Assembly: GCF_036971445.1 (NCBI RefSeq)
Contig: NC_091470.1
Location: 337,466,001-337,530,000, forward strand
Length of the DNA: 64,000 nt
Direction of reading: 5' to 3'
Source of the DNA: Narcine bancroftii
Lineage: Eukaryota
Numbering within the stretch: position 1 is the stretch's first letter; the number at the start of each line of letters is the position of its first letter. Shown one piece after another: positions 1 to 64,000 of this stretch. The notes below the pieces were generated by a model. The model was not told where the DNA came from and did no database searches. It was given only the letters and a program-made list of their open reading frames with translations. The translations under genes were made by a program, and so were the position numbers.

Positions 1-39
1 AATGTATTATTACATGACAATAAAAAGAACCTGAAACCA

Positions 40-250
40 CCTAAAGGGATGGAAGAGGAGGAAAGAGCAGCTTAGGGAGTCTTGGAGAAACTGATCCTTG
101 CAGAAACTGTCTGGGGAGGGGAAGATGTGGCTTGTAGTGAGATTGTGTTGAAGTTGGCAGTAGAGAATAATGTATCTGATACAGAGGTTGATGGGAGGAA
201 AACAAGGACCAAAGGAACTCTGTTGTTTGCCAGGACTGACCTGGTGATTG
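40..250 (-). mobile_element. Degenerate Penelope-like retroelement fragment
   Basis: The minus strand reads SHIFPSPDSFCKDQFLQDSL, resembling the Penelope-type HIFPSPPLSAFRRDRSLRDSL segment. Boundaries approximate. Confidence 0.5.
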
Positions 251-1214
251 ACTCTCCAAGAAAATCTGTCCTCTTTGAATATGGTCACTTGCTTATTTGC
301 ATTAACATGGGTAAACCCAATAGGAGCAGCTTCCATGCACAGTTCCCAATTAGACAGTCAGCACCACATCGGATTGTACATTGTAGCAAAAGCCTATACT
401 GGGTTTACAGAGACTTTCCGAGCATCCATGGCCTAGTTGGCCATGCTCAGCACACTGGGCCTGGTTGTGAAATGGAGCAAAGGATGGACAGAGGGATGTC
501 CAATTTCTGATTCTATACCTCAGCAGGGCTTGTTTTCTGATCTAAAAATTCAAATAAAGTAAAAATGTCCAATGCTAAATTTTAAAAACTTATTTGACAG
601 TCAGGAAAATGAAGAGAATCCAGAGGATTAACAAGTTGTGTTGGGCTTGAATGGCAGGCAGGGCTTGAAAGAGGAAACAGTGGGTCAGCATATGAAAACA
701 AATCCACATAATGTTGGGCTTATTTATGACAAAGTACTGTTCGATATTGTAAAAATATGTATATTTTTGATTAACTGGGCACCTTTGCAGTCTGGAAAAG
801 AATATTTAATGACCAGGAAATCCTTTTTTAATGTTGGTAATTTTTTTGTGTGTGGTGCTCTGTGCACGGTTTCGCTTTAGATTTGAAATCAACAGGGGAT
901 ATACAGACTTGGTCAAAAACCATTTGCTTCTGAGATAAACTTCTCTGTTCCCTTTATAAACTCATCATAGCTTGTCACCTCTCATGTAAATCTCAAAGGA
1001 GAACAACTCCCAAGTTTAATCAAATTCTGAAGTAGCTGATATTCCCTTGCCTCTGGAACTATTAGAGTATTCCTTTTCTGCACCATTGTAAAAACCTTTT
1101 ACTATATTTATGGAACGGAATCCAGTAAAGAAAATAATGGAACTGATCAGCATATCAGGCAGCATCCGTGGAGTAAAAAATTATTGACATTTCTGGTTCC
1201 GTAACCCTTTGACA

Positions 1215-1475
1215 GGTCAGCAGTTAGCGTAGCAGCTAGCACAACACTGTTGCAGCGCCAGTGATTGGGACAGGGCTTCAAATCCTGCACTGTCTGTAAG
1301 GAATTGGTACATTCTCCCCATGTCTGTGTGGGTTTTCCCCAGGGGACTCCAGTTTCCTCCCTCTGTTCAAAACGTATGGGGTGTGTAGGTTAATTGGCTG
1401 TAACTGTGTGGCATGGGTTCATGGGCTGAAATGGCCTGTTTCCGTGCTGAATGTCTAAAACTTTAAAATTTAAAA
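1215..1475 (+). mobile_element. tRNA-derived SINE
   Basis: A-box-like tagcgtagcag, B-box-like ttcaaatcc, core tacattctccccatgtctg..gggttt, and an A/T-rich tail. The same family recurs many times in the window. Confidence 0.8.
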
Positions 1476-4423
1476 ACTGAATGCAGTTCTCCATTTATGG
1501 TCTCACCATTGTTTCATGAAAAGGAGAATCTTTGCTGTTAGTTAGATCTGTATAAGCTTCCTACATCAACATGTTTGTCGAAAAAGTTGCTATCTAAATT
1601 TTGATTCATCTTTGACCATTTCTTCTCAAGACAGAGCTCCAGAAGTAGCAAAGAATGTCTCAACAGATAGCGGTAAGAGATAGGAGCATGCTTGATGCCA
1701 CTAAAATTGATTGCTTTGTGACTTGAGTGTTTTAGTTATTTCCTGCCTAATTTTAACTTCCACTGGTTCCCACTTTTCACGCTGCCCTTAGGCAACTATT
1801 TGTCACGCTTCTGCTTTTGCAGTAACATAGAAAAGCACCGACAGCATTGCACAACATTTTCCGATAGCTGATCATTCTCCTCCTCCAGTGGTCCTCTATG
1901 ATATTTCTATTCGCTCTTATTGGGGAACAAATGAAGCAGCCTTTGCCCAGAGCTTCAGGCAGGAAGGTTAATGAAATTCACCGCATCAATCTGCTTTCTT
2001 CCATTTCCCGTAACCATTGGGACATCAAAGCAATTCAATAAGGATGAATATTTTCTGTCTTGAGAGTTTAATATCCCCTGTAGGAAGCATGACTGAAGAA
2101 ATTAGATTATATATCAGTATAGGTCCTTAAGAACATTAGTTTAGAATACCTCAGGGAACTATAATTCCAGCCGTCAATGACTAATAGGCACTACAGGAAA
2201 TTAATTTGTCAGTTCTGAGTACGTACTAGATTGCCACTAAAATTTTATTTAAAATCTACCACAATTCCACTTTAACCTCCACTAAAAATTGTAACCATTC
2301 TTAATTTTTAGTATTGGTTAATGCAGTAAATTGACAATCACTGGAGCTATTCAATAGTTAATAAAGATGTGTTGTACAATGCTCTTAGTGCAATATTAGC
2401 AGAATGAATTATCTCTCAGTACTAAACTTGCATCACCAGATCCTCGTCTTAGTCACGTTCCTATGGTGATATTTGATAGAAAGAAGGCTGTGAAGGCTCT
2501 GTGGCCTGTCCTTTTGATATTATCTAAGCATGATAATATCACATACTGACAAATAATGCAAAGGTTCATGTGGTCTTAGCGCAAACTGATGTGTGAACTT
2601 TAGTACACTTTGATTTTGAAGTAGCAACATTTTGTGTGGGTGTGTGTTTTGTGTGCGGCATTTGTAGTGACTTAACTATTTTAAAGGCAGGGAGATTATT
2701 GCGTTTGAAGTGCGATTCACACCAGCTTTAATTGTGAGCTAACAACTACCAAAACATGCTGGGAAGAAGAAAATCTCTCATTGAACAGCAAAGCTTTCAA
2801 GCTCACTGGTTACCTTCCCTTGAAATGTACTCTTTGACATGGTATTTCACTGGGAGACCTGCTCCTAGCTGGTTGGAGACCTACACCGTGCAGAATCTCT
2901 CAAGCCTAGATTCCCAGCTTGATCCCAGAGTAGAGTTAAAACTCTTATGGCTCACTTCCCCAGTTATCAGATCGTTCTCCCCAAATCACTCAGGTACAAG
3001 TGAAAAGTAAAAGAATTAGGGGGCGCCAATTTCAAACATTTATATTTTTTTTTACCTATTAATTTTTCTCAACTTTTTTTGCTGGTTGCTTGATTTCCAG
3101 ATAACAGGGAATTTACTGTATACACAATCCAGATATCACATCCACTGAGGATGAAAGCTGCTGATCACACACCCATGCATTTGTTACTTCCATATATAAT
3201 GATTCCAGGGCATTGCTTGCCAATCATCCTCATTCCAACCTCCATAAGCATGGTCATTTAAAATCCCATTGCTGCAGCTCTCGCTCACACCAACAACTTT
3301 TCACCAATTGGCTGATCTGCAACAGCTTCCAGTTCTAAAATTCTTATTCTGGTTTTCACTTCCCAACACAACCTTACCTTGCAGACTCGGTGATCTCCTC
3401 CAACTCTATTTGGCTGCAAGATATCTTCAATCTAATACTTGCTCCTCCTCTTATTCACCTTTGAATCACATTATTCCACCATTGAGGCCCCCCCCCAGGC
3501 ATTATTACTCCCTAAAATTCCCATCCTCACTTCTTTGCCTCACACTTGTTTCAAGCCACGTATTAACATTTACTTCCTACACGTTTCATGAGGCCAATAT
3601 TTTATTTGATATGCTTTGTTAAAGGCAAAATGTAAATGAAAATTCTTGTTGATAGTTTTTGCTTAATCCTATAACCTCTCCTGGCTCACTAGTCCCCGAA
3701 TCTTCCAGGAACCTGCTTTGTTCTCTTAACTTTCTCAATGCATTCACATCATTCTGAGGGCTAGATCCACAAATACACTTGAAAAATCACCAGGCCCACA
3801 GTTTCTACAAAACCTCATTTAAACATGAGTAACATTATTGAGAATGTGTCATTTTTTGCTTTTTTTTTGCACCTTGTTTCTAGAGGAAAATCTAATCTAG
3901 CTGCAGGCTCACTGTTTAATGATCTAGTTTTCATCCTGACCTTGAGGATTGTCTTTGTGTGTTCTCAAGATTACCATGTGGGCTTCCTCTGAATATTCCT
4001 GGCTTCTTCCCAACATGCAGGTTCCTCGGTAAATTGGCTCTTGCATGTTGGCAAGTGGGGTAGTTGAGACTTTTGGGAGAATAAAATGGGATGAGTTGAC
4101 TGTCAAGATGGACTTCGTAGGTTCATAGACCCACTTCTGTGTTGTCTGACTCTATGTCTAATGTAACTGTGCTGCTTTCCAATAATACAAGGATGTCCTA
4201 GAGAGCCTTGACAAAGCCAAGGAATTTGCAGTGCATTGATACTCACCTTGCATGCTCTGTCCCAATACCACTGATGAAAGGTAGAATCTTTTTCTTTTGC
4301 AAATCTATGTTTTTTTTAAAAACTTGTAATGAACCATTTGGCTTCATTTGATTACCAATATATGTTGCATGCTGCACGTACATCTTCCAAGGAATCCTGA
4401 CTTGTAACCTTGTTTTACTAAAG

Positions 4424-7400
4424 ATTGCTCAGAACTTGGACAGGAGCCAACCATCAGACACGTCCCGGACTCCGGAAGATGTGTTTTTACCACCACCACC
4501 TCCTGATTTGCTGGAAGCTTCCACTGAGCCAAAAATACTGACAGAAAATCAGCCTCAAAGGATCCCACCCCCTCCACATCAGACCTTTGTTAAGTTACAG
4601 CAGCAGCGACAGATCAATGAATTGAAGAGGCTTTATAAGCACATGCACCCGGAGCTGAGGAAACATTTGCAGGAGGTGGTCACTGAGGATTGGGCTGAAG
4701 TGCTGGATGCTGAACGCACAGCTGCTGCCTTGGCAACTGGAAGCCAGGGAAACAGTGAGGCAGTGCTTCAGACCGAGGTCCAGTCTATGCGGTGGATATT
4801 TGACAACTGGCCATTGGACACAATTGGAGATCACCAAGCAACGAAGAAGATGACAGAAGAAGAGGCTATCCTCAGTGGAGACGTGCAGAGCACATCACGC
4901 AAATTTGAAAACCAAACACTGAATGAAATCAGTTCCCAGTACTCAGAATATTCTTATAATTCTAGCATCAGAAAAGAGCAAACAAAGGGTGATGTCCGTA
5001 CTGCTCTATGGTTGTTTGAAACTCAGCCTATGGATTCTCTGAATAAAATCTACTCCAAGGAAAATGATCTCCAAGAAGCAGTCTTGAAGGAACCTGTACA
5101 AAAAGGGGACGTCAGAGGTACAAAACTATTATTTGAGACGCATCCGTTGTGTGATTTAGGACGCAGCAACTCGATGGAAGAGAGCAGCTTATTGCAACTG
5201 CGTTCAGAAGTGCAAGAGCTGAAAGGCGATGTCAATAGGACCATAAAGCTCTTTGAGACAGAACCACTGTGCGCCATTCGTGATACTGTCGGCAACATCC
5301 ACCAAATCAAGTCCATTTGCAGAGAAGAAATCCAACAGAGTGAGAGTGTCCAAAGCACTCGGTGGCTGTTCGAAACTCAACCCCTCGGCAGCATCAACAA
5401 GAATCTCGCAGACGTGAAAATCATTCGGGGCATCTCGCTGGAAGAGACCCAGCAGAGTGGTTGTGTTGGCAAAAAACGATGGCTCTTCGAAACACAGGCC
5501 TTGGATGCTCTCAACGAGCAATCTGAGGATGCAGGAAGCACTGTCAACATCAGGGTAATAGAAGGAGGAGATGTGAATAAGAAATGCTGGCTTTTTGAAA
5601 CTCAGCCTCTGGACTCATTAAAAGAAAGTCACCCTGAAGAGGTTGCCAAGGAACAGGTCACTGGAGTCAATGTGCACTCGTCTCTTTGGTTGTTTGAAAC
5701 TCAGCCAATGGAAATATTGAAAGACAGCTTTGAAGTGGGTCACTTGAAAAGAGTTATGACAGAAGAAGAAAGGGGAGATGTAAAGAACAAGGCTCATTTG
5801 TTTGAAAGCTGCTCCCTCGACAATATCAACAAGGGACACGGTGAGGCTTCCTGTAGCACTGGCAAAACAGAGATGCAGAAGGGCGATGTCGAGACATACA
5901 AACATCTCTTTGAAACCCTTCCCCTTGACGGCATTAAAAATTCAGATGAAATATCAACTGAGAATCATGTTGAAATCTTAGCTGGAAATGTAAATGAAAT
6001 CAGAGCTCTCTTTGAAACGGTCCCCCTTTATGCGATTATGGATGGCGCCGGCCACTGCCATCAAGTCAAGACAGTAAGCCGGGAGCAAGTCGTTAGGGGT
6101 GACATCAAACACTACAGGTGGATGTTCGAGACCCGCCGCCTGGATCAGTTTGGTGAAGGCACACAAAATGTGGAGTTGGTTAAAGGCATCACCAAAGAGG
6201 AGATCCAAGCCAATGACATGAAGACAACAAGATGGCTGTTTGAAACCCAGCCACTTGATGTCATACATGCCAATGTCAACAAAACAGAAATTCAGACTTC
6301 TGAAAAGGAAGATATCCTGAAAGGTGATGTGAAGAAATGTAGGTGGCTGTTTGAAACCCAACCAATGGATGCTTTGTATGAAAGAGCAGAAGATAAGCAA
6401 GATTGTGAAGTCCAACAAAAAGGTGCCGTCAAATCATACACTTGGATATTTGAGACACAACCAATGGATAGCATTAATGAGAATGAAGAACGACACCTGA
6501 AAGTCTGCAGCAGGCAAATGGATGACATTATAGGAGCCGACGTAAAGACCAAAAAACATCTGTTTGAAACAGAGCAATGTGGAAATATTGGTGGAGAATT
6601 AGATGAGACTCAGAATATGAGGTACACAAGTGAGGTAGACGTCCAGTCAGGGAATGTATCAAGAGTGAAAGAAATATATCAGAGTAACTCACTGAATGAA
6701 ATAGCTGATGTGGAAGAAAAGAGAAAGAGCTTCACGTCCACACAAGTGGATGCCATGCAACCAGAAGCAGGTTGTGTACATAAGTTCACTTGGCTCTTTG
6801 AAAATTGCCCCATTGGCTCCATTAAAGAAATGCCAGAGGAGGTCACACCCATGAATACAATTACTGATGTAAAGGGGGGTGATGTCGGCGGCAAAAGATT
6901 TGTTTTTGAGACCTATTCACTGGACCAAATAAAAGAGGAAACACAGGTAAAGAACTTCACTTCAAGAAAGGAAGAAAGTGTCAAAGGCGATGTGAAGTCA
7001 TGCACCATGCTGTTTGAAACGCAACCCCTCTATGCACTCCGAGACAAGGAGGGCCAATATCACGAAGTTACTACAGCAAAGAAGGAAGAAATCATGAGGG
7101 GAGATGTAAGAGGAACGAGGTGGCTCTTTGAAACCAAACCATTGGACACAATTAAGCCACTGGACGAAGTATTTGTGATCAGAGCTGTAACCCAGGAGGA
7201 TGTGCAGGCAGGAGATGTGACAGCAGCTCGATGGAAATTTGAGACCCAGCCTTTGGATTCAATCAGAGATGAGGCGGGGCCAGGAGTGAAAATGGTGGAT
7301 GAAGTCCAGGGAGGTGATGTCCAAGCGAGCAAGCAACTCTTTGAAGGACAGCAGGGAAGCCAGAGGTATGTGAGGATGGTGAGTGTCAGTGATGTTCAGA

Positions 7401-10400
7401 GGGGAGATGTCAGGACTTCGACTTGGCTGTTTGAAAACCAACCCATTGACTCTTTGAAAGGTGAAAGGGCAGAAAGCGCAGGTGTAACCACAGTTCAACG
7501 AGAAGATGTACAGAAAGGAGACGTGAAAAGATGTACTTGGTTGTTCGAGTCCCAACCATTGGACAGTCTCAAAAATTCAGACAGTTCAATTGGGAAAGAA
7601 ACCAAGGAAGAGGTGGCGTGTACAGATGTAAAAACCACAACGTGGCTGTTTGAAACGACACCCTTGGACACATTCATTCATACTCAAGGTAACACAGAAA
7701 GTGCCAATGTGAAAAAGCAAAGTATCCATACAAGCTTGGAAATCCTCATTAATTGTGGAGCCATCAAGTCAAGGGGACTTATTATTGAATCAAGTGAGAA
7801 AGGAATTCTAAAAATGGCCAAATATCAACTGACAACTCAGAATGATCCACACGTTGTAAAAGAAGAAGTTATTGGTGGCAACTTGCAGAGAATTCTGATG
7901 CAGTTACTTCAAAGGAAGGAATCCCTTCATTCTGAAGGTATTGTGCTGAAGGAAGATGAAAGTGGAAGGATTTCTACAAGAACGATTCAGCTGTTCTCCC
8001 AGTCCAAAGTTAATATTAATGAAGAATGTGTGAAAGAAGACAGCACTTGTGCAATTTATAGCTTTCTTATGGAAGTTAGTGAAATCAAACAGGGGATTTT
8101 GATTCAGGAAACTGAAAAAGGAATTGTTCAGATTACCATATATTCTCTAATTAACCATCCCCAAAATGGGGATGAGAAAGAGACGATCAAAGGAGATGTA
8201 AAGTCTACAATTAATAGTCTTCTTGCTTCAACTCAGCAGCAAGCAACCTCAACAGTGAAACGTGATGAAAAGGAAAGAGGAAATGTACAACTTTACACAA
8301 CATGCATTGAATCAGGGACATTGGACTGTCTCAAGGACAATCAGGAAGACTCTGATGACCCTGTAGTTTCCACTCAGAGAGAAGAGATTGTACGTGGTGA
8401 TGTCGAAGGTGCCATTAGGAATTTGACAGAGAGCAGAGGCCAAATTGAAAAGTCAGTTGATGACATTATTCCGGGTGACGTCAAAGGAACCAAGAAATAT
8501 TTCTTGACAGAAGCACAGAGAGGCCAAGGTATCACTCAAAAAGATGGTGGTGACATCAGTCCTGCTTATCAATCCTTGGGGCAAGCTGTAAACGTTGGGG
8601 TGAAAAAAGACACATTGCCTGGTGATGTTAAGGCCAAGCCAGAGAATGCAAAGTACCAAACAAGGAAGTTGGATAAGGAAGATGCTCTTTGTGGCAACAC
8701 GAAGGACACTTTGACTGTGTTGCAGGAACACACTTTTGATCCGAAGGAAGCCAGTTTAAGAGAGAGCGCAGAATCTTCTTTTTGCTCATTCGGTAAATCC
8801 TCCTCTTCAGTTTCCGACATTGAGGCAGCAAATGCAAAAGGCCAGGACCTTCAGGCAGCAATGCAGAACCTCAGAGAAGTGACTGCTGAAGCAAATAATA
8901 TACAACAGAAATCAAGCATGCAAGAACATTTCAGGAGTCATGCGCAAAGCACAGCAAGTACTCAGCAACATCATCATCAAAGCACCCAGCGGAACAAAAC
9001 ACTGAAGAAAGAGTTGAAGAAAACAACACAAATCTCCTCACAGCAGCAAAGCAGCGCAGATTCAAGACATCAAGCCAGTGCCCGAGTGACTGTCACTCAG
9101 TACCAGCAACCAAAGACACAACAGAGCATTCATCAGGTCAGTGCCTCTGAGGGAACGCAAGGACTTCAGGCATTTATGGCCAGCCCTAATGAAAGTCAGA
9201 GATGTGGACATTTTACTGGAATAGTTCAGGAGAGTGGAGATAAGATGAGAGCTGCCCCAGACCAAGTGCAAGTTCATGGTCAGCACCTGTCCACGAACTT
9301 AGAGAAGGAAAATCAGGCAGTGGCAGATCAGGTAATTGTTAAGGGAGATGTTAACTCAACTCCAAAGGCTTTAAAGGATTCAGTAACAGAGCAGGAATCT
9401 GTTGAGAAAGAGGAGGTGGTCCGAGGTAACTTGCAAGCAGCTCTCCAATCCTTAGGAAAAGCTAACATGAACATATCCAAAGGTGATTTTAAAGCTGCCA
9501 TGATATATAGAACAGCAGGCCAGTCACATTCATGTAACCAAAGGAAGAGTGGTGTTAGAACTGTTGATAATCAGATTTCACAACCACAGTCTGATGCTGA
9601 GTTTCCTTCTCCAGTTCCAGTGACCAGGTCCTCTGCACCATCGATTGAAGCTTGTGGCCATCAGCCCGCAGAAGGCACCCCCTCTCGCTTAAATCAGCCA
9701 AGTTCATCCACAGTGAGAAAACCACCACCTTCTCAGTTTCCTCCATTACTTCCACCCAAGATGCAGGAAAGAAACATCTCATCTAAACCATCTATTGCAC
9801 CAAGGCCACAGGCAATCCCTGCCAGGCACTTGCCAACGGAGAGTGGGAAACCAGCTCTACCTCCAAAGCCTGAACACTTGCAAGCAATCTATTCTGTTCC
9901 AAGTCCACCCATTCCACCAAGAAACTATGCATCACTCATGTCAAAATCAAGCCCATTGTCTCCAGCTGGGTGCAAATTGTGTCGAGTAAAACTGATTAGG
10001 GGATCTCTTCCTGCAGAAACTACCAATTTGTCAGCGTATCAGAACATGCAACTAGAAAGGAAACATGAACAGCTTTCACTGGAAGAAAAATCCACTACAA
10101 TAGCTTCTTATACCAAAGGAATGAAAACTCCCTTGCAGTTGGCAGAGGAGAAATATAAGCAAGGAAAGGAAGAACTCAGTCAGTTAAATGCAGTAGTAAT
10201 CAATCCAACACCAGATACATCATCAGATCAGGGGCACCAGAGAAGAACAAGCTTCTCTGACAGTCCCAGTGACACCAGCGACTCAATGATGAGACAACCA
10301 GAAATGTTAGCACACAAAATGAATGCAACAGAGGTGGTCCAGGGGTCAATGCGGTCTTATTCAAAAGAAAGCTCAGCAAGAACTGAAGTGGGCCAGGAAA

Positions 10401-12223
10401 GCAAGTCTGTTCTTCAAACCTTCAATGCTCAAAACAAATCAAATTCTCCCCAAATAAGCCAGCCTAACAAAAGAGAATTGCCATTATCAGATTCGGAAGA
10501 TAGATTAACTTTACCAAAGAAAGTTAAAACCATGTCACCAAAGACCTCTGACAGGATTACTGCACCAAACAGTTACCAACAGCCTCAATCAAGTCCAGAA
10601 TCACACTACCAACAACCAGTTAAAACGCCTTTTGAACAGGCAGAGTGTCAAACTGCTCAGTATCATAAATTCGCCAGTCAGCACGGGTTAGATGCAAATG
10701 ACTGTCAAGGGTTGTTAGACAAAGGCCAGCTGGGGACCCCGGAATCTGATGCAGTTCTAATGCGTGGAGACCGACAGCAATGTAAAGAGACAGAAGATGA
10801 TCGCAGGAAAAGGTTATCAGTTCACAAGGAAGAAATAATGCAAGGAAACGTGAAGGCAGCAATGGAGATCTTTGAAAACCTAAAGAAACGAGAAGAATTG
10901 CAGCAAATATTAACAAGAGTTAAAGAATTTGAAGAGGAGACTTTCAAAGTTGATGTCAAAGGTCTGAAGAGTTTATTCGAGAATGTGCCTGAGTGGGTGG
11001 TGTCCAAGAACAATGTGGTTAAGCAACTTAAACCAATTGACAGTCGCAAAGACGAGATGCAGAATCAACCCAGAGTGGTCCAAGGTGAAGTAGAAAGTTT
11101 GTCTTCAGTGGAACTTGTGTTTGAGGATCTTGAAAGGGCAAGTGCGGAGATAATCTATCTGAAAGAGCAGACATTGGCAAAGCTGTTACACATTGAAGAA
11201 TCCATTAAAAAAGCTCTCTACTCTGTTTCGAATCTGAAATCAGAGTCTGATATTGCAGGACTCTCTGGTCTATTTGGAGAGTCACTGGGAGCCTCTTCAA
11301 ACTCTCCGTCTGGCAACATCAAGAAAATCAGTCTGGTCTCCAGCAAATCAAACTTAGAAAAAGCCAAGCAGTTGAAAGAAAGTCAAATTCACAAAGAATG
11401 GACAGAAATGTCAGAGAAGCAAGCTCAGCCATCATTAGAAATTCCATCGCTATCTACTCGTGTGAACTCCCCATCATCTCCTTCCTACATTTCCATCGAG
11501 TCGGCAGTGAGAAAACCTGCAGATCCTTTGAATAAAAATGTGTCTGGTCCACAACTGGAGGTGGAGCACATTTCACCTTCTCCTCAGAATCAAGTTGTCA
11601 TCCCCTGTTCCTCAAAAGTGAAACCCTTTGATGACTCTGAAGATTCAATTGTTTGCAATGGTTGCAAGAATGCCGACAAACCCACAGAGGCAGAAAAACA
11701 ACACTCTGTTCCAAGAAAGGAGTTTGTGCAAAGAGATATGAACAATGAGTTCATTCAAACAAACAGAAAGGAAAGCAATGTTGTTAATGCCAGAGACAAG
11801 AGAACCAACTCACCTTCAGGTTGCATCTCATTAAGTGGATTTAAAAGCAATGTGGCTGACAGAACTCAGAGCCCAATCCCTCAGAGAACCAAAAGTGTAG
11901 TGGAGTTCAAGACAGGACCCGATGGAGGTGAAATAGTTGGTACAAAGACCATCATGGAAAAATACGAAGAAATTGATTGTTTTGGGAACAAAATTATCAC
12001 ATCAAAAACCTCAACCACTGTCACAAAGCAATCTGAGTCAACAACTTCATCAACATATGAAGTAGTTCAAGCACCACCCAGGTATGATGTTGCAACTTCA
12101 CCTCTTCTTAATAGACATCTGCAGAGTCAGGCAGGGCCAGCTGAAGATTCACTGCAGAACAGCAAGGACAATGGAGTAGTGTTTCTTTCTTTTGGAAATT
12201 CCAATTCAGCAAAGAGATCTTAG
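4424..12223 (+). CDS. XIRP1: Xin actin-binding repeat-containing protein 1, giant coding exon (start codon not in this exon)
   Basis: ~2600-codon ORF with ~27 Xin repeats (GDVxxxxWLFETQPLD), an N-terminal LPPPPP, and QQQRQINELKRLYKHMHPELRK and VQSMRWIFDNWPLDTIGDH, which resemble XIRP1 more than XIRP2. It also has a later proline-rich region and a conserved C-terminal block (LYSVSNLKSESDIAGLSGLF). Acceptor-like ttgttttactaaag ends at 4423; stop TAG at 12221-12223. Confidence 0.95.
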   Translation: MAQNLDRSQPSDTSRTPEDVFLPPPPPDLLEASTEPKILTENQPQRIPPPPHQTFVKLQQQRQINELKRLYKHMHPELRKHLQEVVTEDWAEVLDAERTAAALATGSQGNSEAVLQTEVQSMRWIFDNWPLDTIGDHQATKKMTEEEAILSGDVQSTSRKFENQTLNEISSQYSEYSYNSSIRKEQTKGDVRTALWLFETQPMDSLNKIYSKENDLQEAVLKEPVQKGDVRGTKLLFETHPLCDLGRSNSMEESSLLQLRSEVQELKGDVNRTIKLFETEPLCAIRDTVGNIHQIKSICREEIQQSESVQSTRWLFETQPLGSINKNLADVKIIRGISLEETQQSGCVGKKRWLFETQALDALNEQSEDAGSTVNIRVIEGGDVNKKCWLFETQPLDSLKESHPEEVAKEQVTGVNVHSSLWLFETQPMEILKDSFEVGHLKRVMTEEERGDVKNKAHLFESCSLDNINKGHGEASCSTGKTEMQKGDVETYKHLFETLPLDGIKNSDEISTENHVEILAGNVNEIRALFETVPLYAIMDGAGHCHQVKTVSREQVVRGDIKHYRWMFETRRLDQFGEGTQNVELVKGITKEEIQANDMKTTRWLFETQPLDVIHANVNKTEIQTSEKEDILKGDVKKCRWLFETQPMDALYERAEDKQDCEVQQKGAVKSYTWIFETQPMDSINENEERHLKVCSRQMDDIIGADVKTKKHLFETEQCGNIGGELDETQNMRYTSEVDVQSGNVSRVKEIYQSNSLNEIADVEEKRKSFTSTQVDAMQPEAGCVHKFTWLFENCPIGSIKEMPEEVTPMNTITDVKGGDVGGKRFVFETYSLDQIKEETQVKNFTSRKEESVKGDVKSCTMLFETQPLYALRDKEGQYHEVTTAKKEEIMRGDVRGTRWLFETKPLDTIKPLDEVFVIRAVTQEDVQAGDVTAARWKFETQPLDSIRDEAGPGVKMVDEVQGGDVQASKQLFEGQQGSQRYVRMVSVSDVQRGDVRTSTWLFENQPIDSLKGERAESAGVTTVQREDVQKGDVKRCTWLFESQPLDSLKNSDSSIGKETKEEVACTDVKTTTWLFETTPLDTFIHTQGNTESANVKKQSIHTSLEILINCGAIKSRGLIIESSEKGILKMAKYQLTTQNDPHVVKEEVIGGNLQRILMQLLQRKESLHSEGIVLKEDESGRISTRTIQLFSQSKVNINEECVKEDSTCAIYSFLMEVSEIKQGILIQETEKGIVQITIYSLINHPQNGDEKETIKGDVKSTINSLLASTQQQATSTVKRDEKERGNVQLYTTCIESGTLDCLKDNQEDSDDPVVSTQREEIVRGDVEGAIRNLTESRGQIEKSVDDIIPGDVKGTKKYFLTEAQRGQGITQKDGGDISPAYQSLGQAVNVGVKKDTLPGDVKAKPENAKYQTRKLDKEDALCGNTKDTLTVLQEHTFDPKEASLRESAESSFCSFGKSSSSVSDIEAANAKGQDLQAAMQNLREVTAEANNIQQKSSMQEHFRSHAQSTASTQQHHHQSTQRNKTLKKELKKTTQISSQQQSSADSRHQASARVTVTQYQQPKTQQSIHQVSASEGTQGLQAFMASPNESQRCGHFTGIVQESGDKMRAAPDQVQVHGQHLSTNLEKENQAVADQVIVKGDVNSTPKALKDSVTEQESVEKEEVVRGNLQAALQSLGKANMNISKGDFKAAMIYRTAGQSHSCNQRKSGVRTVDNQISQPQSDAEFPSPVPVTRSSAPSIEACGHQPAEGTPSRLNQPSSSTVRKPPPSQFPPLLPPKMQERNISSKPSIAPRPQAIPARHLPTESGKPALPPKPEHLQAIYSVPSPPIPPRNYASLMSKSSPLSPAGCKLCRVKLIRGSLPAETTNLSAYQNMQLERKHEQLSLEEKSTTIASYTKGMKTPLQLAEEKYKQGKEELSQLNAVVINPTPDTSSDQGHQRRTSFSDSPSDTSDSMMRQPEMLAHKMNATEVVQGSMRSYSKESSARTEVGQESKSVLQTFNAQNKSNSPQISQPNKRELPLSDSEDRLTLPKKVKTMSPKTSDRITAPNSYQQPQSSPESHYQQPVKTPFEQAECQTAQYHKFASQHGLDANDCQGLLDKGQLGTPESDAVLMRGDRQQCKETEDDRRKRLSVHKEEIMQGNVKAAMEIFENLKKREELQQILTRVKEFEEETFKVDVKGLKSLFENVPEWVVSKNNVVKQLKPIDSRKDEMQNQPRVVQGEVESLSSVELVFEDLERASAEIIYLKEQTLAKLLHIEESIKKALYSVSNLKSESDIAGLSGLFGESLGASSNSPSGNIKKISLVSSKSNLEKAKQLKESQIHKEWTEMSEKQAQPSLEIPSLSTRVNSPSSPSYISIESAVRKPADPLNKNVSGPQLEVEHISPSPQNQVVIPCSSKVKPFDDSEDSIVCNGCKNADKPTEAEKQHSVPRKEFVQRDMNNEFIQTNRKESNVVNARDKRTNSPSGCISLSGFKSNVADRTQSPIPQRTKSVVEFKTGPDGGEIVGTKTIMEKYEEIDCFGNKIITSKTSTTVTKQSESTTSSTYEVVQAPPRYDVATSPLLNRHLQSQAGPAEDSLQNSKDNGVVFLSFGNSNSAKRS

Positions 12224-13103
12224 CCATGCTGGGATCTTTTAAAGTACAACTATCAACAATCTGTTTAAGAAACATAGATGATGACACTAAAAGAAATGAA
12301 GTTGAACATCAAAAATAAACAAAATGCACAGGAACAGTTTCCATGGAGATAGGACATCGTGTTGAGCTTAGGCCCCTCCCAGAGCTGGCAAAAGCAAAAT
12401 CACTGCTAACAGAGGATCCACATTTAGTGTCAACTTTTCAGAACTGTCAGATTAAAACAAAATAAAAATTGTTATCTCAGCATCTGACTAAGTAATGATC
12501 AAGACCCAGAGGCATGGATATAACACAGAAGATTATGTCTTCAGAGGCACATTTGATACTGTATTGGAATTTGAATCTATGGCATGGAATTTGAACTTTG
12601 ACAAATGGATAAAATGGATTCTGTTGATTTAGACACTCACCACCAATCTTTTTTTCTCTCAATGAGAAAATGGGTTGGGTGGAGATCTGTTGGCCAATTC
12701 AATAACACCTGTTTTATAGCATTAGTAAAAGTTTAAATGACCATGTATATGTTATATAACTAATATTTCCTGTTTTTACGAAGACTTGTAGTGTTGTGTT
12801 CTGAAGTAGATGACAATTTTTCAATCACAGTTCAATTTTTCTACTTAGTTCTTCCTTAAGTTTCTTTTGTACTTTAGTTCCTCCAGGAACCTCAAAAGTC
12901 ATTTCTTGCCTGCAAGTTGTTATTTCCCTTTGCTTTTTTTTATTGCTTCTTGCTTTAATAAACATTTTTAATATTGTTCAGATTTATCTTGTTTTTGCTT
13001 ATTATCTGTTTTATGGTCTTATTATGGGTTCTTTTCAATATCAGGGATCTATAGACAAGAGTAAGAGTTGGCTTGTAAATATGGTTAAACCAATCCTTTA
13101 GAT

Positions 13104-13227
13104 CAGTGGTGCTCAAACTTTTTTTCCCACTCACATACCACCTTAAGAAATCCCTTATTAACCATGGAACACCTATGCCATAATAAGTAGGTAAGGGTGA
13201 GTGGAAAAATAAGGTTGAGAACCACCT
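13104..13227. mobile_element. hAT (Charlie-like) MITE, 124 bp
   Basis: Imperfect TIRs cagtggtgctcaaac / ggttgagaaccac; perfect 8-bp TSD CTTTAGAT at 13096-13103 and 13228-13235. Confidence 0.85.
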
Positions 13228-14688
13228 CTTTAGATAATGAACATCAACCAATGGAGAAAACTGAACAATGCTTGCCTTCTGTGAGTACTATGAGGGTAGT
13301 GGGGGGGGGGGGGGGGAGAAAGAAATCAACAAGGACTCGATCTTCTCATTGCTATCCCGTGACATGTGTCATTGATGATACGCTGGCACCCTCCATCTCT
13401 CCTCTTCATCCAATGTCCAGGCTTTCCTGTGAGGAAGGGTGTATGATTTGAGGGCACTGTGATACAACATTCTCCTGAAATACTATTTGCCATACTTGCA
13501 TGTGGAGCAAATATTTCAATTAGTAAATTGAATTGATTGTTATCATGTGCAAAGAATCAGTGAAAAGCTTTCTTTTGCATACACTCCAGTGCAGTCAACC
13601 CATATTTAAGTGCCACAGATAGTGTAATAATAAAACAAAGTGCAGGACATGGTGTCATAGAAAGTCTAAAAAGTGCAGAATACCGTGCTACTGCACAAAG
13701 AGTAGGATATAGAGGAATTCTCAGTCAAACAATGCATCACTATCTATAAATTAATTTCTGGTAAATTTCAAAAATACCTACAAAGTTTAAAGCTTATGTA
13801 TTTTTAACATATTTGAATTAAACTCCATATGCAGCAGAAGGATGTGAAACTTTCAGGGTCAGGAATCAATGCTCCACATATATTCACTTCTTTGAAATCC
13901 CCAAACACACACAGACTCATTGCAATACTACTTGTTTTGTCCTCTATTTAAAAATAAATAAAGAGCCATATACTCTCAGAATAATGGCAGAGATTTCTAG
14001 CATTTGCAAAATTTTGCATTGGAACCAATAATTTAAAATCCGGCCTTTTATTTGTAATAACATCAAATTACCATTGAAAGTCCATTCATTGGCCTTTATT
14101 ATTTGCCAGTCATTTCAAAAGGCACTTTGTAAAATGTTTCTTGAAAAGAATCCAATTTGCATTCGAGCGATTTAATACATTGTGAAATGATTTTCTTTCC
14201 CTTAAGAGAGAAGTGCCATTAAATGTGGAGGTCTGATTTCTTGCATTTAATTTGGCACTTAGCGCATGAAATTCAATTTAAATGTGTACATTTAAAGCAG
14301 TACTTAACAACAGAATTATATAGATTGACAAAGCATTACAATTCCAATCTCAATACCTGAAGTAATCTTCACCAATTGTATGGTCTGATGCATTTATCCT
14401 ATTCTTTCCAAGTGAAAAACCTGCATTGTGTAATTATGCAAAATTAAATATAACTTTAGTTAAGTTGAAATTACCAGCACATTATATTTCCACATTTACC
14501 AAGCAACACCTATTGCTTTGCCAGTTCTGTATAATTCATATTATGCCAAATTAAAATTATAACTTAATTTCTGTACTTTTTGAAAAATCCTTAATTTTCA
14601 TTTTCTCTAATCTAAACTCATTTCCACAATAAAGACATTACAAATACTCGGGGTAGATTATGTGACTGCTGCAATTTAACAAAATCAT

Positions 14689-14905
14689 GGGGTGGCACTG
14701 TTAGCGCAGCGGTTAGTGCAAAGCTGTTATAGCGCAAGCAACCCAGGCTTGAATCTGCCGCTGTCCGGAAGGAGTTTGTACATTCTCCCAGTATCTGCAT
14801 GGGTTTCCTCTGGGTGCTCCAGTTTCTTCCCACCATAATTGGGTGTACTTGGGCGGCACATGCTCTTGGGCCAGAAGGGCCTATTTCTGTGATGTATATC
14901 TAAAT
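14689..14905 (+). mobile_element. tRNA-derived SINE
   Basis: ggggtggcactgttagcgcagcggttag...gtacattctccc...gggcctatttctgt; same family as 1215. Confidence 0.8.
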
Positions 14906-15089
14906 TTATATCTCAACAGTCAACACTTGATAGAAAGTGTTCTAGCCCAATTGCCATTCGTCACGTTCCCTGAATTCCAAAAATCTATTGATCTCTTAAA
15001 TAAACAATAACCCTTCTGAAATTGAATTTAAAACCAAAATCACAACCCTGCTCATGTGGAAAGTATACTTACGGTTGGATCAAAGACTA

Positions 15090-15610
15090 ATTTGGTAATT
15101 TGAGTGTCCTGGACACAGAAAGCTGCAGAAAGTAGCAAACCTAACCATGTCCATCACATGCTCTGGTCTTCCATCCACTGAACTCATCTCTGTGAACCAC
15201 TGCCGATAGAAGGCAGCCAACGTCATAAAGGTCCCCTAACAACTTGGTACCTGGTCACAACTTTTTCTCACTGCTACCTTCGAGAATAAGGTACAGAAAC
15301 CTGAAGCTCAGCAGCTTTTGGTTCAAGCATAATCTTTTTTTTTCCCCCTCAACAGCTATCAAGCTCTTAAACCTCCTCTTTAGACCTTAAGCATAAACTA
15401 CTCAGGGACCACTGTTTGAAATATTTCATTTAATGAATTTCTTTCTCTCACTAACTGTTATCTATGAATATTTATTATCTATCCTTTCTATTAAATTTTA
15501 TTTCCATACTGTACTATTTTAGCTGATTTTATTTAAACAAAATTTACCTGTTTGGCTGCAAGAATTTTGGTGCATATATAAGTTGTACTTATATGTACGA
15601 CAATAAATTC
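15090..15610 (+). mobile_element. Degenerate Rex1/Babar LINE 3' fragment
   Basis: aagctgcagaaagtag...aaggcagccaacgtcataaagg...ttctcactgctaccttc resembles the reverse complement of the Rex1 copy at 27550-28230; ends near caataaa. Confidence 0.55.
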
Positions 15611-16075
15611 ATTGCCATTAAACTAATTCCTTACTAATCTTAAATATCTGATTCCTATTCTAAGATTATGCCCTCCATTCAAAGACTACTTAGCCAAAGT
15701 AAATTCTTTCAGCATCCATTCTGTCAAACCTCTTTGGGATCTTAAATTCTTCAGTGGGATCAGTTTATTTTGTTTAAACTGAATAATTGCAGGTCTATTC
15801 TTGTCAACCTTTCCTTATAACTCAGTATATAATAGTACACCGCAGGCAATGTCTCACAGCCCTGTTTATTTGGAGAAAAGATAAACATACATAGCCAACA
15901 TTTCGGGATTGGGCCGTTCATCAAGATAGGAGTAAAATGTAGGGGCAGGGGGAGCACAGTCCCAGAGGCAGGAGGTAATAGGTGGATACAGGAGGGAGAG
16001 CACAACAGTAAACATCAGGGGAGGGGGATATCTTTAATACACTAGTTTTCAGCTAGATCCTATCTTGGTCAAATT

Positions 16076-16275
16076 TAAATTTGAAATTTAGACTTACAGC
16101 CCGGTAACAGACTATCAAGCCCCAGTAGGTTTTGAAAGGTGGAGTGAAACTGTAGCCCCTGTGGAAACCCCACACAGACACGGGGAGAACATACAAACTC
16201 CTTACAGACAGCGTCCAATTTGAACACCTGTTCCGATTGCTGGCACTCTAAGAGCCTTGCACTAACTCCACCCAT
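16076..16275 (-). mobile_element. tRNA-derived SINE
   Basis: Reverse complement of the SINE core (ggggagaacatacaaactccttacagacagc). Confidence 0.8.
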
Positions 16276-17475
16276 CAAGTAGAAAAGATTTGAAACTTCT
16301 TCCTCTGAATCAGGCATCAGCTCTGAATTTATACTCAGTCCAATGAGCATAATGTGCATATATTGAAATTTTTGATTCTACCCAACACCCCTCAGCATGG
16401 AGGAGGACTTAACTCCTCTCTTATTCTGTGGGATTTGATGGGGCACGTAGGTGAATGGTTTGTAAGGTGGAGCATTCCTTTTGCCAAGGTTCAGTCTATT
16501 TCTGCTATGCTGGCTCAAGGCCAAATAGATTATCGTTCAGTAATTCCAGGGAGTTGTTGGAATGTTGCACTGTTTTGCTTTAGAAACCTCCTATCTTATC
16601 AACCAACCTAAAAGGGTAGCAAGGTATTTTTGAGAAATTGCCAGAAATATAACAATTAGAGTGAGCTTCAGATCACCCAAATCTTTTTCTTCCAAACAGT
16701 ATCAGCATCTACCAACATTCAAATGGGTGAATCTTAAGGACTGATCCATTTGTTTACCAAAATACATCTGTAGATTAATTGTGAGTTCATCCCTCTTCAA
16801 ACCAAATGTCTTTGATTATATAGGTATGGATAAATTGGCATGAACTCATCTAATCTCATTTTGCTATACAAGGAAGAGTTTGAATGTCTGCCATAGATCA
16901 CTTAGCTTCTTATATGGAAACTATCCCCTACCTCCACCCCTTTAGCCCGATGTAGTCTTACCTCGTGAAATTGTCAATTCTAATGGCTAAAATATTTTCA
17001 TAAATTTGAATATTTTCAGACTTATTTACTAACTTTGTCTTGAAAATGTCAGGGAGATGAAAATACAAGACTCCTACAATAAACTTAATGAATCACCTAG
17101 CATCGTACCAAGTTGCCAATACTAAATTTTGATCTGCATTGAGCAAGTTAGCCAAACTCAGCCATGTTAGGGGTAAGAACACCTCTAGCCATTCAATAAT
17201 CCTGTTCCTGATTACTAGACAGTGATCATTCTGGGAACCTATATACTTCAGTTGAAAATGGTCAAGTTTAAGCATGTTTATATCTAAGATTCCAATGGAG
17301 CCACTTAGTTTGATTATAACAATTGTTCTGGCTCAAGATGTAAATTTACAACCAATGGGGCTGCAATAGGTACAAAATCCTCCAAGCAGAGAGAAGTAAA
17401 TTGGATGAAAAGAACTTCTTAACATATAGTTATGGTACGGGAAATTATAGCTTTATATAGCAATGTGATTCCCAG

Positions 17476-17625
17476 TCCTTTGGCAAACTGAAACTACAAT
17501 TCTGCATGAGTCGGGAATGCTCTGCAGCATGTCAAGACCTAGTTTATCACTAAGAACACCTAGCAACAGACGGACTTGTCTTCTACACTTCCTGCTTCTG
17601 TTGCAAGCATTGTGGACTCGTTAAG
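17476..17625 (+). pseudogene. Degenerate LIM-domain exon 1 (XIRP2/LIMA1/LIMD2-type), remnant of the XIRP1 locus
   Basis: cccag|TCC...TTAAG|gtgagt. Translates [46 protein letters not shown], which aligns with [33 protein letters not shown]. In-frame TAA at 17551. Confidence 0.85.
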
Positions 17626-18476
17626 GTGAGTGCTTTTTTTTTTAACCATTCACCTGCAATGTATTGTAATCATTTAATTTCAAACCAGTCCAATAAAAAT
17701 TAGTTTAATTGTCTTGATCTTAAAATAAATAATTTAAATGTCCTCTATCTCTAAGTTTGTAAGATCGTGATTAACATTTGATTATATACCAAATATTTCT
17801 TACACATTCAATGGTATCCTGTGAGAGGACTTAAAAGTATCACCAATCTAACAATGAAACTTGTAAAACAAAAATATTGTCTGTTGGTTGATGGAACACA
17901 GATAATAAACCAAATGGAGACTGCTTGTATGTTGTAGCGGAGAAGCACTGGCCTTTAGGTGTAATGGAAAAGACAGCAGTTCAACTTTATTACTTCTGTG
18001 CCCTTGAGAGAGACACGAGAGATTGGAATTTCTTTCAATATTTAAATCGAAGTTGGATAGTTTATCAGTGGAAACAGGTGTAAAAGAAAAAAGGCAATGA
18101 AGTCCTTTTTCAATTTTCTGCACTAAAAACAACATACCTTGACTAAAAAGGACACCAGTTATCTCTTCCTCATCTACTGCGTGTGTGGTGTCAATAACAA
18201 GGATCTTGTAACTGCTGTTGTCTGCATTAACTATCTGGACAATGCCTGATGTCTCTCTTACACATCTCAAGTTCAATTATTTTTGATATTCCAGATCTGA
18301 TTTTAACCCATACTGCTTAGTTGGTAGAATAAGATTTGAAGGATAAAATTAGATTGTGTGTTAATTGGGCTTCAACTCTGAATTACATCCTTAAAGCCAG
18401 GTAGAACCATTGGATCCAACTCCAAAAAGCATCATACCTTCTTGCTACGATGCAAGTATTTGTTTTTCTTTTACAG

Positions 18477-18592
18477 CCTCCTTAACTTTGCGGCCATGCA
18501 AACTAAATTTTCTTGCAGGGCTCACGATGACAGGCAGTGCAATATGTAAGGCTATTACTGTGAAGACTGACTTCATCTCTGTGAAGTTATGG
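18477..18592 (+). pseudogene. Degenerate LIM-domain exon 2, truncated by a CR1 insertion
   Basis: Strong acceptor tgtttttcttttacag|C. Translates (S)LLNFAAMQTKFSCRAHDDRQCNM*GYYCED*...KLW, aligning with [32 protein letters not shown]...HKELW. Stops at 18547 and 18568. Confidence 0.8.
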
Positions 18593-21500
18593 TACATGTA
18601 GGTATCAACCACATAGGGAGGAAGAGAGAAGAGGTCCTGAAAAGTGAGTACAGGGAGCTAGGTAGAGAGTTAAAAAGAAGGACCTCCAAGGGAGTAATCT
18701 TGGGATTATTGCTTGCGCCTCGTGACAGTAAGAGCAGGACTAGAATGAGATAGAGGATGAATGTGTGGCTGAAGGGGTGGAGCAAAAGGCAGGGATTCAA
18801 GTTTGTGGATCACTGCTGCAGCAACTCTGAGTGAAGCCTCGGGAGGCTGGCTCAGGCTTATATCCTGGAGGGTGATTGACACCCAACCGGGTGGGGTTTG
18901 ATCCAATCAGGCCGACTGATTGACAGCCGGCCAGGTGTTGTCCTGTCCCCTTACACTCCTGCAGGTACAGAGGTTTCCCCCTGCAGTAGGCTGGTGGTGT
19001 ACCACACCACAGTGGGCCATGGTTTGATGATAATAGGCAAACCATTTAGGACCGAGATGAAGAGGAATTTCTTTACCCAGAGGGTGGTGAATCTGTGGAA
19101 TTCATTGCCACAGAGGGCAGTAGAGGCAGGTTCATTAAATATATTTAAGAGGGAATTAGATATATTTCTTCAGTATAAGGGTATTAAAGGTTACGGAGAG
19201 AAGGTGGGGACGGGGTACTGAACTTTAAGATCAGCCATGATCTCGTTGAATGGCGGAGCAGGCTCGAAGGGTCGAATTACCTACTCCTGCTCCTATCTTC
19301 TATGTTTATGTACAAAAAGGACGAGTTGCATTTGAACCCCAGGGGGACCAGGATTCTGGCCGGGATGTTTGCTAGGGTAACTCAGGAGACTTTAAACTAG
19401 AATGGCTGGGGGGGTGGGGGGGAGGGAACCTAATGAAGGAGAACAGCAAGGAAAAGGTTAGAGTGCAATCAGAGAAAGCTTGTAGACAGTGTTGGGGGGT
19501 GGAGGAAGGCAGGTGATAGAAAAGGGGGATACTCTATATGAAGATGGACAGAGGTCGATTGCAAAAGATCATAAGAGAGGTGTTGGTAAAGATAGGGGCA
19601 TAAAGGAAGTAAAAAGTGGGAATTCTCTAAAATGCATATATTTTAATGCCAGGAGCATTGTAAGGAAGGTGGATGAGCTGAAGGTATGGATTGACACTTG
19701 GAAGTATGACGTGGTAGTGATTAGTGAAACATGGTTACAGGAGGGATGTGACTGGCAGCTAAATATTCCTGGATTTAGTTGCTTTAGGTGTGATAGAACT
19801 AGGGGTGGGGGGGTAAGAGGGGGTGGGGTTGCACTAATTGTTAGAGAAAATATTACAGCGGTGCTTAGGTCTGATAGAATAGAAGGCTCGTCCAAGGAGG
19901 CTAATTGGGTGGAACTGAGGAATGGGAAAGGGGAAGTTACAATTATAGGGGTGTATTATAGACCACCAAATGGGGAACATGAATTAGAGGAACAAATTAG
20001 TAGGGAGATAGCAAATATTTGTAATAAGCACAGGCTAGTGATTGTGGAGCATTTTAATTTCCGAATATTGATTAGGAAACCCATTCCGTGAAAGGGCTGG
20101 ATGGGTTGGAGTTTGTAAAATATGTGCAGGATAGCTTTTTACATCAATAAGTGGAGGTACCAACTAGAGAGGGAGCTGTGTTGGATTTACTGTTGGGGAA
20201 TGAGATGGATCAGGTGACGGAAGTATGTGTGGGGGAGCACTTTGGGTCCAGTGATCATGGTGCCATTAGCTTCAGGGTAATTATGGAAAAGGATAGTCTG
20301 GGACAAGAGTTGAAGTTTTTGAGTGAGGAAAATCTAGGTTTGAGGAGATGCGAAAGGATTTACAGGGGGTGGATTGGGACAATTTGTTTTCTGGGAAGGA
20401 TGTAATAGAGAAATGGAGGTCTTTTAAAGGAGAGGTTTTAAGAGTACAATATCTTAATATACCTGTGAGGTTGAAAGGTAAGGTCAAAAGTTTGAGAGAT
20501 CCGTGGTTCTCAAGGGATATTGGAAATTTGGTTTGAAAAAAGAGGGAGTACTGCAATAAATATAAGAAACAGGGAAAAAAAGAAATGTTTGGTACTATAT
20601 TGAATGTAAAAAAAATCTTAAGAAAGAAATTAGAAAAGCTAAAAGAAGGTATGAGGTGGCTATAGCAAGCAGGGTGAAAATAAATCCAAAGGGTTTCTAC
20701 AAATATGCAAATAGCAAAAGGAAAGTGAGAGATAAAATTGGTCTAATAGTGAATCAGAAAGGACAAATGTGTGTGGAGCCAAAAGAGATGGGAGAGGTCT
20801 TGAACAATTTCTTTTCCTCAGTATTTACTGAGGAGAAGGATATTGAACTGTGCAGGGTAAAGGAAGCAAAGGGGGTAAATATGGAGACTATAGTGATTAA
20901 GACAGAGGTAGTACTGGAGCTTTTAAAACATATAAAGGTGGATAAGTCTTCAGTCCTGACAGGATTTTTCCCAGGACCTCGAGAGAAGTTAGTGTGGAAA
21001 TAGCAGAGGTTCTGACAGTGATTTTTCAAATGTCATTAGAGACGGGTATAGTGCCGGAGGATTGGCATGTTGCACATGTGGTTCCTTTGTTTAAAAAGGG
21101 TTAGAGGAGCAAGCCTAGCAATTATCAGCCTGTAAGTTTGACGTCTTTGGTAGGTAAAATGATGGAAAGCATTCTTAGAGATAGTATATATAAGTATTTG
21201 GAGGGACAGGGTCTGATCAGGGACACTCAACACGGATTTGTGTGTGGAAGGTCGTGTTTGACCAATCTTGTTGAATATTTTGAATGGGTGACTAGGAATC
21301 TTGATGAGGGAAGAGCAGTGGATGTTGTTTATATGGACCAGTAAGGCCTTCGATAAGGTTCTGCTTGGGAGGTTAGTTAGGAAGGCTAAGTCCTTGGGTA
21401 TTAATTTGGAGATAGTCAAATGGATTCAACAGTGGCTAGAAGGAAGGTGCCAGAGAGTAGTAGTAGATAATTGTTTGTCAGGATGGAGGCCGGTGACAAG

Positions 21501-22480
21501 TGGTGTACCTCAGGGTTCGGTATTGGGACCACTGCTGTTTGTCATATATATTAATGATCTGGAGGGTGGGGCAGTAAATTGGATTAGTAAATATGCAGAT
21601 GATACTAAAATAGGGGGAAATGTGGATGATGAAGAGGGTTTTCAAAGATTGCAGAGGGATTTAAACTGCTTAGAGGAATGGGCAGAAAGATGACAGATGG
21701 AGTTTAATGCTGATAAGTGTGAGGTGCTTCATTTTGGAAAGAATAATCAAAGCAAGACACTGTGGTAAATGGGAGGGCATTGAAGAATGCAATGGAGCAG
21801 AAAGATCTAGGAATAATGGTGCATTGTTCCCTGAAGGTAGGATAGGGTGGTGAAGAAGGCCTTTAGTATGCTTGCCTATATAAATCAGTGCATAGAATAT
21901 AGGAGTTGGGAAGTAATGATGAAACTGTACAAGGCATTGGTGAGGCCAAATTTAGAGTACTGTGTGCAGTTCTGGTCACCGATTTATAGGAAGGATATTA
22001 ACAAGATAGAGAGACTGCAGAGAAGATTTACAAAAATGTTGCCTGGGTTTCAGCACCTGGAATACAAGGAAAGATTGAGCAAATTAGGTCTTTATTCCTT
22101 GGAACGTAGAAGGCTGAGAGGAGATTTGATAGTGTTTAAGATAATGAGAGGGATAGAGAGAGTTGATGTGGAAAGGCTTTTCCCATTGAGAGTAGGTGAG
22201 AGGTCATGGGTTGAGAGTTGATGGGCAAAGGTTTAGGAGTAACATGAGGGGGAACTTCTTTACTCAGAGAGTGGTTACTGTGTGAAATGGGTTTCCGGGA
22301 AAGGTGGTGGAGGCAGGGTCAATTTTGTCATTTAAGAAAGAGTTGGATAAGTACATGGATGGGAGGGGGATGGAGGGATATGGGCAGAGTGCTGGTAGGT
22401 GGAATTAGAGGAGGGGACTTGGATCAGTGCGGACGAGAAGGGCCAAATTGGCGAGCTGAAATTGTTATATGTTATATTGA
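18591..22480 (+). mobile_element. CR1 LINE, 5'-truncated in ORF1, ORF2 degenerate
   Basis: ORF1 esterase remnant (HVGINHIGRKREEVLKSEYRELGRELKRRTSK), APE endonuclease (CIYFNARSI, ISETWL, GVYYRPP, GSSDH), RT (GVPQGSVLGPLLF, KYADDTK), C-terminal LERRRLRGDL and a tgttata tail. Multiple stops and frameshifts. Confidence 0.92.
18815..19310. mobile_element. Composite insert in CR1 ORF1: partial LTR (family A, 18815-19011) plus a CR1 3' end (~19012-19310)
   Basis: 18815-19011 matches the solo LTR at 29577-29846. It is followed by tttaggaccgagatgaagaggaatttctttacccagagggtggtg...ctcctgctcctatcttctatg, a CR1 3' terminus. Confidence 0.75.
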
Positions 22481-22493
22481 AAAGCAGTAAATT

Positions 22494-23492
22494 ACTCTTT
22501 GCAGACGATGCCGCTTTAGTTGCCCATTCAGAGCCAGCTCTTCAGCGCTTGACGTCCTGCTTTGCGGAAACTGCCAAAATGTTTGGCCTGGAAGTCAGCC
22601 TGAAGAAAACTGAGGTCCTCCATCAGCCAGCTCCCCACCATCACTACCAGCCCCCCCCACATCTCCATCGGGCACACAAAACTCAAAACGGTCAACCAGT
22701 TTACCTATCTCGGCTGCACCATTTCATCAGATGCAAGGATCGACAATGAGATAGACAACAGACTCGCCAAGGCAAATAGTGCCTTTGGAAGACTACACAA
22801 AAGAGTCTGGAAAAACAACCAACTGAAAAACCTCACAAAGATAAGCGTATACAGAGCCGTTGTCATACCCACACTCCTGTTCGGCTCCGAATCATGGGTC
22901 CTCTACCGGCATCACCTACGGCTCCTAGAATGCTTCCACCAGCGTTGTCTCCGCTCCATCCTCAACATCCATTGGAGCGCTTTCATCCCTAACGTCGAAG
23001 TACTCGAGATGGCAGAGGTCGACAGCATCGAGTCCACGCTGCTGAAGATCCAGCTGCGCTGGATGGGTCACGTCTCCAGAATGGAGGACCATCGCCTTCC
23101 CAAGATCGTGTTATATGGCGAGCTCTCCACTGGCCACCGTGACAGAGGTGCACCAAAGAAAAGGTACAAGGACTGCCTAAAGAAATCTCTTGGTGCCTGC
23201 CACATTGACCACCGCCAGTGGGCTGATATCGCCTCAAACCGTGCATCTTGGCACCTCACAGTTTGGCGGGCAGCAACCTCCTTTGAAGAAGACCGCAGAG
23301 CCCACCTCACTGACAAAAGGCAAAGGAGGAAAAACCCAACACCCAACCCCAACCAACCAATTTTCCCCTGCAGCCGCTGCAACCGTGTCTGCCTGTCCCT
23401 CATCGGACTTGTCAGCCACAAACGAGCCTGCAGCTGACGTGGACTTTTACCCCCTCCATAAATCTTCGTCCGCGAAGCCAAGCCAAAGAAGA
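22494..23492 (+). mobile_element. RTE-clade LINE, 5'-truncated
   Basis: LLFADDAAL RT motif, QLRWMGHVSRM, RLPKIVLYGEL, a C-terminal CxxC...H zinc finger, and tail gccaagccaaagaagaa. Confidence 0.92.
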
Positions 23493-24379
23493 ATCTTTCC
23501 AATAGCAACCGAGCTGAGCATATTCTACAAACTGCAGAAATTCATAACTTTAAAGTTGCACCCAATGTTGGAAAGCGAGGGAAAGAATTTTGGGCCTGCT
23601 GAAAGAAATAGTTCTGTCCTAGTAGATGGTGCAATGTCCATGCCAACAGTGAACCTTAGAATTCAGCCTTCTTTAAAAGCATCAGATGATCACTAGCCTT
23701 CGATAGAATTTCAGACGAGAGAAGTGTGTCACCCTTGAATCTGATCGACCGTTCACGTAAAGAAATGAACGTAAAGAACTTTCAAAGTGAATATCTTGGA
23801 ACAGAAATAGAGCAATTCTGATTTCACAATATCAAGAAAATTAGTAAAGAAAATGAACTCTGAAATGCGCCAAATTCTTTAACAAAATGTGTGGAACAGG
23901 GAGAGAAGTGCAAAGATTCTAATCAAATAGAAGATGGGGTTCTCAATAATGGATGAAGGTGAAAATTACCATTTTGCGTATTGAAGGGCAAATTGTAGAG
24001 TCTTTTACTGTTTTAAAATCTAAAGTGCTACATTTCATCATCTTCATTTGCTAACCTGTTTCAAAACATAAAAGGAGCTACAGCAACATCAAAACCACGG
24101 CTGCCAGGCTGGGAAATTGATTCTACCCACAGGCTGTGAGATTAATGTCACCCTAGGACTCATAAATTATTTATACCTATTTATTTTATTATATTTTTAT
24201 GTATATATGTGCACATCATGTGTGTCTGTGTATGCACCATGGGGCAGAGAATTGCAGTTTCTTCTGGTTGAATATGTACAGGCAGATGATAATAAACTTG
24301 AACTTGAAGAAACCAACATTCGAGGTCCCAAATTGGAAAAAAAAACATTTCTCGGATAGAAGGCAGGATTAGAACAGAG

Positions 24380-24940
24380 AACATAGTACAGCACAGTACA
24401 GGGAGTGTTGTGCTAACCTAATAACATACTCTAACAACTGTCTAGAATTTCCCTACTGCAGGACCCTCCATTTACCTCAGTTCCATGTACAGTACTTATA
24501 TATAATAATCTCTCAAGAGATCCTATTGTATTTGCCACCATCACCATTGTCGGTGATGCATTCCATACACCCACAAATCTGTGAAAAAACATACCTCTTA
24601 CTTAATCTCAACACCTAAAATTGATGCCTTTGTGTTGGCCATTTTAGCCCTGGAAAGAAGCCTCTGGACATTCACACAATCAATGCCTCTCATTTGTATA
24701 ACCTCCATCAGCTCACCCCTCCAAGGGGAAAAGATCAAGTTCATTCATTCAACCTATCCTCATAGCACGCTCTCCCACCCAGGCAACATCCTTGTAAATC
24801 TCCTCTGCATCCGCTTTGTGGCATCCATATCATTCCTGTAGTGAGGTGACCAGAACGTTCCAACTGGGGTCTAGCTGCAACATTATCTCAAATGTATGAT
24901 CGCATGGTTAATGAAGGCCAACATACCATGTGCCATCTTA
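24380..24940 (-). mobile_element. Degenerate CR1 3' fragment
   Basis: Reverse-complement CR1 motifs (ccaggcaacatccttgtaaatctcctctgca; aatgaaggccaacatacc). Confidence 0.7.
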
Positions 24941-25182
24941 ACAATAGAAAAAAATGATATTGGCATTCTGAAAACTGAAAGACATTCAACAGCACCTTCA
25001 GAAGCATAAATTAATAAACACAATGCCATTGTGTTCTGATGGAGGGTCTTGTCCGATCTAGAGGCATTATCCTTCTACCCTTACAGCTGTGGACAGGCTG
25101 TTGCCAACAAGGCTTACGGTAACAGGAAATTCAAGAAATACCTAAAGTCTAAAGTTGCCAAAGATAATAATTCATACTAGAG

Positions 25183-25841
25183 CAGGGGTGTCAAACTCAA
25201 ATTCACAGAGGGCCAAAATTAAAAACTTGGACTAAATCGTGGGCCAAACTAAATATTGATTGAAAATTTTCAACAACATCTGCATGTTTTCTCTTCTTTC
25301 AACATATGTAATGTTAAACTTTTTCTTATTAAAATAAATGTTTAATAATAGTTTTGGTTAAACTCTTTCCAGAAGAAGCATTAACAAATGAGAAATAAAA
25401 TATTCAATAAATAATATTTTTCTCTAGCCTTTAAGCTCCTTTTAAATGTTTTTTTTTCACAAGCCAACAAGTCAAAAAAATAACAACTTGCTTCAATGAC
25501 AAACAGGTTTGTCTTTTAAAATGATGAACATATAGTCTGCCTCACACCTGTCTTGAAAGGTCCTGTTTTCTGTCTTTGGTTTGGCCATTTTTCGTAAGGG
25601 GTTTATTACATGTGAGTTCGGCGACAGGTCGCAGGTGCTAATGAAAGTAAAGAGAGGAGGTGGGGGCGATTAGCGAGCTAACGCCAAAGCATTTGCAAAG
25701 CATTCTGGGATCTGTAGTATTAGCTGTGCATGCACTATACTGGCGCGGCAGCCAGCAGGCCAGCTCTAATACATATTTGATATGATCTTGCGGGCCAAAT
25801 ATAATTATAATTATATTGCAGGCCTCAGTTTGACATGTGTG
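25183..25841. mobile_element. Non-autonomous hAT DNA transposon, 659 bp
   Basis: TIRs caggggtgtcaaac / gtttgacatgtgtg; perfect 8-bp TSD TACTAGAG at 25175-25182 and 25842-25849. Confidence 0.88.
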
Positions 25842-25999
25842 TACTAGAGCATCCAAAAATGTGACGAGATTTTTTTTGGAAATGCATATGATATTTTACT
25901 TACAGTGATTTATCTGTTTTCTCTTCAAGCAGGGATACTTTGAAATCAACCCTGGTATTTATAAAGAGGTGATTACTTACAACACACAGATTTATATTG

Positions 26000-26680
26000 T
26001 CATCTTTATTTATCATTTAAATCATGCTCGCCGATAAAGACAGGATAGTATTTCTCCAGGACCACGGAGCATATTTATAGAAATATAAGTTTGAATAGAA
26101 GTTAAACACACTAAAATATTAAGACTTGTACAGTAACAGTCCACATTACCCTATCCTTAAATATTCTGGGAGTTCAGGAGTCTAATAGTTATAGGGCAAA
26201 AGTAGTTACCCAATCTGAATGTAAGGGCCCGAGCGCCCTTCTACCAGATGGCAGAAGAGAGAACAGTTTACGTGAGGGGTGTGTGGAATCCTTCACAATA
26301 TTTATTGCCTTTCTCCTGCTTCGAGTGTTGTAAAGGACCTTTATGGTGGGAAAAGAGCCACCCGCTGATTTCACTATCCTCTGCAGGATCTTGTGGTCTG
26401 AGGAGATACAGCTTCCAAACTAGGCGGTGATGCAGTTGCACAAGGTGCTCTCAATACATCCTCTGTAGAAGGTAGTGAGGATGGAGGGTGGGAGGTGAAC
26501 TTTCCTCAGCCTTCGAAGGAAGTAGAGGTGCTGCTGGGCTTCCTTGGTTACGGAGCTTGTGTTAAGGGACCGTGTGAGGTTCTTCGCCAGGCACTCCAAG
26601 GAACTTGATACTCTTGACGGCCTCAATGGTGGAGCCAACAATGGTCAGCAGAGCATGGTCCCTCTGGGCCCTCTTGAAGA
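26000..26680 (-). mobile_element. Rex1/Babar LINE 3' fragment
   Basis: AQQHLYFLRRLRKVHLPPSILTTFYRGCIESTL; KAINIVKDSTHPSRKLFSLLPSGRR. Confidence 0.85.
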
Positions 26681-26719
26681 AGCTTTAGAAGTTTAGAAGC
26701 TTCCTTTCACACACAAAGC

Positions 26720-27170
26720 TTTAGAGAAGGTCCGGGGGGGAATTAATGAGGATATTACCTGGATTAGAGAAGAAGTCTTAAGAAACAAATGATAGAGCTA
26801 GGGTTTTTCTCTTTGCAGCAATGAAGGATGAGAGGTGACTTAATCTCGGTATATCAGATTATGAGCAGCACAGATAGGGTGGAGAGCCAGCATGGCTTTT
26901 CCAGAGCAGCAATGGGAAATACCAGAGGAGATTTGTTTAAGGTGAGTGGAGAACTGTACGTAGAGAGTGGTGGGTGCCTGGACTGATTACCAATGGCCAT
27001 GGGGGAAACTGGTACAATAGGGACATTTAAAAGACTGTAACTTAGGCATATGGATGTAAGGAAAATAGAGGGTTATGGTTGTGAGGTGGGGAAAAATTGA
27101 ATTGATGTGTAGTAGGTTGAAAAAGGCCAGCACAACATTGTGGGCTGAAGGGCCTGTATTGTGCTGTAAT
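26720..27170 (+). mobile_element. Degenerate CR1 3' fragment
   Basis: gaaggatgagaggtgacttaat...gggctgaagggcctgtattgtgctgt, a CR1 3' end. Confidence 0.7.
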
Positions 27171-27184
27171 TAGTTGTGGATTTT

Positions 27185-27410
27185 TTAGTCATACAGCACA
27201 GTTACAGCTCACAAACCCATGCCGTCTAATTGCATCCAATTGATCTATAACCCCGGTATGTATTTTGAATGGTGGGAGGAAACCGTAGCACCCAGAGGAA
27301 ACCCTCACAGACATTGGGAGAATGTTCAAACTCCTTACAGACAGTGCTGGATTCAAACCCCTGGTGCTTTAACAGCATTGCGCTAACCACTAGGCGAACT
27401 GGGCTGCTCT
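27185..27410 (-). mobile_element. tRNA-derived SINE
   Basis: Reverse-complement SINE core (gggagaatgttcaaactccttacagacagtgc). Confidence 0.8.
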
Positions 27411-27549
27411 TCCATGTGTTCTATGATGAAAAACTATAGGTCTTTATTGGTCTTTGTCAAAGAAAAAACAAATTTAAAGCATTGAGTCATGCACAAGTTG
27501 GCCCTTCATCCTGCATGAGGCCCACATCCCTCAATTCCTTTCCTAAACA

Positions 27550-28230
27550 GAATTTATTGTCATGAACAAGTCATGAAATATGGTGTTTTGTGGCAGCGTC
27601 ATAGAGCAAACATACATATTACAACAATCTTAAAACATTACTGTATATATAAAAAATGCAGTGTCTTTGGTTCATTGATCATTCAGGAATCTGATGGCAG
27701 CGGGGAAGAAGCTGTCCTTGTGCTGCTGAGTGCTCAACTTTATGCTCCTTTACCTCTTTCCCGATGGTAGCAGAGTGAAGAGGGCATAGACTGGGGTTCT
27801 TTGAGGATTGAAGCTGTTTTTTTAAGACATTGCCTCATGTAGATGTCCTCAATGGAGTGATCTGGTGCCTGTGACATTGCAGACTGAGTTAACAACCTTC
27901 TGGAGTTTATTCTTGTCCTGAGACTTGGTGCCTCCATACCAGACAGTGATGCAAGCAGCCAGAATGCTCTCCACAGTATATCTGTAGAAGTTTACGAGAG
28001 CCTTCAGTGGCATACCAAACTGCCTCAGACACCTCACAAAGAATAGCTGCTGGCGAGTCTTCTTTGTGATTGCATCAATGTGGAGGCTCCAGGCCAGAGA
28101 TGTTGACACCCATGTATTTGAAGTTCTTGACCCTCTCCACTACTGAGCCCTCGATGAGGACTGGATCGTGTTCCCCCAACTTCCTCCTGAATTCCACAAT
28201 CATCTCCTTGGTTTTGCTGACATTGAGCGC
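27550..28230 (-). mobile_element. Rex1/Babar LINE 3' fragment
   Basis: WSLHIDAITKKTRQQLFFVRCLRQFGM...NFYRYTVESILAACITVWYG. Confidence 0.85.
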
Positions 28231-29451
28231 ACTTGTCCCGTACCTGTCCAAAAGTTTTTGAATGCTGTGACTGTATCTGCCTCAACTTTGGTAGCTCATC
28301 GCACATACCGCTCTCACCATAAACCTATATCCTCAAGTTTTAGACTCACTTACCCTTGGAAATATTTGAGATTCTTTACTCTTAAATGGAAAGATAATAC
28401 TCCATTTACACATACTCAGTGGTTGCTTTGAACCATTGGGGCTGTGCTGTTCGTTTCCAAGTAGCTGCCACTTGATTCCCACATGTTGACTTTTAACCTT
28501 GCTTAGCAGTAGGTGGTTTCAATTAAAATTTCTTTCTTTTGCCTTTATTTTGTGTGGTTAATTCTATTCTTAAATATGGATTTTTTAAATCATGAAAATC
28601 TTTTTTGTAATAATTTCTTTTTTTTCTTTTGTATCTTATAGCACAATATATAACTACTTTTTAAGTATTTATAATGTATAATATAAACACCAATAAAAAT
28701 ATTTTAAAAAAGAAAGAAAGGTTCTTTACTCTATCTGTGCCCTTCATGTTTTATAAACATCTGGAAGGTCACATTCGGGATAGATTGGTCACAGAGTGAA
28801 GAGGGCACGGCATACAGAATATCAGAACTGCATTGCTTTACTGCTCATGAACAAATTTTGGGGAAACTCTGTGAAGCTATTGCTCATTTTATATGGGATT
28901 TGAAAACAATAAGAAAATCATAAAATATTGAAGTGAATATGACACAGAACAAGATTGTTAAATAATTCTGTTCTACTTTTTTCCTCTTCCAATTTTGTCT
29001 GCCAATAAATTGGCTTTTACATCTGATGGCATTGTGTTTCTGTGCTTTGGGTGAGGCAGAAAGACAAGTTCATGTCCTTTTTCAAATCCTGTCAGACAGA
29101 CACCATAATAATGTTAATGAAATCCTGTGAATACTTTGTTATACATTACATGAATATCGACTTGTTGCCTTAAAATCAAAGTAAAACAACCACCATCATA
29201 AACACTTGAAAGATTGGTCAACTTCAATCACTAAAATAAACAATTGCTGTGATTCATTTCACTTGCCTTAGTTGGAATTATTCAATAATTTTTTTTAAAT
29301 CTAAGCCCTTATCAATTTTTTATCTTGACAGTGTTAATATATTGCTGCAAATACAAGCTGAATGTTAAATGCAGAGCAGAGCTCAGCAGTTCGAAATAGC
29401 TTACAGTCAGCGCTGCTCAAAATTCAGGCCATTCTTCAATGACATGTTGCT

Positions 29452-29539
29452 TTACATTTGTGTGCTCTCAATTACGTTTCCATTCTCTGCTGCAGTCTGA
29501 TTGTGTGTATTTTCTGCGTCACAGTTACCATTCACTTCC
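29452..29539 (-). CDS. SLC22A13: SLC22A13-like last coding exon (88 nt)
   Basis: Strong acceptor tttattttctctccag; the phase-2 join gives EVNGNCDAENTHNQTAAENGNVIESTQM*. The C-terminal S-T-x-hydrophobic motif is PDZ-ligand-like, as in many SLC22 proteins. Confidence 0.8.
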
Positions 29540-29576
29540 CTGGAGAGAAAATAAAACCTTTGAGCATGTGGTGCGC

Positions 29577-29846
29577 TGTTAGACAGAATCAGACACACAC
29601 AAGGTAAAGACTGAACAACAGGCTTTAATCCACAGAACCAGGCTGGCTGTGGCTGCAAAAACTCAGTGTGAAGCTTTGGGAGGCCAACACAGGCTTATAT
29701 CCCGGAGGGTGATTGACACCTGATTGGGTGGTGCTTGATCCATTCAGGCCAACTGATTGGCAGCCGGCCAGGTGTTGTCCTGTTCCCTTATACTTCTGCA
29801 GGTACAGAGGTTTCCTCCTACAATCGGCTGATGGTGTACCACCACA
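29577..29846 (-). mobile_element. Solo LTR (family A), 270 bp
   Basis: TG...CA termini; 4-bp TSD gcgc/gagc; TATA-like tataag and ATTAAA on the minus strand; second partial copy at 18815-19011. Confidence 0.8.
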
Positions 29847-30911
29847 GAGCAACTTTGCATCAAAGCAATGAACTAATTAAAAGGAACTGAAGAGATTTGC
29901 AATCTACCCTCACTAGCAAGTTGAAACTAATACACAAAAGTGCTGGAGAAACTAAGCAGGTCCCGCTGCATCCATTGAAGACAAAGATACAGTAGATAAC
30001 CAAGGTTTTTGGCCCGAGCCTTTCACCAAGCTCAGTCCTGAATGTTGGTTAAATATTTTTGCCTCCTATGGACAGTGTGGACCTGTTGAGTTTCTCCAGC
30101 ACTTTTGCCTAGTAACTACAATCACAGCATCTGCAAACTTTCTTGTTTCACTCATAAGCTGAAGATCCTCGCTGGTGACCTGGATGATTGGGAAAAGGAG
30201 TGAACATGAGCCACGAGATTCCAGCGGAACAGAGATCCAAAGCTAATTTTAATCTTAGGTGTTGAAGGATGGCAACAATAGTGAGCTTTGACATTTTCAT
30301 CATTACCCATATTTTTGGGACATTCGGGTGGAACATTGTTTCTGTGCTGATGGTAAATGCCAGTTACCATGTAGAAACCATCCCATTACCTAACAATGGC
30401 CACCTTGACATTTCGACAAAAGAAACAATGTAATCTGGTGCTGCTACTTGATTGTTTTCTGTTTGCTATAATTCACCTGAAATCAGCAGAGCTGAGATAT
30501 TTAAAACAAAATATATCCAGCACAAATCAAGCATTTTTACCATGTTTAAAAGTTATATTAGGGTTCAGCTCTGTCCCGAAGTATGATTGTAAGACCAATG
30601 TGATTTCAACTAATAGAATAAGCTTTTAAAATTGCTTTAAAGGCATACAAGTTAAATTGAATTGTTTGGGATCAAGAACACTGATAACAATATTTTAACA
30701 GCTCTTGACTGTAATCTTTTGAATTTATTATTTAAGAAAAAGGTTTTTGTTCCTCAATATATCTTTCAGTATTTTCCAATATATTTTAAAACTATATTTT
30801 GTGTCAAAAATAGGATTATTCACAAAAAAAATTGATTTAAAAATGCAATATTATGTAGTAGAGCTTTCAGCTGTATTAATTAAATCAAGGATGCATAAAG
30901 AAAACTTTTTT

Positions 30912-31132
30912 TAGACATAAGGTACAGTAACAGGCCCTTTTGGCCCATAAGCCCATGCTACCCAATTACATCCAATTGACCCACAACCCTGGTATGTTTT
31001 GAACAGTGGGAAGAAACTGGAGCACCCAGAGGAAACCCATGCAGACATGGGGAGAATGTACAAACTCCTTAAAGACAGCGCTGAATTTGAACCCCGGTCC
31101 CTGGTGCTGTCACTGTGTTGCGCTAACTGCTG
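30912..31132 (-). mobile_element. tRNA-derived SINE
   Basis: Reverse-complement SINE core (gcagacatggggagaatgtacaaactcctt). Confidence 0.8.
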
Positions 31133-32136
31133 TTAAAAAAAACTTTGAAAAGTAACCAACAGATTGAAGGACTCATCCTACCATGACCCCACTCTCTTCT
31201 CCCTCCTCCTATCAGGAAGAATCAGAGCTCCACAATCAGAAACAGATCTTATGATTCATCTTGTCCCTGTTGTTCAATTTAGTCCAATTTGCCTATATTT
31301 GTCCCATATCCCTCTAAACCTGTCCAAATATCTTTTGAATATTACAGTTGTATCCCTTTCTTCCTCTGACAGCTGGTGCCATACACCAATCAACCTCCAT
31401 CTGAAAAAGATGCTCGTCAGTTCCATTTTAAATTGCCCCCTTAAATTACCTTAAATCTATGCTCTCTAGCTTTAGATCCCCCTACCCTGGGACAAAGACT
31501 AAAATTTTCTACCTTATCTATGCCTTCATGTTTTTGAGAAAGAAAAGTGATTAGCTATTCCTTGCAATGAAGAGGTCAGTTGTAGCAATTGCCCAATTTT
31601 ACTTCTGATTCAGATGATTACAGTCCATTCTGATGCAATGCTCGGAGATGGCAGACTTTGTCTCTACATATCACTCACTCCACTCTGTATGACTTACATT
31701 CCACCTGACCCCTTTGTTTCCCCTTGCTTCCATCATGCTCTCTTCCTTTGTCTGACACTTGCCAATCAACTGCCTCTATCTCTCATCTTTCAACCCTCCC
31801 TGTTTCACCAATCCTCACTATCCCCTATCCAATCCCTCCTATCTTGTCCTCATTATACTAACCACCTCCCCTCTGGACTCTCAGTCCTGGTGAAGGGTCC
31901 CCGTCTTTTTCTCCCTCTGATGTTGCTCGAACTGGTGAGTTCCTCTGGCAGATTGGTGAGCTATCTGACACAACAGGTTGCAGTGAAGGAGTACTTATCA
32001 TATTAAACAGAATTTGTGAGATATCCCAAGACCAGCAATGACAAGTGTGAATTAATTGTTTTCTTCTTTCTGACTGACACTAAATGTCAGGAAGGAATAC
32101 TAAACAATGACTAAAATGATGAATGTTTATAGCCTA

Positions 32137-32416
32137 TGTGGCAGAATATAGATATATTTTTGGGAGATAAATTGGGGCAGGTATTGTAAGTGTGGGTCAC
32201 ATACAAACACTTTAAAACAGATCTTATTTAAAATACTGGAGCTCTGCTGATGCTAGACATATCAGCCTCAGAGCCTTTGCAAAAGCTTTGGAGAGTGCCC
32301 AAGAGACTTCACCAATAGATTGTTGTTTACAAAAAGGCAACATTCTGTCTGGAAGGGAACTTGCTGTTCTGAGAGGGTCATGTGGTTTTGCAAGCAGAGA
32401 GAGTCAAACAGATTTT

Positions 32417-32452
<36 letters not shown>

Positions 32453-33159
32453 CAGAGAGAGAGAGATCAGTTCTGCAGTGTTACATTAAGCAACAGCAGC
32501 TGGAATTGGAACAGGACAAGCTGGAAAGCTTGTGGAAAACCCCATTTGGAAGATGGGTTGTGAGTGCTTGGTTCAGCCTGGTCAAAGCCCTTGTGCCTCA
32601 TGGAAGAGGAGAGGACTGGCTATCTAACGTTTCACTTGAAATAAGAGACAAAAAGGCACTCTGTGGTGACCTGGAAGAAAGAGGTTATCATCTGGAGAAC
32701 CCTGAGGGGACACGTTTCATCAGCAAGATACTGATGTGGCTGATTAAAAAGGAACCAGTTATAAATGTCCTGGAACAACAAATCTCTCTCTGAAAACTGA
32801 CAAGAACCTTCCGGAGTGGTAACCATTTACCTTTCAAGCCCCAAAGCCTGGTGAACTTTATAAAGGTTCAATTCTGTGCACAGTCCAAGAATTGCCTGCA
32901 ACCCGTGAACTTGGAGGAATGAGAAGTGAGATTGGACTGTGAATCAAAGAAGTTTTCTAAACTTGTACACACATTACACGTACGTGCGCTTAGCATTCGA
33001 AGGGGGTTAAGTTAGGTTAGTTAAGTCAATAGTGTTAAGTTAAAGTGTGATTCGGTTTTCATGTTTAAAGTTAATGAAAAGCAACTTCTGTTGAAGTAAC
33101 CACTTGTCTTGATGAATATCTATTGCTGCTGGGTTTTGGGGTCCTCTGGACTCATAACA
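32137..33159 (+). mobile_element. Solo LTR (family B), ~1.0 kb
   Basis: tgtggcag...cataaca termini; TSD ccta/ccca; internal (GT)n(GA)n; homologous in reverse orientation to 36823-40482 and 55797-61162. Confidence 0.85.
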
Positions 33160-33180
33160 CCCAAATAAAACAGTACTAAC

Positions 33181-33390
33181 TTTTTAACATTTCCATCTTG
33201 TCCAAAGGGATCTGGTAATTCTTTGTTGGCAGTTTCCGGCAGCAGGAGAGTCAGAGCACTGGCAATTATTGACATGATTCCAAATAAGGCCAAGGAGATA
33301 CCTGGAGAGACTGGTTCCAAAATCAAGACCATGGGAACAATGATACCACCTAGCCGAGCAATCATGGACATCAAACCAATGGCACTCTGT
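33181..33390 (-). CDS. SLC22A13: SLC22A13-like exon 9 (210 nt)
   Basis: atgcag|...|gttagt; QSAIGLMSMIARLGGIIVPMVLILEPVSPGISLALFGIMSIIASALTLLLPETANKELPD with the LLPET motif. Confidence 0.88.
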
Positions 33391-34621
33391 CTGCATCATT
33401 AAAAAAAAGAGCTTACAGTCATTTATGAAAGATCTCCATCACGACAGCTGTCAATTACAATACGGCCATGCAACATATTAAAATGCAGCAGATAATCCAA
33501 ATAATTTTTATTCTCTTCATCTTTTGCTAAATATGTCCAATTAACAAATTGCTTACTCTTCTACACCTATTGCTTCTTGGCTCGGATCAATGGTGCCATG
33601 GGCTAGAACAAACAAATAAACTGGGAAAATAGGTTTCAGAACAGTTCAAAATTCCTGTAATATTTCTTGACATTTCACAGTAAGAAACACAATCAGGAAA
33701 TTGGGGAAAAATAAGGCAATTGAAACAAACTATGTGCTCACTTATCGGCCAATATTACTGATAAGGATCTCTGTACAAAGGAAAGGACGTAATGAATAGA
33801 AGGAGTAGGTCATTCAGAGTTTCAGGTCTTGTTATTTGTTATTAACTATGGCCCTAACAAGCTACTATCTCAGCTCTACCTTCCTGCACAATTCTTTCAT
33901 TCCTCGAGTTGCCCATTAATAATCGGGCCCAATAACACAAAATGCCATTTAATAGTATACCAATGAGGAAGGGCCAGAATTTCAGATAATTAAAGTCTTG
34001 GGAATAGTCAGGTCAGATACGTCACCAGCTTATTTTGAATTTTTACACATCTTTATTGGATGCGAGTGCTTCTGACATTTCTGACCTCCCACCATTTGCC
34101 AAGAAAAAGTGATGACGGAACCTGTTCAGTCAACTCCTCTATGAGAACGGTCAGCCATTTTGGAATTGGTGTTGGTTCATGTTCAGTACAGAGCAGGTTT
34201 GTTCCCTCTCCTCATTTATGAGCACGGTGGAGCTTTTCATAGGCTTTGCTGTCACCTTTACTGAAAATGGCTTTTTACTTCATGACTTGCAAATGAATTC
34301 AAATGCATATTGCCACGGCACAATGTGAACTCAACTTCATCTTTGATCTTGGATTACATGTAATAATGGGGTGAGTTACAGGCACTGGACAAAGCTATGA
34401 CTCTGTGTGCCTTATGGTGGACAAAAGTTAAAGAATTTCATGCATGTTACATTTTAAATGAAACCTTTACTGTTAGCAAACTGCTCGCCACATTTTCTGT
34501 ATGCATGCCTGATCTGGTTATGCTTGGTGAACAAGGTGCAAAAGGTATTTAAAACATTCCAGCAAAAAAAAAAGAGATTTCACGCAGGTAATTGTGTGAT
34601 ATATTTTCTAATCCGTCATAC

Positions 34622-34730
34622 CTGATCACAGTTGGGAACAACTCAGTGGAATAAACATAAGTTACTGTGAAGGAGCATGAGATCGACAATTTTGCAAGGA
34701 CAGCAAGCACAGTGACTTCAATAGACATTC
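34622..34730 (-). CDS. SLC22A13: SLC22A13-like exon 8 (109 nt)
   Basis: tttcag|...|gtatga; GMSIEVTVLAVLAKLSISCSFTVTYVYSTELFPTVIR with the ELFPT motif. Confidence 0.92.
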
Positions 34731-35371
34731 CTGAAACATAAGAACAGATATCAGGCCTTGGCAGACCTTGGTCTCTGAAGAGCACATTTTAACTTCTTCC
34801 TCACTTTTTGTGTTCTTGACATGTTCCTGATTTCTCATTTACAGACATTGTGCCTGAGACTTTTGGGTTACCAAACCAAAACTGATCCTTTCCACTTACA
34901 GGTTAAATTGTGAAGGGGGATTCATTGTTCTGAATGATAATTTCATCCATATTTGTTGCCACTTGCCAGTCTAGTTCAAATTCTGTTATTATTGTTCACT
35001 TTACTCAAGCTCCATCAAACTTTGGAGTTATCCAATATCAATCTCGCTCCCGTTTGTATGCAGTGTGCAAAATGTTTGATCTTATATTATTCTCTCTATG
35101 GAGCTCAGTAACAGTCTTTCTTGAAAGCATCTCTATTGATTAGAGATAATACTGTTTAAGATTTTTGTGCATGGGTGCATAATCATATTTTTTTCAATTA
35201 TCATTTTACACAGAAATTACCCAAATACTTCCATTGGATTCCAGCCTGCAACCCATTTTCAAATATTCTTCTCTAAACAAATCATTTTAACTAGGACAAG
35301 GTATTAGTCCTTTACAACTAAAGTAGAATATATTCTATATAGATATAACCACCATGTCACAGGAAGAACTT

Positions 35372-35625
35372 GAGGGCAACACGGTTAATGTAGCGATTAG
35401 CATAATGCTGTTATAGCACCAGCGACTAAGGTTCAAACCCGGTGCTGTCTGTAAGGAGTTTGTACATTCTCCCCATGTCTGCATGGGGTTCTTCCGGGTG
35501 CTATGGTTTCCTCTCACCCTTCAAAATGTACTGGGGTTGTTGGTCAATCAGGTGTAATTGGGCCACACAGGCTTATAGGCTGGGAAGGCCTGTTATAGTG
35601 TGCTGTATTTCTAAATTTAAAATAA
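35372..35625 (+). mobile_element. tRNA-derived SINE
   Basis: B-box ggttcaaaccc and the SINE core. Confidence 0.8.
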
Positions 35626-36504
35626 AACATGACTGATGGGAGATTTGTGGATTTTTCCAAGACACTAAATAATTTTAGTGTAAGATGTAGGTGTTCGCAT
35701 ATGTATGTATGCATACAGATATAAATATACACACAAAAATATGGAGACAAGCAAAGAAAATTATTGGTGGACTTTCAGACAGCAAAAAGGTTTAAAGCGA
35801 CAAGGGCAAAAAGCAATGAAATGAGACGAGCATAAGTAGGTAACTTGGCCAGCATGGATGAGTTGGGCCAAATGGCTTGTTTCTGTGTTGTTATGTTGAC
35901 AATTTACTTGCACAAGCAAAAGGATTAATAATTAGGAAATGTGAATGCAAGTTCATAAAAGGATTAGAAATGAATAAAAAAAAAGCTTGCTTTATCCAAG
36001 GGGTGGTGATGGTGAGGATTTGTTGCTTGGAAAGTCACTGGAGGCAGAAATCTCAGAATATTTAAAGGATAAGCCACATGCCACTGCGAGCGGAAAAGTG
36101 GGATGAACAGTAATAGTTCTAAATAGATCTTTTCCAGCTAGCTCTGAAAGAATTGGCCAAGGAGGCTCCTGCCAAGATATAATTTCAATTGTATAAATGT
36201 CTCTGTCAGCTTCCAGCCTCTGATTCTATCATTCATGTGATAAATCAATGAATGAGGTGCTCTTAATGAGGAAAGTTGGATTGATCTTGAATGCATAGCT
36301 TGAATTGTTATGGAAACAGAATCAGTTGTATCTTTTTGTAAAATCAAATAATTACTAAACAAAACAGTTGTGGAGCTTTGGAGGAAGACAAGCCAGGTAT
36401 AATTTTTTTTGGGCTCATTTGAAGAGGCAACATGGAACTGATGGATGTGAAAAGCCCATCCAGGGTTACAATTGACAGAATCCTCCCTGTTCCCCCAGTC
36501 TTAC

Positions 36505-36716
36505 CTTCTGGTAAAGCTAATATGAGGAAGCTTGAGATACTACCAATCAACAGGAAATATGCTTGACATTTTTTTCGTCCAAACATCGCCAAGAACCAGA
36601 TGCAAGAAACTCGGAGGGCTTCCACCAACCCAAAGATGAACTGTGTGAGGTAAATGTCCTTGCCAAAGTTTTCAACACTGAAGCACAATCCATAATAGAC
36701 AAAGCTATTTACAAAC
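36505..36716 (-). CDS. SLC22A13: SLC22A13-like exon 7 (212 nt)
   Basis: catag|...|gtaaga; FVNSFVYYGLCFSVENFGKDIYLTQFIFGLVEALRVSCIWFLAMFGRKKCQAYFLLIGSISSFLILALPE. Confidence 0.9.
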
Positions 36717-36822
36717 CTATGAAACCAAGAAAGAAATGAGATTATTTACTGTCCATCTGCAACTCACTTTCAGTGGTGATAAAATTACAGGTATAAATCT
36801 GCATTATGTACAATTTTGGTAC

Positions 36823-39800
36823 TGTTACAGAGTCCAGAGGACCCCCAAAACCAGCAGCAATAGATCTGCACCACAACACAGGGTTACTTAAACAAAAGTA
36901 GTTTTTGAAAAAGAAAGCAACGGGAAACGGAGGGATGAGAAAGAAAAACAGAAGCAGGAGGCTCAACAGATAACCAGCCCAGAAGAAGAAGACCAACATC
37001 AAAAAACCATGAAAAAAAACCCAACAAACTGAGACATGTAGCTCAACAAGAAAGTCAGAAGGGACACAGATACAAGGAAGAGAAATAGAAGACACAAACC
37101 CTAGAGCAGACACAGAAGAAGCTCTGCACAGAGGAATAAGAGGTAAAATGAATGGACAGTACAAAGATAAAAATTTTTTTGAAGAACAAATGAAAGCATT
37201 AAAAGAATGGCTGACACTAGAATTTAGTGAAATGAAAAGAAAAATGAAAAGTACAGAAGAAAAAGTGATTAGAATAGAGCTGGTCATAACAGATGTAGGG
37301 AAAGGATTAGAAAGTGTGTAATGGCGGTAGAAATGGAAGTGAACGACTTAAAAAGAAAATTGGAAGAAAGTGACAAAAAAGTTAAAGAAACACAAGAGTT
37401 GTTAGCTCAGAAGATGGATATAATGGAAAACTACAGTAGGTGAAACAATATAAAGATAGTGGGCCTTAAGGAAGATGAAGAAGGCAAAGATATGAAAGAA
37501 TTTATAAAAGAATGGATCCCAAAAGTCCTAGGAATGCCAGAAATACAGGAAAGAGTGGAAATAGAAAGGGCACGCAGAGCATTAGCCCCGAAACCAGTCA
37601 CAGCAAAACCCAAGATCCGTTTTAGTAAAATTTCTGATATACACGACAAGAGAAAATATATTGGAGAAGGCAATGAATAAAATTAGAGAAGACAAAAAAG
37701 CACTGGAGTACAAAGGTCAAAACATTTTTTTCTACCCAGACATAAGTTTTGAGCTCCTAAAGAAGAGAAAGGAGTTTAACGCAGCAAAATCGATCCTATG
37801 GAAGAAAGGCTATAAATTTATGTTAAGATATCCAGCGGTGCTTAAAGTAGTTATCCCGTGGGAGCAAAACAGACTGTTCTCAGATCCGGAGAAAGCACAA
37901 AAATTTGCAAAACACCTGCAAGACAGAAAGAGAGATGAAGAGATGTAACAAGAACAATGAACGACGACAAACTACATATAAAGATGTAAAAATAATGTCT
38001 AAGTAAGAACTAAAGGAGGGAAGAAAAGGAAGTAAGGGAGAATGGGGGTAAAAAAGAGGATGGGTTAAAAAAAGAAAAAAGAAAAAAAAGAAAAAGAGAA
38101 GAAAAGAGGGGGAGCTTTGTTGTAATGTGAAGATAAAAGTTTTTTCTGGAGGGTGTTGGGTGAGAGAGAATAACAGTCACTGCAAAATTAGTTGACACTT
38201 GCGAACGGGTTCACAGTCCGAATGGAGAGGGGAGTTGTGGTTGCCCGGCAAGGAACAAGGGGCGACTCAGAGAGGGGGGGGGGACACTTGGGGTTAAGGG
38301 AATTTTAGATGTGGAAGTAGTTGAAGTATTTTATGTTTTAGAAGTGTTGTCATACAGTGCGTTCAAAAAAGGAAAACTGAGAAATGAAAATGAGGAAAAG
38401 AGGAAAGGTGATGGTGAGGAAGTGGAAATGAGATGTAAACAGAGTATGAAATGGCCATGTTGAACTATATGACTATAAATATTATTGGAATACATAACCA
38501 AATCAAAAGGAAGAGGCTATTAAATTTACTGAAAAAAGAAAAAGTTGATACAGCATTCGTGCAGGAAATGCATCTAACTGAAGTGGAACATAATAAATTA
38601 AGGAGAGACTGGGTAGGGCACGTAACGGCAGCATCATATAATTCAAAAGCCAGAGGTGTAGCTATATTAATCAATAAAAATGTACCAATCAAAATAGAGG
38701 AGGAAATAATAGATCCAGCAGGGAGATATGTAATGTTAAAATGTCAGATATATTCAGAACTCTGGAATTTGGTCAATATATATGCACCTAATGAAGAAGA
38801 TCAAAAGTTTATGCAAGATATTTTTTTTGAAAACTTATAACAAACATTTACATCAAGCTGCAAGAGAAAGAAAATGATGAAATAAACTATAAACCCAAAC
38901 AAAAGTGGGAACAAGATCTAAACATAAAGATAAAAAAATGAAATATTGGAAAAGCTGTGCTCTGGAACTATGAGAAATATAATAAATATGAGGTTATGCA
39001 TGATACAATATAATTGGTTACATAGGCTATATATCACACCCCAAAAGTTAAATAAATGGGACCCAACAGTATCAGATAGATGTTTTTGCTGTAAGAAGGA
39101 AACAGAAACAACAGTACATGCAATTTGGGCATGTGAGAAAGTGAAAACATTTTGGGAAGATCTAAATCTGATATTAAATAAAATCACAAAAAGCAACATA
39201 CCAAAAAATCCAGAGATTTTCTTCTTAGTAATATAAGTAGTAAAGAATTAGGCCTTAAACTGGATGAAGCGCAAAAAAGATTTATTATGATAGCCTTAGC
39301 TGTAGCAAAAAAATGTATAATGTCAACTTGGAAATCAGAAGAGAGCCTGAGAATACAGCAATGGTACATGGAAATGAATAAATGTATTCCATTGGAAAAA
39401 ATAACATACAATTTAAAAAATAAAGTCTCATTATTTGAACAAATTTGGGAACCGTACATGGAACACACAGAGAGGGCCTACTGTTGACCTCCAGCCCCTA
39501 AAATGACAGAATGAGAAGATTAAATGAACTGACCCAGTGTGTAAAAGTAGATGACGCTATTTTCTTGTTTATTTTCATTGTGTGATGACATTGTTTAATG
39601 GGTTTATTGTATTGTATATGTTGAATGTTAAATGGGTTTGGGGGGGGTGTGGGAAGGAGGGAGGGAAGGTAGGGGGGAAAAATGGGAGAAAATGACTGTG
39701 TATATTCAAGAGGGAAATATTTGTGTGTATTTTGGTTAATATGGTTCATAGTGTGAAAAATAAAAAAAATTAAAAAAACAAAAGTAGTTTTTAATTATAT

Positions 39801-40482
39801 TTGAACAAGAAAACAGAATTAAACTTTAACTTATTACTATAAACTTACTTAACCTACCTAACCTACTTAATCCCCCCCTCTAATACTAAGCGCAGGTGTG
39901 TGCAATAAATATTTAAGATAAAAAAGTTATTTGGATCACATTCCAATCTCACTGGTTGTAGGCTATTCTTGTACTGTGCACAGAAGTTAGCATTAATAAA
40001 CTCCACCAGGCTTTGGTTTTTAACAGGCAGATGGTTACCACTCAGGAGGGTTCTTGCTGGTTTTCAGAGAGAGATTCCTTTTCCAGGACATCCACAACTT
40101 ATTCCTTTTCAATCAGTCTTGCTGACGAAACTTGCCCCCTTCAGGGTTCTCCAGATGATCCTCTTTCTTTCAAGTCACCTTTCAGACTGCCAGTCTTCTC
40201 TTTTGACCAAGCAGCCTTCCAAAGTTTGCCAGCTTGTCCCTCTGGAACTAATTTCTGTATCTCCCCTCTCTGTTTCACTCCCTCCCTCTCTGAGAGAAAA
40301 ACTATTCTCCCTGCCTGCAAAGATCACATGCTCTCCCAGGCACGCTGCTGAATGTTGCTACTTTGTTGCTCCTCTACAAAAAGCATTCTGCAAAAGTCCT
40401 GCAAATATTCTGTGTTTTAAAATGTTTGCGTGCAACCTGCTCTAGCAATTCCTCCCAAGCCACCTTTAAATACTCTGTCACA
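36823..40482 (-). mobile_element. Solo LTR (family B) split by an L1 insertion
   Basis: tgttacag...ctgtcaca termini; perfect TSD GTAC (36819-22 / 40483-86). The halves 36823-36906 and 39776-40482 join colinearly with the other copies. Confidence 0.9.
36907..39775 (+). mobile_element. L1 LINE with internal deletion of the RT domain
   Basis: ORF1 remnant (IERARRAL, IFFYPDISFELLKKRKEF); ORF2 endonuclease start (38451; AFVQEMHL, NIYAPN) joined to the C-terminal Cys-rich region (RCFCCKKETETTVHAIWAC); poly(A); 17-bp TSD aaacaaaagtagttttt. Confidence 0.9.
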
Positions 40483-41534
40483 GTACCACTGTCTAAGAAA
40501 GCATCTATTAACATTGGAAACAGTTCAGAAAAGATTAATTTAGCTAATTTCAATGATTAGAACATTTTCCTATCACAAAGAGCTTTAAAAGAAAGGTAAC
40601 TTGTATCCTTTGAGGTTGGAATAAAGTGAAGGAACACAAGATCCCAAGGGGCCATGATATGGTTGCTATTGAATGGGAGAGTCATGAACATGGGGAAAAA
40701 CATTACAGGATAAGGGTTCAATTATTTCCAACTGCTATGCGGAAGAAGCTCTTGCCGCAGATAATGATGGAAATCTTCACCTTCAAGCTGCATCACTGGA
40801 GGTATTTAGAGGGGAATTTGGATAATTTTTTGAAAGCTTGGGGAAATGAGTGTTATGTGGAAACATTGTGCTTTTATTGGGCAAAGTGGGAGGGCGACAA
40901 GGATAAACAAAATATGATGGGCATTTTCAATGGGAAGGGTTAAGGTACATTTCGACTAGAAGATTGAAAGCTGTATTTGATGTAGGAGTGTGAGGGTGGA
41001 GAAGTGAGTGGTAACAACATTGAAAGGATAACAGCATCATTCACATGGTCAGTGGGAGATTCTGGGGTTCTGGAATGGGGGAGGGTTCAGTTTCCTGAGG
41101 GTTCAAAAGGATAGCTTGATTTTAAAAAAAAACTTATGATACAATGCATTATTCCAAATTGCTAAATAATAAACCCTCTGCTCCTCACAAATTCTGGTCC
41201 AAAATTCCTGGAGATGGGTCAAAAGGACTATTAAATGTGAATGACATCCTCGTGAAAATAATCCTGACATTGCAATATTGGGCAGCAATTGGTCAAACTG
41301 CACTTGTGGTGCAAATTCACCTGGTAAAAGTTCAGAAGCACAGGCTGTACTACACTAAGTCAGTTTTCAATTGCAGGACATTTGATGCTCTACTATCTTT
41401 TCTTAGCATTTTGCATTACTGTATAAAAGGTTATAAACCAGTCATTGTTTGTAACCTCACCCATTAAATATATAGAACTGGAACATTGCTGTTACGTTGC
41501 ATTGTAATATAAATTAATGAGAATTTAATATTAC

Positions 41535-41629
41535 CAAATGAAAGTCAAAACCAACATAACTCTTCGTAGACTTGATATCCTAAAAAGATTCCAGATGGTG
41601 ATGTGCTGGATTTCTTTATTAATGACAAC
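41535..41629 (-). CDS. SLC22A13: SLC22A13-like exon 6 (95 nt)
   Basis: ttcaag|...|gtaata; VVINKEIQHITIWNLFRISSLRRVMLVLTFIW (DLFRxPxLR-type motif); phase 0/2. Confidence 0.85.
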
Positions 41630-42781
41630 CTTGAATGTAAAAACAGAAATGTTAGATACCTAACACCTTTGAACTCAAAATGCTTGGCTGGCCTGTGTGT
41701 GAATAAATATACCCTATCCAAAAATAATTGAACCTTTCTACTTCCCTCAATTCACATCTTCTCTGGTGAGATTCTAACTTCAGCAATATAACACAGCATT
41801 TTCCCACTAATCAGGAAAATTACTTCATATGGAATTCTCTCACTAAATACTGGATGACGTAAAACAGGAATTAAAGGTGTTCTTAGATCATGCCGTTGTT
41901 AATTGCAGAGGAACAATTTATTTCCACTCAATATCATTCTGCCAATCCCCTTCCAATCTTGGTTGCAACCACCTTGAAAGAAAAACTGAAAGTACTCACC
42001 ACATCACCCAGCATATTAAAGAGAGAATATGTTACTTGAATTAATACACCTTCATTAACATGAAGGCTACAAATCTTCTCGTTTCTTTCTTTCTCCCCTC
42101 TCTATTACAGTGAACTGCAATTTCCAACACTGTTACAGCCAACTGCATTTAAGCATCTCTTCAAATATGAAATACAAATTAGAAAGATGAGATTCTGCTT
42201 AACTTTTACAATCTCTTCAGAGCCACAAATATATCTTGTCAAGAACAAAGACTGTTTATCTATGGGAAAATCAGGATGCCTCTTGTATAGAATAATAGAA
42301 TCAAAAAAGACTGACTTATTAGATGCAAAGTGGTGGAGAGATATGTAGATTGTACAATGTATATAGCAATAATCTCATTATTATTATTATTATTGTATAT
42401 CAAGCAATCCCCTCACTAATTAACCAATAACACCACAGGATCTGTTTTGTCAACCTAATCAGGCAGAAAGGGACACCAGTTTATTCTGTATCTGAAAGTT
42501 AACATCTCAAATAATGCCACAGCTCATTAAGTAATCAAGGAGGATCTGGAGGGAGCCGGGGTAAGTCAGCAGGTCAGACAGCATCCTTGGAGAGAAATGG
42601 ACAGATAATGTTTCAGGCTAGGACCTTCATCTGACCCAAGTCCCAACAGCACCTCTTTGTTTGCTTCAGATTCAACAATTGCAGTTTTTGTGTTTCTACA
42701 AGGTTTCATTGCACTGAAGCATCAGCTTGTTGCTCTCAGACCCTTTGTAGTTAACTTAAAATCTTAATCATAACTAAGATA

Positions 42782-43025
42782 GGGTGGTACAGTTAGCATA
42801 GCAGTTCATGCAACGCTGTTACAGCACCAACGACCCAGGTTCAAATCCAGTGCTGTCTGCAAGAAGATTGTACATTCTCCCCATGTCTGCGTGGGTTTCC
42901 TCCAGGTGCTCTGGTTTTGTCCCTCCCTTCAAAATATATGGGAGTTGTATGTTAATTTTATGCAATTGGGCAACACGGGCTCAAGAGCCGCAAGGGCTTG
43001 TTACCAGGCTGTATGTATAAAAAAA
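42782..43025 (+). mobile_element. tRNA-derived SINE
   Basis: gggtggtacagttagcatagcag, B-box ggttcaaatcc, SINE core and A tail. Confidence 0.8.
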
Positions 43026-43672
43026 GGCTTAGACGTGAAAGATTGAGGCCCTGATATTATTTGAGGTCATCTTTATATTTCAGTTGTGTAGCAGGTTAGT
43101 GTTTTTGTCCTTTGAGCACAGACTTCCTTTCTGGGATTGGTTGCCAAGGTGCAACAAAGATTTCAGAGACAGGAAATAAAAAGGCCAGTCTCAACTTAAC
43201 ATTTTAACCATTTTACTGGGTGCAAAGTTAAAATTGTAACATAAAAATGAGATGAAGGAAGGATGTGAAATTTGAAAAGTAAATATTAAGAAATCCATTA
43301 TATTTTGAAATACTTGAAAAAAATCCACATAATTTGTTTTCTTCAAGAGCCCATGGCAAGCCATTACCAACTCACACCTTGTGTAGCAAACTATACTACA
43401 AACTCTGGCAAGAATAGTTCATAAATACCTAAAGCCCTCAATATTTCTTAGACTAATGACGCAGAATCCTTATCAAAGTTGGCTGATTAACATCTGTGAT
43501 GCTCACGAAGCCAACATTTGAGGCAAAACTTTGAGTTGAAGATTGCAAAGAGAGAGGGAGGAATGAAATTACGAACGAATCTTCAAACAAGCGTAGGGAC
43601 TTTAAAATTTTGAGGTGGAGGAGCTATTTGGAGAATAACACCAACATGAAGCAAAGGGAGATGAAGGTTTTT

Positions 43673-43675
<3 letters not shown>

Positions 43676-43705
<30 letters not shown>
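43676..43705. repeat. (GA)n microsatellite within a CR1 3' fragment
   Basis: About 14 AG units, expanded from the CR1 cagagagtggtg motif. Confidence 0.9.
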
Positions 43706-43708
<3 letters not shown>

Positions 43709-44179
43709 TGGGTGTATGGAATATTCTGCCAGCAAAAGTGGTGGAGGCAGGTGAAATAGGATCTTTCATAGACTAATGTAAAGAAGATGAGCTCAGATCA
43801 TATCAGAGCCTCAATCTTTCATGTCTGTCTTTTTTTTATACATACATCATGGTAACAGGCCCTTTCAGCCCTTGAGCCCGTGTTGCCCAATTACATGGAA
43901 CTGAGAAAAATGGAATTATGCAATAGGAAGATTCTAGGCAGTTGTTAGAATAGGTCATGATGTCAGCACAAAACTGTGTGTTCCAAAATCTTTATTATTT
44001 AAGCTTAAGATTTGATATCACAAACATCAAAAATTGTGCTTCTGCATTGTGAAGATGTAATGACTTGAATGTCAAATTATTAATTTGTTTTAATCTTTGC
44101 TTTTAAATAAATTCAACTGAACATTATAATCATAGATTATAAAAAAAGTCCATCCTCTTTAAACCCCAGTCAGAAATAC

Positions 44180-44300
44180 CTTGTCAATCAATGATTCATG
44201 TAGAACTCTTTTATTCACTCTTGCTGCAGTCTTAAGGTACTTCTTGGCTGCTTCTTTTTGTCCTTTCATTACAAGCCATCTTGCAGACTCTGGAAGCAAC
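44180..44300 (-). CDS. SLC22A13: SLC22A13-like exon 5 (121 nt)
   Basis: ctttag|...|gtattt; LLPESARWLVMKGQKEAAKKYLKTAARVNKRVLHESLIDK with the SLC22 PESARWL motif. Not in the ORF track. Confidence 0.9.
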
Positions 44301-44354
44301 CTAAAGTGATGCAATACATTTAAGCAATTAAATATCAGATCCTCAGAGATTGGT

Positions 44355-45265
44355 GCGGGGACTATCGTTTTTTGTCATCTGGATAATAATGTGCTAAATA
44401 GGATCAGCAAGTTTCCAGGTGACACCAAGATTGGAGGTGTTGTGGACAGTGAAGATGGTTTTCAAAACTTGCAGAGGGCTCTGGACCACCTTGAAAAATG
44501 GCAGATGGAATTTAATGCAGACAAGTGTGAGGTGTTGCATTTTGGAAGGACAAACCAAGAAAGTATATACACAGTAAATGGTAGGGCACTGAAGATTGAG
44601 GTAGAACAGAGAGATCTGGGAATACAGATACACAATTCCATGAAAATGGCATCACAAGTAGATATCGTTGTGAAGAGAGCTTTTGGCATGTTGGCCTTCA
44701 TAAATCAAAGTATTGAGTACAGGAGTTGGAATGTTGTGGTAATATTGTATAAGACATGGGTGAGGCCAGATTTGGAATATTGTATACCGTTTTGGTCACC
44801 TAACTACAGGAAAGATATCAAAAGATAGAAAGAGCGCTGAGAAGATTTACTAGAATGTTGCCTGGACTTCAGGAACTGAGTTACAGGGAATGGTTAAAGA
44901 TGTTAGGTTCTCTGAAGCGTGGAAGAATGAGGGGAGATTTGATAGAGATATTTAAAGGGGTTAGACAAAGAAAATGTATATAGTCTTTTTTTTCCACTGA
45001 GGGTAGCTGAGATAGAGTAAAAGGGAAAATGTTTAGGGAGAACTTCTTCACACAGAGAGTCAAGGGAGTATGGAATGAGCTTTCAGCTGAAGTGATGAAT
45101 GAGGGCTTAATTTGAACATTTTAGAAAAATTTGGACAGACATGGATGGGAGAGGTGTGGAGGATTATGGACAGGGTGCAGGTCAGTGGGACAAGGCAAAA
45201 AAATGGTTCAGCACAGACTTGAAAAGCTGAAGGATCCTGTTTCCGCACTGTAATGTTCTATGGTT
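44355..45265 (+). mobile_element. CR1 LINE 3' fragment
   Basis: SKFPGDTKIGG, WQMEFNADKCEVLHFG, VRPDLEYCIPFWSP; 3' tail ctgtaatgttctatg. Confidence 0.9.
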
Positions 45266-46939
45266 TATTGGATCTCGCAATCCTCCCAATAACGTTAATT
45301 GTGAGTTAAAATATTATTGGAGTCGTGAAAATCATGATACCCTACTGTGGATTTATTAATTGAAATGTTTCATTCTTTAATTTTTTAAGTAACTTGGTAT
45401 TGATGGGAATAAATTCAATGGCTAGTTTTAGATAAAATGTGATCACCTTCATAGAAGATCAAATTGAATAGCAGGAGGAAAACAATCAAGTTGGAGATAC
45501 CCACTAATGACGTACTATTGATCTATGTGCACCTGGTTCCTCTGATCCTGCACAACTGTGCTTTATAAATGTGCCATTTCATCACCATTGTTTCTCGTTC
45601 TGTCATTGTACTACTATAGTTCTCTAAACAAATGTCATCTTCCACTTGTTTGTCCATCTCATCAGCCGAAATATGTCCTATTGCATTAATACCTTTTACA
45701 AATGGTGTTGCTCACACAGTTCGAGATATTACCCGACACATCCATTTTGAGAGAAAGTCATCCCGGCCATGATCCCTGGACAACCTCACTGACCCATTCT
45801 CCAGTCTGATTAAAAAAAAAACCCATGATTTACCTCCACTCTCTGCCTTCAAGCCAATTTCCTATCAGTGCTACTACTGACCCTACATTTTCTCTACTCA
45901 CACTTTTGCTTGTCATTCTTTAACAAGGGACTTCTTCTGAAAATTAACACTGACTGCATTCCTTTCAACAACCTTTTCTCATTTTTTTTTGGATAAGGTA
46001 ACCATTAGGCAAGTCAAACCTATCTTGTCTTACACAAAACAGTGTTAAAGCTGGGAGAATGTGGGTCGCAGGTAAGATGGCATTTACCCAAGAAAAAGGG
46101 AGAGGGAGTGATTTAAGAGGGACCTGATGGGCAATATTTTTCACTCGGAGCATGGTCTGCACCTTTAAAATGCTGCCAGAGGAAGTTATAGGAGCAATTA
46201 CAACAATTACAAGATATTTGGATAGAAATTTGGACTGGAAGGATTTAGAAGGATAAGAACCAAATGAAGGTAAATGGGACTATCCCAGAATGTCAACTTG
46301 GTCAGCATAGACAAATTGGGCTGAAGGGCCTGTTCTGTGGTTTATGTCTCTTTGATTGGTGGAGGACAAAAAGGGAGGAGAGATACTAATCCCTTTGGAA
46401 TATTAAAAGGGAAGAGCAGGGTGTATCTGTTTATCAATGGTGTCACCTTAAAGGTGGAAGAAATTATGGTCGGTGAGAGAGGACAAGGCAAACCTGGCAC
46501 TTGCAAAAATGTGAGAAATAGAACAGACATGATTGAGACCTCTGTCAAATATGTGGAGGGGAAAAGCATGGCTAAGATTAAAGGAAGACGCTTGAAATTA
46601 TCAGTGTGGAAGGTATCATCACAAGAACAGATAAAATACTCGTGAATCGAAGGATGTCCTTACAGGTAGTAGGTATCCCAGATGATTTCCCCATCTGAGC
46701 ACCTCTCCCTCTCACGCAACTTAAACAGGCCTGATGTCTAACTTTTTCTATAGTTCTGATGAAAGATCATTGACTCAAATTTTTGACACTTTCTCTCTCC
46801 ATAGGAACTCCATTCTCCCAGCCATTTCTGTTTTTATTTTAGCATTTATTACAAGATGGATTCTAATAACTAGTCCAAGTATTATGAAGAAATGGAAGCT
46901 TATGATAGAATTGAAACTTTCAAAAATTAAATATTTTAC

Positions 46940-47108
46940 CATGCGTATGACAAGAAGATAATCATTGGACACGAGGTAGCTAATTGCAGCTTTCTCCAGT
47001 CACAAATTCCATACGCCAACCCAGCTAAAAGCATCTGCCCTACTGAAAAGCCACACTGGGAAAATGCAGATGCAAATGATCGCTGTGCTACACCAGTCCA
47101 TTCCATAC
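46940..47108 (-). CDS. SLC22A13: SLC22A13-like exon 4 (169 nt)
   Basis: cttcag|...|gtaaaa; GMEWTGVAQRSFASAFSQCGFSVGQMLLAGLAYGICDWRKLQLATSCPMIIFLSYAW; phases 1/2 match the neighbouring exons. Confidence 0.9.
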
Positions 47109-47172
47109 CTGAAGTATACGAAATTTGGCATGTAAATGCAAAATACATTTTGATTTTTATACTTTAATTTCT

Positions 47173-50100
47173 TTTTTTTTCATAACTTTATTTATTCATT
47201 CAACGAAGTTATTACATATAGTTAAAAAAAGTACATATTATGAACGATAAAATTTTTTTATAAAAAAGAAAATAAAAGAACCACCCCCCCTCCCCCTCTC
47301 AGCCAGCTCTCTTTAGGAGAGCCAAAGAAAGAAAAAAAAAACTGAAATATATTTACTAAAATCTAATCAAGGTAAATCTAAATGTAAATATTCTAAATAT
47401 AAAGACCACTTATTAAGAAAAAAAGAAAAATTATCATGTAAAACATACGTGATTTTTTCCATGACCAAACAAGTTTTCATCTCATTTTGTCATCTATTAG
47501 TATCAATCACATTAGCATTTTTCCATGTACTTGCTGTACATTTTTTTTTGCAACAAATAAAGCTAAATATACAAAAGCAATCTGAAATTTGTCTAATCCC
47601 AAATCTTTCAAAGGATTTAACTCACCCAACAAAAATATTGTCGGATCCAAAGACCAAACAAGTATAAGTACACATAACCAAACAGCATGAAAAAAGTTCC
47701 AACCGAATTACCACATCTAAAACAAGAATCCGATTCACTAAAACCATATTTTTAAAAACTTTTCAGGTGTTAAATACAATTGATGTAAAAAATTGCATAA
47801 TGAACATTTATCAATCTAGTAACACGATCATGACAAATATCTAACCAGTCATCTTCAGAAAAAGTAAAGTTGATATCCTTTACCCATTTAATCTTAGATC
47901 TATCCCATCCCTTTTTTTCCATATTTTCCTGTAATATTTGGTACATCAATGAAATATATCCCTTTTCTGGTACAGTCACAAGAAAATATTCAAATTTAGT
48001 CAATTTAGGTAAAATCATATCTCTACCAAATATTTGTTTTACTAGGGATCGAAGTTGATAATAAACGAATAAAGAATTCTCATTAATACCAAAATCTTCC
48101 CTTATTTGATTAAAGGATAAAAATTGACCTTCTTTAAAACAATCTCCCAAGTTTTTTTATACCTTTAGATTTCCAATGTAATAAACATTGATTATACATT
48201 GAAAAAGGAATAAGTTGGTTTATTATATAACGGTGTTAAAGTCAATAATTTACCCTTAGAACCTATCATTCTATTTTTCTTCATCCATAACTTCATTAAA
48301 TTTTTAGTATAGGCACATTATATTGTTGTAATAAATTTAAATTCGACCGAAACTAAAATTGATGTATTTCAAATTCAGAAATATTTGCCATCTCAATTTT
48401 AGCCCAACTAGGGGGGCGTTCCAAATCCATTAATGAACTAATAAATTTAAATTGAGCTGCCTCATAATAATTTTGAAAATGTGGTAAGCGTAATCCCCCT
48501 AATGCATATTTCCAGGTTAGCTTATTCAAAGCTACTCTCGGAAATTTACCCTTCCATAAAAATTCCCTAACCATTTTATTTAAATCTCAAAAAAAATTCT
48601 TATTAAGTAAACACGGAATTGACTGAAACAAATATTGTATACGTGGAAAGATATTCATTTTGATTGTATTTATTCTTCCAATTAAATTTATAGGAAGATC
48701 CTTCCACTTAATCAAATCAGCTTTGATCTTTTTCATTAACGGTACATAATTTAATTTATATAAAGATTGATAATCAACATCCACATTTATACCCAAATAT
48801 TTAATTCAATCAGTCCACTTCAAATTAATAATATTCTTATAAACTGAATAATCTCCTTCACCTATCGGTAAAATTTCACTTTTTTCCCAGTTAACTTTAT
48901 ATCCAAACAAAGATCCATATTGTGTTAAACATTCCTTCAAGTGTAAAAGTGACTGAGCTGGGTTTGTTAAATACACCAGTACATCATCAGTGAATAAATT
49001 AATTTTATACTCCTCATCTAAATCTCTCATACCTTGTATCTGTGTATTTTGTTGTATCAACTATGCTAAAGGTTCAATCACTAACGCAAACAAAGCTGGA
49101 GACAAAGGACCACCTTGACGAGTTGAACGAGTTAATTTAAAAGGTTCTGAGATTTGACCATTTGTCAATACCCTGGCTATTGGTTTATTGTATAAAGCTT
49201 TAATCCAACCAATAAAAGTAGGACCAAACTTCAATTTCTCTAAGACTTTAAATAAAAAGTTCCACTCAACTCTGTCAAAAGCCTTTTCTGCATTAAGAGA
49301 TATCGCCATTGGATGGTCAGGGCACTGTCAATATTTATTAATCAAACTAATCACTCGAAGAATATTATCTGAAGCATATCTATTCTTTATGAAACCTGTT
49401 TGATCAACATGTATCAACTGAGGTAAAAATTTAGCCAATCGATTCACGAATACTTTAGCTATTATTTTATAGTATACATTCAACAAAGAAATTGGTCTAT
49501 ATGAAGACACCTTTAAAGGATCTCTATCCTTCTTAGGAATTACAGTGATTAAGGCACTAGAGCTTGATTCAGGTAAATCATAATGTTCATTAATCTGTCA
49601 TAACACATCTCCAAACACTGTAGATAAATCATCATAAAATACCTTATAAAATTCAACCGAAAACCCATCATCACCAGGTGATTTTCCATTCAGCATTTCT
49701 AACATAGCCGATTTAATTTCTAAATCAGTAAAAGGAGCCTCCAGATCCAATATGTCTTCTTCTCCTAGTTCTGGTAATTTCAACACCGATAAAAAAGAGT
49801 CAATCGATCCGCTCTCCTGTTTTTCCTCAAAGTATATAATTTCTTATAAAATGAATAAAACTCATCATTAATCTCACGAGGTTTGTAAGTAATAGTCAAA
49901 TTTCATCTAGCTGCATTAATAACCCTTGATACCTGTTCTTTCTTTAACTGTTATGCAAGTACCTTATGCACTTTCCCACCCCATTCATAATACTGTTGTT
50001 TAGATCTATTAATCAAGCATTCAAATTGATAAGATTGCAACGCATTGTATTTCAATTTCAATCTAGACAACTCTATCTTCTGATTTTCTGTCACATTTCT

Positions 50101-51253
50101 CTGAAATTCCTTTTCTAATACATCAATCTGTTTCTCTAATTCAAGGCTCTTGGTCAGATAATTCTTTTTAACCTTAGAAGTATAACTAATTATTTTACCT
50201 CTCAAGTAAGCTTTCATAGCATCCCACAATATAAATTTACTCTGAATGGAGTTAACATTTTCTTCCAAAAAGAGATTAATTTGTTTTTTAAAAAATTCAA
50301 TAAATTCTGCTTTTTTAAACAACATCGTATTGAATCTCCAACGAGAAGCTGCACGAACTTTTTCAGAACTCTCATAAGTAAAATACAACAAAGAATGATC
50401 TGAAATTACCCAACTTTTATATTCTGCTTGCAATATTTTCTCCTGTAAATGTGCCGATACTAAAAAAAATCAATTCTAGAAAAAGATTCATGTCTAAATG
50501 AATAAAAAGAGAAATCCTTCTCTGTTGGTCAAGATGTCGCCAAATGTCCACTAAATTAAAATCTTTCATAAAGCTCGAATTTGAATTGCCTTTTTAGATT
50601 TTTTAACATTTTTTGGTGATTTATCTAATAAAGGTTCCAAACACAGTTAAAATCTCCTCCAACCAGAGCATTTTCATTAGCTTGCCCCAAAAGCAGAAAT
50701 GCATCCAAAATAAATGCTTCATCATCCACATTCAGTGAATAAATGTTAAGTCCAAAATTCATTAAAAATCTTACAATTCAACTTAAGAAGACATCCTGCA
50801 TTAATTTCCATTGATTGTAATTCAAAAGATAAATTTTTATGTATCAAAATTGCTACTCCTTTAGCTTTGGAGTTAAATGAAGAAGAAAAAACATGTCCAA
50901 CCCAGTCCCTCTTCAATTTCATACTTTCTTTTTCATTCAAATGTGTCTCCTGTAAAAAAGCAATATCAATCTTCATCTTTTTAATGTAAGCCAAAACTCA
51001 CTTACGCTTGATCGGGTTGTTTAATCCCTGAACATTAAAAGTAGCAAATTTCAAATTTGACCTATCTAATACAATTGCTAAATACCAAAAATAATCACAA
51101 AATTAATAATAACAAAGAAAAGAAAATATTTTTTTTATATAGAACCCTCAAATTAAAATATATAGGCCCTCCAAATAAAAATAATATTCGTTAATAAGAA
51201 AGAAAAAAAAACCTACCAAAAGGTAGTAACTCCCTAAAAAAACTGGGTGTGGA
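47173..51253 (-). mobile_element. L1 LINE, 5'-truncated, near-complete but degenerate ORF2
   Basis: Endonuclease (IAFLQETHL, ISDH), RT (YRPISLLN, AEKAFDRVEW, TRQGGPLSP, LFTDDVL) and poly(A) at 47173; 14-bp TSD atactttaatttct at 47159-47172 and 51254-51267. Confidence 0.92.
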
Positions 51254-51399
51254 ATACTTTAATTTCTCATCCATCTCATAGGTTTTAAATTTAATTGCAC
51301 ACATGAAAAGTCACAACTAGAGTAAATAATAGAGAACCAGCAGGTGTACTGTACTTGGATTTCAAAAGGTTCCAAAAGATAGGTCTCAAGCATTGGACA

Positions 51400-52200
51400 T
51401 ATTGGTTTGGATGAGGATGGACTAAAAGGCAGGAACCAGCTCATGGGGGCTATTTCTGATTAGCAAACTGTCTTTAGTCGGGTACTATAGATATCAGTGC
51501 TGGGACCACAATTGTGTCCAATGAGTCTGAGAAATGAAACGAACAGTAGCCAAATTTATAAGGGACACGAAAATAGTAAGAAGATGAGCATACAAAGAAC
51601 TTAAAGAGATAGAGATATGTGAATTGAATGGGTAAAAAGTTGGTAGGTGGAGCATAATGTGGGGAAAATGTGGGGTTTTTTTTTAAGAATGTGAGAACAG
51701 CTTCTCACTTAATTGGGGATAAACTGCAGAAAGTTACATCACAAAGCAATTTCGGAGGTCCTTGTGCCCAAACTCATTCAGCGTGTAATAGGGAAGAGAA
51801 TTGCCCTCATTTCACTAAGGTTGGAAATTAAAAGTCTTACTACAGCTGTGTAATGCAATAACAAGATCACAATGAGACTGTGAACAATTCTGGGCCCCCA
51901 ACTTGCCAAACGATATTTCATTGGAGGTGGTTAAGAAAACTATTGACGGGCGTGGAAGGATTATCCTACAAATAAAGGTTAAACAAATTGGGGCGCTGCC
52001 CATTGGAGTTTAGAAAAATGAAGGCAATCTTATTGAAATACAATATTCTTAGGGTAAATGCCGAGAGGATGTTTCCTTTTATGGGAGTGTCCATTCAGGG
52101 GGTATGGTCTCAGAAAAGGGATGCCCCATTTAAAACTGAAATGAGGAAGAATTTCTCCTCTGAGAATGGTCTTTAGAATTACTTTCTATATAGAACTGCA
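51400..52200 (+). mobile_element. Old, heavily degenerate CR1 fragment
   Basis: Remnants tcagtgctgggaccacaatt, aattctgggccccc, ttaaaactgaaatgaggaagaatttc. Confidence 0.55.
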
Positions 52201-52764
52201 GATCGAACAAACCCCTGTATATATTAAACATACTTTTTTCTGAATCCTACTGCTCCTTCATCACAAAGACATTTTTAATATTGTCCCTGGGAAGTACTTT
52301 AGAACATCTTGCTGTATTAATGTGTTAACATAAATGTTTCTTTTTTGGTGATGAAATTTTAAAGGTACTACAAAAGATCAATTGTTGTAGCAGTCTTCAG
52401 CAAAGCAGATAAGGAGCATAATCTAAAACAGGATTCTAAATTTTCAAAAAATTTGCATGAACCATCCTTGTTGAGCATGGGCCTATTCTGTCTATTGTGA
52501 GGGACAGGAGGGTTAGAAAGTCTATTTGGTTGTTTCATGAGTATCTACTCTGTATTTTCATTAAATGTATGCTCTTTAGGCAGGCAATGAAAAAATATAC
52601 AGGGACCACAAGTTGTGGAGGGTTTTGATATTTTCTTATTACACGGATTATATGTTAATAACTAGATAAGTAATAAAACCAAATCAAGGACATTCCTAGA
52701 TTTCCTTTGCTAGGATATTAGACATCATGTTAATCTTCAACATATATCAGCCTTTGAAGATGCT

Positions 52765-52962
52765 ATGACAAAATGCTCTTATAGTGCCAGCGACCTGGGT
52801 TCAAATCTGGCCCTCTCCGTAAAGAGTTTGTATATACGCTCCATGTCTGTACGGGTTTTGTCCCACCTTTCAAAAACGTCTGGGGATTGTAGGCTAATTG
52901 GTGTATTTGGGCAGCATGGGTTAGTGGCCAGAAGGGTCTGTTACTGTGCTGTAGGTCTAAAG
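52765..52962 (+). mobile_element. tRNA-derived SINE
   Basis: B-box gggttcaaatc and a diverged core. Confidence 0.7.
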
Positions 52963-53481
52963 TTAAACAAAATTCTAGGCCAATGCCCACATGAATAACT
53001 TTGCCATAGACAAGCCTCAAGGTGTCAGCATGTGCTACCTGATATATCTTACTTCTCTTTATTGTATCATTTAGGTTCCTTCCTCCCCCCATACCATGGG
53101 CTTTTTTTTTACACCCAACCCTACATTCAATTTACTATTTGCCTTGTGGTGTACCTCTTGTATTTCCTACTTACTTTGACCTTCTTCGATTATGCTTTCT
53201 GAGCTCACCTCTCTAAAATTAATATGTCTCAAGCACAAAATCATTAGTTGTAAAGTGGACTGCAGGGTAGGTAGTGAAGGAAGCAGGCTTAGAAGCATTC
53301 AAGAACCAAATTACTTGCACCATTTGAATGGCAGAGTTTGGTCAAAGCAGCTAGGATATACTCAACAAATTTCCTCATTCACATTTGTTATATTGATTCA
53401 AATGCTAAGGAATAATGAAAGTATACTAGTCAGGGAGGAGAGGGAGGCTCAGAGTGTTAACAGAGACCATTTTATTCATAC

Positions 53482-53636
53482 CTAAAACAATTGTGTTCAT
53501 CAATATGCCAGACACTGAAGTGCCAAGAACAAACTGCAAAGCAATGAAGAAGCTGATGTTTGGTGCAAATGCTGCTCCGACTCCACTGATAAGCTGAAGT
53601 AGCAGTGAGACCAAGATAGTTCTTTGTCGACCAAAT
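53482..53636 (-). CDS. SLC22A13: SLC22A13-like organic ion transporter, inferred exon 3 (155 nt)
   Basis: cctgtag|A TTT GGT CGA...; (R)FGRQRTILVSLLLQLISGVGAAFAPNISFFIALQFVLGTSVSGILMNTIVL; donor gtatga; MFS motif A. The paralog name is tentative. Confidence 0.85.
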
Positions 53637-54239
53637 CTACAGGGGAAAATAAGCAAGTTATTGAAGGTAAGCAGGAAATACTCAGCAGGTCAGGCAGCAT
53701 CAGCAGAGAGAGAAAAACTGTGTTGATGGTTCAGGTCAACAACCTCCCCCACCCCCCAACTTCAGAGCCTGAAATATTGATTCGGTATCAATCTCTGAAG
53801 ATGCCAAACCCACAGAGTATCTTTTAACATTTATATTTCAGATTTCCAAAAGGTCAACGATTTTCATGTATTTTCCACTGGTCATCATGAAACAAAGTTC
53901 CATTTTCTCAACCTGATCTGCCAGGTTCATAAGAACATAAGGACATAGGAGCAAGAGTTGGACATCTGGCCCATCATTTGCTTCGCCACTTAATAAGATT
54001 ATGGCAAGTCTGACCTTGGATTCACTTACCCGTCTTTTCCACAAAACACGTCATTCTAGTACTTTGCAAAAATCTACCTGACTATGTTTTAAATATGTTC
54101 AGGGAGGTAGCCTCCATTGCTTCTCTGGGCATATAATTCCATTAATTCTTCTGGTAGTTTAAAAAAAAATAGATTATAGAATCTGCAGTCTCTTGTGTAT
54201 CCACCTCAATGAGTTGTAGAATGTAATTGTTTCCTCAAG

Positions 54240-54822
54240 AAATGGCATGTTGGACTTCATTAATCAAAAGGTCATTTTGCAACTCTACAAATCTCTGGTG
54301 AGTCCACACTGAGAGTATTGTGTTCAGTTCTGGTCACCTCATTATAGGAAAGATGTGGAAGCTGTGGAAATGATGCAGAGGAGATTTACCAGGATGTTGC
54401 CCAGATTGGAAAATAAGTCTTATGAGGCAAGGTTAGCAGAGCTGCGACTTTTTCCTTTGGAGCAAAAAAAGGATGAGAGGAAACTTAGTAGACATCAAAA
54501 GGATTCTGAGGCATAGATAGGGTAGACAACCGACACCTTTTCCCAGGAACAGAGTAACAAACACGAGAGGATATTTGTACAAAGTGAAATGCTTAAAGGA
54601 GACATCAAGGGTGTTTTTCACACAGAGAGTTGTGGGGGCCTGGAATTCCTTGGTGGAGGCTGGAACATTAGGGGAATTTAAGAGACTCTTAGGCAGGCAT
54701 GTGGATGGAATAAAAATAGACGGTTACAAGGTAGGAAGGGTTTAGTATTTTTTTGGTAAGAATATATAGGTCAGCACAACATCGAGGGCTGAAGGGCCTG
54801 TACTGTGCTGCATTGTTCTATA
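54240..54822 (+). mobile_element. CR1 3' fragment
   Basis: gagtattgtgttcagttctggtcacctcattatagg...gggctgaagggcctgtactgtgctg. Confidence 0.85.
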
Positions 54823-55279
54823 TAGAGCCACGTGCAGTGGGTTTGCATTATAGAGTTCAGTTGGCGCATGCATGAGAGTTAAGGACACAAATTCAATATC
54901 GTTAGGGCACTTAATTCTCACGCAATCGCCGACTGAATTCCAATACATGAACCCACCGAGCATGTGCACAGGAACCAAGAGGCCGTACCCAGCCTACGGA
55001 TCCTAGGAGGCTGACTAACGAGATAAGTACTTAATTCTGACATACATCCATTCCAATATACGACCAGTCATCCAGAGTGGAACACGGACGTATGTCATCC
55101 AGAGTGGAACACGGACGTATGTCAGGGATTACGTGTATACAGGAACAATGGAGGAATGGTGAGCCATAGCCACAGCACTTCAGGAACCTGGTGGGAGATT
55201 TTCAGCACTTCTTCCTTGTGTCTGCACCCTGGGCCGTGGAGGATTACTGTGGTCACCCAACTGGCCTGAGCAGCACAGC

Positions 55280-55762
55280 GACCTCTCCCTGCTCAGTGGG
55301 ATGGGACTGGGGTATGGGGGCCGGGGCCAGTGGCCTCTTCCTGCCCAGTGGGACAGCAATGGGGCCAGAGACCTTTCCCTGCCTAGTGGGATGGGGGTTG
55401 GGTCCAGAAACCTCTCTCTGCCCGGTGGGATGAGGCTGGAAGATGGGGGGACAGGGCTGGCGGCCTCACACTGCCCAGCGGGATGTGGGACGACAACCTT
55501 TCCCTGCCCATTAGGATGGGGGAAATGTAACCTCTCCTTGCCCAGTGGGACAGGGAAATGGGGCCAGGAGATGTGACCTTTTCCTGCCCAGTGGGATGTG
55601 GCTGGGGGACACCGAACTGACGGGGCTGGGGAATGTGACTTCTCCCTGCCCAGTGGGTCAGGGGACGCAATCTCTCCCTGCTCAGCAGGACGGGGGACAT
55701 GACCTCTCGCTCTCCAGCAAGACGGGGAAAACGCGACCTCTCCCTACCCAGATGGGGGACCG
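55280..55762. repeat. GC-rich degenerate minisatellite (~35-40 bp unit, roughly 12-13 copies)
   Basis: Recurring acct(c/t)tccctgcccagtggga...gggg units. Confidence 0.8.
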
Positions 55763-56488
55763 GCCCACCACTTTAACATTACGTTGAAATTAGTAGTGTT
55801 ACAAGTACAGAGGACCCCAAAACCCTGCAGCAATAGATATGCACCACGGCAAAGGGTTACTTAAACAAAAGTTGCTTTAATTATCTTTGAACACAAAAAT
55901 AAAATCAAACTTTAATTTATCTCTATTGACTCACTTAACCTACTTAACCTCTTTCTAATTCTAAGCGCAGGTGTGTGTAATGTATGTGTAAGTTCAGCAA
56001 AGTTCTTTGGTTCACAGTCCAATCTCACTGGTTGCAGGCAATTCTTGTACTGTGCACAGAAGTTAACATTAATAAAGTTCACCAGGCTTTGGTGATTAAC
56101 AGGTAAATGGTTACCACTCAGAAGGGTTCTTGTTGATCTTCAGAGAGAAAGTTTTTCTTGTTTCAGGTCACCACAGAGTTCCTTTCTGTTTTTCCTTTTC
56201 CAAGGGAAACAGTGGACAGCCAGTCCTCTCCTTTGACCAGGCCATCTTTCAAAGCTTGCCAGCTTGTCTCTCTGGAACCGATACCTGTGTCTCTCCTCTC
56301 TTACTCTCATTCACTCCCTCCCTTCTCTAAGAGCAAAGCCTTTTTTTCTGCTCTTTGCCTGCAAAGATCACATGACATTCCAGACAGTAAGTTTTGTTTT
56401 CCAGATAAAGCTGCTACTGCTTGTTGTTACATTTGTTGCCTTTTTCAAACCATCCATCATGAATCTGAGCACTTTTGCAAAAGCTCTT

Positions 56489-59400
56489 TGTTGGGTGCTA
56501 TTGGTAGCCCCAATAATGACGCAGACGGAAGACTGAGGGGAATGATAGGCATTATTGAGCTAGAGACTGCTGGGCCTTTATGGTCCGGGGTCACATGGGC
56601 AGGACTAAAGGAGGAGCTAAGGCAGGGAGACATCCGGAGGGCGGGCCAGCCAGTGCATATAATCATATCACCACATTCACCCCCTCTTTTTTAAAAAAAT
56701 AACCCACCGGTAAACAACAAAACCCGGAAGCAATAACAGCAGCAATTTAACAAAGTAATATACAGCAGAATTTAATAATCAATATACAAAGTGGCAGGAG
56801 AAGCGGACGCCCCCACCAGCTAGAGGTTGAGCTGCACAGGCGGCCTCCTCTGTCTGCCGGACGGCTGGGGAACCGGCATGTCCGTACGGCGCTCCTCCGG
56901 AGAGGGGGCTGACAGGGGAGTGTCCGCTGCAGGAACTGTGGGGGTTGGGGTGCTGGTGGTGTACTCCTGGAGTGCTTGGGTGTCCACCGCAGCTGCATGA
57001 GGGGTAGAGGTCTGGACGTCCGGCTGCAGGACAGGCAGCTCAGACTCCAGGGCCGAGCTTGGATGTGGCATCGTTGGGTCCGCGGCGTGGTCAGCACTGT
57101 CAGGAAGAAGGCATTCCTATTTGTGGTCGGGAGGGGGCCCTTGAAATCGACACTGAGTCATTCAAAAGGGCGAGTGGCCTTGATGAGGTATGCCTTTTCT
57201 GGCCAGTAGAACTGAGGCTTACACTCGGTGCAGATTTGGCAGCGTCTGGTCATGGACTAGACATCCTCGATGGTCATGGATTGGACATCCTCGATCTATA
57301 AAGTGATATAACCTCATAACTCCAGGGTGGCACAGACTATTGTGCAAGACCTAGAGATGGTCGAGATGCGCACTGGCGTACCTCCCTCGGGATAGGGCAT
57401 CCGGGGGATTGTTGAGCTTACCCAGCCGGTACAAAATGTCATAGTTGTAGGTGGATAACTCAATCCTCCACCTCAGAATCTTGTCATTCTTGATTTTACC
57501 CCATTGTTTGGCACTGAACATGGTCACTGCCCTCTGGTCAGTCAACAGGGTAAATCTCTTTTCGGCTAGGTAGTGTCGCCAGTGACGCACTGCCTCAACG
57601 ATCGCTTGTGCCTCCTTCTTGATGGAGGAGTGCCAGAGTTCGAGACTGTGAAGGGTGCAGGAAAAAAATGCTACTGGCCTGCCTGCCTGGTTTAATGTGG
57701 CGGCCAGTGTGAAGTAGGAGGCATCGCTTTCTATCTAGAAGGGGATGGACTCATCAACGGCATGCATCGTGGCCTTAGCGACGTCTCCTAAAATTTGGTT
57801 GAAGGCAGCCTGGGCCTCCGCCGATAATGGAAAAGTGGTTGACCGAATTAGGGGATGGGCCTTATCGGTGTAGTTGGGCACCCACTGCGCACCTTTTTAG
57901 TGCCTTCAGGGTGTTTGGGACAGGGAGCTCCAAAAGTGGTTGCATGCGGTCAGATCAAGGGTAATGACACCATGTGCCACGACGCATCCAAGAAGGGCCA
58001 GGCGCTTCATGTTGAACATGCATTTGTCCTTGTTGTACGTCAAGTTGAGTAACTTCCGTACACAAGAACTTTGCGAGATTTGCGTCGTGGTCCTGCTGGT
58101 CATGGCCGCAGATGGTGACATTGTCGAAGTATGGGAACGTTGCCGTCAGCCTGTGTTCCTCCACCATCCGGTCCGTTACTCTCTGAAAATCAGAAACACC
58201 GTTAGTAACGCCGAAGGACACCCGCAGGAAATGGAAGAGTTTCCCGTCTGCTTCGAATCCAGTATAGATTCGATCGCTCAGATAGATGGGGAGTTGGTGG
58301 TAAGCCGACTTGAGGTCAATAGTTGAAAAAATTCTGTATTTGGTGACCTTATTGACCAAGTTGGCTCTATGGGGGAATGGGTACGCATCTAGCTGGGTGA
58401 AGTGGTTGATGGTTTGACTGTAATCAATTACCATCCAGGACTTGCCCGACCCTCTGACCACGAGGACCTGTGGTCTCCAGGAACTGGTGCTAGGGGCTAT
58501 GATCCCCTCCACCAGAAGTCGCTGAACCTCAGCCCGGATAAATTGCATATCCTCCGAACTATAGCACCGACTTTTGGTGGCGATGGGTTTGCAATCTGGG
58601 GTGAAGTTCGTGAACAGCGACGGAGGGGGCACCCTTAAGGAAGTGAGACCGCAGGTTGGTGCTGGGTCTCAAGTGCCAATGCCGCTGGACGGTACCGGAG
58701 ATTGAGTGCATGGGCCACAGGATGGTACTGGGGGCTGGTTATCCAGTCGGGGATGGACGTCCGAATGCTGTGGGCTGTGGACGGTCAACGGTGGTTGGAA
58801 GCCTCCGAACACCATCGTCATGCTCTTAAACTGACTCTGAAAGTCAGGGCCTAGGAGGATCGGCGCACAGAGGCAGGGCAAAATTAATAACGCAAAGTCG
58901 TTATAACATTCCGCCCCACCCCCTCACCATCAGTGACACTACACATTACCCCTGGATACTCGTCTGTTGATCCATTACTGCCACTGAAACCATCCCGGTC
59001 ATTGGTCAGACTCGGATGGAGAGTCTCTGGACCACGTCGGTGTGTACGAAAAGTTCCGTACTGCCGCTATCAAAAAGACAATTTGTTTTATGCCCATTCA
59101 CCTCGATCTACATCATTGAGTTCAAGATCGGGTGAGGACTGGCTTGATTCAGTGTCACTGAAGCGAGGACTGGCCTTTCTTCATCGTCGTCATTGGCGAG
59201 GAGGCCTGCCCAAGATGGTGACCTCCATGTTAACCATGCAGCGTCGGATGAAGGCGGCGGCGGAAGTGGAGTCGTGGTGGTTGGAAGTGACGTCACTGGA
59301 GTGGTAGGCTGAGGTGCCGAGGTTGGTAGCGCTGGCTGGTAATACAGCACTCCCCTCACCGCACACACGGTCAGCACCGGAAGCTCTTCAGGAACGCATG

Positions 59401-60434
59401 CTGCGTTGTTCACATGCAGTGATCAGGACCTGCTGACCTTTTGATAGTGGCCCTTCTTTCCACAGCCCAAGCACATTGCTCCTTTTGCAGGGCAGAGGCA
59501 TCTCGTGTGCTTGCCGCAGAAGTTGCATCTTGACGATGCAGTTGGCGTGATTGCAGCCTCGGTCGGGTTGCTGATGCCTGATGCTGAGTCCCAGGCCGAT
59601 GGCCTTCATGGTGGAATGAACACTTCTGCCCGCGATCGACACTGCGTGACGCTGGGCCGAGTCCAGAGTTCTGATCAAGTCGATAGCCTTTTTGAGAGGG
59701 AGCAGGTCCTCCTTGAGGAGACTTTGCCGGATGTAGTCCGACCTCAACCCCGACACTCAGGCATCTCTGATCAGCTCTTCCACGCACTGGATTAATGATA
59801 TCATGCCCAGGCCCGTGGGATCCCCCAAACAGTCTTTTCCCAGTGTGACCAAGGACCAGATGAACTCTTCTGCGGACTCACCAGGCTGTTATTTCTGGGA
59901 CGTCAGCAGGTAACGGGAGTAAACCATGTTCACTTTTGGCTTATACAGTACCCGCTGCTCAGCCATCACCTCAGTTTAGGTCGTGCTGCCTTGGATGGTC
60001 AGGTAGGCCTTCTGGCCGCCTCGTGCCTGAGGGATCTTGAGCTTCTTTTCGACTGAGTCGACTCCCTCCGCAGCGGCATCAAGGAAGTTGTTAAAGCACT
60101 GCTCGAAGAGTACCGATGCACTGGGACTTGGGGGTCTACTTCCAGCCATTCGGGGCGCAGCAATTTCTCCATAACCGGAGAGTTCCAAACTCTAGCTCAA
60201 TTTGTTGGGCGATATTAGTAGCCCCAATAATGACGCAGACAGAAGACTGAGGGAAGCGATAGGCTTTATTGAGCTAGAGACTGCTGGCCAGGGTCCAGGC
60301 TCGGAAAATGAGTGGGAAGGAGAGGGGACTCGAACTTTATGGCCTGGGGTTACATGGGCAGGACTAAGGGAGGAGCTAAGGCAGGGAGACACCTGGAGGG
60401 TGGGTCAGCCAGTGCATACAATCATATCACCACA
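56489..60434 (-). mobile_element. Gypsy (Metaviridae) LTR retrotransposon, degenerate, integrase core deleted
   Basis: 5' LTR 60434-60203 and 3' LTR 56675-56489 (both TG...CA); PPT aaaaaagagggggtgaa; gag remnant; RT (IDLKSAYHQ, YFDNV); RNase H (WRHYL..FTLLTDQ, KILRWRIEL); integrase N-terminus (HNSLCHPG, CQIC, VDFKGPLP). Confidence 0.92.
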
Positions 60435-60516
60435 TTCCTGGAAAGATTCTGTGTTTTAAAGTGTTTGTGTGTGACCTGCTCTAACAAACATTTCCCAATT
60501 TATTTCCCTAACATAT

Positions 60517-61115
60517 CTTGGCTTGGCTTCGCGGACGAAGATTTACGGAGGGGTAAATGTCCACATCAGCTGCAGGCTCGTTTGTGGCTGACAAGTCCGA
60601 TGCGGGACAGGCAGACACGGTTGCAGCGGTTGTAGGGGAAAATTGGTTGGTTGGGGTTGAGTGTTGGGTTTTTCCTCCTTTGCCTTTTGTCAGTGAGGTG
60701 GGCTCTGCGGTCTTCTTCAAAGGAGGTTGCTGCCCGCCAAACTGTGAGGCGCCAAGATACACGGTTTGAGGCGATATCAGCCCACTGGCGGTGGTCAATG
60801 TGGCAGGCACCAAGAGATTTCTTTAGGCAGTCCTTGTACCTTTTCTTTGGTGCACCTCTGTCACGGTGGCCAGTGGAGAGCTCGCCATATAACACGATCT
60901 TGGGAAGGCGATGGTCCTCCATTCTGGAGACGTGACCCACCCAGCACAGCTGGATCTTCAGCAGCGTGGACTCGATGCTGTCGACCTCTGCCATCTCAAG
61001 TACTTCGACGTTAGGGATGAAAGCGCTCCAATGAATGTTGAGGATGGAGCGGAGACAACGCTGGTGGAAGCGTTCTAGGAGCCGTAGGTGATGCCGGTAG
61101 AGGACCAGTAGAGGA
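60517..61115 (-). mobile_element. RTE LINE 3' fragment
   Basis: Near-identical to 22898-23490; 11-bp TSD ccctaacatat (60506-16 / 61116-26). Confidence 0.92.
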
Positions 61116-61284
61116 CCCTAACATATATATATATATATATATACTCTATATACTCTGTCACAGTAGGATCAGCAAAAAAAGGTTGTAAATTAAATTAATT
61201 GTTGGATTTATATATTAAACTAAATCAATGATTTATCTTCAAAAAATACAACCAAGGTAATGATGATTGTTTGAACTTTTGACT

Positions 61285-61495
61285 ATCAGCTGATTAAGGA
61301 CAGTCAGCAACGATTTGTGCATGGTAGGCTGTGTTTAACAAATCTTGTCGAGATTTTTGAGGAAGTTACCAGGAAGGTTGAAGAGGGAAAGGCCGTGAAT
61401 GTTGTTTATATGGACTTTAGTAAGGCCTTTGCCGAGGTTCCACATGAGAGTTTGGTTCAGAAGGTTAGGACACTAGGTATACATAGAGAGGTTGG
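61285..61495 (+). mobile_element. CR1 RT fragment
   Basis: GRLCLTNLVEIFEEVTRKVEEGKAVNVVYMDFSKAF. Confidence 0.85.
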
Positions 61496-61980
61496 ACCTG
61501 ATCAGTGCAAGCAGTGTGCAAATGTATGCTGTTGGTTCATTCAGAGCCCCCCTATTATTAACTCTGCAAGGTAAACCAATTTCATATGTAATCAGTGCCA
61601 ACTGAAGTGTGCACCATTTAAAGTGAGGTTGCATTCGCAAAGAAGAGGATTATTTTCACTTCTGAAGCTGATGAAATTGAGTAGAGAGGTGAGTGTTCAC
61701 AGCACCACATGGAAGAGAATGAGCTTCGCTGGAGGCCTTGTTGCAGTTAGTGGATAAAATGAGAGATGTATTCAGTCCACAGAGGTTCAAGATCCCTACA
61801 ATTACAGAATAAGAAAGGAGGTGACTTAGTAGATGAAAGCCTGGAGTCAACCCAATAGAAATGGATGCAGTAGCATAACAGTAAAGTTGGTTCATTTATT
61901 CATTTATAACAATGACAGCAACCCAGGATGGAATCCTGCACTAAGAAGTTTGCACGTTCCTTCTGTTCCCGCATGGGAAC

Positions 61981-62490
61981 TTATCGTAGAAACTGGTCTA
62001 TAGTGAATGACATCTCAGTGGTTCTACACAAAGCCATGGAACACCTGGACTGCAAAGATGTATTTATAAATAAGGATGCTCTTTATCGTAGAAACAGATC
62101 TATAGTGAATGACATCTCACTGGTTCTACACAAAGCCATGGAACACCTGGACTGCAAAGATGTATTTATAAATAAGGATGCTCTTTATCGTAGAAACTGA
62201 TCTATAGTGAATGACATCTCATTGGTTCTACACAAAGCCATGGAACACCTGGACTGCAAAGATGTATTTATAAATAAGGATGCTCTTTATCGTAGAAACA
62301 GATCTATAGTGAATGACATCTCACTGATTCTACACAAAGCCATGGAACACCTGGACTGCAAAGATGTATTTATAAATAAGGATGCTCTTTATCGTAGAAA
62401 CAGATCTATAGTGAATGACATCTCACTGGTTCTACACAAAGCCATGGAACACCTGGACTGCAAAGATGTATTTATAAATAAGGATGCTCT
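61981..62490 (+). repeat. Tandem repeat, 5 x 102 bp, derived from a Rex1 RT fragment
   Basis: Units start at 61981, 62083, 62185, 62287 and 62389 and encode YRRNRSIVNDISLVLHKAMEHLDCKDV. The sequence continues into ttattgactacagttcggcgtttaacaccatcatcccc (FIDYSSAFNTIIP). Confidence 0.95.
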
Positions 62491-63444
62491 TTATTGACTA
62501 CAGTTCGGCGTTTAACACCATCATCCCCTCAAAACTGATGAGCAATCTGGGTGCTCCGGTTTCCTCCCATGTTCCAAAAGCGTTCAGGGTCAGTTAATTG
62601 GTCACATGGGTGCATTTTGGGCGGCTCAGGTCTGTTGCTGTGCTGTCTATCTTTCTTTCAGTAAAGAAATGGTGAATTCACTTTCAAGGGACATTCACTT
62701 CTCATATTACATGCTTCCATCACTCCGCTCCAAACAATCCTTTACAACCAGTTTCATACGACATAATCGTAAGCCACATCATCCTTCATTCACGGCATTG
62801 CTGTCATCATCAGGAATGCATCTGATGCCTTGCAGACTCTGCCAGCTATTCAACCATGACAACTACACCAGTCAAACAGATGACACAGCATTTACTTATA
62901 TGCTCATTTTTCTTGCAGCTGATGGCGCACGAATTTTCAATAACAAAAGCTACTTTATAGGGATAGTCAGCCTGCACAACCTCATGTGTACAGAGGATAT
63001 GCTCCTGATGATCATTGGCATTATGTTCTTATGGAATGGCTGTGCAAAGACCCTGGGCTGAATCCATTGAATGTCAAGTCACGTCAAATTTATTATCATC
63101 TGATTTCATGAAACAGCATCCTCAGATCCCCAGTACAAAACATGCAGATACACAACTAGACATCCTCATATACAGACAAACAATACTCATGCAGGACGAG
63201 TATTCATATATACAACCAAATAAGTGTTTCGTAAAATGAGTCTTGGATGGTTAGTTCGGAATGTCATGTTCTTGCCAGACCTAATCCTTCTTTTCACCTT
63301 CTTTCAACATTTAAAGTTGATGTAAGCACTCAACCATTCTTCAATGGTCCCTCACCACAACCTTTACCTGTTGCATGGCTCTTTTGTTTACCAAGAACAT
63401 AAGCCAAGAGTGAGAAACAGAGAGATTGAAGATGGTGAGAAGAA

Positions 63445-63662
63445 ATGCTTAGCATAACAGTTAGTGCAACACAGTTACAGCACCAGTGAGTGGGACCGGG
63501 GTTCAAAACCCACATTGCCTGCAAGGAGCTAGTTCGTTCTCCCTGTGTCTGCATGGGTTTTCCCGAAGAGCTCCGGTATCCTTCCACCATTGTTGGTCAA
63601 TTTGGTGCAATTGAGTGGCACAGACTCATGGGCTGAAAGGACCTGTTACCATGGTGTATGTT
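63445..63662 (+). mobile_element. tRNA-derived SINE
   Basis: B-box gggttcaaaaccc and the SINE core. Confidence 0.75.
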
Positions 63663-64000
63663 TCATCTTGTATCCGTATGTGTGAGTTCTTAGATAACAC
63701 ATGGATGAAGGAAAAGCTTCTTTAAAGTTGTTGTCAGAAGCCCATGAGGCTGAAAACCTCCATTACAGATCTCTCATCCAGCAATCTCGCTATCTGTCTC
63801 AGCCCCCTGCTGGCAGCCAAGTATAATCAAACAGGAACTATATCCTTAAGACATTACTAGTAGCAAATGCAAACATGATCACTATCATTACACTGTATAT
63901 CTAATTTTTTTTTCCAAAAAAACTTGACTCCAAACTTTTCTCCACAGAAGTAAATCATCAAATTATCTGCAAGCCTTGACGCAATGATCCCTTTACATAG

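What the first reader, a model, noticed from the sequence alone, without database searches (positions are those of the whole stretch)
17476..18592. Fossil LIM-domain exons downstream of XIRP1: a lost Xin-LIM isoform
Seen: two exon-like blocks on the XIRP1 strand, 5-6 kb after its stop, with canonical splice sites (cccag/gtgagt; cttttacag). They translate into a LIM domain split at the K-L-S| junction (TTA AG|C). Inactivating lesions are TAA at 17551, an apparent 2-nt deletion before TTAAG, TAA at 18547, TGA at 18568, and loss of zinc ligands (FH->FY, shifted first Cys). Known: XIRP2 has LIM-containing splice isoforms related to LIMA1/LIMD2, and mammalian XIRP1 has no LIM domain. Inference: the ancestral XIRP1 also had this LIM module, and this lineage is pseudogenising it while the Xin-repeat exon stays intact. 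The signal is invisible in the ORF track.
Basis: partly seen in the sequence, partly recalled or inferred. Interest (0 to 1): 0.85.

Follow-up and report, generated by a model that had tools for sequence, protein, structure and literature searches.

The report
Dead LIM exons of ray XIRP1
Behind the muscle gene XIRP1 of an electric ray lie two broken exons for a zinc-binding LIM domain; database gene models of some sharks and bony fishes have them unbroken, so XIRP1 likely once made a second, short actin-binding protein, as its sister gene XIRP2 still does.

Summary
Confirmed, with corrections. Two decayed exons 5-6 kb behind the XIRP1 stop encode an EPLIN-class LIM domain (exon A vs LIMD2 E=2e-9). 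The intron position matches this genome's LIMA1, LIMD2 and XIRP2. The three stops are real. Two related species carry the 2 bases missing at 17619. Orthologues exist as gene models: horn shark P0122, sawshark P0252, sawfish P0293 (nearest in the tree, 96/96) and medaka 'xirp1 isoform X7'. Horn-shark and teleost models share their N-terminus with Xin-repeat XIRP1 models, so this is not a separate gene. Corrections: the isoform lacks Xin repeats (it skips the big exon). The module is long dead, not now decaying: a relative about 9% diverged has its own stop and a broken donor. The acceptor at 17476 is probably not the original one. Exon B does not end at 18592; two LINEs split it and it resumes at 23492. 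XIRP2's short LIM isoform is known. I found no paper giving XIRP1 one, but automated annotation already holds it. Moderate interest: it is likely the fourth EPLIN-class duplicate.

The parts
1631..1672 (+). Small upstream exon; holds the ATG (1655) that opens NCBI's model P0001 (MSQQIA...). Probably the last shared upstream exon, out of its ancestral frame (tentative).
   Evidence: homology to P0007 scores only 34 vs control max 35
4424..12223 (+). XIRP1 large Xin-repeat exon, open frame, 22 Xin repeats; begins ATT where 9 of 10 other cartilaginous-fish models checked begin with Met (the tenth is partial)
   Evidence: (P0001 100% identical)
17509..17625 (+). Dead exon A: first three quarters of the LIM domain; Cys>Ser 17521, TAA 17551, His>Tyr 17584, 2-nt deletion behind 17619; donor intact. 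Start uncertain: 17476 is an in-frame AG, 17491 a K-x-Q look-alike, and D has 132 extra letters at 17505-17507
17626..18476 (+). Phase-2 intron inside the Ser codon of K-L-S, same position as in this genome's LIMA1, LIMD2 and XIRP2
18477..18586 (+). Dead exon B, 5' piece: end of LIM plus decayed EPLIN motif; TAA 18547, TGA 18568
18587..22478 (+). CR1-like LINE inserted in exon B (GDSL-like ORF1 remnant, endonuclease ORF2; 69-76% identical to the other copies listed), with nested repeats; contigs of B and D leave the window at 18586
   Evidence: the name CR1 is recalled
22492..23491 (+). Second, young LINE (about 94-99% identical to other copies; RTE-like by recall) directly behind the first
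23492..23690 (+). Dead exon B, 3' piece: resumes at the LINE tail (8 of 16 residues identical to P0252 72-87) and runs to the decayed K-L-R-I-S-W-P-P motif; weaker likeness to about 23990
   Evidence: (score 76 vs max 60 of 25 controls)

Best explanation
These are two broken LIM-domain exons behind the intact Xin-repeat exon of XIRP1, likely the dead remains of a short splice form that skipped the Xin exon. In the ancestral gene, shared small upstream exons were likely spliced either to the large terminal Xin exon (long isoform) or past it to exon A and exon B. That gave N-terminus + EPLIN-class LIM + EPLIN motif + long C-terminal tail, the layout shown for XIRP2. By analogy with short XIRP2 the protein would bind and help repair strained F-actin (not tested). 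Constraint likely relaxed in the ray stem, since the sawfish copy is open but far diverged. The module then died in the ancestor of this species and organism D, with a shared stop in each exon (inferred from table rows). It has since drifted: a 2-nt deletion, probably loss of the acceptor, two LINE insertions, and loss of the tail and of most upstream exons. Redundancy with intact LIMA1, LIMD2 and short XIRP2 is the likely reason it could go (inference).
For: Homology and intron position. Same layout at this genome's XIRP2: 3204-codon Xin frame, LIM exon 13.6 kb behind it, then a 482-codon exon. Its first 280 aa are 65% identical to the N-terminus of Heptranchias XIRP1. Medaka LIM proteins are named xirp1 isoforms X6/X7. 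Tree: window + sawfish 96/96, inside an elasmobranch group 96/98, apart from LIMA1, LIMD2 and XIRP2. A remnant upstream exon lies 3.5 kb before the window (score 74-76 vs shuffle max 40-42). Drift: of 14 listed changed codons against D, 2 are synonymous, 11 missense and 1 nonsense; D's donor is GT>AT; exon-bearing pieces differ by 5-9%, intron pieces by 8-13%. Sawfish vs sharks 38/68 and 43/70, shark vs shark 57/68, LIMA1 control 62/68.
Against: All orthologous LIM isoforms are database gene models; I saw no transcript evidence for them. Adjacency of the LIM and Xin models in horn shark and sawfish is inferred from accessions and contig lengths, not read from DNA. Shark and teleost XIRP1-LIMs do not form one clade in the free trees, though one clade is not rejected (p-AU 0.55). 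The window's branch is long (1.3), so its grouping with the also-long sawfish branch may be helped by attraction. The shared stops rest on absent rows in a table that hid 84 rows. Otten 2012 (PMC3280289, passages read) describes zebrafish xirp1 as one large exon without such an isoform. No Pfam hit for the separate exons.
Confidence: 0.9

Rival explanations
1. The exons are the remnant of a separate neighbouring LIM gene, for example a stray copy of LIMD2, unrelated to XIRP1 splicing.
For: The best PDB hit of exon A is LIMD2. NCBI names the horn-shark and sawfish models 'LIMA1-like' rather than XIRP1. XIRP1-LIMs sit next to LIMD2 in the trees.
Against: The LIMD2-like C-F-C-C of exon A is a derived change at 17599: B and D have C there and sawfish has Arg. 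Real LIMD2 and LIMA1 lie intact on C24. The window is closer to sawfish P0293 (33/57) than to any LIMD2 (at most 29/71). The horn-shark and teleost LIM models carry the XIRP1 N-terminus.
Confidence: 0.05
2. The exons are still used in this ray, as non-coding or decay-targeted 3' exons that regulate XIRP1 output, and that is why the splice sites look intact.
For: The donor after 17625 and the acceptor before 18477 are canonical in the window, and an in-frame AG exists at 17475.
Against: The donor is GT>AT in organism D. Exon pieces diverge about as fast as the introns beside them. Poly(A)-signal hexamers lie 0.1-0.7 kb behind the XIRP1 stop, upstream of exon A.
Confidence: 0.04
3. The lesions are assembly errors and the module is intact in this species.
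For: No DNA run of the window's own species was laid on the exons.
Against: At least 7 independent lesions, including 4.9 kb of LINE sequence; the 7.8-kb frame beside them is error-free; D appears to share two of the stops and has further lesions of its own.
Confidence: 0.01

Closest known systems
XIRP2 short (Xin-less) isoform
   Same: Upstream small exons, a large Xin exon that is skipped, then two exons giving LIM plus C-terminal domain (PMC10259482 and PMC3280289, passages read). Same layout and intron phase at this genome's XIRP2.
   Different: It sits at the XIRP1 locus and is dead here. In mouse the long XIRP2 also reads exon 8 in another frame (PMC10259482), whereas this XIRP1 frame stops inside the large exon. 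The orthologous tail varies: about 1,150 aa in sawshark and long in medaka, cut soon after the ISWPP motif in horn shark and sawfish.
EPLIN class of LIM proteins: LIMA1, LIMD2, XIRP2 (Koch et al. 2012, PMC3305314, passages read)
   Same: Single LIM followed by the EPLIN motif; same phase-2 intron in K-L-S; 34-41% identity to the window's remnant.
   Different: That paper lists three human members and does not mention XIRP1 (0 occurrences). The XIRP1-linked LIM would be a fourth.
RefSeq/UniRef models: horn shark XP_067887537.1, sawfish XP_051879284.1, sawshark UPI00398F3DB4, medaka xirp1 X6/X7 (XP_078791615.1, XP_078791616.1), teleost 'LIM domain-containing protein'
   Same: Likely direct orthologues of the dead exons.
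   Different: Their frames are open. They are automated predictions, mostly not named XIRP1. The sawfish and sawshark models start at an internal Met and lack the first Cys pair, so their completeness is unknown.
Zebrafish and mammalian XIRP1 (Xin) as described
   Same: Large intact Xin-repeat exon.
   Different: Described as one large exon with intra-exonic splicing and no LIM isoform (PMC3280289). The absence of a LIM in mammalian XIRP1 is recalled and was not tested here.

Membership tests
Functional LIM domain (PF00412) | Eight zinc ligands in one open frame (pattern recalled) | tested here: not met
   6 of 8 ligands kept (first Cys>Ser, His>Tyr); one stop and a frameshift inside the domain, two more stops just behind it
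Functional LIM domain (PF00412) | Pfam score over the curated cut-off | tested here: not met
   0 families for 6 of 6 frames of the separate exons; the orthologues P0122, P0293, P0386 and P0269 all pass
EPLIN class by descent | LIM sequence of the LIMA1/LIMD2/XIRP2 type | tested here: met
EPLIN class by descent | EPLIN motif directly behind the LIM | tested here: inconclusive
   Aligns in place but is decayed in the window and altered in sawfish; clear in the shark and teleost orthologues
EPLIN class by descent | Phase-2 intron in the K-L-S Ser codon | tested here: met
   Same in 3 of 3 paralogues of G000 and in the window once the 2-nt deletion is allowed for
XIRP2-type gene layout | Small upstream exons, large Xin exon, two LIM/tail exons downstream on one strand | tested here: met
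XIRP2-type gene layout | LIM isoform and Xin isoform share their N-terminal exons | tested here: met
   Met in gene models of orthologues: P0122 vs P0007 65% over 280 aa; eel P0269 vs gar XIRP1 40%, E=2e-41
XIRP2-type gene layout | Exon-skipping transcript is really made | not testable with these tools
   No shark or teleost transcript reads were available; one run of guessed RNA from the window's species, held as contigs only
Pseudo-exons (unitary loss) | Disabling lesions | tested here: met
   3 stops, 1 frameshift, 2 LINE insertions, probable acceptor loss
Pseudo-exons (unitary loss) | Neutral divergence | tested here: met
   Small sample: 2 of 14 listed changed codons against D are synonymous; exon and intron divergence are alike
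Processed pseudogene or copy of LIMD2/LIMA1 | No introns, and placement inside the parent's clade | tested here: not met
   Intron kept; falls outside the LIMD2, LIMA1 and XIRP2 groups

The most novel reading that the evidence does not exclude
The XIRP1-linked LIM is the missing fourth vertebrate EPLIN-class duplicate. XIRP1 and XIRP2 are then EPLIN genes carrying a giant alternative Xin exon. The LIM tree pairs XIRP1 with LIMD2 and XIRP2 with LIMA1 (97/89; the other pairings are not rejected, p-AU 0.32). That would place the Xin exon before the first genome doubling, with two later losses, earlier than the published model (PMC2478706). An unstudied Xin-less XIRP1 actin-repair isoform would be alive in teleosts and some sharks, would be spared by a null mutation in the large exon, and would have been lost separately in electric rays and in mammals.
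Probability: 0.5. Interest if true: 0.62.

Novelty: new member of a known kind. Interest (0 to 1): 0.45.

Why it matters
The thing in the window is dead DNA. Its value is as a pointer: it shows that XIRP1, described as LIM-less, descends from a gene with the same two-output splicing as XIRP2, whose short form repairs hair-cell actin (PMC10259482). That likely completes the set of four EPLIN-class duplicates. It bears on when Xin repeats arose, and it predicts an overlooked isoform in fish models. The zebrafish null xirp1-sa0046 is a stop at Lys271 of the Xin protein (PMC3280289) and would not remove such an isoform if zebrafish has it; I did not test zebrafish. It is also a datable series of isoform loss within rays.

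Tried and rejected
Pfam on the separate exons: no hit. PDB with exon B alone: none. Upstream exons for the first ~220 aa of P0122/P0007: nothing above shuffles in 120 kb or by tblastn in 200 kb upstream, and no N-terminal match in the genome search. The long tail of P0252 past about residue 250: no match in the rest of the window plus 100 kb downstream, nor genome-wide under a stricter first look. A 'PGRLPISWP' hit at 29772 on the minus strand scored no better than shuffles and was rejected. P0122's tail vs 23490-24190 scored 52 vs control max 62, not significant. Other sharks' LIM isoform: one search found 2 proteins, both horn shark; one search listed 120 of 217 hits with only the query as XIRP1-LIM. 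No amniote XIRP1-LIM appeared among the proteins held, but only the best 150 of 2325 and 120 of 217 were listed, so this is no evidence of absence. RNA: no RNA holder listed. X5 (RNA by guess) gave no single-copy contig on the exons; a part without cover shows nothing. X9 covered little beyond repeat parts and one 180-base piece. Papers: 6 searches listed no paper on a XIRP1 LIM isoform; two key papers (Francis 2015 and a 2014 Xin review, both recalled) are not held, and subscription journals are largely missing. Seen as matched passages only: PMC3280289, PMC10259482, PMC2478706, PMC3305314, PMC3306315, PMC7269912; no supplements read. Earlier scan findings: none. Atlas look-alikes point to a 54-member chordate cluster named 'LIM domain-containing protein isoform X2'; a lead only.

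Full report
Setting. The window is G000:C5:337,466,001-337,530,000. Its long frame 4352-12223 has 22 Xin repeats and is 100% identical to P0001, which NCBI names XIRP1-like of Narcine bancroftii, an electric ray; the contig lengths also agree. The next hits are XIRP1 of rays (73-80%), sharks (65-70%) and bony vertebrates (best 120 of 1270 listed). XIRP2 lies elsewhere, on C9 (3204-codon frame, 46% identical).

The observation. The splice sites, the three stops and the His>Tyr change are at the stated places. Exon A hits LIMD2 (E=2e-9) and EPLIN (1.6e-4) among solved structures. Against true orthologues both exons stand far above control stretches (105 vs max 52; 96 vs max 38; 60 controls each). 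Read with X at each break, they score E=2.8e-20 on a profile of 37 intact EPLIN-class LIMs (single target). Pfam misses the separate exons and exon B alone has no PDB hit, which explains why annotation overlooks them. LIMA1, LIMD2 and XIRP2 of the same genome all break at the same phase-2 position in K-L-S.

Whose exons are they? A search with the N-terminal extension of Heptranchias XIRP1 (P0007 1-270) among shorter proteins returned 2 proteins, both horn shark. One, P0122, is that N-terminus (65% identical) joined to a complete LIM, with no Xin repeats. Its tblastn hits in the window are exon A (3e-7) and exon B (5e-4). The library-wide search (best 150 of 2325 listed) added candidates; I named 17 of them. 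The other two are LIMA1-like by name. The 13 teleost proteins all match the N-terminal extension of gar XIRP1 (E from 1e-39 to 2e-4). In a tree of 38 LIM domains the window groups with sawfish (96/96) inside an elasmobranch group (96/98), apart from LIMA1, LIMD2 and XIRP2. Caveats: the window's branch is long, and shark and teleost XIRP1-LIMs are not joined in the free trees, though one clade is not rejected (p-AU 0.55; window left out).

(a) One upstream exon remnant with an open frame lies 3.5 kb before the window (L014 6409-6541; score 74-76 vs shuffle max 40-42). A second, at 1631-1672, supplies the ATG of NCBI's model; its homology alone is not significant. The rest of the N-terminal exons were not found in 200 kb. 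(b) Exon B is interrupted at about 18586 by a CR1-like LINE (GDSL-like hit 0.005, endonuclease hit 2e-6) and then by a young second LINE. It resumes at 23492 with 8 of 16 residues identical to sawshark and runs to the decayed ISWPP motif (76 vs max 60 of 25 controls). The 1,000-residue tail seen in sawshark was not found. (c) Homology of exon A starts near 17509. The paralogues LIMA1 and XIRP2 and the horn-shark protein have K-x-Q three residues before [KR]-E; the window has four. Organism D carries 132 letters where the window has one, at 17505-17507, inside an unbroken contig. The simplest reading is a deletion that took the acceptor and first codons; an insertion in D is not excluded, because the letters were not shown.

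Age of the loss. Contigs of two related organisms (B, D; DNA by guess or unlabelled) cover both exons at about 90% identity. Both have AA behind 17619, and both leave the window at 18586, so the frameshift and the LINE are specific to the window's lineage. D shows no difference at 17551-53, 17584-86 or 18547-49, while equally supported D-only rows on both sides are listed. These lesions are therefore probably shared (84 rows were hidden; B's state is unknown). D has a further stop at 17560 and a donor GT>AT at 17626. Of 14 listed changed codons, 2 are synonymous, and exon-bearing pieces differ about as much as intron pieces (5-9% vs 8-13%). The module was thus dead before this split. Sawfish keeps an open frame but is only 38/68 and 43/70 identical to sharks, where shark vs shark is 57/68 and LIMA1 62/68: relaxation likely began in the ray stem.

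How it most likely worked. Shown in other work for XIRP2: a long isoform with the Xin exon and a short one that skips it and gains LIM and a C-terminal domain, enriched in stereocilia and needed for repair of actin lesions (PMC10259482; PMC3280289 for zebrafish xirp2a/b; passages read). This genome's XIRP2 has that layout intact. Inferred for XIRP1: the same either-or splicing; horn-shark and Heptranchias models diverge at the same residue (Q-I-K) into LIM exon or Xin exon. An actin-strain or repair role for the XIRP1 short form is analogy only. Its loss was likely tolerated because three EPLIN-class paralogues remain intact.

Comparison and novelty. Koch et al. (PMC3305314) list LIMA1, XIRP2 and LIMD2 as the human EPLIN class and do not mention XIRP1. 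Otten et al. describe zebrafish xirp1 as a single large exon. Grosskurth et al. (PMC2478706) have no occurrence of 'LIM', 'exon' or 'shark'. Six searches listed no paper on a XIRP1 LIM isoform, but RefSeq already annotates one in medaka. So the isoform type is known, the XIRP1 member is unreported as far as I could search, and the window holds a dead copy. In G000 the three CSRNP genes lie 1.9 Mb from the window, 0.35 Mb from XIRP2 and 0.2 Mb from LIMA1. Sodium-channel genes lie 0.7 Mb from XIRP2 and 4 Mb from LIMD2, but none was found on C5. This fits four duplicates of one ancestral region (the human positions beside the Hox-bearing regions are recalled). The unrooted LIM tree separates XIRP1+LIMD2 from XIRP2+LIMA1 (97/89; window, sawfish and outgroups left out), but the two other pairings are not rejected (p-AU 0.32). 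Simakov et al. (PMC7269912, passages) place HoxA and HoxD on alpha segments and B and C on beta, and could not pair them uniquely. If XIRP1 and XIRP2 go with A and D (recalled), they would have split at the first doubling. That is the bold reading, at about even odds.

Verdict. A real, correctly spotted fossil; interpretation supported at about 0.9. It is an old unitary loss of a Xin-less LIM isoform of XIRP1, a new member of a known kind. Interest 0.45.

Noticed in passing
window 4424-4426 and 1655: The large exon begins ATT (Ile) where 9 of 10 other cartilaginous-fish models checked begin with Met; NCBI's model takes its start from a small exon 2.8 kb upstream, which may be a decayed short-isoform exon reused as a start.
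   Followed up: partly
P0016-P0040, P0069, P0089, P0118 (turtle, crocodile, bird XIRP1 models): Many of these amniote XIRP1 models keep the upstream N-terminal exons spliced to the Xin exon, although no amniote LIM isoform turned up; the LIM exons may have been lost before the upstream ones.
   Followed up: partly
P0014, P0393, P0330, P0342: NCBI's product name 'LIM domain-containing protein' is carried both by coelacanth XIRP1 (Xin repeats, no LIM) and by teleost LIM isoforms, a hint that annotation treats them as one gene.
   Followed up: partly
C-termini of P0252, P0386, P0042: A shared end motif (W-F/I-D-D-L-L in sawshark and medaka; similar in a sturgeon XIRP1 model) suggests the long tail of the short isoform is ancestral to jawed vertebrates; BLAST found no overall match of P0252 to P0042.
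   Followed up: partly
window 18428-18449: B and D have 67 letters where the window has 20, another deletion in the window's lineage, in the intron before exon B.
   Followed up: no
window 22479-22491: About 13 bases between the two LINEs may be a scrap of exon B; not established.
   Followed up: partly
G000:C1:480.0 Mb: The fourth sodium-channel locus found is on C1, not on C5 near XIRP1, so that linkage (recalled from human) seems broken in this genome.
   Followed up: no
window 57955-58668 (minus): Reverse-transcriptase-like frame of an LTR retrotransposon type (recognised by recall); further LINE frames at 44310, 49951 and 60566.
   Followed up: no

Follow-up and report, generated by a model that had tools for sequence, protein, structure and literature searches.

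The window, a 64,000-nucleotide stretch of the Narcine bancroftii genome (contig NC_091470.1, positions 337,466,001 to 337,530,000), contains a decayed Ty3/Gypsy LTR retrotransposon on its minus strand, recognisable by its TG..CA LTRs, its polypurine tract and its gene order. In window coordinates and from the 5′ end of the element, its features are as follows:

60203..60434, minus strand: 5′ LTR, 232 bp, TG..CA
60335..60341, minus strand: predicted TATA-like box, assigned by motif
60305..60311, minus strand: Initiator-like motif, assigned by motif from related copies, with the predicted transcription start at 60309
60265..60279, minus strand: LTR arm, candidate 3′ end of a self-primer, ending on AATAAA (60270-60265)
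between 60265 and 60264, minus strand: predicted cut of the LTR arm
60203..60264, minus strand: remaining R/U5 inside the fold-back, with the conserved RCCT motif first and a predicted inner stem
60190..60201, minus strand: position of the primer-binding site, which has no TGG and can pair with the LTR arm; 3 nt longer in siblings
59388..60172, minus strand: gag remnant with its ATG at 60172, the ORF being broken by frameshifts and stops
57955..58668, minus strand: reverse transcriptase piece (Pfam RVT_1), active-site motif YFDN
57351..57734, minus strand: RNase H piece (Pfam RT_RNaseH)
56692..57350, minus strand: short integrase remnant and 3′ region
56676..56691, minus strand: polypurine tract
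56489..56675, minus strand: 3′ LTR, 187 bp, with the same arm at 56565-56554

In total the element measures 3946 bp, whereas most siblings with both LTRs reach approximately 4.4–4.75 kb. Its LTRs are identical at 169 of 187 aligned bases, the 3′ LTR having a 45-bp gap, and the N-terminus of its gag remnant is similar to that of intact relatives. The reverse transcriptase piece is followed by RNase H, and an intact relative (P0007) has the order PR-RT-RH-IN; the single ORF tested in the integrase-remnant region gave no Pfam match. Three of five bases match in the target duplication of the window copy. Exact 5-bp duplications flank sibling loci L208, L210, L214 and L220, one with a single mismatch flanks L209, and none is evident at L213, L216 and L222. 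Troyka elements make 3-bp target duplications, and since those seen here are 5 bp long we rejected a Troyka identity. The pyrimidine tract upstream of the arm could be read as splice-like, an interpretation that we dropped because the 45 bp missing from the 3′ LTR have no AG at their end.

Directly upstream of the 5′ LTR lies the 3′ end of a LINE (60566-61117, minus strand), which has no Pfam match and shows very high contig depth in same-species runs; from its C-terminal motifs we take it to be RTE-like. A reverse transcriptase fragment starting near 61290 is presumably CR1/L2-like, as judged by its motif. The window further contains a tandem array of a 102-bp unit with copies 98-99% identical (61981-62596), and a unit of 30-44 nt with the core CCTGCCCAGTGGGA, which is repeated some ten times in diverged form (55272-55756).

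The initial annotation had reported an exact 12-nt complement between the LTR and the sequence just past it, and had noted that no TGG follows the 5′ LTR; we confirmed both for the window copy. The sequence CTCTAGCTCAAT is found at 60190-60201 on the plus strand and at 60268-60279 and 56554-56565 on the minus strand, and these three are the only matches even with one mismatch allowed (0.39 expected). The inverted arm begins one base past the CA of the LTR. Twelve nucleotides is also the longest complement between the post-LTR sequence and the LTR, a length reached by none of 2000 shuffled LTRs (maximum 11). The partner overlaps the AATAAA of the 5′ LTR, as had been claimed, and the arm does recur in the 3′ LTR, but the hexamer does not, reading AATAAT there. 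The folding energy of the fold-back region is −30.8 kcal/mol (z −2.6). Compared to its siblings, which pair over 14 nt with the entire hexamer included, the window copy has a primer site that is 3 nt short at the LTR-proximal end, and its twelfth pair involves a private base absent from the siblings. One contig of a same-species run (X1) skips 68 bases spanning the fold-back (window 60189-60258), which could be a genomic deletion or the result of reverse-transcriptase slippage across the hairpin.

A search of the same genome yielded 1915 candidates and 40 scored matches, 30 of which were examined. In nearly all of these 30 copies the CA of the LTR and one spacer base are followed by a 14-nt stretch complementary to an LTR segment that ends on AATAAA; across the family the pairing extends over 13-15 nt and ends on the poly(A) hexamer. 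At one position the two arms covary: among the 47 own-genome copies that match an orientation-specific pattern we counted 17 A/T, 24 T/A, 2 A/A and 4 T/T combinations, with 41 of 47 copies paired (Fisher p 3.8e-7). Since covariation at a single site could reflect the existence of two subfamilies, we tested wider sets. An own-genome search with Gag added about ten more site variants among the 30 of 150 matches examined, most of which match their own LTR, while scans of metagenome and genome contigs contributed 69 and 10 loci, respectively. A scan of viral contigs gave 13 pattern matches, none of which was confirmed. Family-like LTR sequence is also present in contigs of three same-species runs, presumed to be RNA. 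Ten loci of the self-pairing clade (L046-L055) sit in bacterial MAGs; as these are animal retrotransposons, host contamination of those bins is indicated. Four further loci (L102, L215, L217 and L221) are inverted or nested, with an arm region ending AATAAAA or GTTAAAA that is followed by a T and a reversed LTR start, and may represent antiparallel element pairs.

For the covariation analysis we started from 154 loci. Forty-seven had no usable gag 5′ end, and 26 of the remaining 107, the window copy among them, were left out for a missing anchor motif. The 81 anchored loci, in which the anchors were placed by motif and complementarity was not used, comprise 41 distinct primer-site 13-mers from the same genome and from other organisms. 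The two arms change together, as the initial annotation had expected of a functional pairing. At positions 5-13 of the 41 distinct 13-mers, 341 of 369 cells are Watson-Crick paired with their own LTR, compared to a mean of 193 ± 9 (maximum 229) in 5000 partner shuffles; because the 41 sequences include decayed variants of a single subfamily, the cells do not represent independent events. The 18 non-host sequences alone gave 155 of 162 paired cells, against 96 ± 5.5 (maximum 121) upon shuffling. All four pair types are present at several positions, and the pairing fraction is 0.73 at position 14 and then 0.29 at position 15. The register is fixed, with pairing beginning approximately 1 nt past the LTR end in most loci that have two LTRs. 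The arm ends on AAA ahead of RCCT-like bases, which follows from the anchor. Of the 41 sequences, 24 have AATAAA as the hexamer of the arm and 9 have ATTAAA; in the eight arms without a canonical hexamer the pairing is mostly kept. None of the 81 anchored loci has a TGG, a figure that results in part from the choice of anchor and that we do not count as evidence.

These results dispose of a chance inverted repeat, or an assembly artefact, in a single old copy. Such an explanation could draw on the one window pair of twelve that rests on a base absent from the siblings, and it is refuted by dozens of copies on many contigs, and by copies in unrelated assemblies, with covariation between the arms; we give it virtually no credence. 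Conversely, the family shows neither a TGG-type site nor an unconserved pairing, either of which the initial annotation had named as speaking against self-priming: the siblings are without TGG and the pairing is kept.

We compared 18 primer sites with host tRNAs, using a partial set of 28 sequences that covers 14 isoacceptors. The best matches to this set are 5-9 nt long and internal; none lies at a tRNA 3′ end. The longest of them is a 9-nt match of the window site to the D-arm of a tRNA-Cys(GCA), and on this basis the primer site could be thought to bind an internal tRNA fragment or a tRNA half. However, the sister subfamilies lose the tRNA-Cys match, having 5-8 nt to other tRNAs in other places, and retain 13-15 nt to their own LTR, which, for the tRNAs covered by this set, makes a primer of this kind very improbable. 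The control, a Gypsy element of the same genome (L201), has a TGG site with a 14-nt match to the 3′ end of tRNA-Ser(GCT), and a self-complement of only 5 nt.

The type of base pairing bears on what the helix is for. We scored it in 30 own-genome copies whose retrieval did not depend on pairing, leaving out 11 loci that came from a pairing-demanding pattern. The arm has 278 Watson-Crick, 2 G-U and 9 A-C cells, and the adjoining inner stem of the same copies has 138, 26 and 10, respectively; CpG decay may contribute in part to the G-U excess of the inner stem. A helix that acts only as RNA tolerates G-U pairs and a site that is rewritten from its primer in each round does not, and the near-absence of G-U from the arm therefore favours a primer role. 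In Tf1, PBS sequences are described as being copied from the primer into cDNA (PMC11042837). The five bases after the arm are paired above the level of loop shuffles in 28 of 40 sequences (0.63 versus 0.41), a moderate sign that a stem may be stacked at the predicted cut. Minimum-energy folds of the arm-to-site regions, whose span ends at the site, contain one inner stem in many families.

Could the helix serve only to hide the poly(A) signal of the 5′ LTR from premature cleavage, with another, unrecognised primer in use? The AATAAA or ATTAAA in the arm of 33 of the 41 sequences and the restriction of the partner arm to the 5′ LTR would fit such a role. The persistence of pairing in most of the eight arms that have no canonical hexamer does not, nor does the location of the partner exactly at the primer-site position, nor the paucity of the G-U pairs that an RNA-only helix would tolerate; moreover, the element would be left without a primer. 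We regard poly(A) masking as the sole function of the helix as quite unlikely.

The initial annotation had expected the pairing segment at or close to the transcript's 5′ end, and this is probably not the case. Of 54 anchored own-genome copies, 43 have a TATA-like box, its commonest position being 77 nt ahead of the 3′ end of the arm, and 30 of these 43 copies have an Inr-like A 31-34 nt downstream of the box; among the 18 non-host sequences only four have a TATA-like match. These motifs predict that transcription of the window element begins at 60309, which lies 30 nt ahead of the arm, and the primer would probably be internal, approximately 30 nt behind the cap.

Taken together, the data suggest that this is a decayed, compact, chromodomain-less Gypsy element with a primer site that is the complement of a segment of its own LTR, and that members of its family likely use their own RNA to prime minus-strand synthesis. 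The self-priming proposed initially is thus supported by the conserved pairing and by the comparison with tRNAs, the act of priming itself being read from sequence. We envisage that the element RNA folds back so that the LTR arm lies on the primer site, and that a cut immediately behind the hexamer (AAA|RCCT) would follow, probably made, as in Tf1, by the RNase H of the element. Synthesis would proceed from the freed 3′-OH through U5, and what little of R remains would serve in the first strand transfer. When the plus strand is made, copying of the primer would then rewrite the primer site from the LTR arm, and as a consequence the two would stay strictly complementary. Under the promoter-motif prediction, the primer would be a capped piece of about 45 nt with a 30-nt unpaired leader, and the same helix would also mask the 5′ poly(A) signal.

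A variant of this scheme dispenses with the local 5′ fold-back: the primer would be supplied by the 3′ LTR, which has its own copy of the arm, or by a second RNA in the particle, and would pair with the site and be cut after the hexamer in the same way. The arm does occur in both LTRs, covariation cannot separate its two copies, and the predicted 30-nt leader upstream of the arm could provide homology for strand transfer. Nevertheless, the local fold-back is stable and can form during RNA synthesis, and the precedent set by Tf1 is a 5′ fold-back; priming from the 3′ LTR or from a second RNA therefore appears unlikely to us, and we retain the 5′ fold-back as the preferred configuration.

The nearest homologs of the window element are found in sharks and rays. 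Neither a chromodomain (PF00385) nor SH3_Tf2-1 (PF24626) was detected in any of 37 full-length relatives, and no chromodomain was found among the 120 homologs listed; two Gag zinc knuckles are present in 56 of 61 long relatives. An ESM Atlas search with the Gag part returned unnamed arthropod clusters only. Among the 120 homologs listed the active-site motif of the reverse transcriptase is YxDN in 77 and YxDD in 41, and was not found in two, while 32 of 32 chromodomain-type rows have DD. By pattern, 18 of 20 loci of the group have YxDN; on inspection L218 has YLDN and L111 has DLDD. Since YxDN is found in many proteins with an intact ORF, the second aspartate is probably not needed for the enzyme to work.

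For phylogenetic comparison we gathered a chromodomain-bearing set via L197 (G000:C5:67169000-67178000), a degraded sushi-type chromovirus of the same genome whose homologs carry chromodomains, and a tRNA-Ser set via L201. A reverse transcriptase–RNase H tree with 43 rows shows three separate branches: one for the self-pairing group (100/100), one for the chromodomain group (100/99), in which the 16 chromodomain-bearing rows are united to the exclusion of the self-pairing group, and one for the tRNA-Ser group (100/100). A quick tree of 82 rows has the same three branches, with five unlabelled rows among the chromodomain rows. BEL loci, the short pieces L197, L216 and L205 and near-duplicates were left out of the trees, and L199, which has a long branch and an unchecked label of 'integrase before RT', was dropped after the 82-row tree. 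In AU tests on 33 rows, a single clade of the self-pairing group with three sushi-type rows was rejected (p-AU 6e-5), as was a clade with eight Tf1/sushi-like rows (p-AU 0.022); a clade with all chromodomain rows was not (p-AU 0.25). The trees are unrooted, as no BEL/Pao outgroup was extracted from six loci, and contain no named references, Tf1 and sushi-ichi included; they consequently support the statement that the group is not Tf1/sushi, but not an independent origin or a clade name. The initial annotation had argued that a placement outside Tf1/sushi would make this an independent case. The placement holds, both by the missing chromodomain and by the AU tests; an independent origin of self-priming is only plausible, given the result with all chromoviruses.

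The family shares with Tf1 and Tf2 of Schizosaccharomyces pombe, with Tj1 and Tosmo and with the Tf1/sushi chromoviruses at large the Ty3/Gypsy gene order, the lack of a tRNA site and an LTR sequence complementary to the site just past the 5′ LTR. It differs from the Tf1/sushi group in lacking a chromodomain and SH3_Tf2-1, in its two Gag zinc knuckles, in an RT motif that is often YxDN and in its separate branch. In Tf1 the first 11 bases are reported to pair with the PBS and RNase H to cut between bases 11 and 12 (PMC7175516), whereas the arm described here is 13-15 nt long, ends on the poly(A) hexamer and has a predicted 30-nt leader ahead of it. The Tf1 leader is also described as a three-duplex 'pretzel' (PMC10085805), which was not seen as a conserved feature in our arm-to-site folds. 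Self-priming has been proposed outside Tf1/sushi already: self-primers of the plant elements Tcn1 (Gypsy) and TAR/Houba/Osr-1 (Copia) were predicted, as in our case, from complementarity between post-LTR and LTR sequence, of at least 10 bp (PMC6317226). Unlike the self-pairing group, however, Tcn1 is a plant element akin to Tf1/sushi and TAR is a plant Copia, and neither is an animal non-chromovirus Gypsy.

The tRNA-Ser group to which L201 belongs is, we presume from its 'K02A2.6-like' homologs, Mag-lineage-like. It resembles the self-pairing group in its compact single-ORF layout of approximately 4.7 kb, its short LTRs and its presence both in this genome and in those of marine invertebrates, but it has a TGG site, sits on its own long branch and is not joined to the self-pairing group in the tree. 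The self-pairing clade may be one of the large metazoan clades, unnamed or defined in molluscs, that include MolGy1-16, Cigr-1 and CsRN1 (PMC6238403), which we compared by description and motif rather than by reference sequences; the term 'PBS' does not occur in the main text of that paper. The LTR start seen here fits the 5′ motif TGTGGYG given for CsRN1 (PMC3601003), while the 3′ motif of CsRN1 is not matched by the end of the LTR.

Our best reading is Tf1-like self-priming in a separate, chromodomain-less lineage. The mechanism as such is known from Tf1; what would be new is a lineage distinct from Tf1/sushi with a variant of its own. A full-text search, with Repbase and most subscription papers outside its reach, found no published self-priming in an animal non-chromovirus Gypsy clade. 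Some Repbase entries mention self-priming sites in animal Gypsy families, and the novelty would be lower to the extent that such notes exist. More tentatively, and with less than even confidence, we propose that a large animal Gypsy clade, extending from corals and insects to cartilaginous fish, has acquired self-priming independently of Tf1/sushi. It would use an internal, capped leader of 45-50 nt with the poly(A) signal itself as its 3′ end, one helix both blocking 5′ polyadenylation and setting the primer, and its reverse transcriptase would often have YxDN in place of YxDD.

In the sources available to us, self-priming is treated as a mark of the Tf1/sushi chromoviruses, with additional predictions in a few plant lineages. 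If a second, abundant self-priming lineage does exist in animals, Gypsy elements either gained tRNA-free priming more than once or had it from the start, a point relevant to the proposal that priming by hairpins preceded priming by tRNAs (PMC3601003). Because the cut is predicted exactly, at AAA|RCCT, the idea can be tested directly. Annotation tools that depend on a tRNA site would overlook self-priming elements, and in the host such elements would be expected to evade silencing by 3′ tRNA fragments.
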